Assembly (NCBI GenBank): GCA_050486545.1 | Contig: JBJHDM010000006.1 | Span: 27,365-91,364 of the forward strand | Source of the DNA: Rhodocyclaceae bacterium | Lineage (GTDB): Bacteria > Pseudomonadota > Gammaproteobacteria > Burkholderiales > Rhodocyclaceae | DNA length: 64,000 nt | Reading direction: 5' to 3' | In this document: positions 1-64,000 of the stretch, in pieces | Layout: every line of letters starts with the position of its first letter | Position numbering within the stretch: position 1 is the first letter of the stretch | The notes under the pieces: generated by a model | Database searches by the model: none | What the model was told of the DNA's origin: nothing | The model's input: the letters and a program-made list of their open reading frames with translations, nothing else | Position numbers and translations under genes: made by a program

Positions 1-2
1 GC

Positions 3-320
3 AACGAGTTGCTGGGGCCTGCCGACGCGGACGAGCAAACCGAATCCTACAAGGGCCGATTCATCGACCTGCTGAACCTGCGCTCATTCGACTACGCCGA
101 CTTCGACTATTCGGAAAGCCGTGTCGACTACGGATTCCTGCGCTATCTCGCCGAGCGCCTGAGCCAAGTGGTCGGTGAGCGGGACGCGATCTGGGTGCGC
201 GACCAGGTCATGGAGATCGAAGCGCCGGATGTCGTCGAGTCGATCCGCAAGGGCATGCGCGGACTGCTCGGGGAGGCCCCGCGACGCACGGGCGAGCGTG
301 CCCACGCAACCGGAAACTGA
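3..320 (+). CDS. hypothetical protein, 3' part of a gene that begins upstream of the window
   Basis: The frame is open from the window edge to the stop at 318-320. Codon usage is GC3-rich like the neighbouring genes. No motif is recognisable in the ~105 visible residues. Confidence 0.35.
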   Translation, partial: NELLGPADADEQTESYKGRFIDLLNLRSFDYADFDYSESRVDYGFLRYLAERLSQVVGERDAIWVRDQVMEIEAPDVVESIRKGMRGLLGEAPRRTGERAHATGN

Positions 321-385
321 AAAGGAAACGGCCCGAAACCCGACCCCACTGCAACGCACGGGGCCAGATTCCGGACCGCGACGGA

Positions 386-697
386 TCAGCCGATCTTCGC
401 TTCGTCCGTGCGGGTCTGTCCCTTGTTGTCGACCCAGGTCACGGCAAGGGATTCTCCCTTGGCTCCACCCTTGAACTTGAATGCAAAGAAGGGATTGGTC
501 GAGATCCCGCCGCTCATCCGGACGTTGAGGACCATCCGGTCATGGTGCTTCACGGACAGGTCGGTGATGTGGTGCGCGGGGATCAAGGCACCACCGGTAC
601 CCACTCGCCGACCGGTCTCCATCGGGTGTGCAGCCAGGATCCGCACGTCGGTCACGCCATCCTTCGCTACGGCACGGATACGCATCGCTTCGGTCAT
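386..697 (-). CDS. soxZ: thiosulfate-oxidation carrier protein SoxZ
   Basis: 103 aa, directly after soxY. The sequence looks SoxZ-like (MRIRA..DGVTDVRIL..HPMETG ... NPFFAFKFKGG). ATG at 697 is preceded by AGGAG. The track start at 703 is a TTG. Confidence 0.85.
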   Translation of the reverse strand: MTEAMRIRAVAKDGVTDVRILAAHPMETGRRVGTGGALIPAHHITDLSVKHHDRMVLNVRMSGGISTNPFFAFKFKGGAKGESLAVTWVDNKGQTRTDEAKIG

Positions 698-724
698 CGT
701 CAATTCTCCTGTCTGTGCCGCAAC

Positions 725-1189
725 TCAGCCGCAACCGCCGGCGGTCACACGAACCGCCTTCTTCGCGAAATGGAAGCTTCCATTGGCCCGGACCACCGCA
801 TAGACGTCGCAACTCTCGGCGATACGTAGATTGGTCTTGAACTCGGCGAGGGTCCCTTCCGGAATATCGAAGATCGCTGCAACCATGTAGGGATTCTTCT
901 CGATCAGGATCGCCGCCTGATCGGTACCGGGAATACGGCTGATCAGATCGGCGGGGACGACCGCGCCGTTCTCCGCGATGTCGGCAATGCCGATCACGAT
1001 CTCCGCGCTTTCCTTCGGGCTATCGGCCCCCAGACTCGCGAACGCCTCCGCGATGGTCGTGGCCTTGAAGACTTCCCGATCCCCCGCCGCACCGGCCACG
1101 CCCGGCCGGATCAAGCCGGCCGCCGCCAACATCCCGAAGAGGGCAAGACTGCCGCCCGCCTTCAGGGTCTCCCTACGCTGCACATCCAT
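725..1189 (-). CDS. soxY: sulfur carrier protein SoxY, Tat-exported
   Basis: 154 aa. Twin-arginine leader MDVQRRETLKAGG plus a hydrophobic stretch. The C-terminus is the SoxY swinging-arm motif VTAGGCG-stop. GGAGG lies upstream of the ATG at 1189. Confidence 0.9.
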   Translation of the reverse strand: MDVQRRETLKAGGSLALFGMLAAAGLIRPGVAGAAGDREVFKATTIAEAFASLGADSPKESAEIVIGIADIAENGAVVPADLISRIPGTDQAAILIEKNPYMVAAIFDIPEGTLAEFKTNLRIAESCDVYAVVRANGSFHFAKKAVRVTAGGCG

Positions 1190-1265
1190 CCTCGATTCCC
1201 TCCTCTGTGCGCCCCTTCGTACCGCGGCCGCACAGCGACGGCAACCGACACGCGCAGGCGACTTT

Positions 1266-2156
1266 CTATGCAAATTTCTCCAGTTTCTCGGCGCGGATCA
1301 CGAGCCCATCGAGTCCAGCCTGCTTCCCGGTCCCGCCATAGGCCACGGACAGCAGCTGCGAGTAGTAGACGACCGGCATGCTGAACTTGGTTCCCTGCTT
1401 GCGGTTGATCTCGCTCTGATAGACCTCGACGTTGGCCTGGCAAAGCTGGCACGGTGTCACGATCATGTCCGCACCGTTGTCGTAGGCCGACTCGACGATG
1501 TCGCGGATCTGCTTCTGCGACTTGTCCGGCTCGGAGAACGCGAGTGCGCCACCGCAACAGGTGATCTTCTGGTCGTAGGGCACCGGCTCGGCGCCGACGA
1601 TCTCGACCATCTTGTCGAGGTACTTCGGATCCTCGAACGATTCTCCGGCGATGCCGAACGGCCGGTTGGTCTGACAGCCGACGTAGCCGGCGATCTTCAG
1701 TCCCTCGAGCGGCTTGACGACGGGCTTCTTGATCCCTTCGAAACCGATGTCTTCGATCAGGACCTCGACGATGTGGCGGGCACGCACTTCATTCTTCAGA
1801 TGCAGGCCGGCCTCGCGCAGCGCCTCGTTGGTTTCGGCGAGCAGGCTGTCGGATTCGTGCAGGCGCTCGACGGTCTCGCGCGTCGACAGCCAGCAGGCCG
1901 GGCAACCCGAGACGAGGTCCTGTCCGGGAAGATGCTGTTCGACCAGCGACAGGTTGCGCGCGTTGACCGCCAGGCGGGGCAACTCACCGCCCTCGGCGTA
2001 ACCGATCGACGCGCCACAACAGTTCCAGTCCGGAATCTCGTTGAGTTCGATGTCGAGCTTCTCGCACATCACGCCCATCGAGGTCAGGAAGTTCGATGCC
2101 GAGGCGCCCTTCTGCGAGGAACAGCCCGGGTAGAACGCGTATTGCTTCTTGGTCAT
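1266..2156 (-). CDS. hdrB: heterodisulfide-reductase subunit B-like protein with two CCG domains
   Basis: 296 aa. Two CCG-type Cys motifs (DWNCCGAS, KITCCGGA) plus the accompanying Cys residues. ATG at 2156, 14 nt after the hdrC stop. Confidence 0.85.
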   Translation of the reverse strand: MTKKQYAFYPGCSSQKGASASNFLTSMGVMCEKLDIELNEIPDWNCCGASIGYAEGGELPRLAVNARNLSLVEQHLPGQDLVSGCPACWLSTRETVERLHESDSLLAETNEALREAGLHLKNEVRARHIVEVLIEDIGFEGIKKPVVKPLEGLKIAGYVGCQTNRPFGIAGESFEDPKYLDKMVEIVGAEPVPYDQKITCCGGALAFSEPDKSQKQIRDIVESAYDNGADMIVTPCQLCQANVEVYQSEINRKQGTKFSMPVVYYSQLLSVAYGGTGKQAGLDGLVIRAEKLEKFA

Positions 2157-2170
2157 GATTTCACTCTCTG

Positions 2171-2791
2171 TCAGGCCAGGCCCTTGCGGCGATCCTCGAT
2201 CTCGCGCGCCTTGGCGACGATCCTCTGGATGGACGCAGGGTCCTTGCAACGGTGCCCGCCGAAGATCTCCATCGGATTCAGGCGCTTGGCTTTCATCAAG
2301 CCCATTCCCACCTTCTGCATCGCCAGCGCATTCTTGATGCCCTGCACGAAGCCGTCCTTGAAATAGACGCTGAGCGAGAACTTCAGTTCGTTGACGCGAC
2401 CGGTCTTGACGAAGTTGTTCCAGAAGATCGTCGCGACCTCGCGCGTGGGTTGCCCGGCCGGGGCGAGACCAAGCCGGTACGAATAGTTCGCCAGCCCGTG
2501 CATGATGTGCGTGATCGGCAGTTTGCGCGGGCAGCGCACGATGCAGCCGTAGCACGACGTGCACATCCACATCGAGTCCGACGTGAGCACTTCTTCGCGC
2601 TTGCCGGACATGATCATCATGAAGATCTTCTGCGGCGAGTGCTCCCAGTGGGGTCCGAGCGGACAGGAGCCCGCGCACACGCCGCACTGCATGCACATCT
2701 TGACCCAGTGCCCTTCCTCAACCCGTTCCTCGACCTCCTTGAGGAAGTTGCCCTGGTAGCGGGCCACGGCCTGGCTGTTTGCGTCACTCAT
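2171..2791 (-). CDS. hdrC: heterodisulfide-reductase subunit C-like 4Fe-4S dicluster protein
   Basis: 206 aa. CMQCGVCAGSCP and CTSCYGCIVRCP ferredoxin motifs. GAGGAG RBS. Confidence 0.85.
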   Translation of the reverse strand: MSDANSQAVARYQGNFLKEVEERVEEGHWVKMCMQCGVCAGSCPLGPHWEHSPQKIFMMIMSGKREEVLTSDSMWMCTSCYGCIVRCPRKLPITHIMHGLANYSYRLGLAPAGQPTREVATIFWNNFVKTGRVNELKFSLSVYFKDGFVQGIKNALAMQKVGMGLMKAKRLNPMEIFGGHRCKDPASIQRIVAKAREIEDRRKGLA

Positions 2792-2872
2792 GTTGGAGAT
2801 TCTCCTCGATAGCGGGTTCCCGCCCCTGCGCCAACGCGCAGATCGTCCGCCGGGTATGTGCGTTCGAATCCA

Positions 2873-5110
2873 TCAGAACTTCATCGGGGACAGCCCGATC
2901 TCCTGAATCTGCGCCACGTAGTCGTTGATCAGCTTCGCGATGCGCGCATGATCGGTGATCGCAACCTCATGGCTGACCACGCGCTCCTTCTCCAGCGACA
3001 TCTGCTCGAGGGTATCGTCGACCTTGCTCATGCGGTAGTAAGCCATTTCCGAACCCCGCACGAAGTGGCACTGGTAGTCGTCGCCCTTCTTGCAACCGAG
3101 CATCATCACCCCGTCGTAGCCGGAGTTGAGTGCATCCGTGATCCAGATCGTGTTGACCGAACCCAGGCAGCGGACCGGGATCGCGCGAACGAAGGCCGAG
3201 TACGTATGGCGCTGCAGCCCTGCCATGTCGAGCGCCGGGTAGGCGTCGTTCTCGCAGGCAAGGATCAGGATGCGCGGCTTCTCCTCGAACTCGTCGGGGA
3301 TCTCGACCGCCTTGACCTGGCTGCCGACGGTGTCGACCGAGTAGTTCTCGAAGGAGATGACCCGCACCGGGCAGGCCCCCATGCAGGTTCCGCAACGACG
3401 GCAGCGCGACTCGTTGAACTTCGGAAAGCGCCGTTCGTCCTCGTCGATCGCCCCGAAGGGGCATTCGACGGTGCAGCGCTTGCACTGCGTACAGCCTTCC
3501 AGGCGTACGATCGGATACGACAGGTCGCCCACACGCGGATGCGAGGCGCGCCCGCGCTCCGCATTCTCGACCGCCTGGATCGCTTTCAGGGCCGCACCGG
3601 TGGCGTCCTCGGTCGCCTGGAACATGTCCATCGGGCGGCGCACCGGACCGGCCGCGTAGATGCCGGTGCGGCGCGTCTCGTACGGGAAGCAGATGAAATG
3701 ACTGTCGCCGAAGCCGTGGCGCAGCTGGGGCATGTCCGGCCCCTGGCGATAGGTCAGTTTTAGGACCGACTGCGAACGCAGGCGCTCGCGCTCCTCGGCG
3801 GCCTGTGCATCGCCGCCTTCGGCGACGGTGACGACCTTGTCCCACTCGTCGAGGTTCACACCGGCATTGGGCACCAGGCCGGTCGCGAGCACGACCAGAT
3901 CGGCTTCCTTCGTCGTCTCCTCGTCGAGAATCAGATCCTTCACGGTCAGTGTGCAGGACTCGCCTCCAGTGACCGCGGTGGCCTTGGCCTTGCGGAAGAG
4001 CACCCCCTTCTTCTGCGCGCTGCGGTAGAAGTCCTCGCCCATTCCGGGCACGCGCAGATCGTCGTAGAGGATGACGGTCTCGACCTCTGGATTGGCATCC
4101 TTGAAGTACATCGCCTGCTTGATGCTGGTCGCACAGCAGTGGCCCGAGCAATACGGCAGATGCTGGCCGCCCGCATCGCGCTGGCCGGCACACTGGACGA
4201 AGACGACGGACTTGACCTCCTTGCCGTCGGCCCGCGTGAGCGGCTTGCCGTCGGCTTCGCGTGCGAGCGCCTCGACCCCGACCTGATCGACGACATTGGG
4301 CTGACCGCCGCCGAGTTCCGGCAGCTTGGCCAGATCGTAGGTCGTGAAGCCGGAGGTCTGGATGATCGCGCCGACCGTCTCCTCGGCCACCGAACCGCTT
4401 TCCTGGGCAATGCTCGCCTTGAAACGTCCCGGAGCCCCGGACGTCTCGGCCAGGGTGGCATTCAGATGGACGGTGATGCGCGGATGGGCCGACACGAGTT
4501 CGGCCAGCGCTTCGGCGCCGGTCGGCTGGGCTTCGGCATAAGGCGCGCGGAACGGCGTGCGCTTCCACATCTGGCGGGCGAACCCGCCGAGCGCACCCGA
4601 TTTCTCGACGAGCACGACTTCGTAGCCCGCCTCGGCCGCCTCGTGCGCGGCCGTCATGCCCGACATGCCCCCGCCCACGACCAGGATGCGCTTGCTCGCG
4701 TTCTCGACCGGAGCGCCCGCGGGCACCGTCATCTTCTTGACTTCGGCACACCCCATGCGTACGTAGTCCTCGGCCATTTCCTGGCGGACTTCGTCGTGCT
4801 CCGAACCTTCCGCGACTGCCCACAGCACCCCTTCGCGCAGGTTGGCCCGCGACATCGCCACGCCGGGAAAACGGAACGCTTCGGTCTTGGAACGTCGCGA
4901 ACAGGCCGCGATACACAGGTGCGTGACCCCTTCGTTCGCAATGTCGTCGCGAATCCGTTGCACGCCTTCGGCGTTGCACAGGAAGGAATGGCTGCGCACG
5001 AGCGCCATCTTGCCTTCCTTCTGGGCGATCTTCTCGAGCGTATCGACATCGAGCGCATCGCCGATGCCGCAACCGGAGCAGACGTAGGCTGCAAATTTGT
5101 TATCGGCCAT
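2873..5110 (-). CDS. qmoB: QmoB, HdrA-like flavoprotein with ferredoxin and MvhD-like domains
   Basis: 745 aa. FAD motif VVGGGMSGMTAA. CTQCKRCTVECP and CRRCGTCMGACP motifs. C-terminal MvhD-type domain (ILILACENDAYPALD...MMLGCKKGDDYQCHF). ATG at 5110, 2 nt after the qmoA stop. Confidence 0.85.
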   Translation of the reverse strand: MADNKFAAYVCSGCGIGDALDVDTLEKIAQKEGKMALVRSHSFLCNAEGVQRIRDDIANEGVTHLCIAACSRRSKTEAFRFPGVAMSRANLREGVLWAVAEGSEHDEVRQEMAEDYVRMGCAEVKKMTVPAGAPVENASKRILVVGGGMSGMTAAHEAAEAGYEVVLVEKSGALGGFARQMWKRTPFRAPYAEAQPTGAEALAELVSAHPRITVHLNATLAETSGAPGRFKASIAQESGSVAEETVGAIIQTSGFTTYDLAKLPELGGGQPNVVDQVGVEALAREADGKPLTRADGKEVKSVVFVQCAGQRDAGGQHLPYCSGHCCATSIKQAMYFKDANPEVETVILYDDLRVPGMGEDFYRSAQKKGVLFRKAKATAVTGGESCTLTVKDLILDEETTKEADLVVLATGLVPNAGVNLDEWDKVVTVAEGGDAQAAEERERLRSQSVLKLTYRQGPDMPQLRHGFGDSHFICFPYETRRTGIYAAGPVRRPMDMFQATEDATGAALKAIQAVENAERGRASHPRVGDLSYPIVRLEGCTQCKRCTVECPFGAIDEDERRFPKFNESRCRRCGTCMGACPVRVISFENYSVDTVGSQVKAVEIPDEFEEKPRILILACENDAYPALDMAGLQRHTYSAFVRAIPVRCLGSVNTIWITDALNSGYDGVMMLGCKKGDDYQCHFVRGSEMAYYRMSKVDDTLEQMSLEKERVVSHEVAITDHARIAKLINDYVAQIQEIGLSPMKF

Positions 5111-5112
5111 GT

Positions 5113-6399
5113 TCAGGCGGCCTCCGTCGAAGCAGTCTTGTGGATCACTTGGATGGCACGCAGCGATGCGGCCGTCGCGTTCTGCACCGCGCGATTGACG
5201 TCGAGCGGGCTGCTCGCCGTTCCCGCGCCGAACATGCCGCCGTCGCACGATCCTTCGATGAAGGCCGAGCTGTCCAGAAGAAGGTCTTCCGGCAGGCTGA
5301 CCCCCTTGATCGCGGGTTCCATGCCGACCGCGAGCACGACGAGGTCGTGTTCGTTGGCGTAGCGGTGATAGCCCTCGGTATCGACGCCATGCAGCACCGG
5401 GTTGCCGTTCTCGGTGTTCTCGGCGATGCGTGCGACCTTGGATTTCACGAAATGGACGGTCTGGTCGGCGCGCACCTGCTGGTAGAAATCCTCGAAGCGG
5501 TCGATGACGCGCATGTCGATGTAGTAGATCGTCGAGCGCCCTTCGTCGCCGCAGGCGTCATGCACGTACTGGGTCTGCTTGAGCGAAGCCATGCAGCACA
5601 CGCGCGAGCAATGGCGCAGATGGTTCTCGTCGCGCGAACCGGCGCACTGGATGAAGGCGACGTTCTTCGCCTCCTGCCCGTCCGAGGGCCGCAGCAGCTT
5701 GCCGCCCGTGGGCCCACCCGGATCGGCCATGCGCTCGAACTCGACGCTGGTGATGACGTTCTTGAAGCGCCCGTAGCCGTAGGGCTGGATCTTCGCCGCA
5801 TCGTAGGGGCGCCATCCGGTCGCCCAGACGATCGCGCCGACCTGAAGCTCGACGCTTTCCTCCTGCATCCCGAGATCGATCGCGTCGAAGCGACAGGCCG
5901 CCTTCGCCTTCTCGCCCTCCTCGGTACCGACGATGGAAGGGTCGAGCACGTAGCGCTGCGGATAGGCCATGCCGTGCGGCAGATGGGCCGCCTTGACGGT
6001 ATCGAGCCCGTAGTTGAACGGATTGGGCACCTCGGCACTCACCGCCCGGCCGCAGTCGCCACAGGCCGTGCAGTTTTCATTGACGTAGCGCGGCGAGACC
6101 TTGAGCGTGGCGGTGTAGTTGCCCCGCGCTCCGGTCACCGACACCACTTCGGTCATCGTCATCACCCGGACGTTGGGATTGCCGCGAACGCGCTGGAGAT
6201 TGATCTCGAGCCCGCAGGTCGGGTGGCACATCTTCGGGAAATAGCGATAGAGCTGGGCGGTACGCCCACCCAGGGCAGGCGTCTTCTCGACGAGAATGAC
6301 CTGCTTGCCGCACTCTGCCGCTTCGAGTGCCGCCGTCATTCCGGAGATGCCGCCACCGACGACCAGGATGGTCTGGTTGGTTGCGATTGAAGCCGTCAT
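5113..6399 (-). CDS. qmoA: QmoA, HdrA-like FAD protein
   Basis: 428 aa. VVGGGISGMTAALEAA dinucleotide motif and HdrA-like Cys pattern. First gene of qmoAB-hdrCB. GGAGG RBS. Confidence 0.85.
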   Translation of the reverse strand: MTASIATNQTILVVGGGISGMTAALEAAECGKQVILVEKTPALGGRTAQLYRYFPKMCHPTCGLEINLQRVRGNPNVRVMTMTEVVSVTGARGNYTATLKVSPRYVNENCTACGDCGRAVSAEVPNPFNYGLDTVKAAHLPHGMAYPQRYVLDPSIVGTEEGEKAKAACRFDAIDLGMQEESVELQVGAIVWATGWRPYDAAKIQPYGYGRFKNVITSVEFERMADPGGPTGGKLLRPSDGQEAKNVAFIQCAGSRDENHLRHCSRVCCMASLKQTQYVHDACGDEGRSTIYYIDMRVIDRFEDFYQQVRADQTVHFVKSKVARIAENTENGNPVLHGVDTEGYHRYANEHDLVVLAVGMEPAIKGVSLPEDLLLDSSAFIEGSCDGGMFGAGTASSPLDVNRAVQNATAASLRAIQVIHKTASTEAA

Positions 6400-6453
6400 C
6401 GAGCCTCCGAGAGCGTTGATCCTGGATTCGTCCCCATACGCACGAGTCCAGTC

Positions 6454-6473
6454 ATGTTCCTGACGTGGAACAT
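6454..6473. promoter_or_regulatory. 7-6-7 inverted repeat ATGTTCC-N6-GGAACAT in the qmoA leader/promoter region
   Basis: Perfect inverted arms read directly from the sequence, 55-75 nt upstream of the qmoA ATG. Operator or 5'-UTR hairpin. Confidence 0.3.
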
Positions 6474-6515
6474 CCCCGAATGCGACGGGCTGCCGGATTC
6501 GGGTGAAACCAAGCC

Positions 6516-6589
6516 GTATTAGGCGTCTCCGGCGGGCTTCCCGTCTATTACCGCCTTGGGGTAAAACGGGTAGCCCACATGGGTGATGG
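6516..6589 (-). promoter_or_regulatory. conserved 74-nt upstream element, copy 1 (upstream of qmoA)
   Basis: Aligns with 13640-13712. Identical blocks of 11, 13, 8, 5, 3, 7 and 4 nt flank a 15-nt variable spacer. An extra shared 9-mer GCAGAACGG lies at 6595-6603. Confidence 0.55.
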
Positions 6590-6634
6590 ACCTTGCAGAA
6601 CGGCTCTATACAAGGGTTTGGACGTGATCAGGCA

Positions 6635-8485
6635 TCAGAACACCACGTTCAGCATGACCATCATCACGACCAGGAACAGCACCGTCATGATACCCCCGGC
6701 GCGCATGAAGTCCTTCACGCGATAGCCGCCCGGCCCCATGATCAGCGCATTGACCTGGTGTGTCGGGAGGAAGAACGAATTCGAGGTCGCCAGCGCCACG
6801 GTCAGGGCGAAGACCGCGGGATTGGCCCCGGCGATGACCGCCAGGTTGACCGCCAGCGGCACCAGCAGCACGGTCGCACCGACGTTGGACATGACCAGCG
6901 TGAAGAAGGTCGCCAGGATGGCAAGCGCGGCCTGCAGCACCCAGGTCGGCACATCCCCGAGCACGGCGACGGTCGAGTATGCGATCCACGCGGCCGTACC
7001 CGTCGTTTCGACGGCCAGCCCCAGCGGGATCAGGCTCGCAAGCAGAAACACCGATTGCCAGCCCACCGACCGGTAGGCCTGGTCGACCGTGAGCACGCCG
7101 CTCACGATCATCCCGATGGCGCCCGCCATCAGCGCGAGCGAAAGGCGGATGTCGGTGAACAGGATCAGGCCGAGGGCCAGCGCGAAGAAGGCGAGGGCAT
7201 GCGGAACCTTGTGCGGGCGTCGCTCCTCGTGCGGATAATCCGCCGTCACGACCGCGAAGTTGCGATTTCGCTCGAGTGCGGCCAGATCCTCCCAGCGGCT
7301 GTGCACGACGAGCGTATCACCCGCGCCCAGCGCGAAGTCACGCAAGCCCTCGCGGATCGCTTCCTCGCCGCGATGAACGGCGAGCACTGCCAGCCCGTAG
7401 GTCTTGCGCATGCGGATCTCGTGCAGCGTGCGTCCGATGAGCTGGGAGCCGGGCGGGATGACGATCTCGGAAATCCCTGCCTGACCGGGATCGAGGGTCT
7501 CGGCGAAGCGTTTCAGCTCGCGGCTGCGCCGCATGCCGAACGTAGCCACGGACGATTCGACGGTCTCGCGCGAACCGCACAGCGCGAGCACCGCACCGGC
7601 GGGAATCACGACGTCGCGCGCCGGGGCGATGCGCACGTCTCCGGAACTGTCGAGGGCGATGATCGGATGGCGATGTCCGAACAGGTTCTCGGCCTCCTCG
7701 ACCGTCTTTCCGACCAGCACGCTGTCGGCGTTGAGCGCGACCTCGTGGACCTCGCCATACACCCCGTAGGTGTCACGCAGGTGCTCGAGGATCCCGACCC
7801 CCTCGGCACCCTTCGACTCGACCACCGGCAGCACGAACCGGCCCGCGAGGATGAAGTACAGGATCCCCGTGGCCAGCAGCACGACCCCGATCGGCGTGAC
7901 GTCGAACAGCTCGAAGGTCTTCATCGGCTCGACGCCCGCCGGCAGCGTGCGGTTCGAGGTCAGGATGAGATCGTTCAGCAGGATCAGCGGACTGGACCCG
8001 ATCATCGTGATCGTGCCGCCGAGGATCGCGGCAAAGCCCATCGGCATCAGCAGGCGCGACATCGGCAGGCCGGTGCGGCTCGAGATGCGCGAGATCACCG
8101 GCAGGAACAGGGCAGCCGCCCCGATGTTCTGCATGAAACTGGAGATCACGCCGACCGTTCCGGCCACGGTCGGGATCACACGCTTCTCGGTCGAGCCCCC
8201 CACGTTCAGGATGAACGAGGCGACCTTCGCCATCAGTCCGGTGCGGTCGAGACCCGCACCGATGATCATCACGGCGATGATCGAGATGACCGCATTGCTG
8301 GCAAAGCCGTCGAAGAGGTTCTGGACGGGAATCAGATGCGGGATGCCCGGAATCACCGAGGTCAGCCCGAGCAGGACCATGACGAGAACCGCTGCGACAT
8401 CGACGCGCACGATGTCGGAGACGAACAGGAATACCGTGAAGGCCAGAAAGCCGAACACCCAGATCATCTCCGGGGTCAAGGTCAT
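6635..8485 (-). CDS. SLC13/DASS-family anion permease with two central TrkA-C domains
   Basis: ~616 aa. Hydrophobic N- and C-terminal halves separated by a ~200-aa soluble insert with TrkA-C-like repeats (IVIPPGSQLIGRTLHEI...). Start uncertain: ATG at 8485 or TTG at 8497. Confidence 0.75.
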   Translation of the reverse strand: MTLTPEMIWVFGFLAFTVFLFVSDIVRVDVAAVLVMVLLGLTSVIPGIPHLIPVQNLFDGFASNAVISIIAVMIIGAGLDRTGLMAKVASFILNVGGSTEKRVIPTVAGTVGVISSFMQNIGAAALFLPVISRISSRTGLPMSRLLMPMGFAAILGGTITMIGSSPLILLNDLILTSNRTLPAGVEPMKTFELFDVTPIGVVLLATGILYFILAGRFVLPVVESKGAEGVGILEHLRDTYGVYGEVHEVALNADSVLVGKTVEEAENLFGHRHPIIALDSSGDVRIAPARDVVIPAGAVLALCGSRETVESSVATFGMRRSRELKRFAETLDPGQAGISEIVIPPGSQLIGRTLHEIRMRKTYGLAVLAVHRGEEAIREGLRDFALGAGDTLVVHSRWEDLAALERNRNFAVVTADYPHEERRPHKVPHALAFFALALGLILFTDIRLSLALMAGAIGMIVSGVLTVDQAYRSVGWQSVFLLASLIPLGLAVETTGTAAWIAYSTVAVLGDVPTWVLQAALAILATFFTLVMSNVGATVLLVPLAVNLAVIAGANPAVFALTVALATSNSFFLPTHQVNALIMGPGGYRVKDFMRAGGIMTVLFLVVMMVMLNVVF

Positions 8486-8536
8486 CGATTCGCTCAAGCG
8501 GGGTCTCCGGTCAGGATGAATGCGTACGAACGGGGG

Positions 8537-9463
8537 TCAGGCGGGGTCGCGATCCGCGCCGGGCGCATCGGGGTCGACTTCCTCCTCGTACATGCGCTGC
8601 TCACGGCGTACGCGCTCTTCGGCGGCCTCGCGTTCGATCGCCTCCTGGCGCTCGCGCCAGCGTGCCAGCCGCTCCTTCGCCGCCTCGTCGTTCAGGCCGA
8701 TGCTTTGCTCGCCGAACAGGACCTGGCGCAGGAAGCGGAAGGCAAACTGCATCAGCTCGACATCGTCCGAGAGGATCATCGCCCGCTCGTCCTCGGGCAG
8801 GACGAAGAGCTTGCCGAAGCCCTCGCTCTCGACGAAGGCGCGGAAGGCATCGATGTCGTAACAGGCCATGAAGAAGAGCTGCCGGCTCTTCAGCGACGGC
8901 GCCCCGATGGCCGGACCGCAGGACTTCTTCTTGAGGACGAGCTGGCGCCAGCCGCGCGCCAGTTCGTCGAACTCGGGCAAGCCCTGTTCCGCCCGGTAGT
9001 CGTCGATCGTGATCGGCCGGTCCACCTCGTGACCGCGGCAGTGCGACTCCTTGACCAGCGCAAAACTGTCCCGATCCTGGTACTCGTCCTGCTTGCGCAT
9101 CGACAGCAATGCGACCGGATAGTAACGACACGCGGTCGGACGGTCGGCGTAGATGCTGCAGCCTTCCTCGCGCATGAAGCGGCACGCGGTCCCGTCGTCC
9201 ACCGGCTTGAGCTTGACCCCTGCGATTCCGTCCTTCTCCATCTCGTACGGCACCGTGTACTCGCGCAGGAACTCGGACGACGTGAGACCGAGGTGCTTCT
9301 TCATGCGCAGGATGTCGTAGGGCGTCAGCGAGATGTCAATGTTGGCGCAGCAGGCGTTCCAGCAAGAGATGCCCTTGTGGCACGAGAAGCGGATCTGCCG
9401 GCTGCCCTCCATGACTTCGGGGACGACGGGGCTGCCTGGAATGGGATTATCGATCTGGGACAT
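8537..9463 (-). CDS. YkgJ-family (CxxCxxCC) cysteine-cluster protein with a charged C-terminal tail
   Basis: 308 aa. SCHKGISCWNACCAN and CRFM..GCSIYADRPTACRYYP motifs typical of UPF0153/YkgJ. GAGGTG RBS. Confidence 0.7.
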   Translation of the reverse strand: MSQIDNPIPGSPVVPEVMEGSRQIRFSCHKGISCWNACCANIDISLTPYDILRMKKHLGLTSSEFLREYTVPYEMEKDGIAGVKLKPVDDGTACRFMREEGCSIYADRPTACRYYPVALLSMRKQDEYQDRDSFALVKESHCRGHEVDRPITIDDYRAEQGLPEFDELARGWRQLVLKKKSCGPAIGAPSLKSRQLFFMACYDIDAFRAFVESEGFGKLFVLPEDERAMILSDDVELMQFAFRFLRQVLFGEQSIGLNDEAAKERLARWRERQEAIEREAAEERVRREQRMYEEEVDPDAPGADRDPA

Positions 9464-9503
9464 GGAATCACCTCGAACACACCCGCACAGACGGGCTTGC
9501 TAC

Positions 9504-9538
9504 AAAAAAACGGGCCGGGAGTCCTGCGACTCCCGGCC
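9504..9538 (-). terminator. rho-independent terminator after aprA
   Basis: On the minus strand, GGCCGGGAGTC-GCAG-GACTCCCGGCC (perfect 11-bp stem), then C and a run of 7 T. Confidence 0.7.
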
Positions 9539-9643
9539 TGCGGCGCATTGCGCCCAGTCTGAACCGGGAGGAGCAGTGCGGCAAGCTTTGCCACACCCTC
9601 CCCCGGGCCGGACCCGGCATCCTGCGCCCGGTCGAAACAGCCG

Positions 9644-11674
9644 TCAGGCGTGTGCCTTGAACAGCTTGCTCTTGTCGACCAGATCGACGTGCTGGCGCTT
9701 GAAGCAGGTCCACTTCTTCGTGTTCTTGTCATAGACCGAGTTCACGAAGCACTTCCAGTTCTCCTCGTCGACGAAGTTCTTGTCCATCCGGTAGTAGAAG
9801 CCGGGATAGCGGCTCTCTTCGCGGAACTGGATGTGCTTCATGTGCGCTTCGGCGGTGAGGATGCGGTGGTAGTTTTCCCACGCGCGCAGCAGCTCGTGCA
9901 GATCCTTGGCGCGCATCTTCTGCGCGTCTTCCTTGAGCATCTCGAGCTTCTCTTCCGCGACCTTGAGCATGTGCTCGTTGGTCGTGTAGTAGGTCGCCAC
10001 ACCGGCCACGTACTCGTCCATGATCTTCTGCAGGCGGAACTGCAGCATCTTGGGCGTGATGTAGTGCGGATTGACGTCGATCGCGGTGGTGTAGTCCTTG
10101 TGCTCCAGGTACGTGCGCACCGGCTTGTAGATCTCGGCGACCAGGGTATCGACATCGGTGTCGAGTTCCGGGGTCACGTCGGCGTTGTCGATCGCGTACT
10201 GAAGCATGGCCTTGGCCGCGAGCCGCCCTTCGGCGTGCGAGCCGGACGAGAACTTGTGACCGGAGGCGCCCACGCCGTCACCGGCGGTGAACAGGCCCTT
10301 GACCGTGGTCATGGAACGATAGCCCCAGCTCCAGCCCGACGGCAGGTTGGCCGGAATCTTGTCCTTCTCCGGGTGCGCTTCGTCGGTCGGCGCGCCCAGG
10401 TCGGTCGGACCCGACACCCAGATGCCGCAGCAGCCGGAGTGCGAACCCAGCAGATACGGCTCGGTCGGCATCAGTTCGGAGTTCTTCTTCTCCGGCTCGA
10501 CGTTCTCGCCCACCCAGATGCCGCACTGGCCGACGCACATGTCGAGGAAGTCTTCCCAGGCTTCGGCCTCGAGGTGCTTCACTTCCTTCGGCGTCAGGGT
10601 CTCGCGCAGCTTCGCGAGTGCCGATACCGTATCCATGTAGATCGGGCCGCGACCTTCGCGCATTTCCTTGAGCATCAGGTGGTTGCGAAGGCACGATGCC
10701 GGAACGGCGGCCTGCCCGTAGGGCGGGTAGTCGTCGAGCATTTCCTTGTTGCGCACCATGTACGGTTCGCCCATGGCGTTGGTGGCCTGCGACTTGAACA
10801 GCAGGAACCAGGCACCGACCGGACCGTAGCCGTCCTTGAAGCGGGTCGGAACGAAGCGGTTCTCCATCATCGTCAGCTCGGCACCAGCTTCCGCCGCCAT
10901 CGAGTAGGTCGAACCGGCGTTCCACACCGGATACCAGGCACGGCCCGTGCCCTCGCCGACCGAGCGCGGACGGAACAGGTTCACGCAGCCACCGGCCGCC
11001 AGCATGATGGCCTTGGCCTTGTAGACGTAGATCTTGTTCTCGCGTACCGAGAAGCCGACCGCACCGGCGATGCGGCCGGGGTCGTTCTTGTCGTTGATCA
11101 GCTTGACGATGAACACGCGCTCCTGGATGCGATCCAGGCCCAGCGCCTTCTTCGCGGCTTCGGCGACGATCCACTTGTAGGACTCGCCGTTGATCATGAT
11201 CTGCCACTTGCCCGAGCGCACCGGCTTGCCGCCGTCCTTGAGCGCCGGGATGCCCTCGCGGATCGACTCGGCGCCGTCATGGCGCACGCCGTCGTTATCG
11301 GTCTTCCAGATCGGCAGGCCCCATTCCTCGAAGAGGTGCACCGAATCGTCGACGTGACGACCCAGGTCGTAGGCCAGGTCGTCGCGGGTGATGCCCATCA
11401 GGTCGTTCGAGACCATGCGGGCGTAGTCGGCCGGATCCTGCTCCGGGCCGATGTAGGTGTTGATCGCCGAAAGGCCCTGCGCGACCGCACCGGAGCGGTC
11501 CATCGCCGCCTTGTCGACGAGCTTGATCTTGAGTTCCTTGCCGGTCTCGGCCTTGACGGCATCGGCCCAGCGCATCATTTCATAAGCGGTGCCGCAGCAC
11601 GCCATGCCGCCACCGATCAGGAGGATGTCCAGCTCTTCCTGGACGACTTCCGGTTGTTCGAATGTTCCTGCCAT
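9644..11674 (-). CDS. aprA: adenylylsulfate (APS) reductase alpha subunit
   Basis: 676 aa. FAD motif DILLIGGGMACCG. AprA-like sequence throughout. Follows aprB by 25 nt. Confidence 0.95.
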   Translation of the reverse strand: MAGTFEQPEVVQEELDILLIGGGMACCGTAYEMMRWADAVKAETGKELKIKLVDKAAMDRSGAVAQGLSAINTYIGPEQDPADYARMVSNDLMGITRDDLAYDLGRHVDDSVHLFEEWGLPIWKTDNDGVRHDGAESIREGIPALKDGGKPVRSGKWQIMINGESYKWIVAEAAKKALGLDRIQERVFIVKLINDKNDPGRIAGAVGFSVRENKIYVYKAKAIMLAAGGCVNLFRPRSVGEGTGRAWYPVWNAGSTYSMAAEAGAELTMMENRFVPTRFKDGYGPVGAWFLLFKSQATNAMGEPYMVRNKEMLDDYPPYGQAAVPASCLRNHLMLKEMREGRGPIYMDTVSALAKLRETLTPKEVKHLEAEAWEDFLDMCVGQCGIWVGENVEPEKKNSELMPTEPYLLGSHSGCCGIWVSGPTDLGAPTDEAHPEKDKIPANLPSGWSWGYRSMTTVKGLFTAGDGVGASGHKFSSGSHAEGRLAAKAMLQYAIDNADVTPELDTDVDTLVAEIYKPVRTYLEHKDYTTAIDVNPHYITPKMLQFRLQKIMDEYVAGVATYYTTNEHMLKVAEEKLEMLKEDAQKMRAKDLHELLRAWENYHRILTAEAHMKHIQFREESRYPGFYYRMDKNFVDEENWKCFVNSVYDKNTKKWTCFKRQHVDLVDKSKLFKAHA

Positions 11675-11699
11675 TTTCTCGACCCTCGATTCGTTTGGT

Positions 11700-12185
11700 T
11701 TACTTGCGGATCAGCTCGTCGGGACGTCCGGCACGATAGCCGTTCATGACGCCGCCGTTGTCGGTGCCCGTGAAGAACCCGGGCTTGCCGAGATCCGCCA
11801 TCTTCGGCGCCGGCTTGCCGCCATAGATGTCGATCGAACCTTCGGCCGTGGTGCGGATCGGGAACTTGAAGCGCTTCATCGTCCCGTTGCGGAACTTGAT
11901 CGTCCACATGATCGAGTCGGAGCCGCGCAGCGGCTGGACCATGCCGCCCAGCGGCACGATGTCGGCGTAGTGCCGGACCTCGATGGCGTTCTGCGGGCAG
12001 ATCTTGACGCACGAGTAGCACTCCCAGCACTGCTCGGGCTCCTGGTTGAAGGCCTTCATCGCGTGGCCGGTCTCGGAACCGTCCTTGTCGAGCTTCATCA
12101 GGTCATGCGGGCAGATATACATACAGGCGGTCTTGTCCTGCCCCTTGCAGCCGTCGCACTTCTCGGTACGAACGTAGGTTGGCAT
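11700..12185 (-). CDS. aprB: adenylylsulfate reductase beta subunit
   Basis: 161 aa. MPTYVRTEKCDGCKG...CMYICP and CWECYSCVKICP cluster motifs plus the AprB-type C-terminal tail. Confidence 0.95.
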   Translation of the reverse strand: MPTYVRTEKCDGCKGQDKTACMYICPHDLMKLDKDGSETGHAMKAFNQEPEQCWECYSCVKICPQNAIEVRHYADIVPLGGMVQPLRGSDSIMWTIKFRNGTMKRFKFPIRTTAEGSIDIYGGKPAPKMADLGKPGFFTGTDNGGVMNGYRAGRPDELIRK

Positions 12186-12257
12186 GGTTTCTCACTCCTT
12201 GGTTGCAACAGTCACAAATCGATTCACCCCGGCTTCGGCGGCCGCGACGAATTCCCC

Positions 12258-13466
12258 TCAGCGGGCCGAATGTCCCGACAGTTTGACTTCCACGCGCTCG
12301 GTCAATCCGGCGTAGTACTCGCGCAGGATGGCCAGCACCTCGGGCCGTGAAAACTCGGCCGGCACCTCGGCATCCTCGGACAACATCTTGCGCAGCTTCG
12401 TACCCGACAGCAACAGGCGGTGTTCTTCGTCATGCGGGCAGGTCCGGGCCGAAGCCATGCCGCCGCACTTGTAGCACCAGAAGGTCCAGTCGATCTTCAG
12501 GGGCTGGGTCTCGAGCGAACCCTTCGGGATCTCGTCGAAGATGCGGTGCGCATCGAACGGCCCGTAGTAGTCGCCCACACCGGCATGGTCGCGCCCGACG
12601 ATCAGGTGCGAACAGCCGTAGTTCTGGCGGAACAGCGCGTGCAGCAAGGCTTCGCGCGGACCCGCGTAACGCATGTCCAGCGGATAGCCAGCCTGCACGA
12701 TCGTGTTCTTGACGCAGTAGTTGTCGACCAGCGCATTGATCGCGCGGGCGCGCACGTCGGCCGGAATGTCGCCGGGCTTGAGGTTGCCCAGCAGCGAATG
12801 GATCAGCACCCCATCGCAGGTTTCGATGGCCACCTTGGCAAGGTATTCGTGCGACCGGTGCATCGGGTTGCGGGTCTGGAACGCCGCCACGCGGCTCCAG
12901 CCCATCGATTCGAACAGGGCACGGGTCTCCTTCGGCCACAGGAACAGTTCGCCGTAGCGCGTCGGAAAATCGCCCTGCGACAGGACCTTGATCGGGCCGG
13001 CGAGATTCACGTCGCCCTGCTCCATGACCATCTTGACGCCGGGATGCTCGAGATCCGTGGTCTTGAACACGGTCGCGCATTCGTGCGCCTTGTCGATGCG
13101 GTACTTCTCGGTGATCTTCATCGTCGCGAGCACGCTGCCGTCGTCCGGATCGACGAGCGCGACCTCCCCGCCCGTCTTGATGCCGTCGGCGACGACCTCG
13201 TCGGTGGACAGCGTGATCGGGATCGGCCAGAACAGGCCGTTGGCCATCTTCATGCCATCGCACACGCCCTGCCAGTCGGTATGGCTCATGAACCCGTCGA
13301 GCGGCGTGAAGCCGCCGATGCCGAGCATGATGATGTCGCCCTTCTCGCGCGAGCTGACCCGGATCTTCGGCAAGGTCGCCGCGCGTTCGCGCTCGGCCGC
13401 AAGGGCCTCGCCTTCCAGCAGCAAGGGTTTGAGACTTCCGCCTCCGTGTGGATTGACCAACGCCAT
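12258..13466 (-). CDS. sat: sulfate adenylyltransferase (ATP sulfurylase)
   Basis: 402 aa. [11 protein letters not shown] and GRDHAGVG signature motifs. GGAGGAG RBS. Confidence 0.95.
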
Positions 13467-13639
13467 ACGCCTGCTCCTCCAATGCCTACGGGCTCACCCT
13501 GCCCGGGATCCCTGCGGTGCCGACGCGGACCGCCGGTCTTGTGAGAACGGCACGGCTGCAGGTTGCCGCCGTGCCGCAGGCGCCCCGAGCCAAGTCCGGG
13601 GCGCGAACCAAGCGGGCGCAGCACGGGCGCCCGGGAGTC

Positions 13640-13712
13640 TGTATTAGGCGTGTTCGCCCCGCCCTGCGTCTATTACCGCGTTGGGGTAGCCGGGTAACCC
13701 TCATGGGTAATG
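13640..13712 (-). promoter_or_regulatory. conserved upstream element, copy 2 (upstream of sat)
   Basis: 73 nt aligning with 6516-6589. The shared GCAGAACGG lies at 13728-13736. It is 173 nt upstream of the sat ATG. Confidence 0.55.
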
Positions 13713-13773
13713 GCGCTGCCGCAATGGCGCAGAACGGGCGATTCCCCCACATAGAACGGGGAAGATCCGGCGC

Positions 13774-14289
13774 TCAGACGGGAGTTGGACGGATTTCGAA
13801 CGTCATATCCCGAAGGTCGCCGATCGCCCAGGTCGCTTCCGGAGCGCCCAGGCCGGCGACCGTCCCGGGATTGACCAGCCAGGTCTGGCCGCCCTTCACG
13901 TTGGGCTGGCTGCGGATCTCGGGCTCATGGCTGTGACCGCAGCACACGAGATCGTAGTCGCCGGTACAGGCCATCGCATGCCCGTAATGCGGGTAATGCG
14001 TGACGAAGATCCGCCGGCCGCCGAGCGTGATCGCCGCATCCTGTCCGTGGTAGATGAAGAGCCCTCCCGAACGGTGCGCGATCCGCGCGATGGCGACCGG
14101 GTCACCAAGGTTGTTGCCATGCACCGCATGAATCGGAATGCCCAGTTCGAGGGACGCCTTGATCGTATTGCCCCCGATGAGGTCGCCGCAATGAATCGCA
14201 ACCTCCGCGCCGGCATCACGCCCCGACCGGATCGCCTGCGCCAGCAACGGTCCGCGGTCGTGACTGTCGGAGACGATGCAGATTTTCAT
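13774..14289 (-). CDS. YfcE/MJ0936-family metallophosphoesterase
   Basis: 171 aa. MKICIVSDSHD, GDL, GNN, GHSH motifs. Confidence 0.8.
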   Translation of the reverse strand: MKICIVSDSHDRGPLLAQAIRSGRDAGAEVAIHCGDLIGGNTIKASLELGIPIHAVHGNNLGDPVAIARIAHRSGGLFIYHGQDAAITLGGRRIFVTHYPHYGHAMACTGDYDLVCCGHSHEPEIRSQPNVKGGQTWLVNPGTVAGLGAPEATWAIGDLRDMTFEIRPTPV

Positions 14290-14690
14290 ACGAGGGACGG
14301 GCCGTCGTACTCCCCGTCCCCCTTGCCCGCGGCAGTCAGGCCGGTTCGCAGCCCTGCCATCTGGCGTTCGTGGTCGGACTGCACCTGAAGCAGCGTCGTG
14401 ACGCAGTCCTGCAGACGGTCGAAGCGATCGCGCCCGGTACCGAACTGCTGGGCTTCGGAATAGTAGAACTGCCCCTGGTAAGCGGTCTCGTCGACCCGGA
14501 ACACGACGAAATGGGCACCACGCGCCTCCCAGTACAGTCCCGGACAGTTCGTCAGTTCGTCCCCTTCGGGATCGACCTGAATCTCCCCTTCGATCGGCTC
14601 GACCTCAACCGGGGCACGGTAGCGCATCGCCAGCAACTGGCTGATCTCGTCCACTTCGGACGGTGAAATATCGGGAATCGTCTGTGCCAT
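14286..14690 (-). CDS. hypothetical protein
   Basis: 134 aa. ATG at 14690. The stop overlaps the phosphoesterase start (ATGA). No recognisable motif. Confidence 0.5.
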   Translation of the reverse strand: MAQTIPDISPSEVDEISQLLAMRYRAPVEVEPIEGEIQVDPEGDELTNCPGLYWEARGAHFVVFRVDETAYQGQFYYSEAQQFGTGRDRFDRLQDCVTTLLQVQSDHERQMAGLRTGLTAAGKGDGEYDGPSLV

Positions 14691-14888
14691 GTTCCTGCGT
14701 CCGCGTGGGGCTCCATGAATGGGTGCGTAAGAATATCTTAACCCGCTGAACTTCGCGTTCGCAAACACCGGATGGCGCATTCGGCACGCACCGTCCTACG
14801 CGTGTCGACCCGAGACAAACCGGACAAATGACCTGCCGCATGACCGTTCCTCAAGACTCATCCGCCCCGAACGGAGCGGAGCGTGCCC

Positions 14889-16694
14889 TCACGCCGGCCC
14901 GTTCTGCGTCTTGAACTTCGAGGTCTCGCGTTCGACATCGGTCACGGCCTCGAGCAGCCGTTGCGCGACCTGCGCGAGGCCGTTGGCCTGCCGCTCGGCA
15001 TTGGCCGCGTTGCCGCTGGCACCGAGGATATGGCTGGCGATGCGGTCCGCGATGTCGTCCTGTTCCCGCGCCGCTTCGTTGACCTGGGAAAACTCGCGAT
15101 ACAGGGCTTCGATCGCCTGAACCGCTGCGGACAGCTCCCGTTCGGTGCTGTCGGAAGTTTCCGAGACTTCCCGGATCATTCCGGTGGTGCTCGAAACGAC
15201 GTCCTCGGCCACACCGATTTCGGCCACGAACTGCGACAACGCCTCGTTGACCGAATGGGTCAGCGCCGCGGTTTCGTTGGAAAGGCTGCGCACCTCGTCG
15301 GCGACGACGGCGAACCCGCGCCCGTTCTCTCCCGCACGCGCCGCCTCGATCGCGGCATTGAGGGCCAGCAGGTTGGTCTGCTGCGCGATCTTGTCGATCT
15401 TCTCGAGCCGCGACACGACTTCACGCGAGTTGCGCATCACCGTCTGCATGCGCGACGAGAAATCCTCGACACGACCGACCACCTGATGGGTGCATTCACG
15501 ATTGCGATGCGCACTGTCGCACGACCGCTGGATCACCGACACGATCCCTTCGAGCTCGCCGTGAATGCGCTCGACCACCTCCAGGACGCGGTGCGAGGAC
15601 GCCTTGAGGTGATCGGTGCGCCCGGCAATGTCGTTCAGTTCGGCAGCGATGCCGTGATTGCTGGCGGTGATATGACCGCTCGTCGCCGTCAACTCGGTGG
15701 CCGCGACGTGTACGTGCTGCATGCGCCGCTTGACCTCGCCGACAATGCCGTGGATCTTGCCGACAAAGCGGTTGAACAGTCGAGACACCAGTCCCATCTC
15801 CCCCTTGCCGCGATCGTCGAGCTTGCGCGTCAGGTCTCCGTCTCCTTGCGTCAGATCGTCGATACTGTGCACCAGCGCATAGATCGGCCGGTAGATCATC
15901 AGCCGGAAGACGAGCAGCACGATCAGGAACGCAGGCAGGAACACGGCCGACAGCACGGCCAGCATGCCAGTGAGATTTTCCTGGCGTTGTGCATTGGCAA
16001 AGGCGTTGCTGACGGTCACCTTGAGATAGCCGCCGAATTCCCCCTCCCTCCAGTTGGTGTGACAGATCACGCATTCGGAGACGACAGGCAATCGATAGTA
16101 GAACTGCGAGGCATCGTCTTCGATCCTGTGCGCGCGACCGCTCGCATCGAATGGAAGTCCGGTATCGATCATGTAGTGACAGCCGGAGCAATCGCGCCCC
16201 TGAGCCCTGACCTGGCCGATGTGCGCGACGGCGGCCGGGCTTTCGTTCTGATCCCGCGAGTTCCAGTCCTCGCGCTGATAGCGGCCCCGCGTACGCTCGT
16301 AGATGGCACGGTTCGGATTGTGCGCGCCGGCACCCTCGTAGTCGTGGACGAAAGGCTTGCCGACCGTGACGTCACCGGACCGGTAGTTCTTGAGGCCGAA
16401 GCGCGAATACAGCGCGACCTCGTCGACGGAATCGATCTGCGAGAAGGTGTCGATCACGTGCTGGAAGGTCTGCCGCTGCCCCTTGTTGATCGATTCGCGC
16501 GTGTCCTCGATCAACGTCGACAGCAGGCTGTAGCCGCTTTCGAGCACACGCTGCTCGAGGATCTGGTTCTGCCGGTGATAGAACGCACCGACCGAAAGCA
16601 GCGAGACCAGCATCACGCTGACGCTCAGGTACAGCAGCGCCCGAAACACCAGCGAGCGGGTGAATTGGATCCGGGTCTGCGCCGTCGTGCTCAT
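14889..16694 (-). CDS. methyl-accepting chemotaxis protein with a periplasmic di-haem-c (2 x CXXCH) sensor domain
   Basis: 601 aa. TM1 at about aa 15-39. Periplasmic loop with CSGCH (16176-16190) and CVICH (16059-16073). TM2, HAMP, then the canonical MCP hairpin [43 protein letters not shown], 22 nt after the hydrogenase small-subunit stop. Confidence 0.9.
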
Positions 16695-16716
16695 GTGCCC
16701 TTCCTTCGGAACGAAG

Positions 16717-17643
16717 TCAGAAGTCCCGTTCGATCACGCGCTCGTCGCCATGGCGATGGAACATGATCTGACGCGGGAAGTGTTCGCTCGCGCATCCCAC
16801 GCAGGGATGACCGGCGCGGATGCAACTGCTGGTGTTGTTGTTGTGGCCATTGATGAGGCAGTCGTTGCGCGTGACCACGCCCTGGCACCCGAGCTTCAGC
16901 AGGCAGCCGCTGTCGCCGATGAACTCGGCGTAGTGCTTCTCCTGAAAATCCGCGTAGTAGATGCACCGGTCATGGATGGTATGGCCGAAGAAACGCAGCG
17001 GACGATGTTGGGCATCGAGCGGAGGAGGACCTCCCTTCATTGCGTAATGCAGCAGCGTGTAGACGACGTGCTCGGGCTTCACCGGGCAACCCGGCAGCGC
17101 AACCAGCGGCTTGTCGAGGTTGCGCCCCTGGAGAAACTCCTCGAAAGTGAGGCTGCCGGTATCCATGTTGTTCATGCGCGTGACCCCGGCAAAGGCCGCA
17201 CACGTCCCGGCTGCCACGCACGCACTGGCGCGCGCGGCAAGCCGCTCCACCCAGTACGCCACCGGCCGGTGCCCGAGCAGGCATGCGTGGGGCATGGCTT
17301 CGGGAACGGAACCTTCCAGCACGAGGATGTATTCGAGGTCCGATTCGACCAGGCGATCGAGCAGATCCGTGACCTGTTCGCCCGTCGCCAGCGACAGGTC
17401 CGGATGGAAGATCAGGTTCGTGAACCGGGTGAGGATGTCGAGCACCGGGACATACTCGATGTCGAGCAGGCTGCACGAGCAGCCGCTGCACGAGCTGGCA
17501 TGGAGCCAGACGATGTTGAGGCGCCCGTCGGCACGTGCATCGGCCGCGAGCAGATCGTCGAAGGTCAGGAAAGTCGAAGCGCCGGTCGCAACGATCGCAC
17601 CGTAGATCCGCTTGAGCGCTTCGCGTCGGGTTATCGATTCCAT
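16717..17643 (-). CDS. [NiFe]-hydrogenase small subunit, Tat signal, no membrane anchor
   Basis: 308 aa. [11 protein letters not shown] twin-arginine leader. Cys motifs [24 protein letters not shown]...GCLLKLGC...C...C..GHPCVGC for three FeS clusters. Confidence 0.85.
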
Positions 17644-17660
17644 GCTGATTCCCGTCGTGT

Positions 17661-19208
17661 TCAATGAACCGAACAAGCCATGCACGGATCGCTGGAGCGG
17701 ATGATCCGCGCCAGCTCCAGCGGCTGCCCGGGGTTCTCGATGCGGGTTCCGAGGAGCATCTGCTCGACCGCTCCGGGACGCCCGGCGGCATCACGCGGAG
17801 ACATGTTCCAGGTGGTCGGGACGATCATCTCGTAGTTGCGGATGTATCCCCGTCCATCGGTCTCGATCCAGTGGCCCAGGCCGCCCCGGGTCGCCTCGGT
17901 CAGACCGAACCCGGTCGCATTCTTCGGCACGTCCCGCTCGATGAAGGCGGTAGCCTCGGGCTGGACCTGCGCAAGCTGCTCCTCGAGCAGATCGGCAATG
18001 CGCAGTGCGCAATGCACTCGCGCAAGATGTCGCCCCATCACCGAATCGTAATCGGACAGCGCCAACCCGAATCGCCGGTTGACGGCATCGACACTGCGAT
18101 TGAACGAGGGATCGGAGCCGCCGAGATAGGTGTTGATCACGCGGGCGGACGGCCCGACTTCCATGACCTCGCCCCCATAGCGCGGCGCCCGCGTCCAGCT
18201 GTACTTGCCGTCCTCGCGCGCCACCTCGCGCTGGTACTCGGCGAAATCGAGCGGCTGCAGCCGGGTGAGCTGCATCGGGCGCACGGCGCTCGATGGCTCC
18301 CCCTTGTACCACGCATAGGTGTGATCCTCTGTGATGCGGGACACATCGAGCGCCTCGTAGCGCCCCGAGAAACTCGCTCCGCCGGCAAACGCGTACTGCT
18401 CGCCGTCGGCATCGGGAAAGTACGGGTAGGACAGGAAGTTCCCGGGCCCCTTCCCCTCATGGAAGTACGACGGAAACGCGCCCGCCACTCCGAGCACGTC
18501 GTTCCGGTACTGTCCGCGGATGAAGGCCGTCGCCCGCTCGAGCCAGGTCCGGTAGCGGCCGAGCCGTTCAACCGTAGGCAGCGTCGTGACCCCACCGGCT
18601 TCGATCGCCACCGGATGCGGAGCCTTCGCACCGAAGACGGCGACCATCTTGTGCAGGTCGGCCATGATCGTCAGCGCATCCAGATAGCCCTTGATCGCCG
18701 ACAGGTTCAGCTCGGGGTCTTCCGCGTAGGCACCCTGGTATCGCGGCAGGAACGGCGCTGCGGGAAAGATCTTTCCGCTCGCCAGTTCACTGCGCACCCA
18801 GTCGCGAAGCGCGCCGAGGCCGGAATCCCGACCCTGATAGTCGAGCACCGCCGTGATGTCGATGAAGTCGAGGGCGGACAGCACGTAGAAATGCAGCAGA
18901 TGATCATGCAGCTGGTAGGCGCCCACGATCAGGTTGCGCAGGAGCTGCCCGTTGCGGTTCGGCCGGATCCCCATGGCCTGCTCCAGCGCGATGGCTGCCG
19001 CCTCGGCATGCGCGTACGGGCAGACCCCGCAGACCCGCTGCGTGACTTGCTGCGCCACACGGGCGTCGTAGCCGATCAACGCCTTTTCGATCCCTCGGTA
19101 CATGTCGCCCGAGCAGCGTGCATCGGCAACGATCCCCTGTTCGAGGCGTGTTTCGACCCGCAGATGACCCTCTATCCGGGTGACGGGGTCGATGACGACT
19201 TTCTTCAT
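17661..19208 (-). CDS. [NiFe]-hydrogenase large subunit without a C-terminal extension
   Basis: 515 aa. MKKVVIDPVTRIEGH and QRVCGVCPYAH motifs. The C-terminus is exactly DPCMACSVH-stop. Confidence 0.9.
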   Translation of the reverse strand: MKKVVIDPVTRIEGHLRVETRLEQGIVADARCSGDMYRGIEKALIGYDARVAQQVTQRVCGVCPYAHAEAAAIALEQAMGIRPNRNGQLLRNLIVGAYQLHDHLLHFYVLSALDFIDITAVLDYQGRDSGLGALRDWVRSELASGKIFPAAPFLPRYQGAYAEDPELNLSAIKGYLDALTIMADLHKMVAVFGAKAPHPVAIEAGGVTTLPTVERLGRYRTWLERATAFIRGQYRNDVLGVAGAFPSYFHEGKGPGNFLSYPYFPDADGEQYAFAGGASFSGRYEALDVSRITEDHTYAWYKGEPSSAVRPMQLTRLQPLDFAEYQREVAREDGKYSWTRAPRYGGEVMEVGPSARVINTYLGGSDPSFNRSVDAVNRRFGLALSDYDSVMGRHLARVHCALRIADLLEEQLAQVQPEATAFIERDVPKNATGFGLTEATRGGLGHWIETDGRGYIRNYEMIVPTTWNMSPRDAAGRPGAVEQMLLGTRIENPGQPLELARIIRSSDPCMACSVH

Positions 19209-19407
19209 GGCACGGAGCCTGTTCGTTCGCGTTATTCGGAAGTTCCGACCGCCGCAGCGTCCGCGGCGCAGCCCAAGGGCCTTCTCGGGCCGGACACCAG
19301 CCGGGACGACTTGACGGGGTGGCCGGCCGTTATCGCAGTTCATCGACCCGACCCACAAGGGCTTGAATCACACCCGGGCGTCGTCGGGAGCCCCGCGCAT
19401 GCAATGT

Positions 19408-19422
19408 CGGGAAAATTTCCCG
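19408..19422. promoter_or_regulatory. palindrome CGGGAAA-A-TTTCCCG in the 600-nt hydrogenase/kinase divergent intergenic region
   Basis: Perfect 7-1-7 inverted repeat in a locally AT-richer patch, 200 nt upstream of the hydrogenase ATG. Confidence 0.25.
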
Positions 19423-19809
19423 CATTGATCACAAGTGTGGAAATCTTCTCGTGTGCTCCTTATCCTGGACGCGTAAGGTTGAAGGAATTGAAACCGGCGG
19501 ATCGGCCATTGGTGGGATGCGTATCGAAGTCGGGGACACAGGTTTCCTTCCGTCGCCTCCGCCGCATGCCGGTTTTTCCACAGGGTCACCGAATCGTCCG
19601 TGACGCTGTCCAGCGTTCCCCACGCCCACTCCTCGCGTGCACTTGAAGCTCCCCCGACAGGTTCCCGTCGGCTCGACGGCACGCCGCCGATCGCCCCGGG
19701 ACGCCGGAGGACGGTTGCCTGGTCGTTGAGGCAATGCACCGCCTTGATCGCCCGGCATGGCGGCACACGCCCCCGCGGGCACTCTTGAGAAACGGGAAAC
19801 GACTCCTCG

Positions 19810-20697
19810 ATGACATCGATGCATGACAGACCACAGACAGCCCGTATCGGCTTCGAGCTCATCGAGGGAACGTCCGACAGGCGCCATCTGGAGCGCATCC
19901 TCGCGGAAAACCGCTGGCTCGCCCAGGAGGCGATCTCGGCACGCGAGGACGAACGCAAGCATCTCGCCCGCGAGCTTCATGACGAACTGGGACAACTCCT
20001 GACTGCAATCCGTCTCGATGCTGAATTGCTGGAACGCGTGCTACCCGAATCCGGCCCGGAGCGTTCTGCGATCGCCGACATTCTCGAACAGGCACACCGT
20101 GCCCACGAGCGGATCCGCTCGATGACCCGCCGCCTGCATCCCCTCGAACTCGACTACCTGGGTCTGTTGAGCACCCTGCAACAGGAGTTGCGACAGTGGG
20201 AAGAGCGCCACCCAGGGACCCGTTGCGAGTTTCACGTCAGCGGTGATTTCGTGCATCTGGACGAGTCGCTGGTGATCGATCTGTACCGCATCGTCCAGGA
20301 ATCGCTCACCAATATTTCACGGTATGCCCAGGCGACCGAGGTCCGCATCTGCATGACGCGACTCAAGGCGGAGGATGCGGCGCTCGAACCCTTTCCGGAG
20401 CGTCGCCAGTTTCCTCGGGGGGAAGGCGTTCCCGGTCCAGGCTGCGGCCGCCATCCGGCGGCTTCGCATCCTGCAAGGACACCGCCGGCTCACCTCGTGT
20501 GTCTTTCCATCCGGGACGACGGCCGTGGCTTCGACCCGGCCACCGTGCGCATGGGATTGGGCCTGCTCGGAATGCGTGAGCGGGTCACGGCGCAGGGCGG
20601 ACACTTCGAACTGAACTCTGCGCCCGGCAACGGACTGGCCATCCTTCTCTGGATGCCGATCCGGCTTTCCTCACACAACGCCGACGCACCGGAATGA
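19810..20697 (+). CDS. sensor-less HisKA_3 (NarX/DegS-type) histidine kinase
   Basis: 295 aa. H-box ARELHDELGQ, N-box QESLTNISRYA, DDGRGF and GLGLLGMRERV motifs. An in-frame TGA at 19786-19788 excludes a longer N-terminus. Confidence 0.85.
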   Translation: MTSMHDRPQTARIGFELIEGTSDRRHLERILAENRWLAQEAISAREDERKHLARELHDELGQLLTAIRLDAELLERVLPESGPERSAIADILEQAHRAHERIRSMTRRLHPLELDYLGLLSTLQQELRQWEERHPGTRCEFHVSGDFVHLDESLVIDLYRIVQESLTNISRYAQATEVRICMTRLKAEDAALEPFPERRQFPRGEGVPGPGCGRHPAASHPARTPPAHLVCLSIRDDGRGFDPATVRMGLGLLGMRERVTAQGGHFELNSAPGNGLAILLWMPIRLSSHNADAPE

Positions 20698-21338
20698 GTA
20701 CGGGTCAGACCGGGATCCTGCTGGTCGAGGATCACGCCGTCGTGCGCGCAGGTTTCCGGCGCCTCATCGAAGCCCGCCCGGATCTGTCGGTGGTGGCCGA
20801 AGCCAGCACCGGCGAGGCTGCGGGACAACTCTATGCCACCCATCGTCCGGCCGTCACGGTCATGGATCTTTCCCTGCCCGGGATGAGCGGACTGGAAGCG
20901 ATGCGACGCATCCTGGCCCGGGACACGAGGGCGCGCATCCTCATCTTCTCGATGCATCGCAGCCCGGTGCTGGTGCAGCGCGCGCTGGAGGCCGGAGCTC
21001 GTGGCTACGTCTCGAAGGATTGTCCTTCGGGGATCCTGGTCGAGGCAATCGAACGGGTCGCCCGAGGCAAGCTCTACCTCGATCCATCGATTTCACAGGA
21101 TGTCGCGCTCGAACAACTGAGCGGCAGGCAGAGCCCGCTCGCCACGCTGACCCCCAGAGAATTCGAGATCTTCCGTTTCGTCGCCGAAGGCAAGAGCTGC
21201 GCCCAGATCGCGGAACAACTGCACCTGAGCGAAAAGACCATCGCCAACAACATCACCCGCATCAAGGGACGGCTCGGCCTCGCCACGACCACCGAGATGG
21301 TGCTCCTGGCAGTGCGATCCGGACTGATCCATCCGTAG
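20694..21338 (+). CDS. NarL/LuxR-family response regulator
   Basis: 214 aa. Receiver domain (ILLVEDH...MDLSLPGMSG) plus a LuxR HTH (LTPREFEIFRFVAEGKSCAQIAEQLHLSEKTIANN). 4-nt overlap with the kinase gene. Confidence 0.9.
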   Translation: MSTGQTGILLVEDHAVVRAGFRRLIEARPDLSVVAEASTGEAAGQLYATHRPAVTVMDLSLPGMSGLEAMRRILARDTRARILIFSMHRSPVLVQRALEAGARGYVSKDCPSGILVEAIERVARGKLYLDPSISQDVALEQLSGRQSPLATLTPREFEIFRFVAEGKSCAQIAEQLHLSEKTIANNITRIKGRLGLATTTEMVLLAVRSGLIHP

Positions 21339-21384
21339 CCTCGCGACAGACCCGGCGCTCAGGCCGCGAACCCGCAACACTCAT

Positions 21385-22575
21385 TCATTCGAGATACGCG
21401 TAGAGCGCATCGAGGGGTTCCTGCCGATTGTGACGCAAGGGGGCACGGTTTAGCTCGCATACGCGGAATCCGCATGTTGCTGCCAGGCGACGTACATAGG
21501 CCTCCGAATGTGCGTAGCGCAAACTGGATTGCAGGCGGAAGTCGTCCGTATCGGGTGCCAGTTCCACGGTAAAGGCGAAGCAACCGCCCGGTTGGAGAAT
21601 GCGGCGCACGGCAGGGAAAACGGTGTCGAGCGCACCGACGTAGATAAAGACGTCGGCGGCAACGACGAGATCGGCACGACGTTCTGCGCCGGACAAAAAG
21701 GTCGCAAGATCCTCGTGCGTAAGCTCCCGGTAGATGCCACGTGCCCGCGCCTGTTCGAGCATCCCGGAGGAAAGATCGACACCGTCGATCGCATCGGCCA
21801 GCGGGGCCAGCAACGCACCGCACAATCCCGTCCCGCATCCCAGATCCAGGACCGTACGAAAGCGCCGACCGGACTCGAGCAACGGCTTCAGCAACCACTC
21901 GTGTCCCCGATATCGGAGTTGCTCGACGAGGTGCGACTCGAAATCCGTAGCGTACTGGTCGAACAGCCTCTCGACATAGGTGCGGGGCGGCGCCGCCGGA
22001 CCCTCGCCACCTCGCACGGCGGCGAGATAGTACGCATGGAGCTCGGGATCGCCCCCCGCCGCGACCGCCCGCTCGTAGCTCTCGGCGGCCTCCTCGAGCC
22101 GCCCGAGATCACGCAGGACACCGGCGCGGGCGCTCCAGGCTGCGGCCGAATCCGGATCGAGCTCGATCGCGCGATCGAATGCATGCAGTGCCGGCTGCGG
22201 CCGCCCGGCACGTTCATGGCATTCGCCGCAGATCTGCCACACGTCGGCCTGTTCCGGCTCGAGCGCAAGGCCCCGCTCCAGTACGTCTGCCGCCTCACTC
22301 CACCGGGCGAGCGCTTCGTGACACAAACCCAGCGAGATCCACGCCTGCGCATAATGCGGATCGACTTCCGTCGTCCGCCGCAACACCGGCACGGCCTCCT
22401 GCCAGCGCTGCAGCCGAAACAGCGTTGCCCCGAGGTTGCCCAGTACCGACGCCCGATCGGGCGCCAGTTCCAACGACCGCTCGAAACAGCTTCGCGCCCG
22501 CTCCAGCACTCCGGACTCGAAATGTTCGATGCCTTCGAGAAAATACTGCCTTGCCTGTTCCAAATCGGAGTTCAT
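21385..22575 (-). CDS. TPR-repeat / class I SAM-dependent methyltransferase fusion protein
   Basis: ~396 aa. N-terminal TPR repeats. C-terminal LDLGCGTGL SAM motif. Confidence 0.75.
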   Translation of the reverse strand: MNSDLEQARQYFLEGIEHFESGVLERARSCFERSLELAPDRASVLGNLGATLFRLQRWQEAVPVLRRTTEVDPHYAQAWISLGLCHEALARWSEAADVLERGLALEPEQADVWQICGECHERAGRPQPALHAFDRAIELDPDSAAAWSARAGVLRDLGRLEEAAESYERAVAAGGDPELHAYYLAAVRGGEGPAAPPRTYVERLFDQYATDFESHLVEQLRYRGHEWLLKPLLESGRRFRTVLDLGCGTGLCGALLAPLADAIDGVDLSSGMLEQARARGIYRELTHEDLATFLSGAERRADLVVAADVFIYVGALDTVFPAVRRILQPGGCFAFTVELAPDTDDFRLQSSLRYAHSEAYVRRLAATCGFRVCELNRAPLRHNRQEPLDALYAYLE

Positions 22576-22790
22576 TCGTCCTCGCACCCTTGCATCCGTC
22601 CAGACTGAAAGGATGCGCGAGTTTGCCGCGCACCGCTACACCCACACCCCGCGTGGCGATCTTGCATCACCCGCCTGGCGGGCTATAAAGAATCACTCCC
22701 CGCTCAGTGGCCGTACCGGTCTGGACCGCATGTGCCGATACGCGATCAGCCATGCGTTCCCGGTGACCGACTCCCATTGGAGGATGCGCC

Positions 22791-23243
22791 ATGAACGTAT
22801 CGCATCGATCCACACTCCGCTCGCTCCTGGCAGGAATGGTCATGGCCGGGATGTGCGTGAGCGGAGCGGCCATCAAACTGAATGGCCTAAAGGATTTCGA
22901 ACCGCTTTTCGGACGCTATGCACCCGGGGGCGACTGCAGTCGCGAGCCGCAGATCGTGGTCAACGCCATCGGGATCAGCTTCGAGCACGGCGGGCAGCGC
23001 GAGCAGGTCACCAACCTGGAGTTCGCGGCAAGTTTCGGGGGCAACTACTACGAAGGCATCACCCAGTGGTTCATGCCCTTTCGCAGCACACACGGCTTCC
23101 CGGTGGTACTCGCGTTCAACGACGGAGAGCGGCCCGGCGTTCTCTCCGTGGCTGCGCACGACGAGGGCTGGCCGGGCGGCCCGCCGCTGTCGCCGCGCAA
23201 CCGGGCGCTCGTGGAGGGGTCGCCCTACGTGCGCTGCCGGTAG
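22791..23243 (+). CDS. secreted hypothetical protein
   Basis: 150 aa. TGGAGGA RBS and a signal-peptide-like N-terminus (RSLLAGMVMAGMCVSGAA). Confidence 0.6.
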   Translation: MNVSHRSTLRSLLAGMVMAGMCVSGAAIKLNGLKDFEPLFGRYAPGGDCSREPQIVVNAIGISFEHGGQREQVTNLEFAASFGGNYYEGITQWFMPFRSTHGFPVVLAFNDGERPGVLSVAAHDEGWPGGPPLSPRNRALVEGSPYVRCR

Positions 23244-23289
23244 CCGATGCGGCGTCCCCTCGCCCTTGGTTCGCTGAACGGACATCCGC

Positions 23290-23847
23290 TCAACGATCAA
23301 GCAATCGCGGCAAGGCGTGGAAGAGTGCGGCAATGGTCTTGCTGTCGGTGATGCGCCCGTCCAGCACGGCGCGCTCGGCCTCGGCAGCGTCGAGGGCGAG
23401 GATCTCGAGGAACTCCTCTTCGTCGAGCGTCGCACCGACCTGCTCCAGATCCCGGGCGAGAAAGATCTCGATCCGTTCGTCCGAGTAGCCGATGCACGGA
23501 TGCATCAGGCCGAGAGTTGCCCACTCGGCGGCGATGTAACCGGTCTCCTCACGCAGTTCACGGCGCGCACATTCGAAAATATCCTCGCCGGGATCGATCT
23601 TTCCGGCGGGCAGTTCGAGGAAGGCCTGCCGCAGCGGATAGCGGTACTGGCGCTCGAAGACGAGCTTGTCGTCGGGCAGTACGGCGACGATCACCACCGC
23701 GCCCGGATGATGGATGTACTCGCGCACCGCCTCGCTGCCGTCCGGCAGACGCACGCGGTCGCGGCGCACATCGAGCAGGCGGCCCCGAAAAACCTGCTCC
23801 GAGTCGAGTTCGATCTCCTCGAGCGGATCACGCTCCGGCTCGCTCAT
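23290..23847 (-). CDS. NUDIX hydrolase (ADP-ribose pyrophosphatase-like)
   Basis: 185 aa. Nudix box GKIDPGEDIFECARRELREETG. Confidence 0.85.
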   Translation of the reverse strand: MSEPERDPLEEIELDSEQVFRGRLLDVRRDRVRLPDGSEAVREYIHHPGAVVIVAVLPDDKLVFERQYRYPLRQAFLELPAGKIDPGEDIFECARRELREETGYIAAEWATLGLMHPCIGYSDERIEIFLARDLEQVGATLDEEEFLEILALDAAEAERAVLDGRITDSKTIAALFHALPRLLDR

Positions 23848-23856
23848 GCGACCTCC

Positions 23857-24186
23857 TCAGCCGGCCGCCCTGCTCCCGGTACTGCGGCTACGCCAGAGGT
23901 GGCGAACCACGAACCCGGGAAAGGCGAACACGACGAACAGACACAGGGTCAGGGCATGGAACTGCCAGCCCTGCGGATAGGCGCTGCCGTGGGCCTGCAC
24001 TTCGAGCACGCGGGCCAGCAGGCCGACGAAACCGTACAGCACCAGGAGTTCGAGCAGGCGCCAGCCAATCCCTTTCGTACCCTCTCGTGGAGGGATCACG
24101 AACAGGATGCGGTCGAATACGAACGGCAGGTTGGCGGCCACCAGCGCGATCGCCAGCAGCAGGTAGATCCCGGCTTCGGTGCCCAT
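23857..24186 (-). CDS. small membrane protein, DUF2818-like, downstream of nuoN
   Basis: 109 aa with three hydrophobic segments. Its position directly after nuoN is as I recall for other Betaproteobacteria. Confidence 0.6.
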   Translation of the reverse strand: MGTEAGIYLLLAIALVAANLPFVFDRILFVIPPREGTKGIGWRLLELLVLYGFVGLLARVLEVQAHGSAYPQGWQFHALTLCLFVVFAFPGFVVRHLWRSRSTGSRAAG

Positions 24187-24187
24187 C

Positions 24188-25657
24188 CTACAACGAGGCG
24201 ATCAGCGCGTACGCGCACAAGGACATCAGTGCCTGGGGCATCAGGCCGAGCACCGCGACCGCCAGCCCATTGGCGGACAGCATGATGCGCAGGTCGGCAG
24301 GCGCATGAATCGGTGCGGTGTCCTCGGGTTCGTCGAAGTACATGACCTTGACCACGCGCAGATAGTAGTACGCGCCGATGACGGACATGACCACCGCCAG
24401 GACCGCGAGCCAGATGTATCCGGCCGCAACCACGGCCTGAAGGACCGAGAGCTTGGCGAAGAAACCGATGAAGAACGGCACGCCCGCCATCGAGAACATG
24501 ACGATCATCATCATCGCGGCGAACCAGGGACTACGCTTGTTCAGCCCCTTGAAGTCGTCGATGTTCTCGGCCTCGAAACCGGCGCGCGACAGCAGGATGA
24601 CCATGCCGAACGACGCCAGTCCCATGATCACGTAGGACACGGCGTAGAACATCGCCGAGCTGTAGGCGTTGAGCGCAAAGTTGCGGTCGCCGTCAACGAC
24701 GCCGGAGAGCAGCCCGAGCAGCACGAAACCCATGTGGGCGATGCCCGAATACGCGAGCATGCGCTTGATGTTGGTCTGGGCGATGGCCGCGATGTTGCCC
24801 AGCACGATCGAGAGCACCGCCAGGAACATCAGCATCGACTGCCAGTGCTCGGCCAGTTCGAACATTCCGAACACCAGCAGGCGCATCGTGATCGCGAACG
24901 CGGCGAGCTTGGGCGCGGTGGCGATCATCAGGGTGACCGCGGTCGGCGCGCCGTGGTACACGTCGGGCACCCACATGTGGAACGGCACGACCCCGAGCTT
25001 GAACGCGAGGCCGGACATCACGAAGACGAGGCCGAACAGCAAGACCGTCTTATTGGCCGACTGATGGTAGATCGCCTGGGCGATACCGGCGAATTCCATG
25101 CTTCCGGTGGCGCCATAGACCATCGACATGCCGTAGAGCAGCAGGCCCGAGGCCAGCGCACCGAGCACGAAGTACTTCATCGCCGCTTCGGTCGACCGTA
25201 CCGAGTCACGATCGAAGGCCACCATCGCGTACAGCGACAGCGACATCATCTCCAGCCCGATGTACAGCGACAGCATGTGGTTGGAGGTCACCATCACCAT
25301 CATGCCGAGGGTCATGAGCAGGGACAGCAGGAAGTATTCCGGGCGGTCCATGTTGCGATCCGCCAGATAGCCGCGCCCGTAGAGCAAACCCAACGCGACG
25401 GCGAAATAGATCAGCAGCTTGAGCAGATCGCCCATCAGGTCCGACACGAACAGGTTGCTGAAGGTCAGGACCACGTCGCCTTCCATCGTCGCAACCGTGA
25501 TCAGCGCGGCGACGATCAGGGTCGCCTGGGTCAGGAAGTAGGCCAGGCTGCGTCCGATGCGGCGCGCGAAGGTGGTCGTGAGCATGATCACGAGGGCCAT
25601 CACGGCGACGAAGATCTCGGCCGCTGCGGGGTAGAAGTCGGGGACGACAAAGTTCAT
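24188..25657 (-). CDS. nuoN: NADH-quinone oxidoreductase subunit N
   Basis: 489 aa polytopic antiporter-like subunit. Last gene of the nuo operon. Confidence 0.9.
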
Positions 25658-25694
25658 CTTCTGACCAGTCCGAAAAGGGTTTGGAGCCGCGCGC

Positions 25695-27176
25695 TCACAG
25701 CTTGCTCACGGCAACGTGCCGCAGGAGTTCGTTGACCGAAGCGTGCATGACCTCGGTGAAGGGGAAGGGATACACACCCATCGCGAGCACGCACAGGGCG
25801 AGGACCGCGAGGAAGGCGAACTCGCGTCCGTTGATGTCCTGCAGTTGTGCGACGTGGTCGTTGGCCACCGCGCCGAACACCACCCGCTTGTACATCCACA
25901 GCGTGTAGGCGGCACCAAGGATCAGTGTCGTCGCCGCAAGGAAGGCCACCCAGAAGTTGAACTGCACCGCACCGAGGATGACCATGAACTCCCCGACGAA
26001 GCCGCTGGTGCCGGGCAGTCCGGCGTTGGCCATCGCGAACAGCATGAAGAAGGCTGCGAACTTCGGCATCGTGCGCACCACGCCGCCGTAGTCGGCGATG
26101 TTGCGCGAATGCATGCGGTCGTAGAGCACGCCGATGCACAGGAACATCGCGCCCGACACGAACCCGTGGGAGATCATCTGCACCAGCGCGCCTTCGATGC
26201 CGAGGCTGTTGAACATGAAGAACCCAAGGGTGACGAAGCCCATGTGCGCGATCGACGAGTACGCGACGAGCTTCTTCATGTCGGTCTGGACCAGTGCGAC
26301 GAAGCCGATGTAGACGACGGCGATCAGCGACAGCACGATCATCAGCGGCGCCATCGCCTGTGCCGCATCGGGCACGATCGGCAGCGAGAAGCGCAGGAAG
26401 CCGTAGGCGCCCAGCTTGAGCGCGATCGCGGCCAGCACCACCGAACCGCCTGTCGGCGCTTCGACGTGGGCATCGGGCAGCCAGGTGTGGACCGGCCACA
26501 TCGGCACCTTGACCGCGAAGGCGATGAGGAAGGCCCAGAAGATCAGCGTCTGCGCCGACATCGGCAGCGGTACCTGATGCCACTGGAGGATGCTGAAGCT
26601 GCCGCCCGCCTCCATGAACAGATACAGGAGCGCGACGAGCATCAGCAGGGAGCCCGCCAGCGTGTAGAGGAAGAACTTGATCGCCGCATACACGCGGTTC
26701 GCGCCACCCCAGATCCCGATGATGAGGTAGAGCGGAATCAGCGACGCCTCGAAGAACACGTAGAACAACACGCCGTCCAGCGCCGAGAAGATTCCGTTCA
26801 TGAGACCGGACATGATCAGGAAGGCGGCCATGTACTGCGCGACCTTGTCCTGGATCACCTGCCAGCCCGCCGCGACGACGATGACCGTGATGAAGGCGTT
26901 GAGGATGACGAACAGCATCGAGATGCCATCGACGCCGAGATGGTAGGCGATGTTGAAGCGCGGAACCCAGGGCGAGTACTCCTGGAACTGCATCGCGCTC
27001 GTGGTGGTATCGAAGAGAACGAAGAGCGGAATCGTGACGATGAAGCCGATGACCGCCACGGCAAGAGCCATCGAACGTGCCAGGGGCGCGTTGCGGTCCG
27101 ATCCCGTGGCGAGCACAAGCAGTCCGCCCAGGATCGGGATCCAGATCGCGAGGCTGAGGAGTGGCATACCCGTCAT
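25695..27176 (-). CDS. nuoM: NADH-quinone oxidoreductase subunit M
   Basis: 493 aa antiporter-like subunit. Operon position. Confidence 0.9.
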
Positions 27177-27246
27177 TGTTGCTTTCCGTTCAGTGCGCCC
27201 CTTCGGGACGCGCGTTTGTCATGGTTTCGTTGTCGGCCGGGTCCGG

Positions 27247-29247
27247 TCACCCGAGGTTCAGCCAGAAGGTCAGCAGCACGAACACGCCGATGATCATCGC
27301 GAATGCGTACTGGTACAGATGCCCGCTCTGGAACAACCGTGAAATCTGCGCGATCCAGCCGATCAGACGGGCCGAGCCATTGATCACGATGCCGTCGATG
27401 ACGGCACGGTCTCCACCCTTCCACAGCCCCGAGCCGAGCGAGCGTGCCCCACTGGCGAAGACGATCTCGTTGAAGCGGTCGAAGTAGTACTTGTTCTCGA
27501 GCAGCGTGTGGATCGGCTGGAAGCGGCGCTGGATTGCCGCCGGAATGTCCGGACGCACCAGGTAGAAGTACCAGGCCATTGCCACACCGCCCATCGCGAG
27601 CCAGAACGGCGCCGTCTGCAGGCCATGCAGCGCCATGCCGATCGCGCCGGTGTAGCCGGCCTCGAGTTGCGACAGGCCCACGTGGTGGTCGGCGACGAAG
27701 ATCGAGCTGTTGAACCAGGCGCCGAACAGCATCGGTTCGATCGTGAAGAAGCCGATCAGCACGGACGGCACCGCGAGCAGGATCAGCGGAACGGTCACGA
27801 CCCACGGCGATTCGTGCGGCTTCTCGCCCGGCGCTAGGCCATGATGGTGATCGTCTCCATGATGCGCGTCATGCCCGTGCGCCGCCTTGCCGAAACGCTC
27901 CTCGCCGTGGAAGACGAGGAAGTACATCCGGAAGGAGTAGAACGCAGTCACGAACACCCCGAGGAGCACGCAGACCATCGCGTAGCCGGCGCCGGGAATC
28001 GTCGCCGCACCGACAGCCTCGATGATCGAATCCTTGGAATAGAAGCCGGAGAACAGCGGGAAGCCGATCAGCGCCAGTGAACCGAGCAGCGAGGTGATCC
28101 ACGTGATCGGCATGTACTTGCGCAGCCCGCCCATCTCGCGCATGTCCTGGACATGGTGCATGCCGATGATCACCGAGCCGGCGCCGAGGAACAGCAGCGC
28201 CTTGAAGAAGGCGTGCGTCATCAGGTGGAATACCGCGGCGGAATACGCCGACACCCCCAGCGCAACGGTCATGTAGCCGAGCTGGGACAGCGTCGAGTAG
28301 GCCACCACACGCTTGATGTCGTTCTGCACGATGCCCAGGAAACCCATGAACAGCGCGGTGGTCGCACCGATCACGAGAACGAAGGACAGCGCCACGTCGG
28401 ACAGCTCGAACAGCGGCGACATGCGCGCGACCATGAAGATGCCGGCCGTGACCATCGTCGCGGCGTGGATCAGCGCCGAGATCGGCGTCGGGCCTTCCAT
28501 CGAATCGGGCAGCCACACGTGCAACGGTACCTGTGCGGACTTGCCCATCGCGCCGATGAACAGGCAGATACAGATCGCGGTGATGAGCGGCCAGCCGGTT
28601 CCGGCCATCTCCATCGCCGCGAGCTCGTCCGCCTTCGCGAACACCTCGGCGTAGTTGAGGCTGCCGGCGTAGGCGGCGATCAGACCGATGCCGAGCAGGA
28701 AACCGAAGTCCCCGACGCGGTTGACGAGAAAGGCCTTGAGGTTGGCGTAGATTGCCGTCGGCCGGTCGTGCCAGAAGCCGATCAGCAGGTAGGACACCAG
28801 GCCTACGGCTTCCCAGCCGAAGAACAACTGCAGGAAGTTGTTCGACATGACCAGCATCAGCATCGAGAACGTGAACAGCGAGATGTAGCTGAAGAAGCGC
28901 TGATAGCCGGGATCATCCTTCATGTAGCCGATGGTGTAGAGATGCACCATCAGCGATACGAACGTGACGACGAGCATCATCATCGTGGTCAGCGGATCGA
29001 TCAGGAACCCGATCTCGAACTTCAGTCCGCCGCTTTCCATCCACGTGTAGATCGTGCCGTTGAACAGGTTGCCGTTGCGCACGTCCTGGAAGATGACGAC
29101 CGAGGCGAGAAAGGAGATCAGGACGCCGAGGATCGTCACCCCATGGGCACCGGAACGCCCGAGCTGCCGACCGAACAGGCCGGCCAGGATCGCGCCGGCG
29201 AGCGGCGCCAGCGGAACGAGAAGGTAGAGCGCTTTCATGTCCGACAT
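27247..29247 (-). CDS. nuoL: NADH-quinone oxidoreductase subunit L
   Basis: 666 aa antiporter-like subunit with a long C-terminal extension. Operon position. Confidence 0.9.
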   Translation of the reverse strand: MSDMKALYLLVPLAPLAGAILAGLFGRQLGRSGAHGVTILGVLISFLASVVIFQDVRNGNLFNGTIYTWMESGGLKFEIGFLIDPLTTMMMLVVTFVSLMVHLYTIGYMKDDPGYQRFFSYISLFTFSMLMLVMSNNFLQLFFGWEAVGLVSYLLIGFWHDRPTAIYANLKAFLVNRVGDFGFLLGIGLIAAYAGSLNYAEVFAKADELAAMEMAGTGWPLITAICICLFIGAMGKSAQVPLHVWLPDSMEGPTPISALIHAATMVTAGIFMVARMSPLFELSDVALSFVLVIGATTALFMGFLGIVQNDIKRVVAYSTLSQLGYMTVALGVSAYSAAVFHLMTHAFFKALLFLGAGSVIIGMHHVQDMREMGGLRKYMPITWITSLLGSLALIGFPLFSGFYSKDSIIEAVGAATIPGAGYAMVCVLLGVFVTAFYSFRMYFLVFHGEERFGKAAHGHDAHHGDDHHHGLAPGEKPHESPWVVTVPLILLAVPSVLIGFFTIEPMLFGAWFNSSIFVADHHVGLSQLEAGYTGAIGMALHGLQTAPFWLAMGGVAMAWYFYLVRPDIPAAIQRRFQPIHTLLENKYYFDRFNEIVFASGARSLGSGLWKGGDRAVIDGIVINGSARLIGWIAQISRLFQSGHLYQYAFAMIIGVFVLLTFWLNLG

Positions 29248-29249
29248 CG

Positions 29250-29555
29250 TTAACCCTTGAGGCTGTCCAGATCATCCACGTTGATGCTGCGCAGGTTGCG
29301 GAACAGCACCACGAGGATCGCCAGGCCGATCGCGGACTCCGCCGCGGCCACCGTGAGAATGAAGAAAACGAAGATCTGCCCGGCCAGATCGCCGAGGAAG
29401 TGCGAGAACGCGATGAAATTCAGATTCACGGCGAGCAGCATCAACTCGATCGCCATCAGCAGCACGATCAGGTTCTTCCGGTTCAGGAAGATGCCCACCA
29501 CGCTGATGGCGAACAGGATCGCGCCCAGGATGAGGTAATGGGAAAGCGACAACAT
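29250..29555 (-). CDS. nuoK: NADH-quinone oxidoreductase subunit K
   Basis: 101 aa, three TM segments. Operon position. Confidence 0.9.
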
Positions 29556-29598
29556 TAGAAACCCCCTGATTGCACCGGCATCCGTACCGTCGCAGTGC

Positions 29599-30201
29599 TC
29601 ATTCTTTTTCGCTCGGCATCGAGACCAGCTTCACCCGGTCCTCGCGCTTCGCCGCAATCTGATCTGCCGGATTCAGGTACCGGCCTCCCTTGCGCTTCCT
29701 GAGCGTCAGCGTGACCGCTGCCACCATTGCCACCAGCAGGATCAGCGAAGCCAATTCGAACGGATAGACATACTCGGTGTAGAGCACGCGACCGATCTCA
29801 TGCGTGTTGCTGTAGTTCTCCTGCGCGGGCGGCGGCTCGGGCATCGCCTCGAGGCCGAAGTAACGACCGCCCAGCACCAGCGCCATCTGCACCGCGAGCA
29901 GGATGCCGACCAGGCCGCCGACCGGAAGATGCTTCCAGAAGCCCTGTCGCATGCGTTCGACGTTGATGTCGAGCATCATCACGACGAACAGGAACAGCAC
30001 CATCACCGCCCCGACATAGACAAGGATCAGGATGATCGCGAGAAACTCCGCTTCCAGCAGCATCCAGATCCCGCTCGCAGTGAAAAACGACAGCACGAGG
30101 AACAGCGCCGCATGCACCGGGTTCTTCGCGGTGACGACACGGATCGCCGCGAAGATCAGGATCGAGGCCATCACGTAGAAGACGAAAGTCTTGAATTCCA
30201 T
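29599..30201 (-). CDS. nuoJ: NADH-quinone oxidoreductase subunit J
   Basis: 200 aa membrane subunit. Operon position. Confidence 0.9.
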
Positions 30202-30234
30202 GTTCGAATCACTGGCGCCTCCCGGCGCCCTCCC

Positions 30235-30720
30235 TTAGCGGTATTTGGCGTCGGCTTCCCGGTCGGCTGCGATCTGCGCCTCGTATCGATCCCCGACGGC
30301 AAGCAGCATCTGCTTGGTGTAGTAGAGGTCGCCGCGCTGCTCGCCGTGATACTCGAGTACCCGGGTCTCGACGATCGCATCGACCGGACACGCCTCCTCG
30401 CAGAACCCGCAGAAGATACACTTGGTCAGGTCGATGTCGTAGCGCGTCGTACGACGGGAGCCGTCCTCGCGCTGGTCCGACTCGATCGTGATCGCCATCG
30501 CCGGACAGACCGCCTCGCACAGCTTGCAGGCGATGCAGCGTTCCTCACCGTTCGGATAGCGACGCAGCGCATGCAGCCCACGGAAGCGGTGGCTCTGCGG
30601 CGTTTTCTCTTCCGGGTACTGCACGGTGATCTTGCGTGCGAAGAGATGACGGCCCGTGACCGCCATGCCCTTGACCAGTTCCTTCAGGAACAGGCTACCG
30701 AAGTATTCCTTGGCGCCCAT
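30235..30720 (-). CDS. nuoI: NADH-quinone oxidoreductase subunit I
   Basis: 161 aa. [12 protein letters not shown] and [12 protein letters not shown] motifs. Confidence 0.95.
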
Positions 30721-30727
30721 GTCCGCC

Positions 30728-31777
30728 TTACCTCCAGATCGACAGCGGGGTCATCATCCACACCGCCACGACGATGACCCACACGATCGTGATGGGAATG
30801 AACACCTTCCAGCCGAGACGCATGATGTGGTCGTAGCGGAAGCGCGGGAACGTCGCCCGCGCCCACAGGAAGAGGAACAGGATGAACGCGGTCTTCAGCG
30901 CGAGCCAGTGGAAGCCGTCGGGCAGGAACCCGACCGGCGACAGCCAGCCGCCCAGGAACAGGATCGAGGTCATGACCGACACCAGGATCATGTTCGCGTA
31001 CTCGCCGAGGAAGAACAGCGCGAAGGTCATGCCCGAGTATTCGACCATGTGTCCGGCGACGACCTCGGCCTCGCCCTCGACCACGTCGAACGGCGCCCGG
31101 TTCGTCTCGGCGATGCCGGAAATGATGAACACCACGAACATCGGCAGCAGCGGCAGCCAGTTCCAGGAGAGGAAGGACAGCCCCATGTCGTGGAAGCGCC
31201 CCTGCCCTTGCGACATCACGATGTCGGACAGGTTGAGGCTCGCCGAGATGAGCAGCACGCAGATCAGTGCGAAACCCATCGCGACCTCGTAGGAGATCAT
31301 CTGCGCCGAGGCGCGCATCGCTCCGAGGAAGGGATACTTCGAGTTCGACGCCCAGCCGGCGATGATCACCCCGTAGACTTCGAGCGACGTCACGGCGAGC
31401 AGGAAGAGCAGGCCCGCATTGATGTTCGCGAGCACGACCCCTTCCGAGAACGGAATCACCGCCCAGGCGACCAATGCGGGCGCCAGCGCGAAGATCGGTC
31501 CGAGGATGAACAGCCCCTTGCTGGCCCCCGACGGTACGACGATTTCCTTGAAGAGGAGCTTGAGGCCATCGGCCATCGGTTGAAGCAAACCGAGCGGACC
31601 GACGCGGTTCGGGCCGATCCGCACCTGCATGTAACCGATGATCTTGCGCTCGAAATAGGTCAGGTAGGCCACGCACAGCATCAACGGAGCGATGATCGCG
31701 ACGATCTTGACGAGGGTCCACACCAACGGCCAGGTCGGGCCGAACAGTTGCGCGACCGGTTGCAGCATCTGTTCCAT
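30728..31777 (-). CDS. nuoH: NADH-quinone oxidoreductase subunit H
   Basis: 349 aa. ATG at 31777 overlaps the nuoG stop by 1 nt (TGATG). [21 protein letters not shown] motif. Confidence 0.9.
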
Positions 31778-34116
31778 CACATGCGCTCCATGCTGATTTC
31801 GCCGCTGATCGGACCGAGCGAAGCCGTCGCTGCATGACCGGCCGCGACGCGCACGCATCCGGCGGCGACCGTCTCGTCGGCCAGCGCCACGAGTTCGGCA
31901 CTTGCGTCGCCCTGGCGAACGCGCACGCGTTCACCCGAAGCGATTCCGAGCGAATCGAGGGTCGCCAACCTCGCCCGCGCCTGCGGAACGGCCGCATCGC
32001 GCGTGCGCTGCAGCGCAGCGGAACGGCGCACCAGCGGATCGGCAAAGTGGATCGGCACGTCCGCAATTCGCTCGAGTCCGTCACCCCCCCGTGCCGGCAC
32101 GGCAAATGCGATCGGCTCGACTGCGTTGTCGAGGCGCGAGGCGACGTCCGCGCCAAGCGCCTCGGCAAGCACCGCTTCGGAATCGTTGAATCCGAAGCCT
32201 TCGACCGACAGCAGGTTTCCGAGCACCCGCAGGACCTTCCAGGCCGGACGGGCCTGACCGCGCGGACGGGCCACGGCAGTGAAGGACTGTGCAACGCCTT
32301 CGCAGTTGACGAAGGTTCCGGACGTTTCCGCAAAGGGTGCGATGGGCAGCAGCACGTCGGCCGTTTCACGCAGGGACGACGAATCGAAGGCCGTCAGCGC
32401 AACCACCAGCCGGGCCCCACCGAGCGCCCGCATCGTGCCGGCGGCATCGGCGAAGTCGCGATCGGGTTCCGCCCCGACGAGCACGCAGCCCTTCACCGGA
32501 GATTCGACCATGCGCCGTGCATTGAGGCCCTCGGCAGCCGGAACGGCGCCGGCGAGATAGCCTCCCACCGAATTGGCCGCCTCGCCGATCACGCCGAAAA
32601 CGCCACCGGACAGTCGTGCGAGTTCCTGGGCCAGTTGCTCGAGCACCGCGTAGTGCCGGTCCTGGACTGCAAGATTCCCGAGCCAGATCGCGACCTTGCG
32701 ACCACCGGCGAGGCTTTCCGCGATCGCGCGCGCATCCTCACCGACGGTTTCGGGTCGGACTCCTGCGATCACATCCGAGACTTCCATCCCCTTGCAATCA
32801 GCGAGTGCGAAGACGACCTCCAGCAGCGTCGAAGCCATCGCCGCAGGCGCGACCAAAGCCCGATGGCGAACCGGCAGCAACCAGTCGTCGGCCGTCGGAT
32901 GGACCACGCTCACCTGCAGGCCGTGCCGGGCCGCCTGGCGCACGCGCTGCGCGAGCAAGGGGGTGTCCTTGCGCAGGAAGCTGCCGACGACAAGCAGGCG
33001 GTCGAGGTCGGCGACGCCGGCGATCGGCATCCCCAGCCACGGCGCACCGCGACGCTTGCCGTCCGCTGCAAAGTCGCTCTGGCGCAGGCGGAAATCGACG
33101 TTGTCCGAACCGAGACCGCGCACCAGCTTCTGCGCGAGGTAGAGTTCCTCGACGGTCGAATGCGGCGACAGCAATGCCCCCACGGCATTCGCACCCTCCT
33201 CGGAAACGACCGTCTTCAGATGGTTGGCCGCGAACTCCAGCGCATGCTGCCAATCAACCGCCTTCCACCGCCCGCCCTCGCGGATCATCGGTTCGGTCAA
33301 CCGTTCGTCGCTGGTCAGTCCTTCGTACGAAAAGCGGTCCTTGTCCGTCAGCCAGCATTCGTTGATCGCCTCGTTCTCGAGCGGCAACACGCGCTTGACG
33401 GTGTCGTGCTTGACCTGGACGATCAGGTTCGCGCCCAGCGAATCGTGCGGGCTGACCGACTTGCGCCGCGCCATCTCCCAGGTCCGGGCGGAGAAGCGGA
33501 ACGGCTTGGACGTCAGGGCGCCTACCGGACACAGGTCGATGATGTTGCCCGACAGTTCCGAATCGACGGTCTTCTCGATGAACGGCATGATCTCGGCGTG
33601 TTCACCGCGGAAGGCCTGGCCCAGCTCCATCTCGCCGGCGATCTCCTGCGTAAAGCGCACGCAGCGGGTGCAGTGGATGCACCGGGTCATGTCGGTCGAA
33701 ACCAGCGGCCCCAGGTTCTTGTTGAACACCACCCGCTTCTCTTCCTGGTAGCGCGACTGGCTCGCGCCGTAGCCCACGGCCAGGTCCTGAAGCTGGCACT
33801 CGCCACCCTGATCGCAGATCGGGCAGTCGAGCGGATGGTTGATGAGCAGGAACTCCATCACGCCCTTCTGGGCCTTGATCGCCTGCTCGGAGTGGGTCCA
33901 CACCTTCATGCCGTTGGTCACCGGCGTCGCACAGGCCGGCAGCGGCTTGGGCGCCTTTTCGACCTGCACGAGGCACATGCGGCAGCTCGCGGCGATGGAC
34001 AGTTTCTTGTGGTAGCAGAAATGCGGGATATAGGTTCCGGCCTTGTTCGCAGCATCCATGATGGTGCTGCCGTCCTCGACCGTGACCTGCTTGCCGTCGA
34101 TTTCGATCTCTAGCAT
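31777..34116 (-). CDS. nuoG: NADH-quinone oxidoreductase subunit G
   Basis: 779 aa. N-terminal 2Fe-2S/4Fe-4S motifs ([11 protein letters not shown]...[15 protein letters not shown]). Confidence 0.95.
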
Positions 34117-35429
34117 GACGGGCTCACGTAGATTTGGCTGCCCTCGTACTGGACTTCCGGCGGCACGAGGCATTTCTTGTGTTCGATGTGGTACTCGAAC
34201 TCCGGACCGAAGTGCTTGACGAAACTCTGGACCGGCATCGAGGCGGCATCGCCGAGCGCACAGATCGTGCGCCCCATGATGTTGGTGGTGACGGAATTGA
34301 GCAGATCGAGGTCATCGGGGCGGCCTAGCCCGTTCTCGATCCGATGGACCACACGGTACAGCCACCCGGTCCCCTCGCGGCAGGGCGTGCATTGGCCGCA
34401 GGATTCCTCGAAATAGAAGTACGAGAGCCGCTCCAGCGCCTTGACCATGCACACTGTCTCGTCCATGACGATGACCGCGCCCGAACCGAGCATCGAACCC
34501 GCCTTGGAGATCGAGTCGTAGTCCAGCGTGCAGTCCATCATGATCTCGCCCGGCACCACCGGCGAGGACGAACCGCCCGGGATCACCGCCTTGAGCTTGC
34601 GCCCGCCACGCATCCCGCCCGCCATCTCGAGCAGTTCGGCGAACGGCGTGCCCATCGAGACCTCGTAGTTGCCCGGCCGGTTGACGTGGCCTGAGATCGA
34701 GAAGATCTTGGTACCGCCGTTGTTCGCCTTGCCGAGATCGAGAAACCCCTGGCCACCCATGTTCAGGATGAACGGCACCGACGCGAAGGTTTCGGTGTTG
34801 TTGATCGTCGTCGGCTTGCCGTAGAGGCCATAGCTCGCCGGGAACGGCGGTTTGAATCGCGGCTGGCCTTTCTTGCCCTCGATCGACTCGAGCAGCGCGG
34901 TCTCTTCGCCGCAGATATAGGCGCCGTAGCCGTGGTGCGCGAACAGTTCGAACGAGAAGTCGGAACCGAGGATGTGCTGTCCGAGCAGGTTCGCCGCGCG
35001 CGCCTCCTCGAGAGCCTCCTCGAAACGCTCGTAGATCTCGAAGATCTCGCCGTGAATGTAGTTGTAGCCGCGCGCCGCGCCCATCGCGTAGCCGGCGATG
35101 ATCATGCCTTCGATGACGCTGTGCGGGTTGTAGCGCAGGATGTCGCGGTCCTTGAAGGTCCCGGGTTCGCCCTCGTCGGAGTTGCAGCACAGGTACTTGT
35201 CACCCGGAAACGAGCGCGGCATGAAGCTCCACTTCAGGCCGGTCGGGAACCCGGCCCCGCCGCGACCGCGCAGCACCGACAGCTTCAGTTCGGCGATGAT
35301 GTCCTCGCCCGGCGTCTTCTCCGCGACGATGCGCTTAAGCGCCGCGTAGCCACCGCGTGCCATGTAGTCCTGGAGCCTCCAGCTGCGGTCGCCGTCCAGG
35401 CCGGCGAGGATCAACGGGTGCGCGCTCAT
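34110..35429 (-). CDS. nuoF: NADH-quinone oxidoreductase subunit F
   Basis: 439 aa. [17 protein letters not shown] motif and [12 protein letters not shown] motif. Confidence 0.95.
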
Positions 35430-35905
35430 TTCGACTCCAGATCGGCCAGCAGCTGGTCGATCTTCTCCTTGGTCATCCAGCTGCACATGCGATGGTTGTT
35501 GTGCAGGAGCACCGGCGCGTCTCCGCAGGCCCCCATGCACTCCCCCTCCTTGAGCGTGAACTTGCCGTCGGGCGTCGTCTCGTTGAAGCCGATCCCGAGC
35601 TTCTCCTTGAGATAGTCGGCCGCATGCACGCCACCCGACAGTGCGCAGGGCAGGTTCGTGCAAACGGTGATCTTGTGACGGCCGACCGGCTCGAGGTCGT
35701 ACATGTTGTAGAAGCTCGCAACCTCGTAGGCGGCGATTGCCGGCAGATCGAGGTAGTCCGCGACGAATGCGATCGTCTCTCGCGACAGCCAGCCTTTCTC
35801 CACCTGGGCGATCCGCAGCGCCGCCATCACGGCCGAGCGCTTCTGGTCCGGCGGATACTTGGCGATCTCACGATCGATCTGTTGCAGTGATTCCTGACTC
35901 AGCAT
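35426..35905 (-). CDS. nuoE: NADH-quinone oxidoreductase subunit E
   Basis: 159 aa. 2Fe-2S Cys pattern (CTNLPC...CMGACGDAP). Confidence 0.95.
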
Positions 35906-35949
35906 CTTCTAGCCCGTCTTCCCGATTGCCTGCCTGTATATGTCCCGAC

Positions 35950-37203
35950 TCAGCGGTCGATGTCGCCAAAAACGATATCCATCGTTCCGATGATCGCTAC
36001 CACGTCGGCGATCATGTGGCCACGCGACATCGCATCCATCGCGGCCAGGTGCGCGAGACCCGGCGACCGGAGCTTCAGCCGGTACGGTTTGTTCGCGCCG
36101 TCCGAGACCGCATAGACGCCGAACTCGCCCTTGGGGTGCTCGACGGCCGCATACACTTCGCCCTCGGGGACGTGCATGCCCTCGGTGAAGAGCTTGAAGT
36201 GATGGATCAGCTCTTCCATGTTGGCTTTCATCTTCTCGCGCGGAGGCGGTGCGACCTTGTGGTTGTCGACGATGACCGGCCCGGGGTTCTTACGCAGCCA
36301 GTCGATGCACTGGCGCACGATCCGGTTGGACTGGCGCATCTCTTCCATGCGAACCAGATAGCGGTCGTAGCAGTCCCCGGTCTTGCCTACCGGAATGTCG
36401 AAGTCGAGCCGGTCATAGACCTCGTAGGGCTGCTTCTTGCGCAGGTCCCATTCCACGCCCGATCCGCGCAGCATCGGGCCGGTAAACCCCCACGCAAGCG
36501 CCTGCTCGGGGGTGACCACGCCGATGCCGACGGTGCGCTGCTTCCAGATCCGGTTGTCGGTCAGCAGCGTCTCGTACTCGTCGCAATACCTCGGGAAGCG
36601 CTCCGTGAAGTCCTCGAGGAAATCGAGCAGAGAGCCCTGCCGCGCTTCGTTGAGTTCGCGAACGGTCTTCTCGTTCTTGAAGCGATTGACCTCGTACTGC
36701 GGCATGCGGTCGGGCAGATCGCGATAGACGCCACCCGGCCGGTAGTAGGCCGCGTGCATGCGCGCGCCCGACACGGCCTCGTAGAGGTCCATCAGGTCCT
36801 CGCGCTCGCGGAAGGTGTAGAGCACCATTGTCATCGCGCCGATGTCGAGCGCGTGGGTCCCCACCGCGAGCAGATGGTTCAGGATCCGCGTCACCTCGTC
36901 GAACATGACCCGGATGTACTGGGCGCGCTCCGGAACCTCGATGCCGAGCAGGCGCTCGATCGCCATGCAGTACGCGTGCTCGTTGCACATCATCGACACG
37001 TAGTCGAGCCGATCCATGTAGGGGACCGACTGCAGCCAGGTCCGCGTCTCGGCGAGCTTCTCGGTACCCCGGTGAAGCAGACCGATATGCGGATCGGCGC
37101 GTTCGACGACCTCGCCGGAGAGTTCGAGCACCAGACGAAGCACCCCGTGCGCCGCCGGGTGCTGCGGACCCATGTTGATCGTGTAGTTGCGGATCTCAGC
37201 CAT
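35950..37203 (-). CDS. nuoD: NADH-quinone oxidoreductase subunit D
   Basis: 417 aa. [15 protein letters not shown] motif. Confidence 0.95.
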
Positions 37204-37801
37204 GGCCGACGTCCCCGTAGTTTTCCTCGCGCACGATCCGCGGCGCGTTCTCGCGCGGCTCGATGGTCACCGGCTGGTACACAACCCGGCCGGCCTCGGG
37301 GTCGTAGCGCATCTCGACATAGCCCGTGATCGGAAAGTCCTTGCGGAACGGATGGCCGACAAAGCCGTAGTCGGTCAGCAGTCGACGCAGGTCGGGATGC
37401 CCGTCGAACAGGATGCCGTAGAGATCGAAGACTTCGCGTTCGTACCAGTTCGCGCTCGCCCACAGCGGAACGATCGAATCGAGCACGGGAAATCCGTCCT
37501 CCTCGGCGAAGATACGCAGGCGAAGCCGCCAGTTGTGCGCAATCGAGAGCAGATGATTCGATACCGCGAAGCGCTTGCCGCCCCACTCACCGTTCTTCCA
37601 GGCCGAGTAGTCCAGGCCGGACATGTCGAGCAGCTGTTCGAAGCGCAGTTCTGGGTGATCGCGCAGCGTACGGGCGACCTCCAGGTAATCCGCAGCCCCC
37701 ACTTCCGCCGTCAGTTCGGCGCGATCGAGAACCACCGACTTGAGCCGATCGCCCAGCACTTCCTGCAGCGTTCGACTCAGACGTTCAAGCTTTGCACTCA
37801 T
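37196..37801 (-). CDS. nuoC: NADH-quinone oxidoreductase subunit C
   Basis: 201 aa. ATG at 37801. [21 protein letters not shown] motif. Confidence 0.9.
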
Positions 37802-37814
37802 GGATGCCTGCCCT

Positions 37815-38291
37815 TCAGCGCGCGATGGTGTTCGTGCGTTTGATCTTGTTCTGCAGCTGGAGGATGCCGTACAGCAGTGCCTCGGCCGTCGGCGGACAGC
37901 CGGGAACGTAAACGTCAACCGGCACGATTCGGTCGCACCCGCGCACGACCGAGTAGGAATAGTGGTAATAGCCCCCGCCGTTGGCGCAGGAGCCCATCGA
38001 GATCACCCATCGCGGCTCGGCCATCTGGTCATAGACCTTGCGAAGCGCGGGGGCCATCTTGTTGCACAGCGTTCCTGCCACGATCATCAGGTCGGACTGG
38101 CGCGGACTGGGCCGGAAAACGACTCCGAAACGATCCAGATCGTAGCGGGAACATCCCGCATGGATCATCTCCACCGCGCAGCAGGCCAGACCGAACGTCA
38201 TCGGCCACAGCGAGCCGGTACGCGTCCAGTTGATGACCGCGTCGAGCGAGGTCGTGACAAAGCCCTCGCGAAAGACGCCTTCAATGCTCAT
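37815..38291 (-). CDS. nuoB: NADH-quinone oxidoreductase subunit B
   Basis: 158 aa. GLACCAVEM and GCPP motifs. Confidence 0.95.
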
Positions 38292-38294
38292 GCC

Positions 38295-38669
38295 TCACTC
38301 CCAGTCGAGGGCACCGTTCTTCCACTCGACGATGTAGCCGATCACCAGCACCGCCAGGAACACCATGACGGAACCGAACACGAACCAGGCGACCTCTCCG
38401 GCCGCGATGAACTCCTGAAACACGGTGGCCCAGGGGAACAAGAACGCAATCTCGAGATCGAACAGAATGAAAAGAATGGCGATGAGGTAGTAGCGCACGT
38501 CGAACTTCATGCGGGCGTCTTCGAACGCCTCGAAACCACACTCATAGGGAGACAGCTTCTCACTGTCGGGACGATGGGGCGCGAGAACGCGACCCAGAAT
38601 GACCGGAACGAAACCGAAGCCGAGACCGACGAGGATGAAGATCAGAACAGGAAAATAGTTTTCCAGCAT
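38295..38669 (-). CDS. nuoA: NADH-quinone oxidoreductase subunit A
   Basis: 124 aa. [10 protein letters not shown] motif. First nuo gene. Confidence 0.95.
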
Positions 38670-38734
38670 CGCACGCCCCCCAGCCGCGATCGGAATCGGA
38701 AGATTCCTACAATTTTGCGCACTGCAACATGAAG

Positions 38735-38754
38735 TCGCCCGCGAAAGCGGGCGA
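38735..38754 (-). terminator. stem-loop between tRNA-Leu and nuoA (terminator-like, weak U-tract)
   Basis: TCGCCCGC-GAAA-GCGGGCGA, a perfect 8-bp stem with a tetraloop. No strong T run follows on the minus strand. Confidence 0.35.
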
Positions 38755-38765
38755 TTTCAGATACC

Positions 38766-38850
38766 TGGTGCCGACGGTGAGACTCGAACTCACACGGCTT
38801 GCGCCACCACCCCCTCAAGATGGCGTGTCTACCAATTTCACCACGTCGGC
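38766..38850 (-). tRNA. tRNA-Leu (anticodon GAG)
   Basis: The reverse complement reads GCCGACGTGGTGAAATTGGTAGACACGCCATCTTGAGGGGGTGGTGGCGCAAGCCGTGTGAGTTCGAGTCTCACCGTCGGCACCA. It has a 7-bp acceptor stem, a long variable arm, the GTTCGAGTC T-loop, the anticodon loop TTGAGGG, and an encoded CCA. Confidence 0.9.
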
Positions 38851-38912
38851 ACGTTCTCTGGAACTCAAAAATTATAACCTATTTTGCGCAGTGCGCAAAT
38901 CCGGGAAACAAC

Positions 38913-39281
38913 TTATCTGGGGATCGAACGAGTCCGCGGATCCTGCTCTGCGGGCACGCCACTCCGATCGCCTTCGACCGCAGGCAGGGTCGGCACGGCG
39001 CCTTCCATGACGCTGGCAGGCTGCGTGGGCGTACCACTGGCCAGATAGGCCAGACCCAGGCTCGTGAGAAAGAAGGTCGTCGCCAGTGCGGCCGTGGTCC
39101 GGCTGAGGAAATTCGCCGAACCCGACGACCCGAACATGCTGCCCGACGCGGCGCCACCGCCTCCACCGAATGCCGCTCCGGCATCGGCCCCCTTGCCGTG
39201 CTGCATCAGCACCAGGCCGATCACACTCAAGCCAACCACGACGTGAATCGTCAGCACTACCGAAAATAGATAACTGCCCAT
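38913..39281 (-). CDS. secG: preprotein translocase subunit SecG
   Basis: 122 aa. [19 protein letters not shown] motif. ATG at 39281. Confidence 0.9.
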
Positions 39282-39300
39282 TTGCCGCTTCACTCCTCGT

Positions 39301-40059
39301 TCAGACACACCGGGACGGCACCGCCGCCCCGCAGATTTCCGTAAAATCGGCCGCCACAAGCGACGCACCGCCAATCAACCCGCCGTCGCAATCGGGAAGG
39401 CCGAACAGTTCGGCGGCGGTATCGGCTTTGACACTCCCGCCATACAGAACATTCACCGCGGCCGAGTTCTGCGTGTGCGCCGCAAGCCAAGCTCGAATCC
39501 ACGACAACACCTGCCGGACCTGATCCGGCGTTGCCGCCCGACCCGTCCCGATCGCCCACACCGGCTCGTAGGCGATGACGACCTGCTCCAACTGCGAGGC
39601 GTCCAGTGCAACGCCGAGCGCATCGAGCTGCCGACCGAGTACGGCTTCGACACGTGCCTCCTCTCGCTCGTCCAGCGTTTCGCCGACACAGACGATCGGC
39701 CGCAGCCCCGCCCGTAGCACCGCAGCCGCCTTGCTCGCCACCGTGTCATCGGTTTCCCCGAACAACGCCCGTCGCTCCGAATGTCCGACGATCACGTACG
39801 TGCAGCCGAACTCCGCGAGCATCCCGGCACTGACTTCCCCGGTATACGCCCCTTCCGGATACTCGCTCACGTTCTGTGCGCCCAGCGCCACCGGCGAACC
39901 CCGAAGCAACTCGGCCGCCTGGGCGAGATACGGAAACGGAACACACACGGCGCATTCCACGCCATCGGGAACGGATGCGGAGACCACCTCGAGCAACGAC
40001 CGATTCGCCGCCAGGCTGCCATTCATCTTCCAGTTGCCGACGACGAGTTTCGGTTTCAT
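39301..40059 (-). CDS. tpiA: triose-phosphate isomerase
   Basis: ~252 aa. [21 protein letters not shown] and [12 protein letters not shown] motifs. ATG at 40059 (GTG at 40065 is an alternative). Confidence 0.95.
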
Positions 40060-40154
40060 CCGCACAGGCCCGGAAAATTCGCCATTCTAACGTGAGATCG
40101 ATGGGCGAGCCAAGCTTCGGAACCTCGTGACTGCGTTACGCCAGAAACCGCCGC

Positions 40155-40967
40155 TCAGTTGCCCGGCACAAGCATCACCGGAATCTGGGCACGACGGCAC
40201 ACCGTTTCGGCGGTACTGCCGAGCAGGAGTTCACGCATGTGGTTGTGTCCACGCTTGCCGACGACAATCAGGTCAGCATGGATATCGCGTGCAGCACGCA
40301 AAATGACCTCTGCCGCCAGCCCCACCTCGATGCGCGTCTGGACCGGGCGGGCACGCCCACGGTTCAGGCGGTCGACGTGCTCCTGCGCACAGTGCTGCTC
40401 GTCGGCCCGATCCTCGGCGAGACCACGTTCCATTGCGCACACCGCCAACCCCTCGACCCCGGCATCGATCAGTTCGCGAAAAAAACGTTCCGCCCCCTGC
40501 GAGGCGCCGGAACAGTCGAACCCGAGCACAGCACGCGAAATACGCTCCGGTGGTGGCAATGCTGCGTGGACGGGGATCAGCAACAGGGGTAGCGTGGTCA
40601 GGCGTGCGACGTTGAGCACGGTGCTGCCCAAGAAGAAGTCGTGCAGCGTGCTGTGCCCGTGGGACCCTGCGAGCAGGCAGTCCGCGCCGATTTCCCGAGC
40701 GACGTCGATGAGCGCGGCAGCCGGATCACCGGAAACCACCCGGCCGTCGGCCGGCAAGCCGACAACCTTCAGGGCATCTGCACTCGCAGCCAACCGGGCT
40801 TCGTACTGGTCGCGATGCGTTTCGGCAGGTGCCTGCGGATAGCGGCTGGCGAGCACATGCACCAGGGTCAGGCGCTCACATCCCCATCCGCGCAGTTTGG
40901 GCAAATGCCGGAACATGACGTCCCAGGCCAGCGAAAAGTCGACTGCAACGGCGATGTGCTTGAACAT
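40155..40967 (-). CDS. tandem universal stress protein (UspA) domain protein
   Basis: 270 aa. Two Usp repeats, each ending in G(S/K)(H/R)G...LGS(T/V). ATG at 40967, 11 nt after the acr3 stop. The 607-aa track ORF is an artefactual extension. Confidence 0.8.
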   Translation of the reverse strand: MFKHIAVAVDFSLAWDVMFRHLPKLRGWGCERLTLVHVLASRYPQAPAETHRDQYEARLAASADALKVVGLPADGRVVSGDPAAALIDVAREIGADCLLAGSHGHSTLHDFFLGSTVLNVARLTTLPLLLIPVHAALPPPERISRAVLGFDCSGASQGAERFFRELIDAGVEGLAVCAMERGLAEDRADEQHCAQEHVDRLNRGRARPVQTRIEVGLAAEVILRAARDIHADLIVVGKRGHNHMRELLLGSTAETVCRRAQIPVMLVPGN

Positions 40968-40978
40968 GCGGGGACCTC

Positions 40979-42070
40979 CTAAGCCCGGGCCGGCGCAGCC
41001 GAGGGAAACTGGTTTCGGGTCCGGTTGGCGATGCGTACCAGGGCCAGCATCAGCGGCACCTCGACGAGCACGCCGACCACCGTCGCCAGCGCGGCTCCGG
41101 ACTGCAGGCCGAACAGCGCGATCGCGGCCGCGACCGCCAGTTCGAAGAAATTGCTCGCACCGATCATCGCACCGGGAGCCGCCACCGGGTGCGGCACCTT
41201 CCACGCCCGTGCCCAGCCATACGCGATGAAGAAGATCAGGAAGGTCTGGAGGATCAACGGCACCGCGATCAGCACGATGTGCAGCGGATTGTTCAGGATC
41301 ACCTCGCCCTGGAAGGCGAACAGCAGCACCAGCGTGACCAGCAGCGCAGCCGGCGTAACCGGGCCGATGCGGCGCAGGAACACATTGTCGAACCACTCGA
41401 TGCCGTGCCGACGGATCAGGAAGACGCGGGTCGCATAGCCGGCCGACAGCGGAATCACGATGTAGAGCAGGACCGACAGCGCAACCGTATCCCAGGGCAC
41501 GATGATGTTCGAGACGCCGAGCAGGAAGACCACGATCGGCGCGAACGCGAACAACATGATGAGGTCGTTCAGCGCGACCTGTACCAGTGTGTAGGCGGCA
41601 TCGCCGCGGGTCAGGTAGCTCCAAACGAACACCATGGCGGTGCAGGGCGCAGCCCCGAGCAGAATCGCCCCGGCCAGATACTCGCGCGCGAGATCCTCGG
41701 GGATGAACGGTCGGAACACCACGATCAGGAAGAACCACGAGATCGCGAACATCGTGAACGGCTTGATCAGCCAGTTCACCGAGGTCGTGATCAACAACCC
41801 CTTGGGCTGGCGACGGACACCGACGATCGCAGCGAAATCGATCTGCACCATCATCGGAAAGATCATCGCCCAGATCAGCACCGCCACGGGCAAGGAAACC
41901 TGCGCGTACTCGAGCTTTGCAAGCGCAGCCGGCACGACCGGCGCCAGCTGCCCCAACGCCACCCCCGCGACGATGCACAACCCTACCCAGATGGTGAGAT
42001 AGCGTTCGAAAAAACCCAGCCCACCGCTGCGCGCGGGCTCGTCGTCGTGCCGTTCGTTCATCGTGTCCAT
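40979..42070 (-). CDS. acr3: ACR3-family arsenite efflux permease
   Basis: 363 aa polytopic protein with Acr3-like sequence (FFERYLTIWV...GAAPCTAMV...). Follows arsR by 7 nt. Confidence 0.85.
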   Translation of the reverse strand: MDTMNERHDDEPARSGGLGFFERYLTIWVGLCIVAGVALGQLAPVVPAALAKLEYAQVSLPVAVLIWAMIFPMMVQIDFAAIVGVRRQPKGLLITTSVNWLIKPFTMFAISWFFLIVVFRPFIPEDLAREYLAGAILLGAAPCTAMVFVWSYLTRGDAAYTLVQVALNDLIMLFAFAPIVVFLLGVSNIIVPWDTVALSVLLYIVIPLSAGYATRVFLIRRHGIEWFDNVFLRRIGPVTPAALLVTLVLLFAFQGEVILNNPLHIVLIAVPLILQTFLIFFIAYGWARAWKVPHPVAAPGAMIGASNFFELAVAAAIALFGLQSGAALATVVGVLVEVPLMLALVRIANRTRNQFPSAAPARA

Positions 42071-42077
42071 TCCGACT

Positions 42078-42413
42078 CTAGCTGCAAGCCTCCAGCGAGG
42101 GACGCTGCCCCATGCCGACTAGCCGGCTGCGGTCCCGCGCCCAATCACTGCCGCAAGCAGCCGCTTGCAACGCATCAATCACCCAACCCGGCAGATCCCT
42201 GCGCAGGCGATAGTGCACCCATTGCCCGCGCCGCTCGTCCTCCACCAGCCCGCCCTCGCGCAGCATCGCGAGATGCCTGGAGACCTTGGGCTGCGACAGC
42301 TCCAGTGCGTAGGTCAGTTCGCACACGCACAAGGACCCCTCGCCCTGCAGCAGCAGCGCACAGCGCAAGCGGGTGGAATCGGCGAGAAGGCGGAAGAGTT
42401 GCTCGGGCGTCAT
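42078..42413 (-). CDS. arsR: ArsR-family metalloregulator
   Basis: 111 aa. LCVCELTYALELSQPKVSRHLAMLREGGLV wHTH with the CVC metal site. Confidence 0.9.
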   Translation of the reverse strand: MTPEQLFRLLADSTRLRCALLLQGEGSLCVCELTYALELSQPKVSRHLAMLREGGLVEDERRGQWVHYRLRRDLPGWVIDALQAAACGSDWARDRSRLVGMGQRPSLEACS

Positions 42414-42563
42414 GGCTGGAGTGTACCAAACATACGCACATCCACATATACAGATCTTCGGATTTGATCCAAGTCACTCTCACCAAGGAGGCATGTCGGC
42501 AAGAGTACGCCGTCCCCCGGATCGTCACCGGCCTGCAACAGAGGGCGTCTATCGTGCCGCTCC

Positions 42564-43889
42564 GTGAAGCAGACGAACGTTTCGTTCGCATCCGACATGA
42601 CGATCACGATTCCCGCCCTACCCGGAGCCCTCCCGATGCACAGTTCTTCCAGCCCGATTTCCACCTCCACGCCACCTGCGCGCAAGAACGCGATCAGGGA
42701 GTACACCCGCGAACTCCTGATCGAGGTGCCACCGATCGGATCGGCGACCACCAACGAAGAGGTCTTCCGGACCTTCAACGAGCAAGAACATCTGGTCAGC
42801 CTTCCCGTCGTCGAGGATGGGCGCCCGATCGGCCTGATCAATCGCCACATCTTCATGGAAAGCCTGGCCCGTCCGTTCCATCGCGAGATCTACCTCCGCA
42901 AGAGCTGCATCGCGTTCATGGGCAAGAACCCGCTCGTCGTCGAGGAAGACACAAGCATCGAGGAACTGTCGTTCCGCGTCCTGGCAGACGGCAGCAAGGC
43001 GCTCACCGACGGCTTCGTCATCGTGCGCGAGGGCATCTACGCGGGTCTCGGCCTGGCTCATGACATGCTGGCTGCGCTGGCTCATCTCCAGGCGGAGAAG
43101 AACCGTCTCGTCATGGAATCGATCGACTACGGCAGCATCATTCAGCAGTCGCTTTCGCGCGCTTCGCGCGAGGGCATGCGCGAGCATCTGCCCGATCACT
43201 TCCTGATCTGGGAACCCCGTGACGTCGTGAGCGGAGATTTCTACCACTTCCAGGACTTTGGCGACGGATTCCTGCTGGTCCTTTTCGACTGCACCGGTCA
43301 TGGCGTTCCGGGTGCCTTCATGACCCTCATCATGTCAGCCTTCCTGCAAGGCGCGATCAATGGAAAGACCTGCCGCGACCCGGGCGCGCTGATTGCCGAA
43401 ATCAACCGCAAGGTCAAGATCGCAATGGGCCAGCTCGACCACAGCCCCGATTCGGCAACGGAAGCGCATTCGGACGACGGCATGGACGCCGCCTTTTGCT
43501 GGTTCGATCGCGATCTTCGCCGCCTGACCTATGCCGGTGCCCACATGCCGTTGATGCTGATGCTGCCCGACACGGAAGGCGTCACCGTGATCGACGGCGA
43601 CCGGCAGGGCGTGGGCTACGCCACGACGGCCATGGACCAGTCCTGGCAAAACCACGAGATCACGCTCCCCGCGGGGACCACGTTGTACCTGTTCTCCGAC
43701 GGCATCTTCGATCAACTCGGTGGAGACAAACGTATCGCCTTCGGGAAACGGCGTGTTCGTGAATGTCTCATCGAACACCGTAGCCGCCCCATGCCGGAAC
43801 AGCGCCATGCCCTGCTCCAGGCCTTGACCGCATACCAAGGCACCGAAGCGCGCAAGGACGACGTCAGCGCGATCGGCCTCCGCCTCTGA
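42564..43889 (+). CDS. SiaA-like PP2C (SpoIIE-type) protein phosphatase with an N-terminal CBS pair
   Basis: ~430-441 aa. CBS-like region, then SGDFYHF..LLVLFDCTGHGVPGAFM and DDVSAIGLRL PP2C motifs. Start ambiguous: GTG at 42564 or ATG at 42597. Confidence 0.8.
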   Translation: MKQTNVSFASDMTITIPALPGALPMHSSSSPISTSTPPARKNAIREYTRELLIEVPPIGSATTNEEVFRTFNEQEHLVSLPVVEDGRPIGLINRHIFMESLARPFHREIYLRKSCIAFMGKNPLVVEEDTSIEELSFRVLADGSKALTDGFVIVREGIYAGLGLAHDMLAALAHLQAEKNRLVMESIDYGSIIQQSLSRASREGMREHLPDHFLIWEPRDVVSGDFYHFQDFGDGFLLVLFDCTGHGVPGAFMTLIMSAFLQGAINGKTCRDPGALIAEINRKVKIAMGQLDHSPDSATEAHSDDGMDAAFCWFDRDLRRLTYAGAHMPLMLMLPDTEGVTVIDGDRQGVGYATTAMDQSWQNHEITLPAGTTLYLFSDGIFDQLGGDKRIAFGKRRVRECLIEHRSRPMPEQRHALLQALTAYQGTEARKDDVSAIGLRL

Positions 43890-43906
43890 ACTCGGAGGAT
43901 TTTCCC

Positions 43907-44455
43907 TTGAAACTCGGTCATTTCAACGATTTCTGCACCCGTGCCGCATCCGACGGCGTGTTGTTCTACTACACCGGCGCGTTTACCTCGAACGTGGTCG
44001 GCACCCTTTCGGACACCGTCCGGGAACGGCTCGAAGCCCTGGGTACGCCCGACAGGCACAGGCGCAAGGTGTTCTCCACCTTCATGGAGATGGCGCAGAA
44101 CATTCTCCACTACGCCGACGCCACCCCGGGTGGCGGCCGGCGCATCGGCGCCTTGGCGGTCGGGCACGGGATCGGAAAGTTCTACGTCTTGTGCGGCAAC
44201 CCGGTGCGGATCGACCAGGTCGAGCGCATCCGCGACAAGCTCGAGCCGCTACGCACCATGACGCTGGACGAGATCAAGCTCGCCTACCGCCAGCAACTCC
44301 GCAACGACGCGCATGCGGAAGACGCCTTCAGCAAGGGCGCAGGGCTGGGTTTCCTGACGGTCGCGCGCGAGGCAAGCGAGCCGATCGACTACCAGATCGT
44401 CTATCGCGCCGACCAGCCATCCCACGCCGAGTTCTATCTACGTGCGGTCATCTGA
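43907..44455 (+). CDS. siaB: SiaB-family protein kinase
   Basis: 182 aa. Its pattern and position (between the PP2C phosphatase and the SiaC-like gene) match Pseudomonas SiaB. TTG start with GGAGGA 7 nt upstream. Confidence 0.7.
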   Translation: MKLGHFNDFCTRAASDGVLFYYTGAFTSNVVGTLSDTVRERLEALGTPDRHRRKVFSTFMEMAQNILHYADATPGGGRRIGALAVGHGIGKFYVLCGNPVRIDQVERIRDKLEPLRTMTLDEIKLAYRQQLRNDAHAEDAFSKGAGLGFLTVAREASEPIDYQIVYRADQPSHAEFYLRAVI

Positions 44456-44488
44456 CCCACGACAAACCTCGATCAAGGAGTTCGCCTT

Positions 44489-44881
44489 ATGCAAACCCTG
44501 CACATTCCCGCCACGAAGGAAACCCCGGAAGTCCATCTGGATACGGAAAGCATGAGCTTTCACCTATCCGGGGAATCGTATCCGGAAAACGCCATGGCCT
44601 TCTATGCACCGATCCGCTCCAGCCTGCAGCACTTTCTGGAAACCCCATCGGCAACAGACGGGGTGCAAGCCCACTTCAAGCTGCGCTATTTCAACAGCGC
44701 CAGCACGAAGCTGATCCGCGCTCTGGTCGCCATGCTGCAACAGAAGGCCAGCGACGGGATCCGTGTCGTCACGCATTGGTACCACGATCCGGACGACGAC
44801 ATGATGGCCGAGTTCGGCATGGATCTGAAGGAAGAATTCGACGCCCTGGAGTTCAACGTGGTCGCAAGCGAGAGCCTTTGA
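44489..44881 (+). CDS. siaC: SiaC-family (DUF1987) regulatory phosphoprotein
   Basis: 130 aa. LHIPATKETPEV...GESYPEN...YFNSASTK...HWYHDPDD resembles P. aeruginosa SiaC. AAGGAG RBS. Confidence 0.8.
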   Translation: MQTLHIPATKETPEVHLDTESMSFHLSGESYPENAMAFYAPIRSSLQHFLETPSATDGVQAHFKLRYFNSASTKLIRALVAMLQQKASDGIRVVTHWYHDPDDDMMAEFGMDLKEEFDALEFNVVASESL

Positions 44882-44922
44882 TTTCTCGCCGAAGCACCCT
44901 CCATCGAGGCCCGGGCCATCGG

Positions 44923-46281
44923 TCAGTGTCCGGAAACCCCGCTACGGTCTTCGTCCGAGCGCACGGAGAGCCCCAGCCGCTTCATCCGCTCCCACAGGTT
45001 CTTCCGGCTGATCCCAAGATGCGCGGCCGTGCGGGCAATCTGGCCATCGTTGGCTTCCAGCACTTTCGCGATGTAGGCGCGCTCACAGGATTGCAAGTAC
45101 CCCACCAGCCCTTCGGTCGGGTCTCCATCGCGCAGTTCGCTCGGCAGCGGGGTCTCGAAGAGTGCTTCGAGCATCAGGTCCTCTCCCGGACTCAGGATGC
45201 AGGCGCGCTCGATCGCATGCTTGAGCTCGCGGATATTCCCGGGCCACTGGTGCATGAGCAGGGCTTGCTCGACCGAAGCCGTGAGACGCTTGTGCTCACC
45301 TGGATGATCCGCGCAATAGGTGGCAAGCAGGCGGCGGGCCAGCCAGACGATGTCCTCGCGACGCTCACGGAGCGGAGGGATCCTGAGGTGGATGACGTGG
45401 ATGCGATAGAAGAGGTCGTCGCGAAAGCTGCCCTCCTCGACCATCTCCCGCAAGTCGCGATGGGTCGCGCAGATCAACCGCAGATCGACGGGAACGGCAC
45501 GCTCGCCCCCGACCCGCACGATGCGGCGATCCTGGATCGCCCGCAGCAACTTGACCTGCATCGCCAGCGGCATATCGCCGACCTCGTCGAGAAACAATGT
45601 TCCGCCATCGGCCTGCTCGAACACGCCGGGCCGCGCTCGGACCGCACCGGTAAATGCGCCCTTCTCATGGCCGAACAGTTCCGCCTCGAGCAGGTTCTCG
45701 GAGATCGCCCCACAGTTGACCGCGATGAACGGGCTGTCCGCCGTGCCGCTCGCCAAGCGATGCAGTTCGCGCGCGACCACCTCCTTGCCGACCCCGGACT
45801 CCCCGGAGATCAGCACGGTGCGGGCCTGCTGTGCGAGCCGTGGCAGCAGCGTCTCCATATGGCGCATCGCGCCGGACACCCCGAGACGGCAACTCACCGG
45901 CTCGGCGGGCGGCTCCGCAAGCAACCCGGCCAGCTTCTCGACCAGCGCATCGAGATCGAACGGTTTGGTGATGTAATCCGAGGCTCCGGCCTTGAGAAGT
46001 TCCACCGCTCGATCGATCGCCCCGTACCCGGTAATGAACAGCCAAGGTGGCAAGCGCACCCCGCACGACTTGAGCGAAAAATACAGCTCGTCACCACCGA
46101 TGTCGGGAAGCCGGATATCGCTGACCACGGCCGCGTAACGCCCGGACGATACGGCCAGCCCCGCGTCGTTGCCCGAGCGGTACCAGTCGAAATCGAACCC
46201 CTCGAGCTCGAAGCGATCGCACAGGGACTCCCCCATGATCTCGTCGTCCTCAATCAGGCAAAGGCGCGGTTTTGCACTCAT
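44923..46281 (-). CDS. arxR: sigma54-dependent (NtrC-family) response regulator, ArxR/AioR-like
   Basis: 452 aa. Receiver domain, AAA+ domain (GESGVGKE, GAFTGA, ESELFGHEKGAF-like) and a C-terminal Fis-type HTH. 4-nt overlap with the kinase gene. Confidence 0.7.
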   Translation of the reverse strand: MSAKPRLCLIEDDEIMGESLCDRFELEGFDFDWYRSGNDAGLAVSSGRYAAVVSDIRLPDIGGDELYFSLKSCGVRLPPWLFITGYGAIDRAVELLKAGASDYITKPFDLDALVEKLAGLLAEPPAEPVSCRLGVSGAMRHMETLLPRLAQQARTVLISGESGVGKEVVARELHRLASGTADSPFIAVNCGAISENLLEAELFGHEKGAFTGAVRARPGVFEQADGGTLFLDEVGDMPLAMQVKLLRAIQDRRIVRVGGERAVPVDLRLICATHRDLREMVEEGSFRDDLFYRIHVIHLRIPPLRERREDIVWLARRLLATYCADHPGEHKRLTASVEQALLMHQWPGNIRELKHAIERACILSPGEDLMLEALFETPLPSELRDGDPTEGLVGYLQSCERAYIAKVLEANDGQIARTAAHLGISRKNLWERMKRLGLSVRSDEDRSGVSGH

Positions 46282-47732
46282 GAAACGGACTCCGTGATGG
46301 GAAGGATGACCGTGAACACCGTCCCGACCAACTCGTCGCTATCGACTTCGATGCTGCCCCCCAGTTGCTGCACGAGTTGATACGTCACCCAGAGCCCCAG
46401 CCCGTGCCCATCGGAAGTCGATCCGACGAAGGGTTCGAACAGGTGAGTCAGGCGGTCGCGCGGGATCGGCTGGCCGCGATTGGCGACCCGCGCTTCGAAT
46501 ACGGTCCCACGTCGATCGATGTCGCACACGATCTCGCTCCCCGGTTCCGCCGCCTGCACGGCATTGAGCAGGAGATTGAGCAGAATCTGCCGCACCTGCG
46601 TGGAAGGCAGGGACACGGCTTCGGCGAGGGTACCGCGCCACACGAGATGGACACGCTTGCGAACGAGGTGCGGCTGCAGCAAGGTCCGCAGATCGTCGAA
46701 ATCCTGCGCGGTCAGTGGATGGCTCTGCAGCCGAGCCTCGACCAGCAGCGCGGCGACCGTCTCCTTGATCTGGAGCAGTCCCCGTTCCAGCAGGGGCAGG
46801 GTCTTGGTCGTGAGTTGCTCGGGCTGGCCATGCCGCTTGTAGGTACTGATCGCGTTGAGCATGCCGCCGAGCGGGTTGTTGATCTCGTGGGCGATTCCGG
46901 CCGTGATCCGTCCGATCGCAGCCAGGCGCTCGCTGGCGATGATCTGTCGCTCCAGCGCCTCCTTCTCCCGAAGCGCCGTCAACATGAGCTTGAGTTGCGT
47001 GCCGGCACGCCCGACTTCATCGCGCGACTCGTACAGCCGGCATTCGGCCTCGGCCGGAATGCTGTCCCCGACCCGGCTCATGCAGTCGGCAAGTTGGACG
47101 AGCGGGTCGGCCATTCGGCGCCCCCAATACCAGCTGATCGGCAGCAGCACCGCAAGCACGAGCAGCGTGATCAGCGCGGCGCGATTGACGATGCTGAGGA
47201 AGCGGGGCTGGAAGATCGACCTGGGGTATTCCATGACCAGCGTGCCCAGTGGTACGCCGTCGAAGACAATGGGCATCAGCAGATGAAACTCGCTTGCATC
47301 CGGCAGTTCGATCGCCCGCGACTCCAGTAGGGGACGGCCGTCAAGTTCCGCTGCGAGCCGTGCGTAGGTCGGGCCCAGCCGGGCCAGATCGAACTGGATC
47401 GGGTGCTCGCGCGGACGAGTCGACGCATAGACTCGCTGCTGGGCGTCGAGTACGAGCATCAATTCGGCACCCAGCGACGCCTGCGCCCCCGTATGCACGG
47501 GCATGCTGATGATCTCGTAGGCCCGCCACAGGTCGTCGTGCAGCATCGGCGTGATCAGCGTCATCGCCAGCACCCGCCCGAGGCTTTCCGCACTCTCGAA
47601 TAGATCGGTCCGCAACTGCTCGTATTCGCGCATCACGTTGGCCACGGTCAGCATCACCGCGGTGACCAGCACCAGCAGCGTCGCCCGCAGCGGGATCTTG
47701 TAGCGGAAACTGAGGTCGTGAAAACGCAACAT
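46278..47732 (-). CDS. arxS: membrane sensor histidine kinase, ArxS/AioS-like
   Basis: 484 aa. Two TM segments flank a ~160-aa periplasmic loop. H-box AGIAHEINNPL and an HATPase domain. ATG at 47732, 1 nt after the arxX stop. Confidence 0.65.
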   Translation of the reverse strand: MLRFHDLSFRYKIPLRATLLVLVTAVMLTVANVMREYEQLRTDLFESAESLGRVLAMTLITPMLHDDLWRAYEIISMPVHTGAQASLGAELMLVLDAQQRVYASTRPREHPIQFDLARLGPTYARLAAELDGRPLLESRAIELPDASEFHLLMPIVFDGVPLGTLVMEYPRSIFQPRFLSIVNRAALITLLVLAVLLPISWYWGRRMADPLVQLADCMSRVGDSIPAEAECRLYESRDEVGRAGTQLKLMLTALREKEALERQIIASERLAAIGRITAGIAHEINNPLGGMLNAISTYKRHGQPEQLTTKTLPLLERGLLQIKETVAALLVEARLQSHPLTAQDFDDLRTLLQPHLVRKRVHLVWRGTLAEAVSLPSTQVRQILLNLLLNAVQAAEPGSEIVCDIDRRGTVFEARVANRGQPIPRDRLTHLFEPFVGSTSDGHGLGLWVTYQLVQQLGGSIEVDSDELVGTVFTVILPITESVS

Positions 47733-47733
47733 C

Positions 47734-48618
47734 TCAGCGCCGGTCGACAAGGCGCGCCATTTCGCGGATCTCGCCGAACATGGCCGGGTCGCCGGGCACG
47801 AAGCCATCAAGGTTCAGCGTCTCGAGCAGCCGTGCTCCCGCGGGGTCATCGCGCATGTTGAGGAATACCCCCTGCGCAGCATCGAAGATCGCGTCATCGA
47901 TATCGCTTCGCGCCACGAACGGAGGAAAACCGTAGACCGGGGATGTCGAGATCACCCGCGTGTCCGCCGTGATTTCCGGATGGATGCGATCGAGCGTCTC
48001 CCAGACGTAACCGGCCACGGCTCCGCCGTCGGCGAGCCCGACCGAAACGGCCTCGACGACCTTGCGATGGGACCACGTATAGAAACTGCGGCGAAAAAAC
48101 TGCTCGGGACTGCGACGGGCGCGGTGAAGCAGGAACCGGGGATACAGCGATCCTGAGAAGGAATTCGGATCGGAAAAGGCAAACACCCGTCCAGCGAGGT
48201 CCTCCATGCCGTTGACCTCACGGGCATCGTGCCGCGCGATCAGATAGGAGCGGTATTCGGGTCGCCCGAGATGCAAGGGTACGGCCATCAGCCGAAGTCG
48301 ATCCTGGTCCATCACGTACGGGTAGCCGCACATCCACGCGATGTCGAGCGTCTTCGCGTTGATCTGCTCGGAGATCTCCCGGTAGCTCGAGCGCTGCACA
48401 AAGGTCACCGGCAGGCCAGTCTTCTGCGCAATGTAATCACGCCAGCGGTTCAGAAACGCGGCCTGATCGTCAAGAAACACCGGCGTCAGGCCGATGCGCA
48501 AGCTGTTTCCAAGCTCGTCGATCGCACCAAGCGCGGGGACAGACGCACCTAGCGCGATCGCTCCGAGACCCGTCAGGAAATCACGTCGTTCCATCGCCAC
48601 CAATACGCTCTCGAACAT
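47734..48618 (-). CDS. arxX: periplasmic PhnD/AioX-type substrate-binding protein, ArxX-like
   Basis: ~294 aa. Tat-like leader MERRDFLTGLGAIALGA and a PBP fold-type sequence. First gene of the X-S-R trio, divergent from the Mo-enzyme operon. Confidence 0.65.
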   Translation of the reverse strand: MFESVLVAMERRDFLTGLGAIALGASVPALGAIDELGNSLRIGLTPVFLDDQAAFLNRWRDYIAQKTGLPVTFVQRSSYREISEQINAKTLDIAWMCGYPYVMDQDRLRLMAVPLHLGRPEYRSYLIARHDAREVNGMEDLAGRVFAFSDPNSFSGSLYPRFLLHRARRSPEQFFRRSFYTWSHRKVVEAVSVGLADGGAVAGYVWETLDRIHPEITADTRVISTSPVYGFPPFVARSDIDDAIFDAAQGVFLNMRDDPAGARLLETLNLDGFVPGDPAMFGEIREMARLVDRR

Positions 48619-48710
48619 GCACCCCGGACCGAGTGTACCGCCTTCGTTCGGCCGCTGCGAGTCCGCCTTTCGCCCGGTTTCGTGGCTAAAACAGCGGCAA
48701 CCGAAGTCAT

Positions 48711-48768
48711 GTTACCCGGGCGTAACCCCTGCAGATACGGCCGGCATACGCAGTTACCCATCGGTAAC
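48711..48768. promoter_or_regulatory. two GTTAC-N6-GTAAC inverted repeats (candidate ArxR enhancer sites)
   Basis: 48711-48726 (GTTACccgggcGTAAC) and 48753-48768 (GTTACccatcgGTAAC). Centres are 42 bp apart and lie 53 and 95 bp upstream of the -24 element. Confidence 0.5.
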
Positions 48769-48811
48769 ATCGATCTGCCAATTACCCCGACATCCGTATG
48801 GATTTCGAACA

Positions 48812-48826
48812 TGGCATGAATCGTGC
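48812..48826 (+). promoter_or_regulatory. sigma54 (-24/-12) type promoter for arxB2ABCD
   Basis: TGGCATgaatcGTGC versus the consensus TGGCAC-N5-TTGC. GG and GC have the correct spacing. The predicted transcription start falls within 1-2 nt of the arxB2 ATG, which needs checking. Confidence 0.45.
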
Positions 48827-48838
48827 GGATTACCATGC

Positions 48839-50053
48839 ATGCCCATCCACGCCCGCCCTGTTTCGAACCTGACCCGAATCGCTTCCCACGCAAACCTGTG
48901 GAGCAATGCGGGGGCCTGTCTTCCGCAGCGTTTTGCCAACGTGGCCTGCAGACGCTGCGTCGAGGAATGTCCCACTGGCGCCTTTTCGGCGACTCCGGAA
49001 GGGTTCTCCGTAGGATCCGCTTGTGTCGATTGCGGCCGATGCGCAGCCGTCTGTCCAACCAGTGCGCTATCACTCGGCGACTTCCGCCTGGAGATTCCTG
49101 AGCCGTCGCCTGGAGCAATCGTCATCGAATGCCGCAAGGTCCCTGCACAGGTCACCGAACCTCATGCGGTGCGGGTTCCGTGCTGCGGAGCGCTATCGAC
49201 CGCACAGTTCCTCGCGCTTGCCAATGCCTCGAACGGGAACGGGGTCGAAGTGATCGATCGTGGCTGGTGCGGCACCTGTAGCGCGGGCGGAAGCGCTCAC
49301 CCGGCCGAAGAGCGGATGACGGTGGCCAACGAGCTACTCGCACACATGGGCGTTCCGCTGGAGGGACGCATGACCTTCACCGGCCGCACGCTTCCGGCCG
49401 GGCAATGCCCGGACTCCATACCCGGTCGCGACTCGGGTGCCGGCGTGAGTCGTCGCGGCTTTCTGCGCCGGCTCGTCGGTGAGGTGGCACACGCGACCGA
49501 TACTGCCACGCCGGAAATCCTCGGCACGGAGGAACCAGTGGATGGACATGCACGGATCGTTCCGACGGAACGGCTCGCCATTCTGAGCGAGCTGCGTCTG
49601 GCCGGCGCCCGTAGTGGCCGCCAACTGCCCGCAGCGCTGTACCACGAGATCTCGATTGCCGAGCAATGCCGGGATCATAAGCTGTGCGCGACCGCTTGCC
49701 CGGTCTCGGCCCTGCGTAGCCGGGATGAAGAGACCCGCACCGGCATCGACTTCCATCCCGCCTTGTGCATCGGCTGCGGGGCATGCGAACGCATCTGCCC
49801 GGAACATGCCCTCGCGCTTCGCCCCGCGACCGAGCCGCCGAAGGCAGCCCCGATTGCGCTCACCTGCCACACGACGACGGCCTGCTTTGCATGCGGCATG
49901 CCGTTCGTCGGACCCGGCGCGAACGACCGCCAGGAAGACGAACCGATCTGCCCGGAGTGCCAGAAATCCCGGGATCTCGGGAGATCACTTTTCTCCGGAC
50001 TTTTTCCACCCATCGACGACAACAAAACGATCCATTCAGGAGGGGTTCGATGA
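48839..50053 (+). CDS. arxB2: multi-[4Fe-4S] ferredoxin-like protein, ArxB2-like
   Basis: 404 aa. CVDCGRCAAVCP and CIGCGACERICP plus two degenerate cluster motifs. An internal SRRGFLRRL motif. A C-terminal CFAC...CPEC ribbon. Position directly upstream of arxA. Confidence 0.6.
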   Translation: MPIHARPVSNLTRIASHANLWSNAGACLPQRFANVACRRCVEECPTGAFSATPEGFSVGSACVDCGRCAAVCPTSALSLGDFRLEIPEPSPGAIVIECRKVPAQVTEPHAVRVPCCGALSTAQFLALANASNGNGVEVIDRGWCGTCSAGGSAHPAEERMTVANELLAHMGVPLEGRMTFTGRTLPAGQCPDSIPGRDSGAGVSRRGFLRRLVGEVAHATDTATPEILGTEEPVDGHARIVPTERLAILSELRLAGARSGRQLPAALYHEISIAEQCRDHKLCATACPVSALRSRDEETRTGIDFHPALCIGCGACERICPEHALALRPATEPPKAAPIALTCHTTTACFACGMPFVGPGANDRQEDEPICPECQKSRDLGRSLFSGLFPPIDDNKTIHSGGVR

Positions 50054-50122
50054 CACGAAGTACCACCGTGATGCGCCATGCGACCACGACACACCACTCA
50101 TGCTGCTGAGGAGACGCCAGCG

Positions 50123-52603
50123 ATGAACATCTTCAACACCCTGATGAACCGGCGGCGCTTTCTCAAGACCAGCGCCGCCGCCGGCGCGACCGGCGCAGCC
50201 GTGACGGGCATGGGAGGCCTGCCCGGACTGACGCCGGTGAAGGATGCGAAGGCCCAGGCCGCGCGGGGCCAGACGACCGTCACCAAGAACATCTGCGCAC
50301 AGTGCCCCGCGCGCTGCGGAATCGACGTATACACGACCAATGGGCGCGTACATGCGATCTACGGCGATACGGGCAACCCGATCGCCAACGGCAAGCTCTG
50401 CCCCAAGGGTCACCTGGGCACCTACTTCCTCTACGATCCGGACCGCTTCAAGGGACCGATGAAGCGAACCAACCCGAGAAAGGGGCGCAACGAAGACCCG
50501 GGCTTCGTGCCGATTTCCTGGGACGAGGCGCTCGACACCATCGCCGCGCGCCTGCAGGTGCTGCGCGACAAGGGCGAATCGCACCGCTTCGCCCACTTCT
50601 ACGGGCGTGGCTGGGGCGCCTCCGACGCCGGACTGTACGGCGACTTCGGCAAGCTGTACGGCACACCGAACTCGGCGATCGGCCACGCCTCGATGTGCGC
50701 CGAGGGCAGCAAGCGCGCCAAGCGCGCCACCGACGGCAACGATTCGTACAACTCCTACGACTACCGCAACACCAACTACATCCTGAACTTCGGCGCGGGC
50801 TTTCTCGAGGCCTTCCGCCCGTACAACTACCTGATGCAGATGTGGGGCCACATGCGCAGCAAGAGCCCGCAGACCCGCATCACGACCATCGACGTACGCA
50901 TGAATCCGACGATGGCGGCCTCGGACCGGGCGCTCTACATCAAGCCGGGAACCGACGGCGCACTGGCACTGGCGATCGCCCACGTCATCCTCACCGAGGG
51001 CCTGTGGGATCGCGAGTTCGTCGGCGATTTCCACAATCCGGAAACCCGCTTCCGGACCGGGCAGCGGATCACACCGATCTCGTTCGACCAGAAGTGGGTT
51101 CACGGGCTGCCCGAATGGTGGAACGAGGAACTCAAGGACCGCACGCCGGAATGGGCCGAAAGCGTGACCACGATCCCCGCCCGCGACATCGTCACCGTCG
51201 CGCGTGAGTTCGCCACCACCCGCCCCGCCATGGCGATCATGGAGCGCGGCCCGACGGCCCATACCAACGGCACCTACAACGGCATGGCGATCCATGCACT
51301 GAACGCGCTGGTTGGCTGCATGTTCGCCGAGGGTGGCATGTATTACCAGATGGGCACGCCCTATGGGGGTCTTCCGGTCAATTCCGACGACTACCTCGAC
51401 GACTGGGCGAAGGATGGGGACTGGAAGAAGTTCCCGCGCATCGACAAGGCCCGCACCGCCGAATGGCCGATGACCTCCCACATGATGCAGGAAGCCGGAC
51501 CGAACCATCTTAAAGGCGACCCGTACAAGCTCGACACGGCGATGTTCTTCTACACCAATCCGATCTGGACCGCGCCGAACCCGAAGGTGTGGGAGGAAGC
51601 GCTGAAGGACGTGTTCGTGATCGACACCTCGCCATTCCCCGGCGAGACGGCCATGTACGCGGACATCGTCGTGCCGGATCACACCTACCTGGAGCGCCTG
51701 CAGGACTCGCCGACCTATCCCTTCGAGGGTTGGCCGATGACGGCCCTGCGCGTGCCGGCTGTCGATCCGATCTACGACACCAAGCACTTCGGCGACACGC
51801 TGATCGAGATCGGCAAGCGCATGAAGGGGCCGATGGGCGAGTACTACAAGGCGCTCGGCAACACCGAGAACGTGTTGCGCCATCGCGCCAAGGGCTTCGA
51901 GACGAACCCCGGCGACAACGGCGTCAACAGCTTCGAGACCTGGAAGGAAAAGGGCGTCTGGTACCGCAAGCCCTACCACTGGCGCCAGCACCGCGGTGAA
52001 TTCTTCGAGTGGGACGGCAAGGGCTACAACACGGCGATGAGTGCGGACGACGTGAAGGCCAAGCTCATCAAGACGCCTTCCGGCAAGTTCGAGTTCAAGT
52101 CCGGCTATCTCGAGGGTCATGCCGAATACATCCACCGCGAACTCGGCGTTCCGGCCGACCGCGTCGGTCTGATCCAGTGGGTCGAGCCCAAGCACTCCGG
52201 TCAGGGCGATCTCTACTTCGTGTCACCCAAGACCCCGCTGCACGCGGAAGGCCGCTCCGGGAACATTCCCCACGCGATCGCGAACCAGCAGCCCATCGTC
52301 GGCGGTCGCAACACGGTGTATCTGGAGATCCACCCGGACACCGCCCGCGCGCGCGGCATCCGCAACGGCGACAAGGTGCGGATCAAGTCCAATCTCGGTG
52401 CGATCGAGGCGTATTGCCGGTACATGCCATCGCACCGTCCCGACACGCTGGTGCTGCCGATGGAGCATGGCCACTGGGCGCAGGGACGCTGGGCCAAGGG
52501 ACGCCTGCCGGGTCATTCCGGCGAAATCACCGAGAACGTATCCGATCCGATCTCCGGGCTTGCCTGCTACTACACCGGCAAGGTCACCGTGGAACGGGCC
52601 TGA
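50123..52603 (+). CDS. arxA: molybdopterin oxidoreductase catalytic subunit, ArxA-type arsenite oxidase
   Basis: 826 aa. Tat leader MNRRRFLKTSAAAGA. C-X2-C-X3-C-X27-C (CAQCPARC...LCPKG). YGRGWG motif. Cys in HASMCAEG. GAGGAG RBS. Confidence 0.75.
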   Translation: MNIFNTLMNRRRFLKTSAAAGATGAAVTGMGGLPGLTPVKDAKAQAARGQTTVTKNICAQCPARCGIDVYTTNGRVHAIYGDTGNPIANGKLCPKGHLGTYFLYDPDRFKGPMKRTNPRKGRNEDPGFVPISWDEALDTIAARLQVLRDKGESHRFAHFYGRGWGASDAGLYGDFGKLYGTPNSAIGHASMCAEGSKRAKRATDGNDSYNSYDYRNTNYILNFGAGFLEAFRPYNYLMQMWGHMRSKSPQTRITTIDVRMNPTMAASDRALYIKPGTDGALALAIAHVILTEGLWDREFVGDFHNPETRFRTGQRITPISFDQKWVHGLPEWWNEELKDRTPEWAESVTTIPARDIVTVAREFATTRPAMAIMERGPTAHTNGTYNGMAIHALNALVGCMFAEGGMYYQMGTPYGGLPVNSDDYLDDWAKDGDWKKFPRIDKARTAEWPMTSHMMQEAGPNHLKGDPYKLDTAMFFYTNPIWTAPNPKVWEEALKDVFVIDTSPFPGETAMYADIVVPDHTYLERLQDSPTYPFEGWPMTALRVPAVDPIYDTKHFGDTLIEIGKRMKGPMGEYYKALGNTENVLRHRAKGFETNPGDNGVNSFETWKEKGVWYRKPYHWRQHRGEFFEWDGKGYNTAMSADDVKAKLIKTPSGKFEFKSGYLEGHAEYIHRELGVPADRVGLIQWVEPKHSGQGDLYFVSPKTPLHAEGRSGNIPHAIANQQPIVGGRNTVYLEIHPDTARARGIRNGDKVRIKSNLGAIEAYCRYMPSHRPDTLVLPMEHGHWAQGRWAKGRLPGHSGEITENVSDPISGLACYYTGKVTVERA

Positions 52604-52631
52604 TCCCCTGCACAGATAGGAGTTATCGACA

Positions 52632-53384
52632 ATGGCAAAGTGGGGAATGGTCATCGACCTGGACAAGTGCACCGGCTGTCAGGCCTGTACGACGGCGTGC
52701 GCGATGGAAAACAACACCCTGCCCGGTGAGAGCTGGCAGGACGTCCTCTACTATCACGAGGGCACCTACCCGAGCGGGCAGATGAAGTGGCTGCCGCGCC
52801 CGTGCATGCAGTGCGAGAACCCCTCGTGCGTGCATGTGTGCCCGACCCGGGCGACCTACAAGGACATGGACGCGGGCGGGATCGTGTTCGTCGACTGGAA
52901 CAAGTGCATCGGCTGCAAGTACTGCATGATCGCATGCCCCTACGGCGTGCGCTTCTATGCCGACGAAAAGCCCTTGCTCGAGCCCGACCTGCGTTCGATC
53001 TTCCCGGGCGGAAACGGCCAGATGTGGAGTCCCCCGTACCAGAACCCGGAACAGGACTGGAAGCGCGGCATCGGCATCCAGCCGGCAGGCGTCGTCTCGA
53101 AGTGCACCTTCTGCTACCACAAGGTCGGCAACGCGCCGGCCGGGACCGCCGACCTGGACGAGGACAATCCGGAGGTCAAGGAGTACGTGCCGGCCTGCGT
53201 GCGCACCTGTGCGCCCAAGGCACGCTTCTTCGGCGATCTCGACAATCCGAAGAGCCAGGTCAACCGGCTGATCGCCGACAAGCGCGGCGTGCGCCTCAAG
53301 GACCATACCGGCAACCGCCCGCAGGTGTACTACCTCGGCGCCGGTGCAAGCGTGCCGGCCTTCGATCCCAAGCCGCGTTCCTGA
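52632..53384 (+). CDS. arxB: four-cluster 4Fe-4S subunit (ArxB; NrfC/PsrB family)
   Basis: 250 aa. CTGCQACTTAC, CMQCENPSCVHVCP, CIGCKYCMIACP and CTFC...C motifs. Confidence 0.75.
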   Translation: MAKWGMVIDLDKCTGCQACTTACAMENNTLPGESWQDVLYYHEGTYPSGQMKWLPRPCMQCENPSCVHVCPTRATYKDMDAGGIVFVDWNKCIGCKYCMIACPYGVRFYADEKPLLEPDLRSIFPGGNGQMWSPPYQNPEQDWKRGIGIQPAGVVSKCTFCYHKVGNAPAGTADLDEDNPEVKEYVPACVRTCAPKARFFGDLDNPKSQVNRLIADKRGVRLKDHTGNRPQVYYLGAGASVPAFDPKPRS

Positions 53385-53398
53385 GGAGGGACTGACCA

Positions 53399-54607
53399 AT
53401 GAGCAACGAAAACATCATGAAGGGCCCGGCGGGAACCGGACTGCTGATCGTCTCGGCAATCGTCCTGCTGGCCTCGTTCGCATTCGCAGTGTCCAACCTG
53501 GGCAGCCAGGGACACGCCAGCCTGAACACCAGTTCCACGCTGCCGTGGGGACAGCCGATCGCGACCTACCTGTACTTCGCGCTGGCCTCGTCGGGTCTCG
53601 GGCTGATCGCCTCGCTGCCGCTGGTGTTCGGGTTCAAGCAGTTCTACCCGATCGTCAAGCGCTGCATCTTCCTCGCCTTCGTCATCCTGATTTCCGGGAT
53701 GGCGGTACTGGCGATGGAACTGGGGCATGTCTTCCGCATGCTGTGGGTCATCCCGTTCAACCTGCAGATCCAGTCGGCGATGTTCTGGATGGGCGTGTTC
53801 TACGTGGCCGATCTCGCATTCCTGTTGTGGAAGTTCCAGAAGATGGAAACCGGCGACTGGGACAGCAAGACCAGCCGCCAGGTCGGCATTGCCTCCTTCC
53901 TCGGCGTGCTGCTCGCAAGCGGCAATCTCGCGCTGATCTTCGGCATGATGAGCATGCGCCCGTTCTGGTTCGACGGCCTGCTGCCGATCTACTTCTACCT
54001 GACGGCGGTTGCAAGCGGACTGGCGGCGCTGGTCTTCTTCACCTATCTCGCACACGGCTTCAGCCGAGAGCGTATGCCGCAGCGCCTGCGCGACCTGCTG
54101 GAAGGTTCCCTGCCGAAGCTCTTTGCCGCAGTGCTTGGCGGCACGCTGCTGTTCATCGCTGTGCGCGCGATCACCGGCCTGTACAGCAACAACCCGGAGA
54201 TCTACCACGTCTGGAAGGACTACCTGTTCGCCTCGCCGGTATACCAGGCCTCACTGTGGCTCGGGCTCGTCCTGCCGTTCGTGGTGATGCTCGCGGCGTC
54301 GATGCGCACCCAGGCGGGCACGCAGTTACTCATCTCCATCCTGGTCTTCGGCGGCCTGTTCGCCGAGCGCTACTTCTTCGTCGTCGGCGGGCAGGTCGTG
54401 CCGATGTTCAAGGGCACCTGGGAATGGAGCCTCATCGAATATGCCCCTTCGATCACCGAATGGAGCCTGACGATCATGGGTTCAGCCCTGCTTTTCACCC
54501 TGTATGCGCTGGGAGAGAAGCGATTGAATCTGTCGGCCATGCCGCCGACGGCCTCCGAGCCGTCTGGTTCGACGACCGCCGCGCAACCGGCTGCCGCCGG
54601 AAGCTGA
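53399..54607 (+). CDS. arxC: NrfD/PsrC-family integral membrane quinol-interacting subunit (ArxC)
   Basis: 402 aa polytopic protein. GGAGGG RBS. Position after the FeS subunit. Confidence 0.75.
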   Translation: MSNENIMKGPAGTGLLIVSAIVLLASFAFAVSNLGSQGHASLNTSSTLPWGQPIATYLYFALASSGLGLIASLPLVFGFKQFYPIVKRCIFLAFVILISGMAVLAMELGHVFRMLWVIPFNLQIQSAMFWMGVFYVADLAFLLWKFQKMETGDWDSKTSRQVGIASFLGVLLASGNLALIFGMMSMRPFWFDGLLPIYFYLTAVASGLAALVFFTYLAHGFSRERMPQRLRDLLEGSLPKLFAAVLGGTLLFIAVRAITGLYSNNPEIYHVWKDYLFASPVYQASLWLGLVLPFVVMLAASMRTQAGTQLLISILVFGGLFAERYFFVVGGQVVPMFKGTWEWSLIEYAPSITEWSLTIMGSALLFTLYALGEKRLNLSAMPPTASEPSGSTTAAQPAAAGS

Positions 54608-54629
54608 ACCGGTCGGGATCCCGGAGTTG

Positions 54630-55589
54630 ATGCAATACCGGCCCCGGGATCCCATTTCTTCGGACCCAGAGGATAGCGCCATGACGCAAGACAATCTCCA
54701 ACTGACCCTTCGCGCGGAACTCTGCCTGTGCCTGTCGCGAGCCTTCCTGCCGCCCCTGCAGGACGACGATTTCACCGCGATGACGATGGACTTTCCCGTC
54801 GATCTCGAGGAACTGGATGCGGAGCTTCGCCGGATCGGCTCCGACCGGCTGACCCGGATCAGACGGAGCCTGGCTTCGTTCGCAGACCACTCGACGTTGC
54901 TCCGGACCTACAGCCGGCTGTTTCTCGCACCGCCCGCCCCCGCCCTGCTCAACCTGGGCCTCTACCTGGACGGCGGGCTGATGGGCAACAGTTGCAGCGA
55001 ACTCGAACGCCTTTACAACGCGTACGGACTTCAACGTGACCCGGAGTTCCGCGACGGCTCGGACCATGTTTCCCTGTACTTCCAGTTCCTCGCGTGGTGC
55101 TACGCCCGGGCGCAGGACCATCTCGACGCAGGGGACGAGACACAGGCCCTGAACGTACTGCACGACGTCGGACACAGCCTCGTGCACCATGGCATTCCCG
55201 CCATCGGGCATCTGCTCGCGCAATTGCGCAAAGCCGAATCCTCACTCGGGCTGCCCGACACGTTCGGCGAACTTGCGGAACTTGCGCGGCTCGCGCTCAC
55301 CGACGATGCCAGGACGATCGGAGCCCGATTACCCGCAACGCCGGCAGCGCAAACACAAACACCAGAACTCCCCGAAACCGCCATGGCCGGAACGCCTGCA
55401 ACCGAATCGATCTTCGCCTGCAATCACTGCAAGCGCTCGTTCCTCGCCGAGCGTTCACTTGCGACCATGATCGACGTACTGGCCTCGAAGGGGCTGGACA
55501 CCGCTCACATGACGGTCTGTCCGGAATGCCGTACGAAGGCAATGGGACTCACACCCCTGGAGGCACCCCGGTTCAGGAAGGCTTCATGA
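54630..55589 (+). CDS. arxD: TorD/DmsD-family maturation chaperone with a C-terminal zinc-ribbon extension (ArxD)
   Basis: ~319 aa. TorD-like core (YSRLF..., SDHVSLYFQFLAW). C-terminal CNHC...CPEC at 55419-55529. Start uncertain: 54630 or 54681. Confidence 0.65.
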   Translation: MQYRPRDPISSDPEDSAMTQDNLQLTLRAELCLCLSRAFLPPLQDDDFTAMTMDFPVDLEELDAELRRIGSDRLTRIRRSLASFADHSTLLRTYSRLFLAPPAPALLNLGLYLDGGLMGNSCSELERLYNAYGLQRDPEFRDGSDHVSLYFQFLAWCYARAQDHLDAGDETQALNVLHDVGHSLVHHGIPAIGHLLAQLRKAESSLGLPDTFGELAELARLALTDDARTIGARLPATPAAQTQTPELPETAMAGTPATESIFACNHCKRSFLAERSLATMIDVLASKGLDTAHMTVCPECRTKAMGLTPLEAPRFRKAS

Positions 55590-56023
55590 ACATCGCCCAG
55601 GGAATGCGTGTCGTTGCGGAGTACGTCTTTCGCGACGAACAGGGGGAGATCCTCGACAGCAGCGCAAGCAACGGCCCGCTCACGTACGTACATGGGGAGG
55701 GACGCATCCTGCGCGGCCTCGAGGTGGCGCTGGAAGGTCGTGCAGCCGGCGACCGATTCAGCGTGCACCTGCCTCCGGAAGCAGCCTTCGGTCTTCACCG
55801 GCCGGAGCTGGTCTTCGAGGCGCGGCGCGAGAATCTTCCGGCAGACGTCGTGCTTGAGCCGGGAGTCGAACTGTTCAGTGGCACCGGCGACCGGCCGGCA
55901 TTCAGCCTTCGGGTGGTCCAAAGAACCGACTGCGGCGCCCTGCTCGACGGCAACCATCCGCTGGCAGGAAAGTCGCTCACCGTCGACCTCGAGATTCTCG
56001 CGGTCGACCTGCCCGGCGCTTGA
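55586..56023 (+). CDS. SlyD-like FKBP-type peptidyl-prolyl isomerase
   Basis: 145 aa. VAEYVFRDEQGEILDSS...PLTYVHGEG.ILRGLEVAL.G and LLDGNHPLAGKSL motifs typical of SlyD/FkpB. The ATG overlaps the arxD stop (ATGA). Confidence 0.8.
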   Translation: MNIAQGMRVVAEYVFRDEQGEILDSSASNGPLTYVHGEGRILRGLEVALEGRAAGDRFSVHLPPEAAFGLHRPELVFEARRENLPADVVLEPGVELFSGTGDRPAFSLRVVQRTDCGALLDGNHPLAGKSLTVDLEILAVDLPGA

Positions 56024-56042
56024 CGCCGCCGGGCGTTCCGCG

Positions 56043-56597
56043 TCAGCCGCCCAGGCCGGGCACGGCCTGTTGCAGCGGATCGCGCTCGGCGCGTGCCGGG
56101 GGTGCGGCGATGGCAAGCAGTTCGATCTCGAAGACCAGGGTCTCCTCGGGTCCGATCGGGCCGCCCCCTTCCCTGCCGTACGCGAGGCTCGGCGGAATCA
56201 CGAGGCGGACGTCGGACCCTGCGGGCAAGCCGACCAGCGCCTGCCGCCAGCCTTCGATGGTGCGTTCCACCGGAATGGTGGCGGGCTCGCCGCGGCGCCG
56301 CGAATCCTCGAACACGCGCCCGTCCAGGTGGCGGCCCCGGTAATGGACGACGACCCAGTCGTCGAGGGTCGCCACCGCACCGTCACCGACCCGAAGGGCT
56401 TCGATCTGCAGCCCGCCGGGCAATTCGATGACGCCGGCACGGCTCCGATTGGCCGAACGGTAGGCCTGACCTTCCTCGGCATTGAGATCGGCGAGCAGCA
56501 GGCGCGCTTCGGCCTGGCCCGGCGAGACGCCGCAGCTCCTGGCTCCGACGGCCACCACGACCAGCGCGAACAGACTGACGAGGATCGTCTTCAGCAT
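56043..56597 (-). CDS. FKBP-type peptidyl-prolyl isomerase, exported or lipoprotein
   Basis: 184 aa. Signal peptide with Cys (VAVGARSCG). FKBP core VVVHYRGRHLDGRVFEDS...GWRQAL...IPPSLAYG. Confidence 0.8.
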   Translation of the reverse strand: MLKTILVSLFALVVVAVGARSCGVSPGQAEARLLLADLNAEEGQAYRSANRSRAGVIELPGGLQIEALRVGDGAVATLDDWVVVHYRGRHLDGRVFEDSRRRGEPATIPVERTIEGWRQALVGLPAGSDVRLVIPPSLAYGREGGGPIGPEETLVFEIELLAIAAPPARAERDPLQQAVPGLGG

Positions 56598-56613
56598 TGA
56601 GGAACGCCCGTGC

Positions 56614-57483
56614 TCATCCGCGCTCGGGCTGGTCGAGCGCCCACAACAGGGTGCGCTCCATGACCGCCTTGCGCTCGGGTTCGGACAGTTCGGCCGCCAG
56701 TACGCGGTGCAGCTCGCGCCCGAGCGGATCGCTGGCGCCTGCGGCGAGTGCCGCCCAGAAGGCGGCCTCCAAGCGATCGACCGCGACCCCATCGCCCTTG
56801 AGATGCATCAGCGCGAGCCAGCCCTGCATCTGGGCGTGACCGTCCTCGGCGGCCAGCCGCGTATAGCGCGCCGCAAGCACCGGCTCGACCGGATGCCCGC
56901 CGATGCCCTCGACGTACAGCCGCGCGAGAAAGAACGCGGCCAAGCGCTCGCCACGGGCAAGCGCGTACTCCAGCAAGCCGCGTGCTTCGCCCACCCGCTC
57001 GACCCCAACGCCACCCAATGCATCGGCGACCAGCAACGAAGCCAGTGCGACGTTCGCGGGCAGGTAGCCGGCCTCGATCGCTTGCCCGAACCAATGCTCG
57101 GCCTGCTCCCGGTCAGGGCCGAGCGTCGTTCCCAGGTACATCCAGCCCAGCTTGAGCGCGAACTCGTGCCCGCCCGCCCGCGCCACCTCGGCATACCGGC
57201 GCGCCGCCTCGTGCGCGTTCGCTTCGACACCATGCCCGTGCTCGTACATCCATCCGAGGTAGGACTGCGCACGGATCGAACCGAGCGTCGCCGCCTGGCC
57301 AAACGCCTCATGGGCGCCCGTCCAGTCCGGCGGATCCGCCTCGATCAGCCGCAGGGCTTCACGTTCGCTGTCCACCCACGGCGCGGGCGCGGCCGCTTCG
57401 GGTGCGCCGGCAACTGTGGCGGAAGCCGGCACCAGGGCCACCAGGCAGAACACGGCGATCCGCAAGACAAGGCGACGAATCAT
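56614..57483 (-). CDS. Sel1-repeat (SLR/TPR-like) exported protein
   Basis: 289 aa. Signal peptide. Repeated A...YLGWMYE.G.GV....EAA.WY-type Sel1 units. Confidence 0.75.
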   Translation of the reverse strand: MIRRLVLRIAVFCLVALVPASATVAGAPEAAAPAPWVDSEREALRLIEADPPDWTGAHEAFGQAATLGSIRAQSYLGWMYEHGHGVEANAHEAARRYAEVARAGGHEFALKLGWMYLGTTLGPDREQAEHWFGQAIEAGYLPANVALASLLVADALGGVGVERVGEARGLLEYALARGERLAAFFLARLYVEGIGGHPVEPVLAARYTRLAAEDGHAQMQGWLALMHLKGDGVAVDRLEAAFWAALAAGASDPLGRELHRVLAAELSEPERKAVMERTLLWALDQPERG

Positions 57484-57498
57484 TCCGGACCCCCTTGC

Positions 57499-58398
57499 TC
57501 AGCCGTAACGGCCGGTGATGTAGTCCTCGGTGGCCTTCTTCGAGGGGGTCACGAACAGCCGCTTGGTATCCCCGTACTCGATCAGTTCACCGAGGTACAT
57601 GTAGGCAGTGAAATCCGACACCCGCGCGGCCTGTTGCATGTTATGGGTGACGATGAGGATCGTGTACTCCTGCTTCAGTTCCTCGACCAGTTCTTCGATC
57701 TTGGCGGTCGAGATCGGATCGAGCGCCGAAGTCGGCTCGTCCAGCAGCAGCACCTCGGGCTCGATCGCGATCGCGCGCGCGATGACGAGGCGCTGCTGCT
57801 GCCCCCCGGACAGGCCGAAGGCGTTGGTCTGCAGGCGATCCTTGACCTCGTCCCACAGCGCGACGCTCCGGAGCGAGCGCTCGACGACCTCGTCGAGGAC
57901 GGCCTTGTCCTTGACGCCCTGCAGACGCAGGCCGTAGGCCACATTCTCGTAGATCGTCTTCGGGAACGGGTTCGGCTTCTGGAACACCATCCCGATCTTG
58001 CGCCGCAACTCGGCGGCGTCCACACCCTTCCCGTAGATATTCTCGCCATGCAGGTTGATCGAGCCCTCGATGCGGCAGGAGTCGACCAGGTCGTTCATGC
58101 GGTTGAAACAGCGCAGCAGCGTCGACTTGCCGCAACCGGACGGGCCGATGAACGCGGTGACGCGCTTGGCCGGGATCCGCATGCTGACCGATTTGAGCGC
58201 CTGGTCGTTTCCGTAGTAGAGATCCAGATCCTCGACGGTGATCGCGATCTCCTCGTCGTCGAGCGAGAGGTAGGCTCGCGTATCGTCGCTGAAGAGTCCG
58301 GCGCTCATGCTGGTCGGGGGGGTAGCCATGTTCATAGTACTGCTCCGGTCGGATTCGGGGGTTGCCGGCTGGGGGTGGGAAACGACGGCGGCGTCCAT
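57499..58398 (-). CDS. pstB: phosphate ABC transporter ATP-binding protein
   Basis: Walker [18 protein letters not shown] and [11 protein letters not shown] motifs. ATG at 58398 overlaps the pstA stop and has a GGAGGG RBS. A downstream Met (MNMATPP) is an alternative start. Confidence 0.9.
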
Positions 58399-60059
58399 CA
58401 GTCGCCCTCCGCGCGGTACTTCTCGCGCAGGTGGTTGCGAATCGTGATCGCGGTCAGGTTGAGTGCCACGATCAACAGCACCAGGATCAGTGCCGTCGCG
58501 TAGACCAAGGCCTCGGCGGCCTCGGCGTGTGGGCTCTGGAAACCGACGTCGTAGATGTGGAAGCCCAGGTGCATGATCTTGCGCTCGAGATGGATGAACG
58601 GGAAATTGCCGTCGACCGGCAGCGTCGGGGCAAGCTTGACCACGCCCACCAGCATCAGCGGTGCGACTTCGCCGGCCGCCCGGGCGATCGCAAGGATCAG
58701 TCCGGTCATCATCGCCGGCGTGGCGAGCGGCACCACCACTTTCCACAGCGTCTCGCCCTTGGTCGCACCCAGCGCCAGCGAGCCCATGCGGATCGTGGAG
58801 GGAATGCGCGACAGGCCCTCCTCGGTCGACACGATGACCACCGGCAAGGTCAGCAGTGCGAGCGTCAGCGAGGCCCAGAACAACCCGGGCGTACCAAAGG
58901 TAGGGGCCGGCAGCGCCTCGGGATAGAAGGCCTGGTCGATCGCACCGCCCAGCACATAGACGAAGAAGCCCAGCCCGAACACGCCGAACACGATCGAGGG
59001 CACGCCGGCGAGGTTGTACACCGAAATCCGGATCGCCTTGAGCAGCGGCCCCTGCTTCGCGTACTCGCGCAGGTAGATCGCGGCGAGCACGCCGAATGGC
59101 GTGACGATGATCGACATCACCAGGACCATCACGACGGTGCCGAAGATCGCCGGGAAGATCCCGCCCTCGGTATTCGCCTCGCGCGGGTAGCCGAAGATGA
59201 AATCGAAGAACGACTCGACGTAGAAGACCACCTTGGAGAACACCGACATGTCGTTCGGCTGCCAGGCCTTGACGATCGCGTTCAGGCCCACCGTGACCTC
59301 CTGTCCGTCGGCTACCGTGAGCACGAGCGCGTCGCGCCGGACCTCGTCGAGCAGCGTGTTCAAACGCTCCTGCAACAATGCGTACTCGGCATCGAGCACC
59401 TCGCGGCGCTGGACGAACTCGCGTTCCATCTCCGGTGTGAGCGTTCCACGCAGTTCGGCCCTTCGCCGATCCAACCGAACGCGTTCGAGCCGGAAGTTGA
59501 CGTTGCCGATGTCATGGCGCTCGATGCGACGGATCTCGTCGAACAGCTTGCTGCTGCGCGCAAGCCGCTCGGCCAGCGCCGGCCACACCGCATCGCGCTC
59601 GGCGACCACTCGCCCGTGCTCGAGCAGACGCAGCGGCTGGCCGTAGAAGTCGCCCCACTCGCGCCGCTCGAGCACGATGATGTCCTTCGGATAGGTCCAC
59701 TCGCCGAGAAAATCGTCGACCAGGTACATGAAGTCGCGGCCGGTCACGTCGCGGTTGCCGAGCTTGAACAGATGCCGGGTGACCAGCCGTTGGTCCTCGG
59801 GCAGCCCCAGTCCTGCGTCGCGCAACACCTGGGCCGTCAACGTCTCGGACTTGCGCAGCTCGCCGATCACCCGCACCGGTTCGGCACCCGGTACCGCATA
59901 GGTCGTGGCGACGACGGCATGCGGCCAGAAGTGGCCGAAACCCCGTACCAGGATCAGTGCGAGCAGGCCGAACACCATGATGATGCTGATGCTCACCGCA
60001 CCACCGTTCAACCAGATCCACGGCGACCCGCTTTTCCACCATTGTTTCATCGAATCCAC
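58398..60059 (-). CDS. pstA: phosphate ABC transporter permease PstA (long form)
   Basis: ~550 aa. C-terminal PstA permease core with an N-terminal ~250-aa extension. GTG at 60059 or ATG at 60050. Confidence 0.85.
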
Positions 60060-60075
60060 CCCGGTTCGTCAGATC

Positions 60076-62373
60076 TCAGAGAGAGGCGTAGCGCTTGCGC
60101 AGGCGCTGGCGCACGACTTCGGCTGCCGTATTCAGCACGAAGGTGAAGGCCAGCAGCACGAGCGCCGACAGGAACAGCACTCGGAAGTGCGTCGACCCCA
60201 CGGCGGTCTCGGGCAATTCCACCGCGATGTTGGCGGCCAGCGTGCGCATCCCCTCGAAGATGTTCCAGTTGACGATCGGGCTGTTGCCCGAGGCCATCAG
60301 CACGATCATCGTCTCACCCACCGCGCGCCCGAAGCCGATCATCACCGCCGAGAAGATGCCGGGGCTGGCGGTCAGCAGCACCACGCCGACCACCGTCTGC
60401 CACGGGGTCGCGCCGAGAGCGAGAGAGCCCTGGGTCAGGTGCTTGGGCACGTTGAACACCGCATCCTCGGCGATCGAAAAGATCGTCGGGATCACCGCGA
60501 AGCCCATTGCCAGCCCCACGATGAGCGCATTGCGCTGGTCGTACGGAATACCGACGTCGGTCAGCCACTGGCGCATCGAGCCGCCGAAGTACATGACCTC
60601 CACCCATGGGCTGATCGTGACCGTGACCCACCCGAGCGCAACGACCACCGGGACCAGAATGGCCGCCTCCCAGCCGCCCGATACGGCATTGCGGATGCCG
60701 GCCGGCATACGGCTCCACAGATAGCCCCAGGCCACGATGCCGCAGGGAATGAGGACCAGGCCGATGATCAGGATCGGAAGGTTGTTCTCGATGTACGGGG
60801 CGAGCCAGATCCCAGCGAGAAAGCCGAGAATGACCGTCGGCAGCGCCTCCATCAGTTCGATCGACGGCTTGACGATGCGCCGCATCGGCGCCGACATGAA
60901 GTAGGCGGTATAGATCGCGCCCATGATCGCCAGCGGGGTGGCCAGCAGCATCGCGAACAGCGCCGCCTTGAGCGTACCGATCGACAGCGGCACCAGGCTC
61001 AGCTTGGACTCGAAGGCGTCGTCGGCCGACGACGACTGCCAGATGTAGGCAGGCGCATCGCGTCCCTCGTACCAGACCTTGCCCCACAGCCCGCTCATCG
61101 AGGTCTGCGGGTGCGGGTTGTCGATCGCGAGTACCCGCAGCGAATCGGCACTGACGGTCTCGACCACGGCCATGCGGTTTATCGGCGAGATCGCAATGCG
61201 CGAGATCGCGGTATCGGCCAGCTGCAGGAACTTCAGCGTGACACTTGACGTCGCGTAGTGCAGTCCGACCGTGCCGCCCGCGTCCCCGGCGATGAATCCC
61301 TTGCGCGTATGCTCGGGTTCGATGAACGTGATCGCCGCATCGTGCGGGCGGAACCCGCGGATGCGCGTCAGGTGCGAACGCCCGCTCGCATCGTCGCGCA
61401 CGAGCATCCACTGCGTGAGCGAACCGTCCGAGCCGCCGACGATCAGCGAGCGCGTCCCAACGAGGAACTCCGCAACCGTCACCGCGACACCCGGCCCGAC
61501 CAGCTCGACCTGCTCGACCAGCACCGGATTGTTCCGGTCGACGACGTCGAATTGATGGAGCGTACCGCCCTCGTCGATCGCGAAGAGGTTGCGCAGCGAC
61601 TCGTTGACCAGCAACTGACGGACCGGTCGGCCGAGATTCGGCAGATCGAAGTCCTGGCGGCGGACCTGGACGGTGCCCATGAGCATGTTCGTCGAGGTGC
61701 TGAACAAGGCCATTGCAATGTCGCCGTCGCGCGTGCCGGCCGCCACCACGTAGCCGCCCCGGCCATCGACGACTTCCAGCGCCGAATACTGCGCACCGGT
61801 CGCGCCGGCAATGCTGATCGGCGCCTCGCCGAGCGGATAGGCCAGACGGGGGGTGATCACCCGGGTACCACCCGGATAGCTCAGATCGTACTCGACCCGC
61901 AGGGGGAGAATCGAGCCATCACTGAACCCGAACACGAACAGGCTCTTGCGACTCTCCGAACGGCCGAAGCTGGTCACCGTCGCACCCTCGGGCATGGGCA
62001 CGGCCTCGCGCTTGAGGATGCGTCCGTCGCGTGTATCGAAGAAGGTAATGGTTCCCGACGCCGAAAAACGCCCGCCAATCTCCTCGAAGCGATCCAGCGT
62101 CAGGTGCAGCGTCGCCGCGCTGTCCTCGTCGGCAGGCACCGCGTACTCGGTGCTCTGCTCCATGCGCACGGGCTTGAGCAACGGCAGCGTCTCATAAAAC
62201 AAGTACAGGAAGATCAACGCCAGCGCGATGATGACCCCGATCCCGCCGGTCCCGACGCCATAGCTCGAAATGCCGTCATGAATACGACGCGTCCGGCGCA
62301 GCTTCTCCCGCTGCACCGGGTTCGGCAGCAAGGACTCTCGGGTGGGCGGGTGATCCGGAAAGATCGCTGACAT
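60076..62373 (-). CDS. pstC: phosphate ABC transporter permease PstC (long form)
   Basis: 765 aa. One N-terminal TM segment, a ~430-aa extracytoplasmic domain, then the PstC permease core. Confidence 0.85.
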   Translation of the reverse strand: MSAIFPDHPPTRESLLPNPVQREKLRRTRRIHDGISSYGVGTGGIGVIIALALIFLYLFYETLPLLKPVRMEQSTEYAVPADEDSAATLHLTLDRFEEIGGRFSASGTITFFDTRDGRILKREAVPMPEGATVTSFGRSESRKSLFVFGFSDGSILPLRVEYDLSYPGGTRVITPRLAYPLGEAPISIAGATGAQYSALEVVDGRGGYVVAAGTRDGDIAMALFSTSTNMLMGTVQVRRQDFDLPNLGRPVRQLLVNESLRNLFAIDEGGTLHQFDVVDRNNPVLVEQVELVGPGVAVTVAEFLVGTRSLIVGGSDGSLTQWMLVRDDASGRSHLTRIRGFRPHDAAITFIEPEHTRKGFIAGDAGGTVGLHYATSSVTLKFLQLADTAISRIAISPINRMAVVETVSADSLRVLAIDNPHPQTSMSGLWGKVWYEGRDAPAYIWQSSSADDAFESKLSLVPLSIGTLKAALFAMLLATPLAIMGAIYTAYFMSAPMRRIVKPSIELMEALPTVILGFLAGIWLAPYIENNLPILIIGLVLIPCGIVAWGYLWSRMPAGIRNAVSGGWEAAILVPVVVALGWVTVTISPWVEVMYFGGSMRQWLTDVGIPYDQRNALIVGLAMGFAVIPTIFSIAEDAVFNVPKHLTQGSLALGATPWQTVVGVVLLTASPGIFSAVMIGFGRAVGETMIVLMASGNSPIVNWNIFEGMRTLAANIAVELPETAVGSTHFRVLFLSALVLLAFTFVLNTAAEVVRQRLRKRYASL

Positions 62374-62424
62374 CCTGGGCTACTCCTGTTTTCGGACCGT
62401 TTCAAGCAGCGGGGCAGAAACCGG

Positions 62425-62459
62425 AAAAAGCAAGGCTTCGCCACCTCGGTGGCGAAGCC
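62425..62459 (-). terminator. hairpin/attenuator between pstS and pstC
   Basis: On the minus strand, GGCTTCGCCAC-CGAG-GTGGCGAAGCC (perfect 11-bp stem) followed by TTGCTTTTTCC. Confidence 0.65.
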
Positions 62460-62480
62460 CGTTCTTGCGTCAAGTGCTCG

Positions 62481-63455
62481 TCACTTCAGCTTTTTCTCTT
62501 CCTGGAACCGTGCCGCAACACTCGCCGGGAGCGTCACGTAGCCATCGCGATGGACAACCTCCTGCCCTTCCTTGGCGAGGACCATGCGGAAGAACTCGCG
62601 CTCGAGCGGGTTCCAACCCGAGTTCGGGTTCGCGTTGGCATACACGTACAGGAAGCGGGCCAGCGGATAGTCGCCCGTCACCGCGTTCTCGCCGGTGGCC
62701 TCGGCGAACTTGCCGCCATGCTCCTTCGCCAGCGGCACGACGCGCACGCCCGAGGTCCGATAGCCGATTCCCGAGTAGCCGATGCCGTTGATCGTCTGCT
62801 CGACGCCGCGCACGACCGCCGACGAGCCCGGCTGCTCGTTGATCGTCGACTTGAAATCGCCGCCGCACAGCGCGTTTTCCTTGAAGTAGCCGTAGGTGCC
62901 GGACACCGCGTTGCGGCTGTACAGCGTGATGTCGCGGTTGGCCCACGCGCCGGTCAGGCCGACCTGGCCCCAGGTCGTGATGTCCTGGCCGTAGCCGCAG
63001 GCACGGGTCGCCGAGAAAATCGCATCGACCTGCGGAAGCGACAGCCCCTCGACCGGGTTGTCCTTGTTCACATAGACGGCAACCATGTCGATCGCGACCG
63101 GCACTTCGGTCGGCGCATAGCCGTAACGGTCCTCGAACGCGCGGATCTCGGAGGCGCGCATCGCACGGCTCATCGGGCCAAAATTGGCCGTACCTTCAAC
63201 GAGAGCGGGAGGCGCGGTCGACGAACCGGCGCCCTGGATCTGGATGTTGACGTTGGGGTAGAACTTGGCAAACTCCTCGGCCCACAGCGTCATCAGGTTG
63301 TTGAGCGTATCGGAACCGATGGAGGTCAGATTGCCCGAGACTCCGGCAACGCGCTGGTAGCCCGGCAGATTGGGATCCACCTGCGCGAACGCGGCGCCGG
63401 CGGACAGGCCAAAGGCAGCGGTAACGCCCAGGACCAGGGTCTTCTTCAGCATCAT
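62481..63455 (-). CDS. pstS: phosphate-binding protein PstS
   Basis: 324 aa. Signal peptide. GSDTLNNLM...GAGSS...GT and SGTYGYF motifs of the PstS family. Confidence 0.9.
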
Positions 63456-63545
63456 GTCGATCTTCCTCTTGTGAGAGTATTGGCCGCAGTGCAGGCCTGC
63501 CCGATGGCAAACCCGATTGCGTGCTCGGCATTCTCACGCCGGTCC

Positions 63546-63563
63546 GTTACAGGAAGATGACAG
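63546..63563 (-). promoter_or_regulatory. Pho box upstream of pstS
   Basis: The minus strand reads CTGTCAT-CTTC-CTGTAAC: two 7-nt direct repeats with a 4-nt spacer, close to the PhoB consensus. It lies 91-108 nt upstream of the pstS ATG. Confidence 0.7.
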
Positions 63564-63616
63564 TCATGAAGCTGAAAGCCGGACGCGCGTCGACGCAGGT
63601 CCGGCGGGGGCGAAAA

Positions 63617-64000
63617 TCAGCGCGCAGCGGCTTCCGCAGCGTCGGCGATGTTGCGCGCAAGCCGCTCCACCTGGTCGGCATCGCGGCCTTCGACCATGAC
63701 GCGCAGCAAGGGCTCGGTGCCCGACGGACGCAGCAGCACCCGCCCGTTGGTGCCGAGTTCGCGGACCGCCGCGGCGCGGGCATCCTCGATGCCGGGATCG
63801 GCCTGCCAGTCGAGTCCGGCTGGTAGGCGCACGTTGATGAGTCGCTGTGGGTAGAACTCGAGATCCGCGCAGGCTTCGGCCAGCGTCTGGTCGTGTTGCT
63901 TGAGGGCGGAAAGCACCTGCAGCGACGACACGATGCCGTCGCCGGTCGTGTGCCAGTCCAGGCAGATGATGTGACCGGAATTCTCGCCACCGAGCTTCCA
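63617..64000 (-). CDS. glmM: phosphoglucosamine mutase, 3' part (gene continues beyond the window)
   Basis: The frame is open to the window edge. WKLGGENSGHIICLDWHTTGDGIVSSLQVL and RPSGTEPLLRVMVEG are GlmM C-terminal motifs. Confidence 0.85.
   Translation of the reverse strand, partial: WKLGGENSGHIICLDWHTTGDGIVSSLQVLSALKQHDQTLAEACADLEFYPQRLINVRLPAGLDWQADPGIEDARAAAVRELGTNGRVLLRPSGTEPLLRVMVEGRDADQVERLARNIADAAEAAAR

Follow-up and report, generated by a model that had tools for sequence, protein, structure and literature searches.

A tail-less [NiFe]-hydrogenase conserved beside a di-CXXCH chemoreceptor: a predicted periplasmic H2 sensor

Gene content of the locus

The window, i.e., the whole analysed stretch of 64,000 nucleotides from contig JBJHDM010000006.1 of a Rhodocyclaceae bacterium, carries three genes on the minus strand in the order [NiFe]-hydrogenase large subunit (LSU), small subunit (SSU) and methyl-accepting chemotaxis protein (MCP). 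The coordinates give spacers of 17 nt and then 22 nt, which agrees with the tight packing claimed in the sequence-only reading of this DNA. The features of this group and of a second region discussed below are as follows.

17661..19208, minus strand: LSU, 515 aa, begins MKKVVIDPVTRIEGH, stop codon TGA
16717..17643, minus strand: SSU, 308 aa
17536..17643, minus strand: predicted Tat leader of the SSU, residues 1-36 (TRREALK, hydrophobic stretch, LLAADA; motif level)
14889..16694, minus strand: MCP, 601 aa (TM1, periplasmic di-CXXCH Cache-like domain, TM2, HAMP, MCP signalling domain)
15969..16577, minus strand: periplasmic sensor domain of the MCP, residues ~40-242 (Cache/PDC-like fold; no Pfam family at threshold)
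16176..16190, minus strand: first haem-c attachment motif CSGCH, residues 169-173 (invariant in orthologues)
16059..16073, minus strand: second haem-c attachment motif CVICH, residues 208-212 (invariant; its region aligns with the haem motif region of a DUF3365/sCache_heme MCP)
15750..15890, minus strand: HAMP domain, residues 269-315
15030..15494, minus strand: MCP signalling domain, residues 401-555
5113-6399: QmoA, Hdr-like
2873-5248: QmoB with MvhD/FlpD domain, Hdr-like
2171-2791: HdrC-like protein

Searches of the window with the pHG1 proteins (tblastn, E<0.01) found no homologue of HoxZ (cytochrome b), HoxM (endopeptidase), HypA-F, HypX or HoxL/O/Q/R/T/V. The supposed absence of partner genes was thereby upheld for cytochrome b, hyp and protease genes; for Hdr-type partners it failed, as Hdr-like Qmo genes are present. 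These genes adjoin aprBA-sat and show no conserved association with the hydrogenase elsewhere, and were therefore assigned as Apr partners and rejected as partners of the hydrogenase. Among the 56 likely genes of the window, only the MCP has CXXCH in an exported domain, so that it stands as the only haem-c candidate encoded with the hydrogenase, as had been proposed.

Hydrogenase subunits

The LSU matches the Pfam family NiFeSe_Hases (PF00374) with 446 bits and features the Ni-Fe ligand motifs, i.e., RIEGH (L1), RVCGVCPYAH and, at the C-terminal end, DPCMACSVH (L2). Its last residue, His515, directly precedes the stop codon without any C-terminal extension. This tail-less end, already recognized in the sequence-only reading, recurs as DPCx[AG]C[SA]VH-stop in all complete LSU genes of the clade described below, both in a first set of 48 from genomes and encoding contigs and in 47 from metagenomes, whereas all 24 non-clade control hydrogenases of the same scan carry a C-terminal tail of 14-20 aa. 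The clade is further marked by the LSU signature CGVCPYAHAEAA and by the L2 consensus RS[STAIV]DPCx[AG]C[SA]VH, which reads SSDPCMACSVH in the present protein. No endopeptidase gene was found in the related neighbourhoods that were looked up. At the active site and along the gas channel, the LSU has His, Val, His and Leu; the corresponding residues of HoxC are Asp, Ile, Gln and Phe. Judged by these residues, both the catalytic pocket and the channel follow the standard group 1 pattern and not the HoxC regulatory one.

The SSU belongs to the Pfam families Oxidored_q6 (PF01058) and NiFe_hyd_SSU_C (PF14720) and contains the ligand set expected for three FeS clusters: four Cys for the proximal cluster, four Cys for the medial cluster, with Cys at the Pro position of 3Fe-4S enzymes as in HoxB, and His plus three Cys for the distal one. 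Neither a C-terminal TM anchor, the lack of which had been noted before, nor a HoxB-type C-terminal extension is present. At the N-terminus, TRREALK can be aligned with RRxFLK, the Tat motif of HoxK, HyaA, HynS and HydA. The twin-arginine leader claimed earlier is thus corroborated at the motif level, and Tat export of the hydrogenase can be predicted from it; moreover, the RR motif and hydrophobic stretch occur in every clade SSU with a complete N-terminus, whereas HoxB has neither.

Chemoreceptor and sensor domain

Two TM helices are predicted in the MCP (~16-38 and 243-265), and both CXXCH motifs lie between them, in accordance with their earlier assignment to a periplasmic loop. The signalling domain matches PF00015 (MCPsignal) with 112 bits, while the HAMP match of 23.5 bits falls slightly below the Pfam cut-off of 25 bits. 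Both motifs are invariant, at a spacing of 39-40 residues in most orthologues and 35-41 overall, and covalent haem c would be expected at both sites. A conserved distal haem ligand could not be assigned from the orthologue alignment; Met102 is nearly invariant among the orthologues and replaced by Lys in this MCP.

An AF2 model of the sensor domain (pLDDT 88.9, pTM 0.82), in which both long TM helices are visible, retrieved extracytoplasmic Cache/PDC sensors with Foldseek, including the haem-c sensor GSU0935 and Tll0287 (3b42 and 5b82 matched). In addition, hhalign gave a local match of 94% probability between the region of the second haem motif and a DUF3365 MCP. PF11845 did not match the sensor domain at E up to 1, and the NapC/NirT, MtrC, c7 and c3 profiles gave only sub-threshold matches to the receptor. 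By the model and these matches, the sensor domain is Cache-like in fold and a distant relative of the single-haem sCache_heme/GSU0935 sensors.

The sensor-domain family is small, with ~55 clusters at 50% identity in a set of 1.84 billion representatives, and the outputs joined to it are of the MCP, CheA-like kinase, hybrid histidine kinase or GGDEF kind; the domains counted in 46 representative proteins were MCPsignal (37), HATPase_c (5), HisKA (3), Hpt (3), REC (3) and GGDEF (3). The hybrid-kinase form is likewise encoded downstream of LSU and SSU, followed by a REC-GGDEF gene. Since one sensor domain occurs on such varied signalling outputs, it can be classed as a signal-input module, as would be expected if its function is sensory.

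Clade limits and conserved linkage

In the metagenome data, LSU identities range from 48 to 100% inside the clade and reach at most 37% to anything outside. The identity to references is 34-39% for groups 1b/1c/1d/1e, 2a and 2b and 32% for group 1a, and a neighbour-joining (NJ) tree placed the clade with group 1. Regarding the question of the sequence-only reading whether the subunits form a clade of their own, they fall outside every standard respiratory subgroup, with the gap between 48 and 37% identity separating them. The nearness to group 2 sensors considered at the same time was not borne out: the residues are of group 1 type, and the likeness consists in the missing tail and the four-Cys medial cluster.

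The large subunit precedes the small one in all clade loci, whereas the control loci showed the reverse order wherever the stretch included the small subunit. Starting from the LSU, a di-CXXCH transducer was adjacent in all 43 informative metagenome loci and beside none of the 24 control hydrogenases. Starting from the sensor, LSU and SSU were directly adjacent in 38 of 41 informative genome loci, with remnants in the remaining three, and each of six neighbourhood look-ups of LSU homologues showed the sensor transducer adjacent. The linkage of the hydrogenase to the di-CXXCH transducer, for which a synteny search had been put forward, is kept across at least five phyla: Gammaproteobacteria, Campylobacterota, Desulfobacterota, SAR324 and Chrysiogenota all show it. 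Conservation is limited to the three genes, while the flanking genes vary, and in ~100 loci neither a cytochrome c3-like protein nor cytochrome b or Isp was a conserved partner of the clade. Over 66 loci, the pairwise identities of the sensor domain correlate with the LSU identities at r=0.90 and with the SSU identities at r=0.92. No complete orthologue examined lacks either CXXCH motif, the tail-less end or the RR motif, and the combination is therefore not due to chance. Single components also occur, namely SSU and MCP without LSU in a Chromatium MAG, an MCP retained beside a deleted hydrogenase in Thiorhodococcus, and a di-CXXCH GGDEF protein without adjacent hydrogenase at one further locus (L063). 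Three kinds of result had been set beforehand as arguments against a sensor; the two concerning phylogeny and linkage were checked and both favoured the sensor reading.

A putative H2 sensor and alternative explanations

Comparative genomics hence supports the earlier reading of a putative hydrogenase-coupled chemoreceptor, and the three genes probably constitute a periplasmic H2 sensor feeding the chemotaxis pathway. Since the trio recurs in at least five phyla, it is probably an undescribed sensor for detecting H2 and for swimming relative to it; no description of such a hydrogenase-chemoreceptor system was found in the searchable literature. According to the proposed mechanism, the LSU would mature without the usual C-terminal proteolysis, and the folded heterodimer would cross the membrane by means of the twin-arginine leader of the SSU. 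With neither an anchor nor a cytochrome b, the enzyme should be soluble, and it may dock in the periplasm on the Cache-like domain of the MCP with its two putative covalent c-type haems, a complex predicted from motifs and synteny. H2 would be oxidized at the standard-type Ni-Fe site and electrons passed via three [4Fe-4S] clusters to the receptor haems, with the distal cluster and its usual surface His ligand as the presumed exit point. Most likely, it is this periplasmic H2 oxidation that would reduce the haems and bias chemotaxis. The haem redox state would reflect the H2 supply against an oxidant and could alter the conformation of the sensor dimer, from which a signal would run via TM2, HAMP and the MCP tip to CheA, so that swimming is biased relative to H2; the sign of the response, its reset mechanism and the taxis phenotype are parts of this scheme that we infer. 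In other lineages, the same module would act on a CheA-like kinase, on a GGDEF domain, or on a hybrid histidine kinase that works with a REC-GGDEF regulator.

The standard catalytic-type active site means that the enzyme could also be a full-rate uptake enzyme donating to cytochromes encoded elsewhere. Desulfovibrio hydrogenases, for instance, feed cytochrome c3. An ordinary soluble periplasmic uptake hydrogenase might thus supply the cytochrome c pool, with the co-transcribed receptor sensing how reduced that pool is (energy taxis) and not acting as direct acceptor. The catalytic-type residues and the His-ligated distal cluster fit this, as do the nearest solved relatives, which are soluble periplasmic Desulfovibrio enzymes, and the sensors that at times stand without an adjacent hydrogenase. 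Nevertheless, the explanation appears unlikely: the transducer alone is invariably linked, and none of the cytochrome or Isp partners is conserved with the clade in ~100 loci; the linkage holds despite changes of the output domain; and the tail-less end and reversed gene order separate the clade from all control uptake enzymes.

Even less probable, the di-haem Cache domain could be a sensor of a gas ligand (NO, CO or O2), for which the hydrogenase would serve as accessory reductase that uses H2 to hold the haems in, or bring them back to, the ferrous form that binds ligands, so that H2 is not the primary signal. The local homology and fold likeness to sCache_heme/GSU0935/Tll0287 point in this direction, and sCache_heme domains fused to signalling modules are reported NO sensors (PMC12889525). 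Furthermore, as no conserved sixth haem ligand is assignable, a five-coordinate haem is possible. Against this, thousands of single-haem sCache_heme sensors have been described without a dedicated reductase, a whole Ni-Fe enzyme would be a costly accessory, the PF11845 profile is not matched, and the extra invariant haem site would suit an electron relay. The strict co-inheritance of hydrogenase and sensor would also agree with H2 being sensed by a conformational change in their complex, without net electron transfer and with structural or other roles for the CXXCH sites. Conformational H2 sensing is sometimes discussed for HoxBC-HoxJ. The mechanism of that regulatory hydrogenase-kinase complex is itself still debated (PMC6978683). 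Yet two invariant haem-attachment motifs in the obligate partner of a redox enzyme read most simply as electron acceptors, and the distal cluster keeps its surface His ligand, as is typical where an enzyme hands electrons to a partner, which leaves this last explanation the most doubtful of the three.

For the preferred reading, direct electron transfer to the receptor, a generalization seems somewhat more plausible than its opposite: the clade would be a widespread, unrecognized [NiFe] class of periplasmic H2 sensors, Tat-exported and matured without C-terminal proteolysis, whose electrons go straight to a dedicated di-haem Cache domain carried by chemoreceptors, kinases and diguanylate cyclases. 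If true, H2 chemotaxis of bacteria would for the first time have a molecular explanation, and the receptor would be the first to be given its ligand signal in the form of electrons, supplied by a partner enzyme.

Comparison with known systems

The group 2b regulatory hydrogenases HoxBC-HoxJ (Cupriavidus necator) and HupUV-HupT are dedicated to signalling, as is proposed for the clade, and likewise genetically coupled to a transducer; HoxC is tail-less as well (ending ...CTVH) and HoxB has a four-Cys medial cluster. In contrast, HoxBC is cytoplasmic and has no Tat leader, whereas the clade SSU features an RR leader; its genes are ordered small-then-large, and it is paired with a cytoplasmic PAS histidine kinase instead of a periplasmic haem-c domain. 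HoxC shares 34% identity with the LSU and has a gas channel narrowed by Ile and Phe, and the long C-terminal extension of HoxB is missing from the clade SSU. An assignment to group 2b was consequently rejected, since only the tail-less trait fits, and the RR leader, the Val/Leu/His/His residues and the missing extension do not.

Two putative sensory classes of HydDB are [NiFe] group 2c, linked to diguanylate cyclases, and the chemotactic, MCP-linked [FeFe] group C2. For both, H2 sensing and signalling via c-di-GMP or MCPs were predicted from gene linkage (PMC5037454). In this they resemble the clade, of which some members also pair with a REC-GGDEF protein. Group 2c is described as cytosolic with the L2 consensus SFDxCLVCTVH (PMC4853749), and was ruled out by the L2 of the present LSU (SSDPCMACSVH) and the RR leader. 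Group C2 consists of [FeFe] enzymes, which have no sequence relation to the clade, and the HydDB table of 2016 holds no [NiFe] class linked to MCPs.

The soluble periplasmic [NiFe]/[NiFeSe] hydrogenases of Desulfovibrio (1a/1b) share a Tat-type leader, the missing anchor and a haem-c protein as presumed acceptor, the [NiFeSe] enzymes also the four-Cys medial cluster. The best solved-structure matches were 1e3d for the LSU (E 1e-92) and 2wpn for the SSU. However, the identity is only 35-39%, and they donate to a soluble multihaem cytochrome instead of a receptor domain. A Clostridium group 1a reference differs by its C-terminal LSU tail and small-then-large order. Of the group 1 uptake traits, the clade has the Tat leader but not the C-terminal extension that a HyaD/HybD-type endopeptidase removes, the membrane or electron-transfer partner (cytochrome b, Isp or cytochrome c3) or the small-then-large order.

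The closest counterpart of the receptor is the sCache_heme/DUF3365/Tll0287 family, which combines a periplasmic Cache fold (once termed PAS-like) and a c-haem motif with MCP, kinase or GGDEF outputs (PMC12889525, PMC3460858). Its members, including the Geobacter MCPs GSU0582 and GSU0935, share the Cache fold, an inserted element with CXXCH and the same output types. The word 'hydrogenase' does not occur in the sCache_heme preprint, and a hydrogenase linkage is unmentioned there (PMC12889525). These sensors have one CXXCH each and differ in this from the clade sensor domain, which features two invariant motifs, does not match the PF11845 profile and is almost always encoded beside a hydrogenase.

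Operon and its surroundings in the window

The three closely packed minus-strand genes described in the sequence-only reading were confirmed, with their motifs, the tail-less end of the large subunit and gaps of 17 nt (large to small subunit) and 22 nt (small subunit to chemoreceptor, MCP).

Genes of the operon
19208-17661, minus: large subunit of a [NiFe]-hydrogenase, 515 aa, Pfam PF00374 (446 bits)
17643-16717, minus: small subunit, 308 aa
16694-14889, minus: MCP, 601 aa, with HAMP and MCPsignal domains

The large subunit carries RIEGH and RVCGVCPYAH, and the histidine of DPCMACSVH is the final codon ahead of TGA. The N-terminus of the small subunit (36 residues) aligns with the twin-arginine leaders of HoxK, HyaA, HynS and HydA, whereas HoxB, a cytoplasmic sensor subunit, is devoid of such a leader. 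Its proximal cluster has four cysteine ligands, the distal cluster a histidine and three cysteines, and the medial cluster four cysteines, including one which, like in HoxB, stands where 3Fe-4S enzymes have proline. The protein ends about 20 residues past the last ligand and features neither a membrane anchor nor a HoxB-type extension. In the MCP, two transmembrane helices enclose a stretch of some 200 residues, in which CSGCH (169-173) and CVICH (208-212) lie.

The sequence-only reading had also claimed that redox partners and maturation genes are missing from the window. This held for cytochrome b, hyp and protease genes, as tblastn with Cupriavidus pHG1 proteins detected neither cytochrome b nor an endopeptidase in the window, nor any of HypA-F, HypX and the accessory Hox proteins, but not for Hdr-type genes, since QmoA-, QmoB- and HdrC-like genes are present. 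The latter (2171-6399), flanking aprBA-sat, make up an Hdr-related set for electron transfer, belong to the aprBA-sat system and presumably serve the APS reductase in a sulfur oxidiser. Among the 56 likely genes of the window, only the MCP features CXXCH within an exported domain, the other genes being free of such motifs in exported parts. Scans around the operon for sigma-70 promoters, intrinsic terminators and sigma-54 patterns gave nothing exceeding chance, and the sole match of the Rfam scan was a tRNA at 38769-38850.

Other genes of the window
725-1273: SoxY
2171-2791, minus: HdrC-like 4Fe-4S protein
2873-5248, minus: QmoB-like protein with C-terminal MvhD/FlpD domain
5113-6399, minus: QmoA-like protein
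9644-12185: aprBA, near the Qmo/Hdr-like genes
12258-13466: sat, near the Qmo/Hdr-like genes
42564-44881, plus: consecutive genes for CBS-SpoIIE phosphatase, DUF6272 protein and SiaC-family phosphoprotein; apparently a SiaABC-like partner-switching module
44923-47810: NtrC-type regulator and histidine kinase
50078-55589, plus: molybdopterin oxidoreductase, 4Fe-4S subunit, NrfD-type membrane subunit and TorD-like chaperone; looks like a Psr/Phs/Ttr-like complex

Linkage of hydrogenase and sensor across phyla

The order of large subunit, small subunit and transducer recurs far beyond the window. A di-CXXCH protein adjoins the hydrogenase in all six large-subunit homologues whose context was inspected. 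A genome scan with the alignment of the sensor domain (the periplasmic di-CXXCH region of the MCP) as query, using one genome per species, yielded 46 loci. These belong to Gammaproteobacteria (Sedimenticola selenatireducens, closest at 61%, Thiocystis, Thiorhodococcus, Chromatium, Halorhodospira, Methylomonas), Desulfobacterota (Desulfurivibrionaceae, Desulfuromonadales), Campylobacterota (Sulfurimonas, Sulfurospirillum, Arcobacteraceae, Nautiliaceae) and SAR324. The two hydrogenase genes are directly adjacent to the sensor gene in 38 of the 41 loci with enough upstream DNA, and remnants occur in the other three. In Thiorhodococcus mannitoliphagus DSM 18266 (L019, 6579-6947), residues 3-96 of the large subunit abut residues 281-308 of the small subunit, a deletion of about 2.2 kb having removed the hydrogenase and left the downstream 814-aa di-CXXCH MCP intact. 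An uncultured Chromatium MAG (L014, 2900-8318) encodes an intact small subunit and di-CXXCH MCP with cobalamin-biosynthesis-like genes at the expected place of the large subunit, which reflects loss of the large-subunit gene or its presence at another site. A further exception is a MAG with truncated genes.

In the reverse direction, the sensor gene adjoins the hydrogenase in 43/43 informative metagenome loci of the clade (downstream in 42, upstream in one) vs. 0/24 control hydrogenase loci outside it. Only one full-length and apparently intact protein departs from the linkage, a 493-aa di-CXXCH sensor-GGDEF fusion (GCA_000469585.1, L063, 6001-7482) with no hydrogenase within 6 kb. Moreover, pairwise identities of the sensor domain correlate with those of the large (r=0.90) and small subunit (r=0.92) over 66 distinct loci, which fits inheritance of all three as one module, with a contribution of shared species phylogeny.

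Only these three genes are conserved together, and the genes flanking them in the window are not kept elsewhere. Accordingly, the 164-aa ORF, the metallophosphoesterase, the HisKA_3 kinase with its NarL-type regulator and the TPR-methyltransferase were rejected as module parts and left out of the model. The soluble kinase and its regulator (19810-21338, plus) diverge from the operon over a 600-nt gap and, among the compared loci, were found beside it only in the window-identical L001 and L115. These two contigs (Logan SRR31311414_67684 and metagenome OBJA01008915.1, respectively) are 100% identical to the window in the large subunit and the upstream kinase and regulator genes; thus, the same organism recurs in public samples. 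In some lineages, hyp genes flank the sensor operon (L004, a Sulfurimonas MAG, 1-7725; L064, 1-3400 and 11680-13908), comprising hypA, hypD, hypE-like, a HypX-like Formyl_trans_N and ECH protein, hypF, hypB-like cobW and hypC. An endopeptidase gene was seen in none of the examined operon neighbourhoods.

A separate clade of hydrogenases with predicted export

Relatives of the large subunit number over 1500. The 120 best matches are all 500-542 aa long (mostly 513-524; a 500-aa entry is marked as partial) and derive from Thiocystis, Rhodoferax, Sulfurimonas, Arcobacteraceae, Desulfurivibrionaceae, Desulfurispira and SAR324. Scanning metagenomes with the clade alignment separated 55 loci at 48-100% identity from 24 at 33-37%, with none between, and the clade loci differ from these 24 controls in every trait compared.

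Traits of clade and control loci
Large-subunit end: clade, ...DPCx[AG]C[SA]VH-stop; controls, tail of 14-20 residues
Gene order: clade, large then small; controls, small then large in those with an identified small subunit
Di-CXXCH transducer gene: clade, adjacent; controls, none

In a rough neighbour-joining tree that included groups 1a-1e, 2a, 2b and probable 2d as references, the hydrogenases form a clade of their own, which lies beside the 1b/1c/1d/1e references and apart from 2a/2b, with an identity of 32-39% to all group references. The nearest solved structures are soluble periplasmic Desulfovibrio enzymes for the large subunit (1e3d, E 1e-92) and Allochromatium 3myr for the small subunit. 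In the small-subunit leader of the clade, the segment following the RR motif, GA..F.SF[DE][DE]LLAA, is conserved across phyla (17536-17643 in the window, loci L002-L055), far exceeding the usual level for a cleaved signal peptide; this segment may bind a chaperone or serve in docking, or the leader may stay on the protein. The module was found in the cultured Sedimenticola selenatireducens DSM 17993, Thiocystis violacea DSM 208, Thiocystis minor DSM 178, Desulfurispira natronophila and Desulfurivibrio dismutans. Cultured Sulfurimonas are possibly further hosts, the carriers of this genus being MAGs here.

The sensor domain and its outputs

The N-terminal module of transmembrane helix, di-CXXCH region and transmembrane helix shares about 40% identity across phyla. 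Both CXXCH motifs are invariant and spaced by 39-40 residues in most orthologues (35-41 overall). His158 is nearly invariant, and position 102 (16389-16391) is Met in at least 90% of orthologues and Lys in the window; conservation among orthologues singled out no distal haem ligands. A word-indexed protein search with the sensor domain alone gave no matches, which is a limitation of the method, as the full MCP and an exhaustive phmmer search did recover orthologues. The latter, covering 1.84 billion representatives, found 98 proteins, 51 of them at E<1e-30.

The output domain varies. Besides MCP signalling domains, Desulfurivibrionaceae have a CheA-like kinase with Hpt and HATPase, after which CheX and a receiver are encoded, and SAR324 has a protein that matches receivers weakly and whose C-terminal region is unassigned. 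Other fusions are a hybrid histidine kinase of 1065 aa, with a REC-GGDEF gene behind it and hyp genes on the flanks, and direct fusions to GGDEF domains. Domain matches among 46 full-length proteins were MCPsignal (37), HATPase_c (5), HisKA (3), Hpt (3), REC (3) and GGDEF (3).

No Pfam family covers the sensor domain, with only sub-threshold matches to NapC/NirT, MtrC, c7 and c3 profiles. The AlphaFold2 model (56 sequences) is of high confidence (pLDDT 88.9, pTM 0.82) and features a five-stranded sheet carrying helical insertions, with a long helix at the N-terminus and another helix at the C-terminus. Foldseek placed it among the extracytoplasmic Cache/PDC sensors WalK, vpHK1S-Z8, haem-c GSU0935 (3b42) and Tll0287 (5b82), and profile comparison indicated local homology (94% probability) of the second CXXCH region to the haem motif region of a DUF3365 MCP. 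A 2026 preprint renamed DUF3365/Tll0287/GSU0582 as the one-haem Cache family sCache_heme (PMC12889525). The sensor domain is best described as a distant relative of this family with two predicted haem sites.

Proposed function

The module would combine an exported soluble hydrogenase with, as its only conserved partner, the haem-motif periplasmic domain of a signal transducer. If H2 is present, the hydrogenase would reduce the receptor domain, and the redox state of the receptor haems would then control the signalling output, namely chemotaxis in the window. Such H2-driven setting of the signal, as proposed in the sequence-only reading, is the simplest interpretation of the anatomy and probably the correct one. 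It is rather unlikely that a normal uptake enzyme is encoded whose electrons get to the receptor only via the cytochrome pool. Signalling is favoured over a respiratory role because the enzyme has no conserved membrane or cytochrome partner, because the coupling holds while the output domain is swapped, and because gene order and the tail-less end separate the clade from every respiratory control.

Two further explanations were weighed. Signalling members of sCache_heme act as NO sensors (PMC12889525), and the receptor might likewise sense a gas ligand with the hydrogenase serving as its reductase, which we regard as improbable. Conformational coupling of enzyme and receptor with no electron transfer appears slightly less probable again.

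Comparison with known systems

The diagnostic residues of the large subunit are of the standard catalytic type, i.e., His after RIEG, Val in CGVC, His closing L1 and Leu in HFYxL, whereas HoxC features Asp, Ile, Gln and Phe at these four positions. Together with the presence of a leader and the absence of the HoxB extension, this led to the rejection of group 2b membership. Group 2c, reportedly defined by Greening et al. in 2016 (ISME J), was considered since the Thiocystis operon has GGDEF/EAL genes in its vicinity and the hybrid-kinase form has a REC-GGDEF gene behind it. It was rejected due to the Tat leader and the misfit to the published L2 consensus SFDxCLVCTVH (PMC4853749). Given the standard residues and this misfit, the likeness to known sensors is therefore limited to the missing tail and the four-cysteine medial cluster. 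A 432-aa tail-less large subunit ending in FDVCSVCTTH, encoded just upstream of the membrane-bound HydABC genes on a Sulfurimonas paralvinellae plasmid (L057, 327-1625), is distinct from the clade and probably the cytoplasmic group 2d-type enzyme to which earlier genome papers on epsilonproteobacteria gave the name 'H2-sensing'.

At redox interfaces, H2 serves as a key energy currency, and we know of no bacterial H2 chemoreceptor. None was found in the searchable literature either, where the only H2 taxis is that of an archaeon, with no receptor identified (PMC3817446). The HydDB table comprises the histidine-kinase-linked group 2b, the putative diguanylate-cyclase-linked 2c and the putative chemotactic [FeFe] C2, and contains no [NiFe] class linked to chemoreceptors (PMC5037454). 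Full-text search yielded no paper in which a [NiFe]-hydrogenase is linked to an MCP or haem sensor, although most subscription journals lie outside such a search and prior mention is possible. While sensory hydrogenases have been described, and so have haem-c Cache chemoreceptors, this seems not to be the case for their obligate periplasmic pairing, nor for the [NiFe] clade of tail-less, exported enzymes with large-then-small gene order.

The module thus offers a concrete, testable candidate H2 receptor that is present in cultured organisms. The clade adds a class to hydrogenase classification and speaks against the notion that C-terminal processing is a necessary checkpoint for exported [NiFe]-hydrogenases prior to Tat export. 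Classifiers may file its enzymes under respiratory group 1, so that H2-respiring taxa would be overestimated in metagenomes; as an example of such labelling and not of a clade assignment, the Nautilia genome paper names a soluble periplasmic hydrogenase without membrane-anchor subunit an uptake enzyme. With respect to the receptor, hydrogenases are unmentioned in the sCache_heme preprint (PMC12889525), and the module would add a form with two haems and a coupled enzyme to the haem-containing Cache sensors, which were recognised only recently.

Follow-up and report, generated by a model that had tools for sequence, protein, structure and literature searches.

The region at positions 44923-55589 of the window, which is the whole 64-kb stretch of DNA analysed, is very probably a canonical arx locus, in which an arxXSR regulatory operon diverges from an arxB2ABCD structural operon that probably also includes a slyD-like gene. 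ORF calling and a motif check recovered the divergent layout claimed in a sequence-only reading of this DNA: the order, strands, and lengths of all eight ORFs were confirmed, together with three motifs in ArxA. The order of the eight genes is the published arx order (PMC6549141, PMC6683785), and both this order and the XGRGWG signature that separates ArxA from ArrA with its (R/K)GRY, which the sequence-only reading had given, are stated in PMC6549141. The same arxRSX / arxB2ABCD arrangement was found again in approximately 30 related genomes. Because the family matches are strong and eight genes are intact, chance is of no concern here. The assignment is based on features observed directly, namely the gene content, the domain architecture, the clade membership, and conserved cis-elements that co-occur with arxXSR.

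arxA (50123-52603, plus strand) encodes a Tat-exported molybdopterin (bis-PGD) catalytic subunit of 826 aa containing TAT_signal, Molybdop_Fe4S4, Molybdopterin, and Molydop_binding domains, and the protein collection searched contains an entry identical to it. RRRFLK was found at residues 10-15, and C-X2-C-X3-C-X27-C, FYGRGWG, and HASMCAEG with its Cys, all present where they had been claimed, occupy residues 58-93, 159-165, and 188-195, respectively. ArxA showed 75% full-length identity to ABI55571.1, which we take to be ArxA of Alkalilimnicola ehrlichii MLHE-1, and 73% identity to the protein of Ectothiorhodospira sp. BSL-9, whereas the E. shaposhnikovii-type ArxA is only 66% identical. The [4Fe-4S] motif, GRGWG, and HASMCAEG are identical to those of MLHE-1, and residues ~155-240, around GRGWG and the Mo-ligand Cys, are near-identical. 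GRGWG was carried by all of the 120 best ArxA homologues. Mutagenesis in MLHE-1 and BSL-9 showed that arxA is essential for arsenite oxidation (PMC6549141).

A neighbour-joining tree (135 sequences, 760 columns, 200 bootstraps) was constructed, in which the ArrA and PsrA anchors were partial sequences rebuilt from PDB alignments. The window ArxA fell into a clade with 100% bootstrap support, whose members all have GRGWG and include Ectothiorhodospira BSL-9, and it shared a sub-clade with BSL-9 at 99% bootstrap. It lay outside both the ArrA clade, which had 98% support, and the PsrA clade, which had 100%. Branching inside the ArrA or Psr/Phs/Ttr clades, which the sequence-only reading had named as evidence against its own proposal, was thus not observed in this approximate, neighbour-joining version of the tree. 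The GRGWG clade and the identity to MLHE-1 together support the arx-type identity of the enzyme.

It is nevertheless conceivable, but very unlikely, that the main role of the enzyme in vivo is respiratory arsenate reduction, that is, catalysis in the Arr-like direction. The closest solved structure to ArxA is ArrA of Shewanella sp. ANA-3 (6cz7, 1.4e-101), and the ArrA model was the best-scoring NCBIfam model; even so, the score of 419.5 bits fell far below the cut-off of 1600, about a quarter of this equivalog threshold. ArrAB and the present enzyme have in common the DMSO-reductase-family fold, the Tat signal, the N-terminal [4Fe-4S] motif, the Cys Mo ligand, and a four-cluster B subunit. In the alignment with 6cz7, the Cys of HASMCAEG is aligned with the Cys of ArrA, whereas FYGRGWG faces LRGRYSH, so that GRGWG replaces (R/K)GRY at the active-site position, and ArxA stands outside the ArrA clade. 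Since Arx and the arsenate reductases are close relatives of common ancestry, and reversibility (bidirectionality) in vitro has been reported for the MLHE-1 enzyme, the physiological direction is not fixed by sequence alone. Arsenate respiration has also been reported in the Rhodocyclales genus Sulfuritalea, according to the title of reference 61 in PMC6683785. On the other hand, the arx locus differs from ArrAB by the addition of arxB2, of an ArxC subunit of the NrfD type, and of a sigma-54 regulator. It also has an AioX-like sensor that retains the arsenite-binding Cys, and mutagenesis has identified the closest characterised homologues as arsenite oxidases (PMC6549141).

In the structural operon, arxB2 (48839-50053, plus strand) encodes a cytoplasmic multi-[Fe-S] ferredoxin-like protein of 404 aa with 26 Cys and Fer4 dicluster domains at approximately residues 36-76 and 273-325; no signal peptide or TM segment was found in its sequence. 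Of the 80 loci compared, 63 have an arxB2 homologue upstream of arxA, and the protein is poorly conserved, the best identity among these loci, which did not include MLHE-1, being 59%. arxB (52632-53384, plus strand) encodes a four-[4Fe-4S] electron-transfer subunit of 250 aa with Fer4_11 and related domains, whose 16 Cys form four groups, enough for four clusters; its identity is 92-93% in Azoarcus, Thauera, and Pseudothauera loci. Because ArxB has no signal peptide of its own, it is presumably exported together with ArxA. arxC (53399-54607, plus strand) encodes an NrfD/PsrC-type integral membrane subunit (402 aa; PF03916) that is predicted to interact with quinone; it has about 8-9 hydrophobic segments and 79-82% identity in Rhodocyclales loci. 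arxD (54627-55589, plus strand) encodes a TorD/NarJ-type maturation chaperone of 320 aa (Nitrate_red_del PF02613, with a weak match to TIGR03482). ArxD reached no more than 48% identity among the same 80 loci (again without MLHE-1), and its C-terminal tail of two CxxC (residues 265 and 298) has a similar counterpart in 31 of 64 homologues. Only 3 nt past the arxD stop begins a gene for a slyD-like FKBP peptidyl-prolyl isomerase (55592-56023, plus strand; PF00254). A slyD-like gene on the same strand, at most 1.5 kb downstream of arxD, was present in 28 of the 52 loci that could be judged, and the one in the window is possibly a ninth, co-transcribed gene of the operon.

The three regulatory genes are located on the minus strand. 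arxX (47734-48618) encodes a periplasmic binding protein of 294 aa with a phosphonate-binding fold (PF12974) and a Tat-like signal (RRDFL), a predicted arsenite sensor of the AioX/ArxX/ArrX subfamily. Its best matches among solved structures were AioX (6esv, 2.5e-55) and ArrX (2.7e-44), whereas PhnD/PtxB gave only 1e-8 to 1e-12. arxS (46278-47732) encodes a membrane sensor histidine kinase (HisKA and HATPase_c) of 484 aa when its start is set at the ATG at 47732, following the arxX stop; the mechanical ORF reaches 47810. ArxS has two predicted TM/hydrophobic segments (residues 13-31 and 179-197) separated by a loop of ~150 aa, and syntenic homologues occur in 35 loci. arxR (44923-46281) encodes a sigma-54-dependent response regulator of 452 aa (Pfam: REC PF00072, Sigma54_activat PF00158, HTH_8 PF02954), in which GAFTGA is found at residue 208 in the AAA+ domain and the HTH is Fis-type. 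ArxR is 84% identical to its homologue in a Rhodocyclaceae MAG (locus L014) and 71-76% identical to those of other Rhodocyclales arx loci. As of 2019, no experiment had yet demonstrated that ArxXSR regulates arx (PMC6549141, PMC6683785).

The predicted pocket of ArxX bears on whether an arx-type enzyme might have another metalloid oxyanion, such as antimonite, as its physiological substrate or inducer, which appears extremely unlikely. ArxX keeps six of the seven AioX pocket residues (Tyr88, Cys106, Tyr131, Ser161, Ser163, and His192), including Cys106, the arsenite-binding Cys of AioX; Asp210 is replaced by Ala, as it is in ArxX of 5 other loci, and according to Badilla et al. specificity is not set by the pocket residues alone (PMC5908839). 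However, ArxX of MLHE-1 bound arsenite (Kd 311 nM) but neither antimonite nor any other oxyanion tested (PMC5908839). The near-identity to MLHE-1 around the ArxA active site and the adjacent acr3 and arsR likewise argue for arsenite.

Candidate cis-elements of the arx operon were found between arxX and arxB2. Two palindromes, GTTAC-N6-GTAAC, at positions 48711-48726 and 48753-48768 (not assigned to a strand), lie 42 bp apart and ~45-100 bp upstream of a −24 element, and are candidate ArxR enhancer sites. The whole 64-kb window contains no further match, against an expectation of 0.19 matches. Across related loci totalling 1.36 Mb, the palindrome was matched exactly 58 times, 55 of these matches were located 1-2 kb upstream of arxA, and the palindrome was present in 30 of 35 loci with arxXSR versus 1 of 23 without. 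In 6 Rhodocyclales loci, conserved blocks contain both copies; for each copy, only 4-5 of these loci have an exact match. The sigma-54 type −24/−12 promoter element TGGCATGAATCGTGC (TGGCAT-N5-CGTGC; 48812-48826, plus strand) ends 12 nt before the arxB2 ATG. In the window alone this pattern occurs at the chance level (66 matches versus 64 expected); its position is conserved across related loci, and a site scoring at least 18/21 was detected in 83% of 29 arxX-arxB2 intergenic regions versus 3.9% of 1124 random segments of equal length. The element and the palindromes are thus conserved in position and track the presence of arxXSR in related genomes. No rpoN gene was seen in the window.

The substrate, catalytic direction, inducer, quinone reduction, and terminal acceptor can be proposed by analogy with characterised homologues. 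As(III) would be bound by periplasmic ArxX via its conserved cysteine, and the signal would pass to the membrane kinase ArxS and on to ArxR by phosphorylation. ArxR, as a sigma-54 enhancer-binding protein, would then bind the two palindromes and activate sigma-54 RNA polymerase at the promoter abutting arxB2. ArxA would be matured in the cytoplasm by ArxD, exported by the Tat system with ArxB as a passenger, and docked on ArxC. The Mo-bisPGD centre with its cysteine ligand would oxidise As(III) to As(V), and electrons may flow from the [4Fe-4S] cluster of ArxA through the four ArxB clusters and ArxC to the quinone pool and an anaerobic respiratory chain.

A neighbouring resistance module, arsR-acr3-usp (40155-42413, minus strand; HTH_5 (ArsR), Usp), encodes a predicted arsenite-responsive repressor, an arsenite efflux pump of the ACR3 type, and a tandem universal stress protein. 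The end of arsR (42078-42413) is 2510 bp from the arxR stop, in agreement with the distance of about 2.5 kb noted earlier, and Acr3 passed the curated NCBIfam model TIGR00832 (397 bits, cut-off 282.8). The same neighbours occur in two related loci, L014 and L074. The flanks tpiA-usp-acr3-arsR and slyD-fkpA-sel1-pstBAC are common to the window and L014, which indicates a stable chromosomal position, and the nearest loci suggest that the host is a Rhodocyclaceae-like betaproteobacterium. The annotated flanking genes, which cover part of the window, included none from mobile elements. The proposed context, with arsenite added to sulfur and H2 as electron donors, was largely borne out: SoxYZ, AprAB, Sat, and a [NiFe] hydrogenase, of either uptake or sensory type, are encoded in the window. 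Neither a nitrate reductase nor another terminal reductase was found in the 64-kb window. A polysulfide, thiosulfate, or tetrathionate reductase (Psr/Phs/Ttr) belonging to this sulfur metabolism, although it would share the A-B-NrfD architecture of Psr, is almost certainly not encoded here, because ArxA scores below the cut-offs of the NCBIfam models for PhsA (286.7 bits, cut-off 694) and TtrA (36.6 bits, cut-off 1750), Thermus PsrA is a much weaker structural match than ArrA, the clade placement contradicts it, ArxA is 73-75% identical to the proteins of two organisms with mutated arxA, and the AioX-type sensor and arsR-acr3 point to arsenic. The warning that such loci are easily mislabelled was well founded, since JGI gives proteins from the same 90% cluster as ArxA the name 'thiosulfate reductase / polysulfide reductase chain A'.

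The arx locus of MLHE-1, the prototype, matches the present one in all eight genes, their order, and their divergent arrangement. Its host, which uses arsenite, sulfur compounds, and H2 as donors, is a gammaproteobacterial haloalkaliphile, unlike the apparent betaproteobacterium here. For MLHE-1, too, the region upstream of the genes has been proposed to hold an RpoN promoter and an ArxR site ('gtaac...') (PMC5908839); in comparison, abutment of the sigma-54 promoter on the arxB2 start codon is a feature of the present locus. Ectothiorhodospira sp. BSL-9 and PHS-1 have the same gene arrangement (PMC6549141) and couple arsenite oxidation to anoxygenic photosynthesis (photoarsenotrophy), whereas no photosynthesis genes were seen in the 64-kb window. 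Azoarcus sp. CIB, likened here by its description, is also a Rhodocyclales host with eight genes in two divergent operons, and induction of its arxA requires both arsenite and anaerobic conditions, while arsenite use by the strain depends on arxA (PMC6683785); its cluster, however, lies inside a 50-kb arsenic island, genome island V, which also carries genes for integrase and transposase. AioXSR of Rhizobium sp. NT-26 resembles the present system in its sensor and in an AtoC-type sigma-54 activator acting with an RpoN promoter (PMC5908839), but controls the unrelated enzyme AioAB (Rieske/Mo); the window locus differs in its GTTAC-N6-GTAAC enhancer palindrome and in Ala at the Asp210 position of ArxX.

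The locus represents the arx cluster, a system already described, in complete and intact form, and its identification is fairly ordinary. Minor novelties are an MLHE-1-type enzyme in a betaproteobacterium, the conserved slyD-like gene after arxD, and the promoter abutting the arxB2 start codon. The cluster, with which some bacteria obtain energy from anaerobic arsenite oxidation, is here found at a chromosomal location in a sulfur-oxidising, Rhodocyclaceae-like host.

The window contains a textbook arx locus, whose host is new among the described arx carriers, and the parts of the locus, its family membership and its conserved cis-elements were directly observed. The arxRSX module is located on the minus strand, directly upstream of arxB2ABCD and divergent from it. 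It consists of arxR (44923–46281), whose 452-aa product has REC, sigma-54 AAA+ and Fis HTH (HTH_8) domains and a GAFTGA motif according to Pfam/NCBIfam searches and a motif check; arxS (46278–47732), encoding a 484-aa protein with HisKA and HATPase_c domains; and arxX (47734–48618), encoding a 294-aa PF12974 protein. The start of arxS was placed at the ATG at 47732, right behind the arxX stop, which gives the 484-aa product; the mechanical ORF extends to 47810. ArxS carries a loop of approximately 150 residues between two hydrophobic segments. The plus-strand operon has the arx order arxB2-A-B-C-D, with the arx-specific ferredoxin-like arxB2 (48839–50053; 404 aa, two ferredoxin dicluster regions), arxA (50123–52603; 826 aa, Tat signal and Fe4S4, molybdopterin and dinucleotide-binding domains), arxB (52632–53384; 250 aa, Fer4_11, with four Cys groups and 16 Cys in total), the NrfD-type arxC (53399–54607; 402 aa) and the TorD-like arxD (54627–55589; 320 aa, TorD/NarJ-type). 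All eight genes that a sequence-only reading had placed at these positions were found in the ORF list, and the domain content that it had assigned to them was confirmed by Pfam and NCBIfam. Residues 265–301 of ArxD form a zinc-ribbon-like C-terminal tail with two CxxC pairs past the TorD domain, and a similar tail was seen in 31 of 64 ArxD homologues.

The 826-aa ArxA sequence is on record, exactly, in a public protein collection. It has a twin-arginine motif, RRRFLK, at residues 10–15 (PF10518 and TIGR01409 matches), a [4Fe-4S] motif, C-X2-C-X3-C-X27-C, at residues 58–93, FYGRGWG at residues 159–165 and HASMCAEG at residues 188–195; the last three had been read exactly from the sequence alone. 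In an alignment to the structure of the respiratory arsenate reductase ArrA (6cz7), FYGRGWG is opposite LRGRYSH, and the Cys of HASMCAEG aligns with the ArrA Cys that is a Mo ligand. It has been reported that XGRGWG in ArxA replaces the (R/K)GRY of ArrA (PMC6549141, citing Glasser 2018). GRGWG was conserved in all 120 of the best database homologues of ArxA (65–91% identity), among which the named ones include proteins of Ectothiorhodospira sp. BSL-9, Alkalispirillum mobile, Thioalkalivibrio, Halomonas, Marinospirillum and Azoarcus taiwanensis. The protein ABI55571.1 of Alkalilimnicola ehrlichii MLHE-1, the arx prototype, falls into one 90% cluster with the A. mobile protein. Direct comparison over the full length showed 75% identity of ArxA to ABI55571.1 and 73% to the BSL-9 protein. 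A literature search found no paper on ABI55571 or Mlg_0216; arxA has been demonstrated to be essential by mutagenesis in MLHE-1 and BSL-9 (PMC6549141).

A phylogenetic tree was constructed from the window protein, ten named homologues and all of the full-length representatives at 50% identity that an exhaustive HMMER search gave, with ArrA and PsrA anchors that were fragments rebuilt from PDB alignments. The tree was a neighbour-joining tree and not a maximum-likelihood one (135 sequences, 760 columns, 200 bootstraps). The window ArxA fell inside a clade of 12 sequences with 100% bootstrap support, all with GRGWG, which included BSL-9 and a representative of the MLHE-1 cluster. Within it, a sub-clade with 99% support joined the window protein to BSL-9, A. 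mobile, T. sulfidiphilus, Halomonas and Marinospirillum. Sister to the Arx clade were three representatives of 50%-identity clusters (P0122–P0124), which are 43–49% identical to ArxA. In place of GRGWG they carry GGRYRG, AGRLRG and YGRGMG, and their joint clade with Arx had 100% bootstrap support.

The possibility that ArxA is a respiratory arsenate reductase is favored by ArrA being its best NCBIfam model, yet the score of 419.5 bits is far short of the 1600-bit cut-off (NF041714 equivalog). Among solved structures, the nearest to ArxA were Shewanella ANA-3 ArrA (1.4e-101) and Thermus PsrA (5.4e-56). The ArrA clade (14 sequences, 98%) excluded the window ArxA; RGRY was found in most of its members, with a few exceptions such as P0171 and P0188. 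Membership in the ArrA family was rejected on the score, the GRGWG motif and the position outside the ArrA clade. An assignment as a sulfur-oxyanion reductase was rejected as well, on scores below the cut-offs for PhsA (286.7 against 694 bits) and TtrA (36.6 against 1750 bits) and on exclusion from the PsrA clade (13 sequences, 100%). A branching of the catalytic subunit within the ArrA or Psr/Phs/Ttr clades, which the sequence-only reading had named as evidence against an arx locus, was thus not seen in the neighbour-joining tree.

The sensor ArxX matched AioX (2.5e-55) and ArrX (2.7e-44), whereas the match to PhnD (1e-8) was far weaker, as was that to PtxB. Of the seven AioX pocket residues it retains Tyr88, Cys106, Tyr131, Ser161, Ser163 and His192, and these six were invariant; at the seventh position, Asp210, the window ArxX has Ala, as do 5 of the 36 other ArxX sequences. 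PhnD is known to be without the arsenite-binding Cys106, and the Kd of MLHE-1 ArxX for arsenite is 311 nM, with none of the other tested oxyanions bound (PMC5908839). Nearer to AioX and ArrX than to PhnD and PtxB and with Cys106 retained, the window ArxX is assignable on its sequence to the AioX/ArxX/ArrX group.

Two kinds of element were found in the 220-bp spacer between arxX and arxB2. One is a sigma-54 −24/−12 element, TGGCATGAATCGTGC (48812–48826; TGGCAT-N5-CGTGC), whose position is conserved in related loci. Matches to the sigma-54 consensus were not above chance in the window alone (66 against 64 expected), whereas a site scoring at least 18/21 was present in 83% of 29 equivalent spacers versus 3.9% of 1124 random segments. 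The match is therefore informative because of its positional conservation across loci and not because of the count in the window. The other element is a palindrome, GTTAC-N6-GTAAC, found in two copies at 48711–48726 and 48753–48768; the window has no further match (0.19 expected). Related loci totalling 1.36 Mb contain 58 exact matches, 55 of them 1–2 kb upstream of arxA, and the palindrome occurred in 30 of 35 loci with arxXSR versus only one of 23 without it. The copies are mostly in pairs with a spacing of 42–43 bp, approximately 45–100 bp upstream of the −24 element. ArxR is an AtoC/NtrC-type sigma-54 enhancer-binding response regulator, as indicated by its domains, the GAFTGA motif and the −24/−12 element of its putative target operon. 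The geometry of the palindromes is that expected for the sites of an enhancer-binding protein, which makes them candidate ArxR sites. For MLHE-1, Badilla et al. (PMC5908839) have already proposed a 'gtaac...' site for ArxR together with an RpoN promoter, and the palindrome result is a refinement and generalisation of that proposal and not a discovery. The role of ArxXSR is without experimental demonstration according to both 2019 papers (PMC6549141, PMC6683785). A scan of the arx locus for sigma-70 promoters and terminators gave nothing above the shuffled expectation.

In six Rhodocyclales loci, namely those of the window (48812–48841), L014 (Rhodocyclaceae MAG), L003 (Thauera MAG), L078 (Pseudothauera lacus), L001 (Azoarcus MAG) and L074 (Azoarcus taiwanensis NSC3), the −12 TGC is 10–12 nt before an invariant CATG. 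This CATG is the arxB2 start codon, and no alternative in-frame arxB2 start was found downstream; the gap from −12 to the arxB2 start is 50–137 nt in other lineages. Because the −12 TGC is so near to a start codon that has no alternative, the arxB2 mRNA is predicted to be leaderless or near-leaderless.

Synteny was compared among 80 loci with ArxA relatives (64–91% identity), obtained by scanning a single genome for each species. Searches with all eight proteins by tblastn revealed the arxB2ABCD order in most of the 80 loci and the divergent arxRSX module at the same position in approximately 30; the module was missing from the Halomonas, Marinospirillum and Nitrincola loci, in agreement with an earlier description (PMC6549141). 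The arxXSR module is variable and missing in Oceanospirillales. By ArxA identity, the loci nearest to that of the window were from Rhodocyclales: L074 (91%), L001 (90%), L078 (87%), L003 (86%) and L014 (79%). The whole neighbourhood, tpiA-usp-acr3-arsR-arxRSX-arxB2ABCD-slyD-fkpA-sel1-pstBAC, is common to the window and L014.

A recent recombination of arxABC into another arxXSR backbone was considered on the basis of incongruent per-gene identities. ArxR, ArxS, ArxX and ArxB2 were closest to L014 (84, 85, 81 and 59% identity, respectively), and the nearest counterparts of ArxA, ArxB and ArxC were in Azoarcus, Thauera and Pseudothauera loci (86–93%); the identity of ArxC was 79–82% in the latter loci versus 44% in L014. 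However, no sharp recent breakpoint was detected by a 600-nt sliding DNA comparison of the window arx with related loci, so that a swap of arxABC is retained only as a weak side note. A location in a genomic island was not supported: GC is flat across the window, the one tRNA-Leu is alone and approximately 6 kb upstream of the arx locus, and the flanks are common to L014, L001 and L078. The annotated flanking genes include neither an integrase nor a transposase. In contrast to the arx genes of Azoarcus sp. CIB, which are within a 50-kb island (PMC6683785), those of the window show no signs of a mobile island.

A slyD-like gene encoding an FKBP peptidyl-prolyl isomerase (55592–56023, plus strand) begins 3 nt past the arxD stop. 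Across Halomonas, Marinospirillum, Nitrincola, Thioalkalivibrio and Rhodocyclales, 28 of 52 judgeable related loci have a same-strand homologue no more than 1.5 kb downstream of arxD. There is no mention of the gene in the arx papers PMC6549141 and PMC6683785. It may be a conserved accessory arx gene, possibly a ninth one that helps the maturation of a Tat substrate.

On the other side of the locus, acr3 scored above its curated cut-off, and 2510 bp separate the end of arsR from arxR. This interval contains a plus-strand three-gene cassette (42564–44881) encoding a CBS plus SpoIIE/PP2C phosphatase, a DUF6272 protein and a SiaC-family phosphoprotein, which corresponds to a SiaABC-like partner-switching module without the SiaD cyclase. 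The arsR–arxR gap of L014 is only about 80 nt and therefore leaves no room for the cassette; that of L074 is approximately 1.9 kb. A SiaA-like match was found in one of the 80 loci. Downstream of arx, past fkpA and a Sel1-repeat gene, is the minus-strand pstSCAB operon for a high-affinity phosphate transporter (57499–63455), and the arx–pst linkage was also found in L014, L001 and L078. The presence of a phosphate uptake system beside an arsenate-producing enzyme may be no coincidence.

Lithotrophy genes are located upstream: soxZ and soxY (386–1273), a gene for an HdrA-like/MvhD-like flavoprotein (2873–5248), aprBA and sat (9644–13466), and adjacent genes for the small and large subunits of a [NiFe] hydrogenase (16717–19358) beside an MCP gene. 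The hydrogenase scored just under the curated cut-offs, so that it may be of either the uptake or the sensory class. A nuo operon is also encoded in the window; neither a nitrate reductase gene nor rpoN was found in the 64 kb. The earlier suggestion that sulfur and H2 metabolism occur in the same organism is reasonable in view of SoxYZ, AprAB, Sat and the hydrogenase. MLHE-1 uses arsenite, sulfide, thiosulfate and H2, and the combination of arsenite, sulfur compounds and H2 as donors is therefore not new.

From the parts present and from characterised homologues we infer the arx mechanism, including its substrate, direction, inducer, quinone reduction and terminal acceptor. The locus does not alter the present picture of the arx system. 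The 'group 1' ArxA of MLHE-1, Halomonas and Marinospirillum has been found only in gammaproteobacterial haloalkaliphiles (PMC6549141). That the window ArxA nests in 'group 1', that the promoter abuts the arxB2 start and that a slyD-like gene is behind arxD are mild surprises. It is conceivable, although we hold this only tentatively, that 'group 1' ArxABC is a stable chromosomal feature of a Rhodocyclales subgroup, between tpiA-usp-acr3-arsR and slyD-fkpA-pst, with three undescribed lineage traits: a sigma-54 promoter so placed that the arxB2 mRNA would be leaderless or near-leaderless, a well-defined double GTTAC-N6-GTAAC enhancer for ArxR and a conserved slyD-like ninth gene.

The locus, which pipelines call 'molybdopterin-dependent oxidoreductase' or 'thiosulfate/polysulfide reductase', is relabelled here as an anaerobic arsenite oxidase, and this relabelling matters for arsenic cycling inferred from metagenomes. 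The as yet unproven regulation by ArxXSR can now be tested on specific cis-elements, namely the two palindromes and the sigma-54 promoter, and slyD is flagged as a possible accessory gene. With this locus, a sulfur oxidiser that, judged by the nearest loci, appears to be betaproteobacterial joins the hosts of the MLHE-1-type enzyme.
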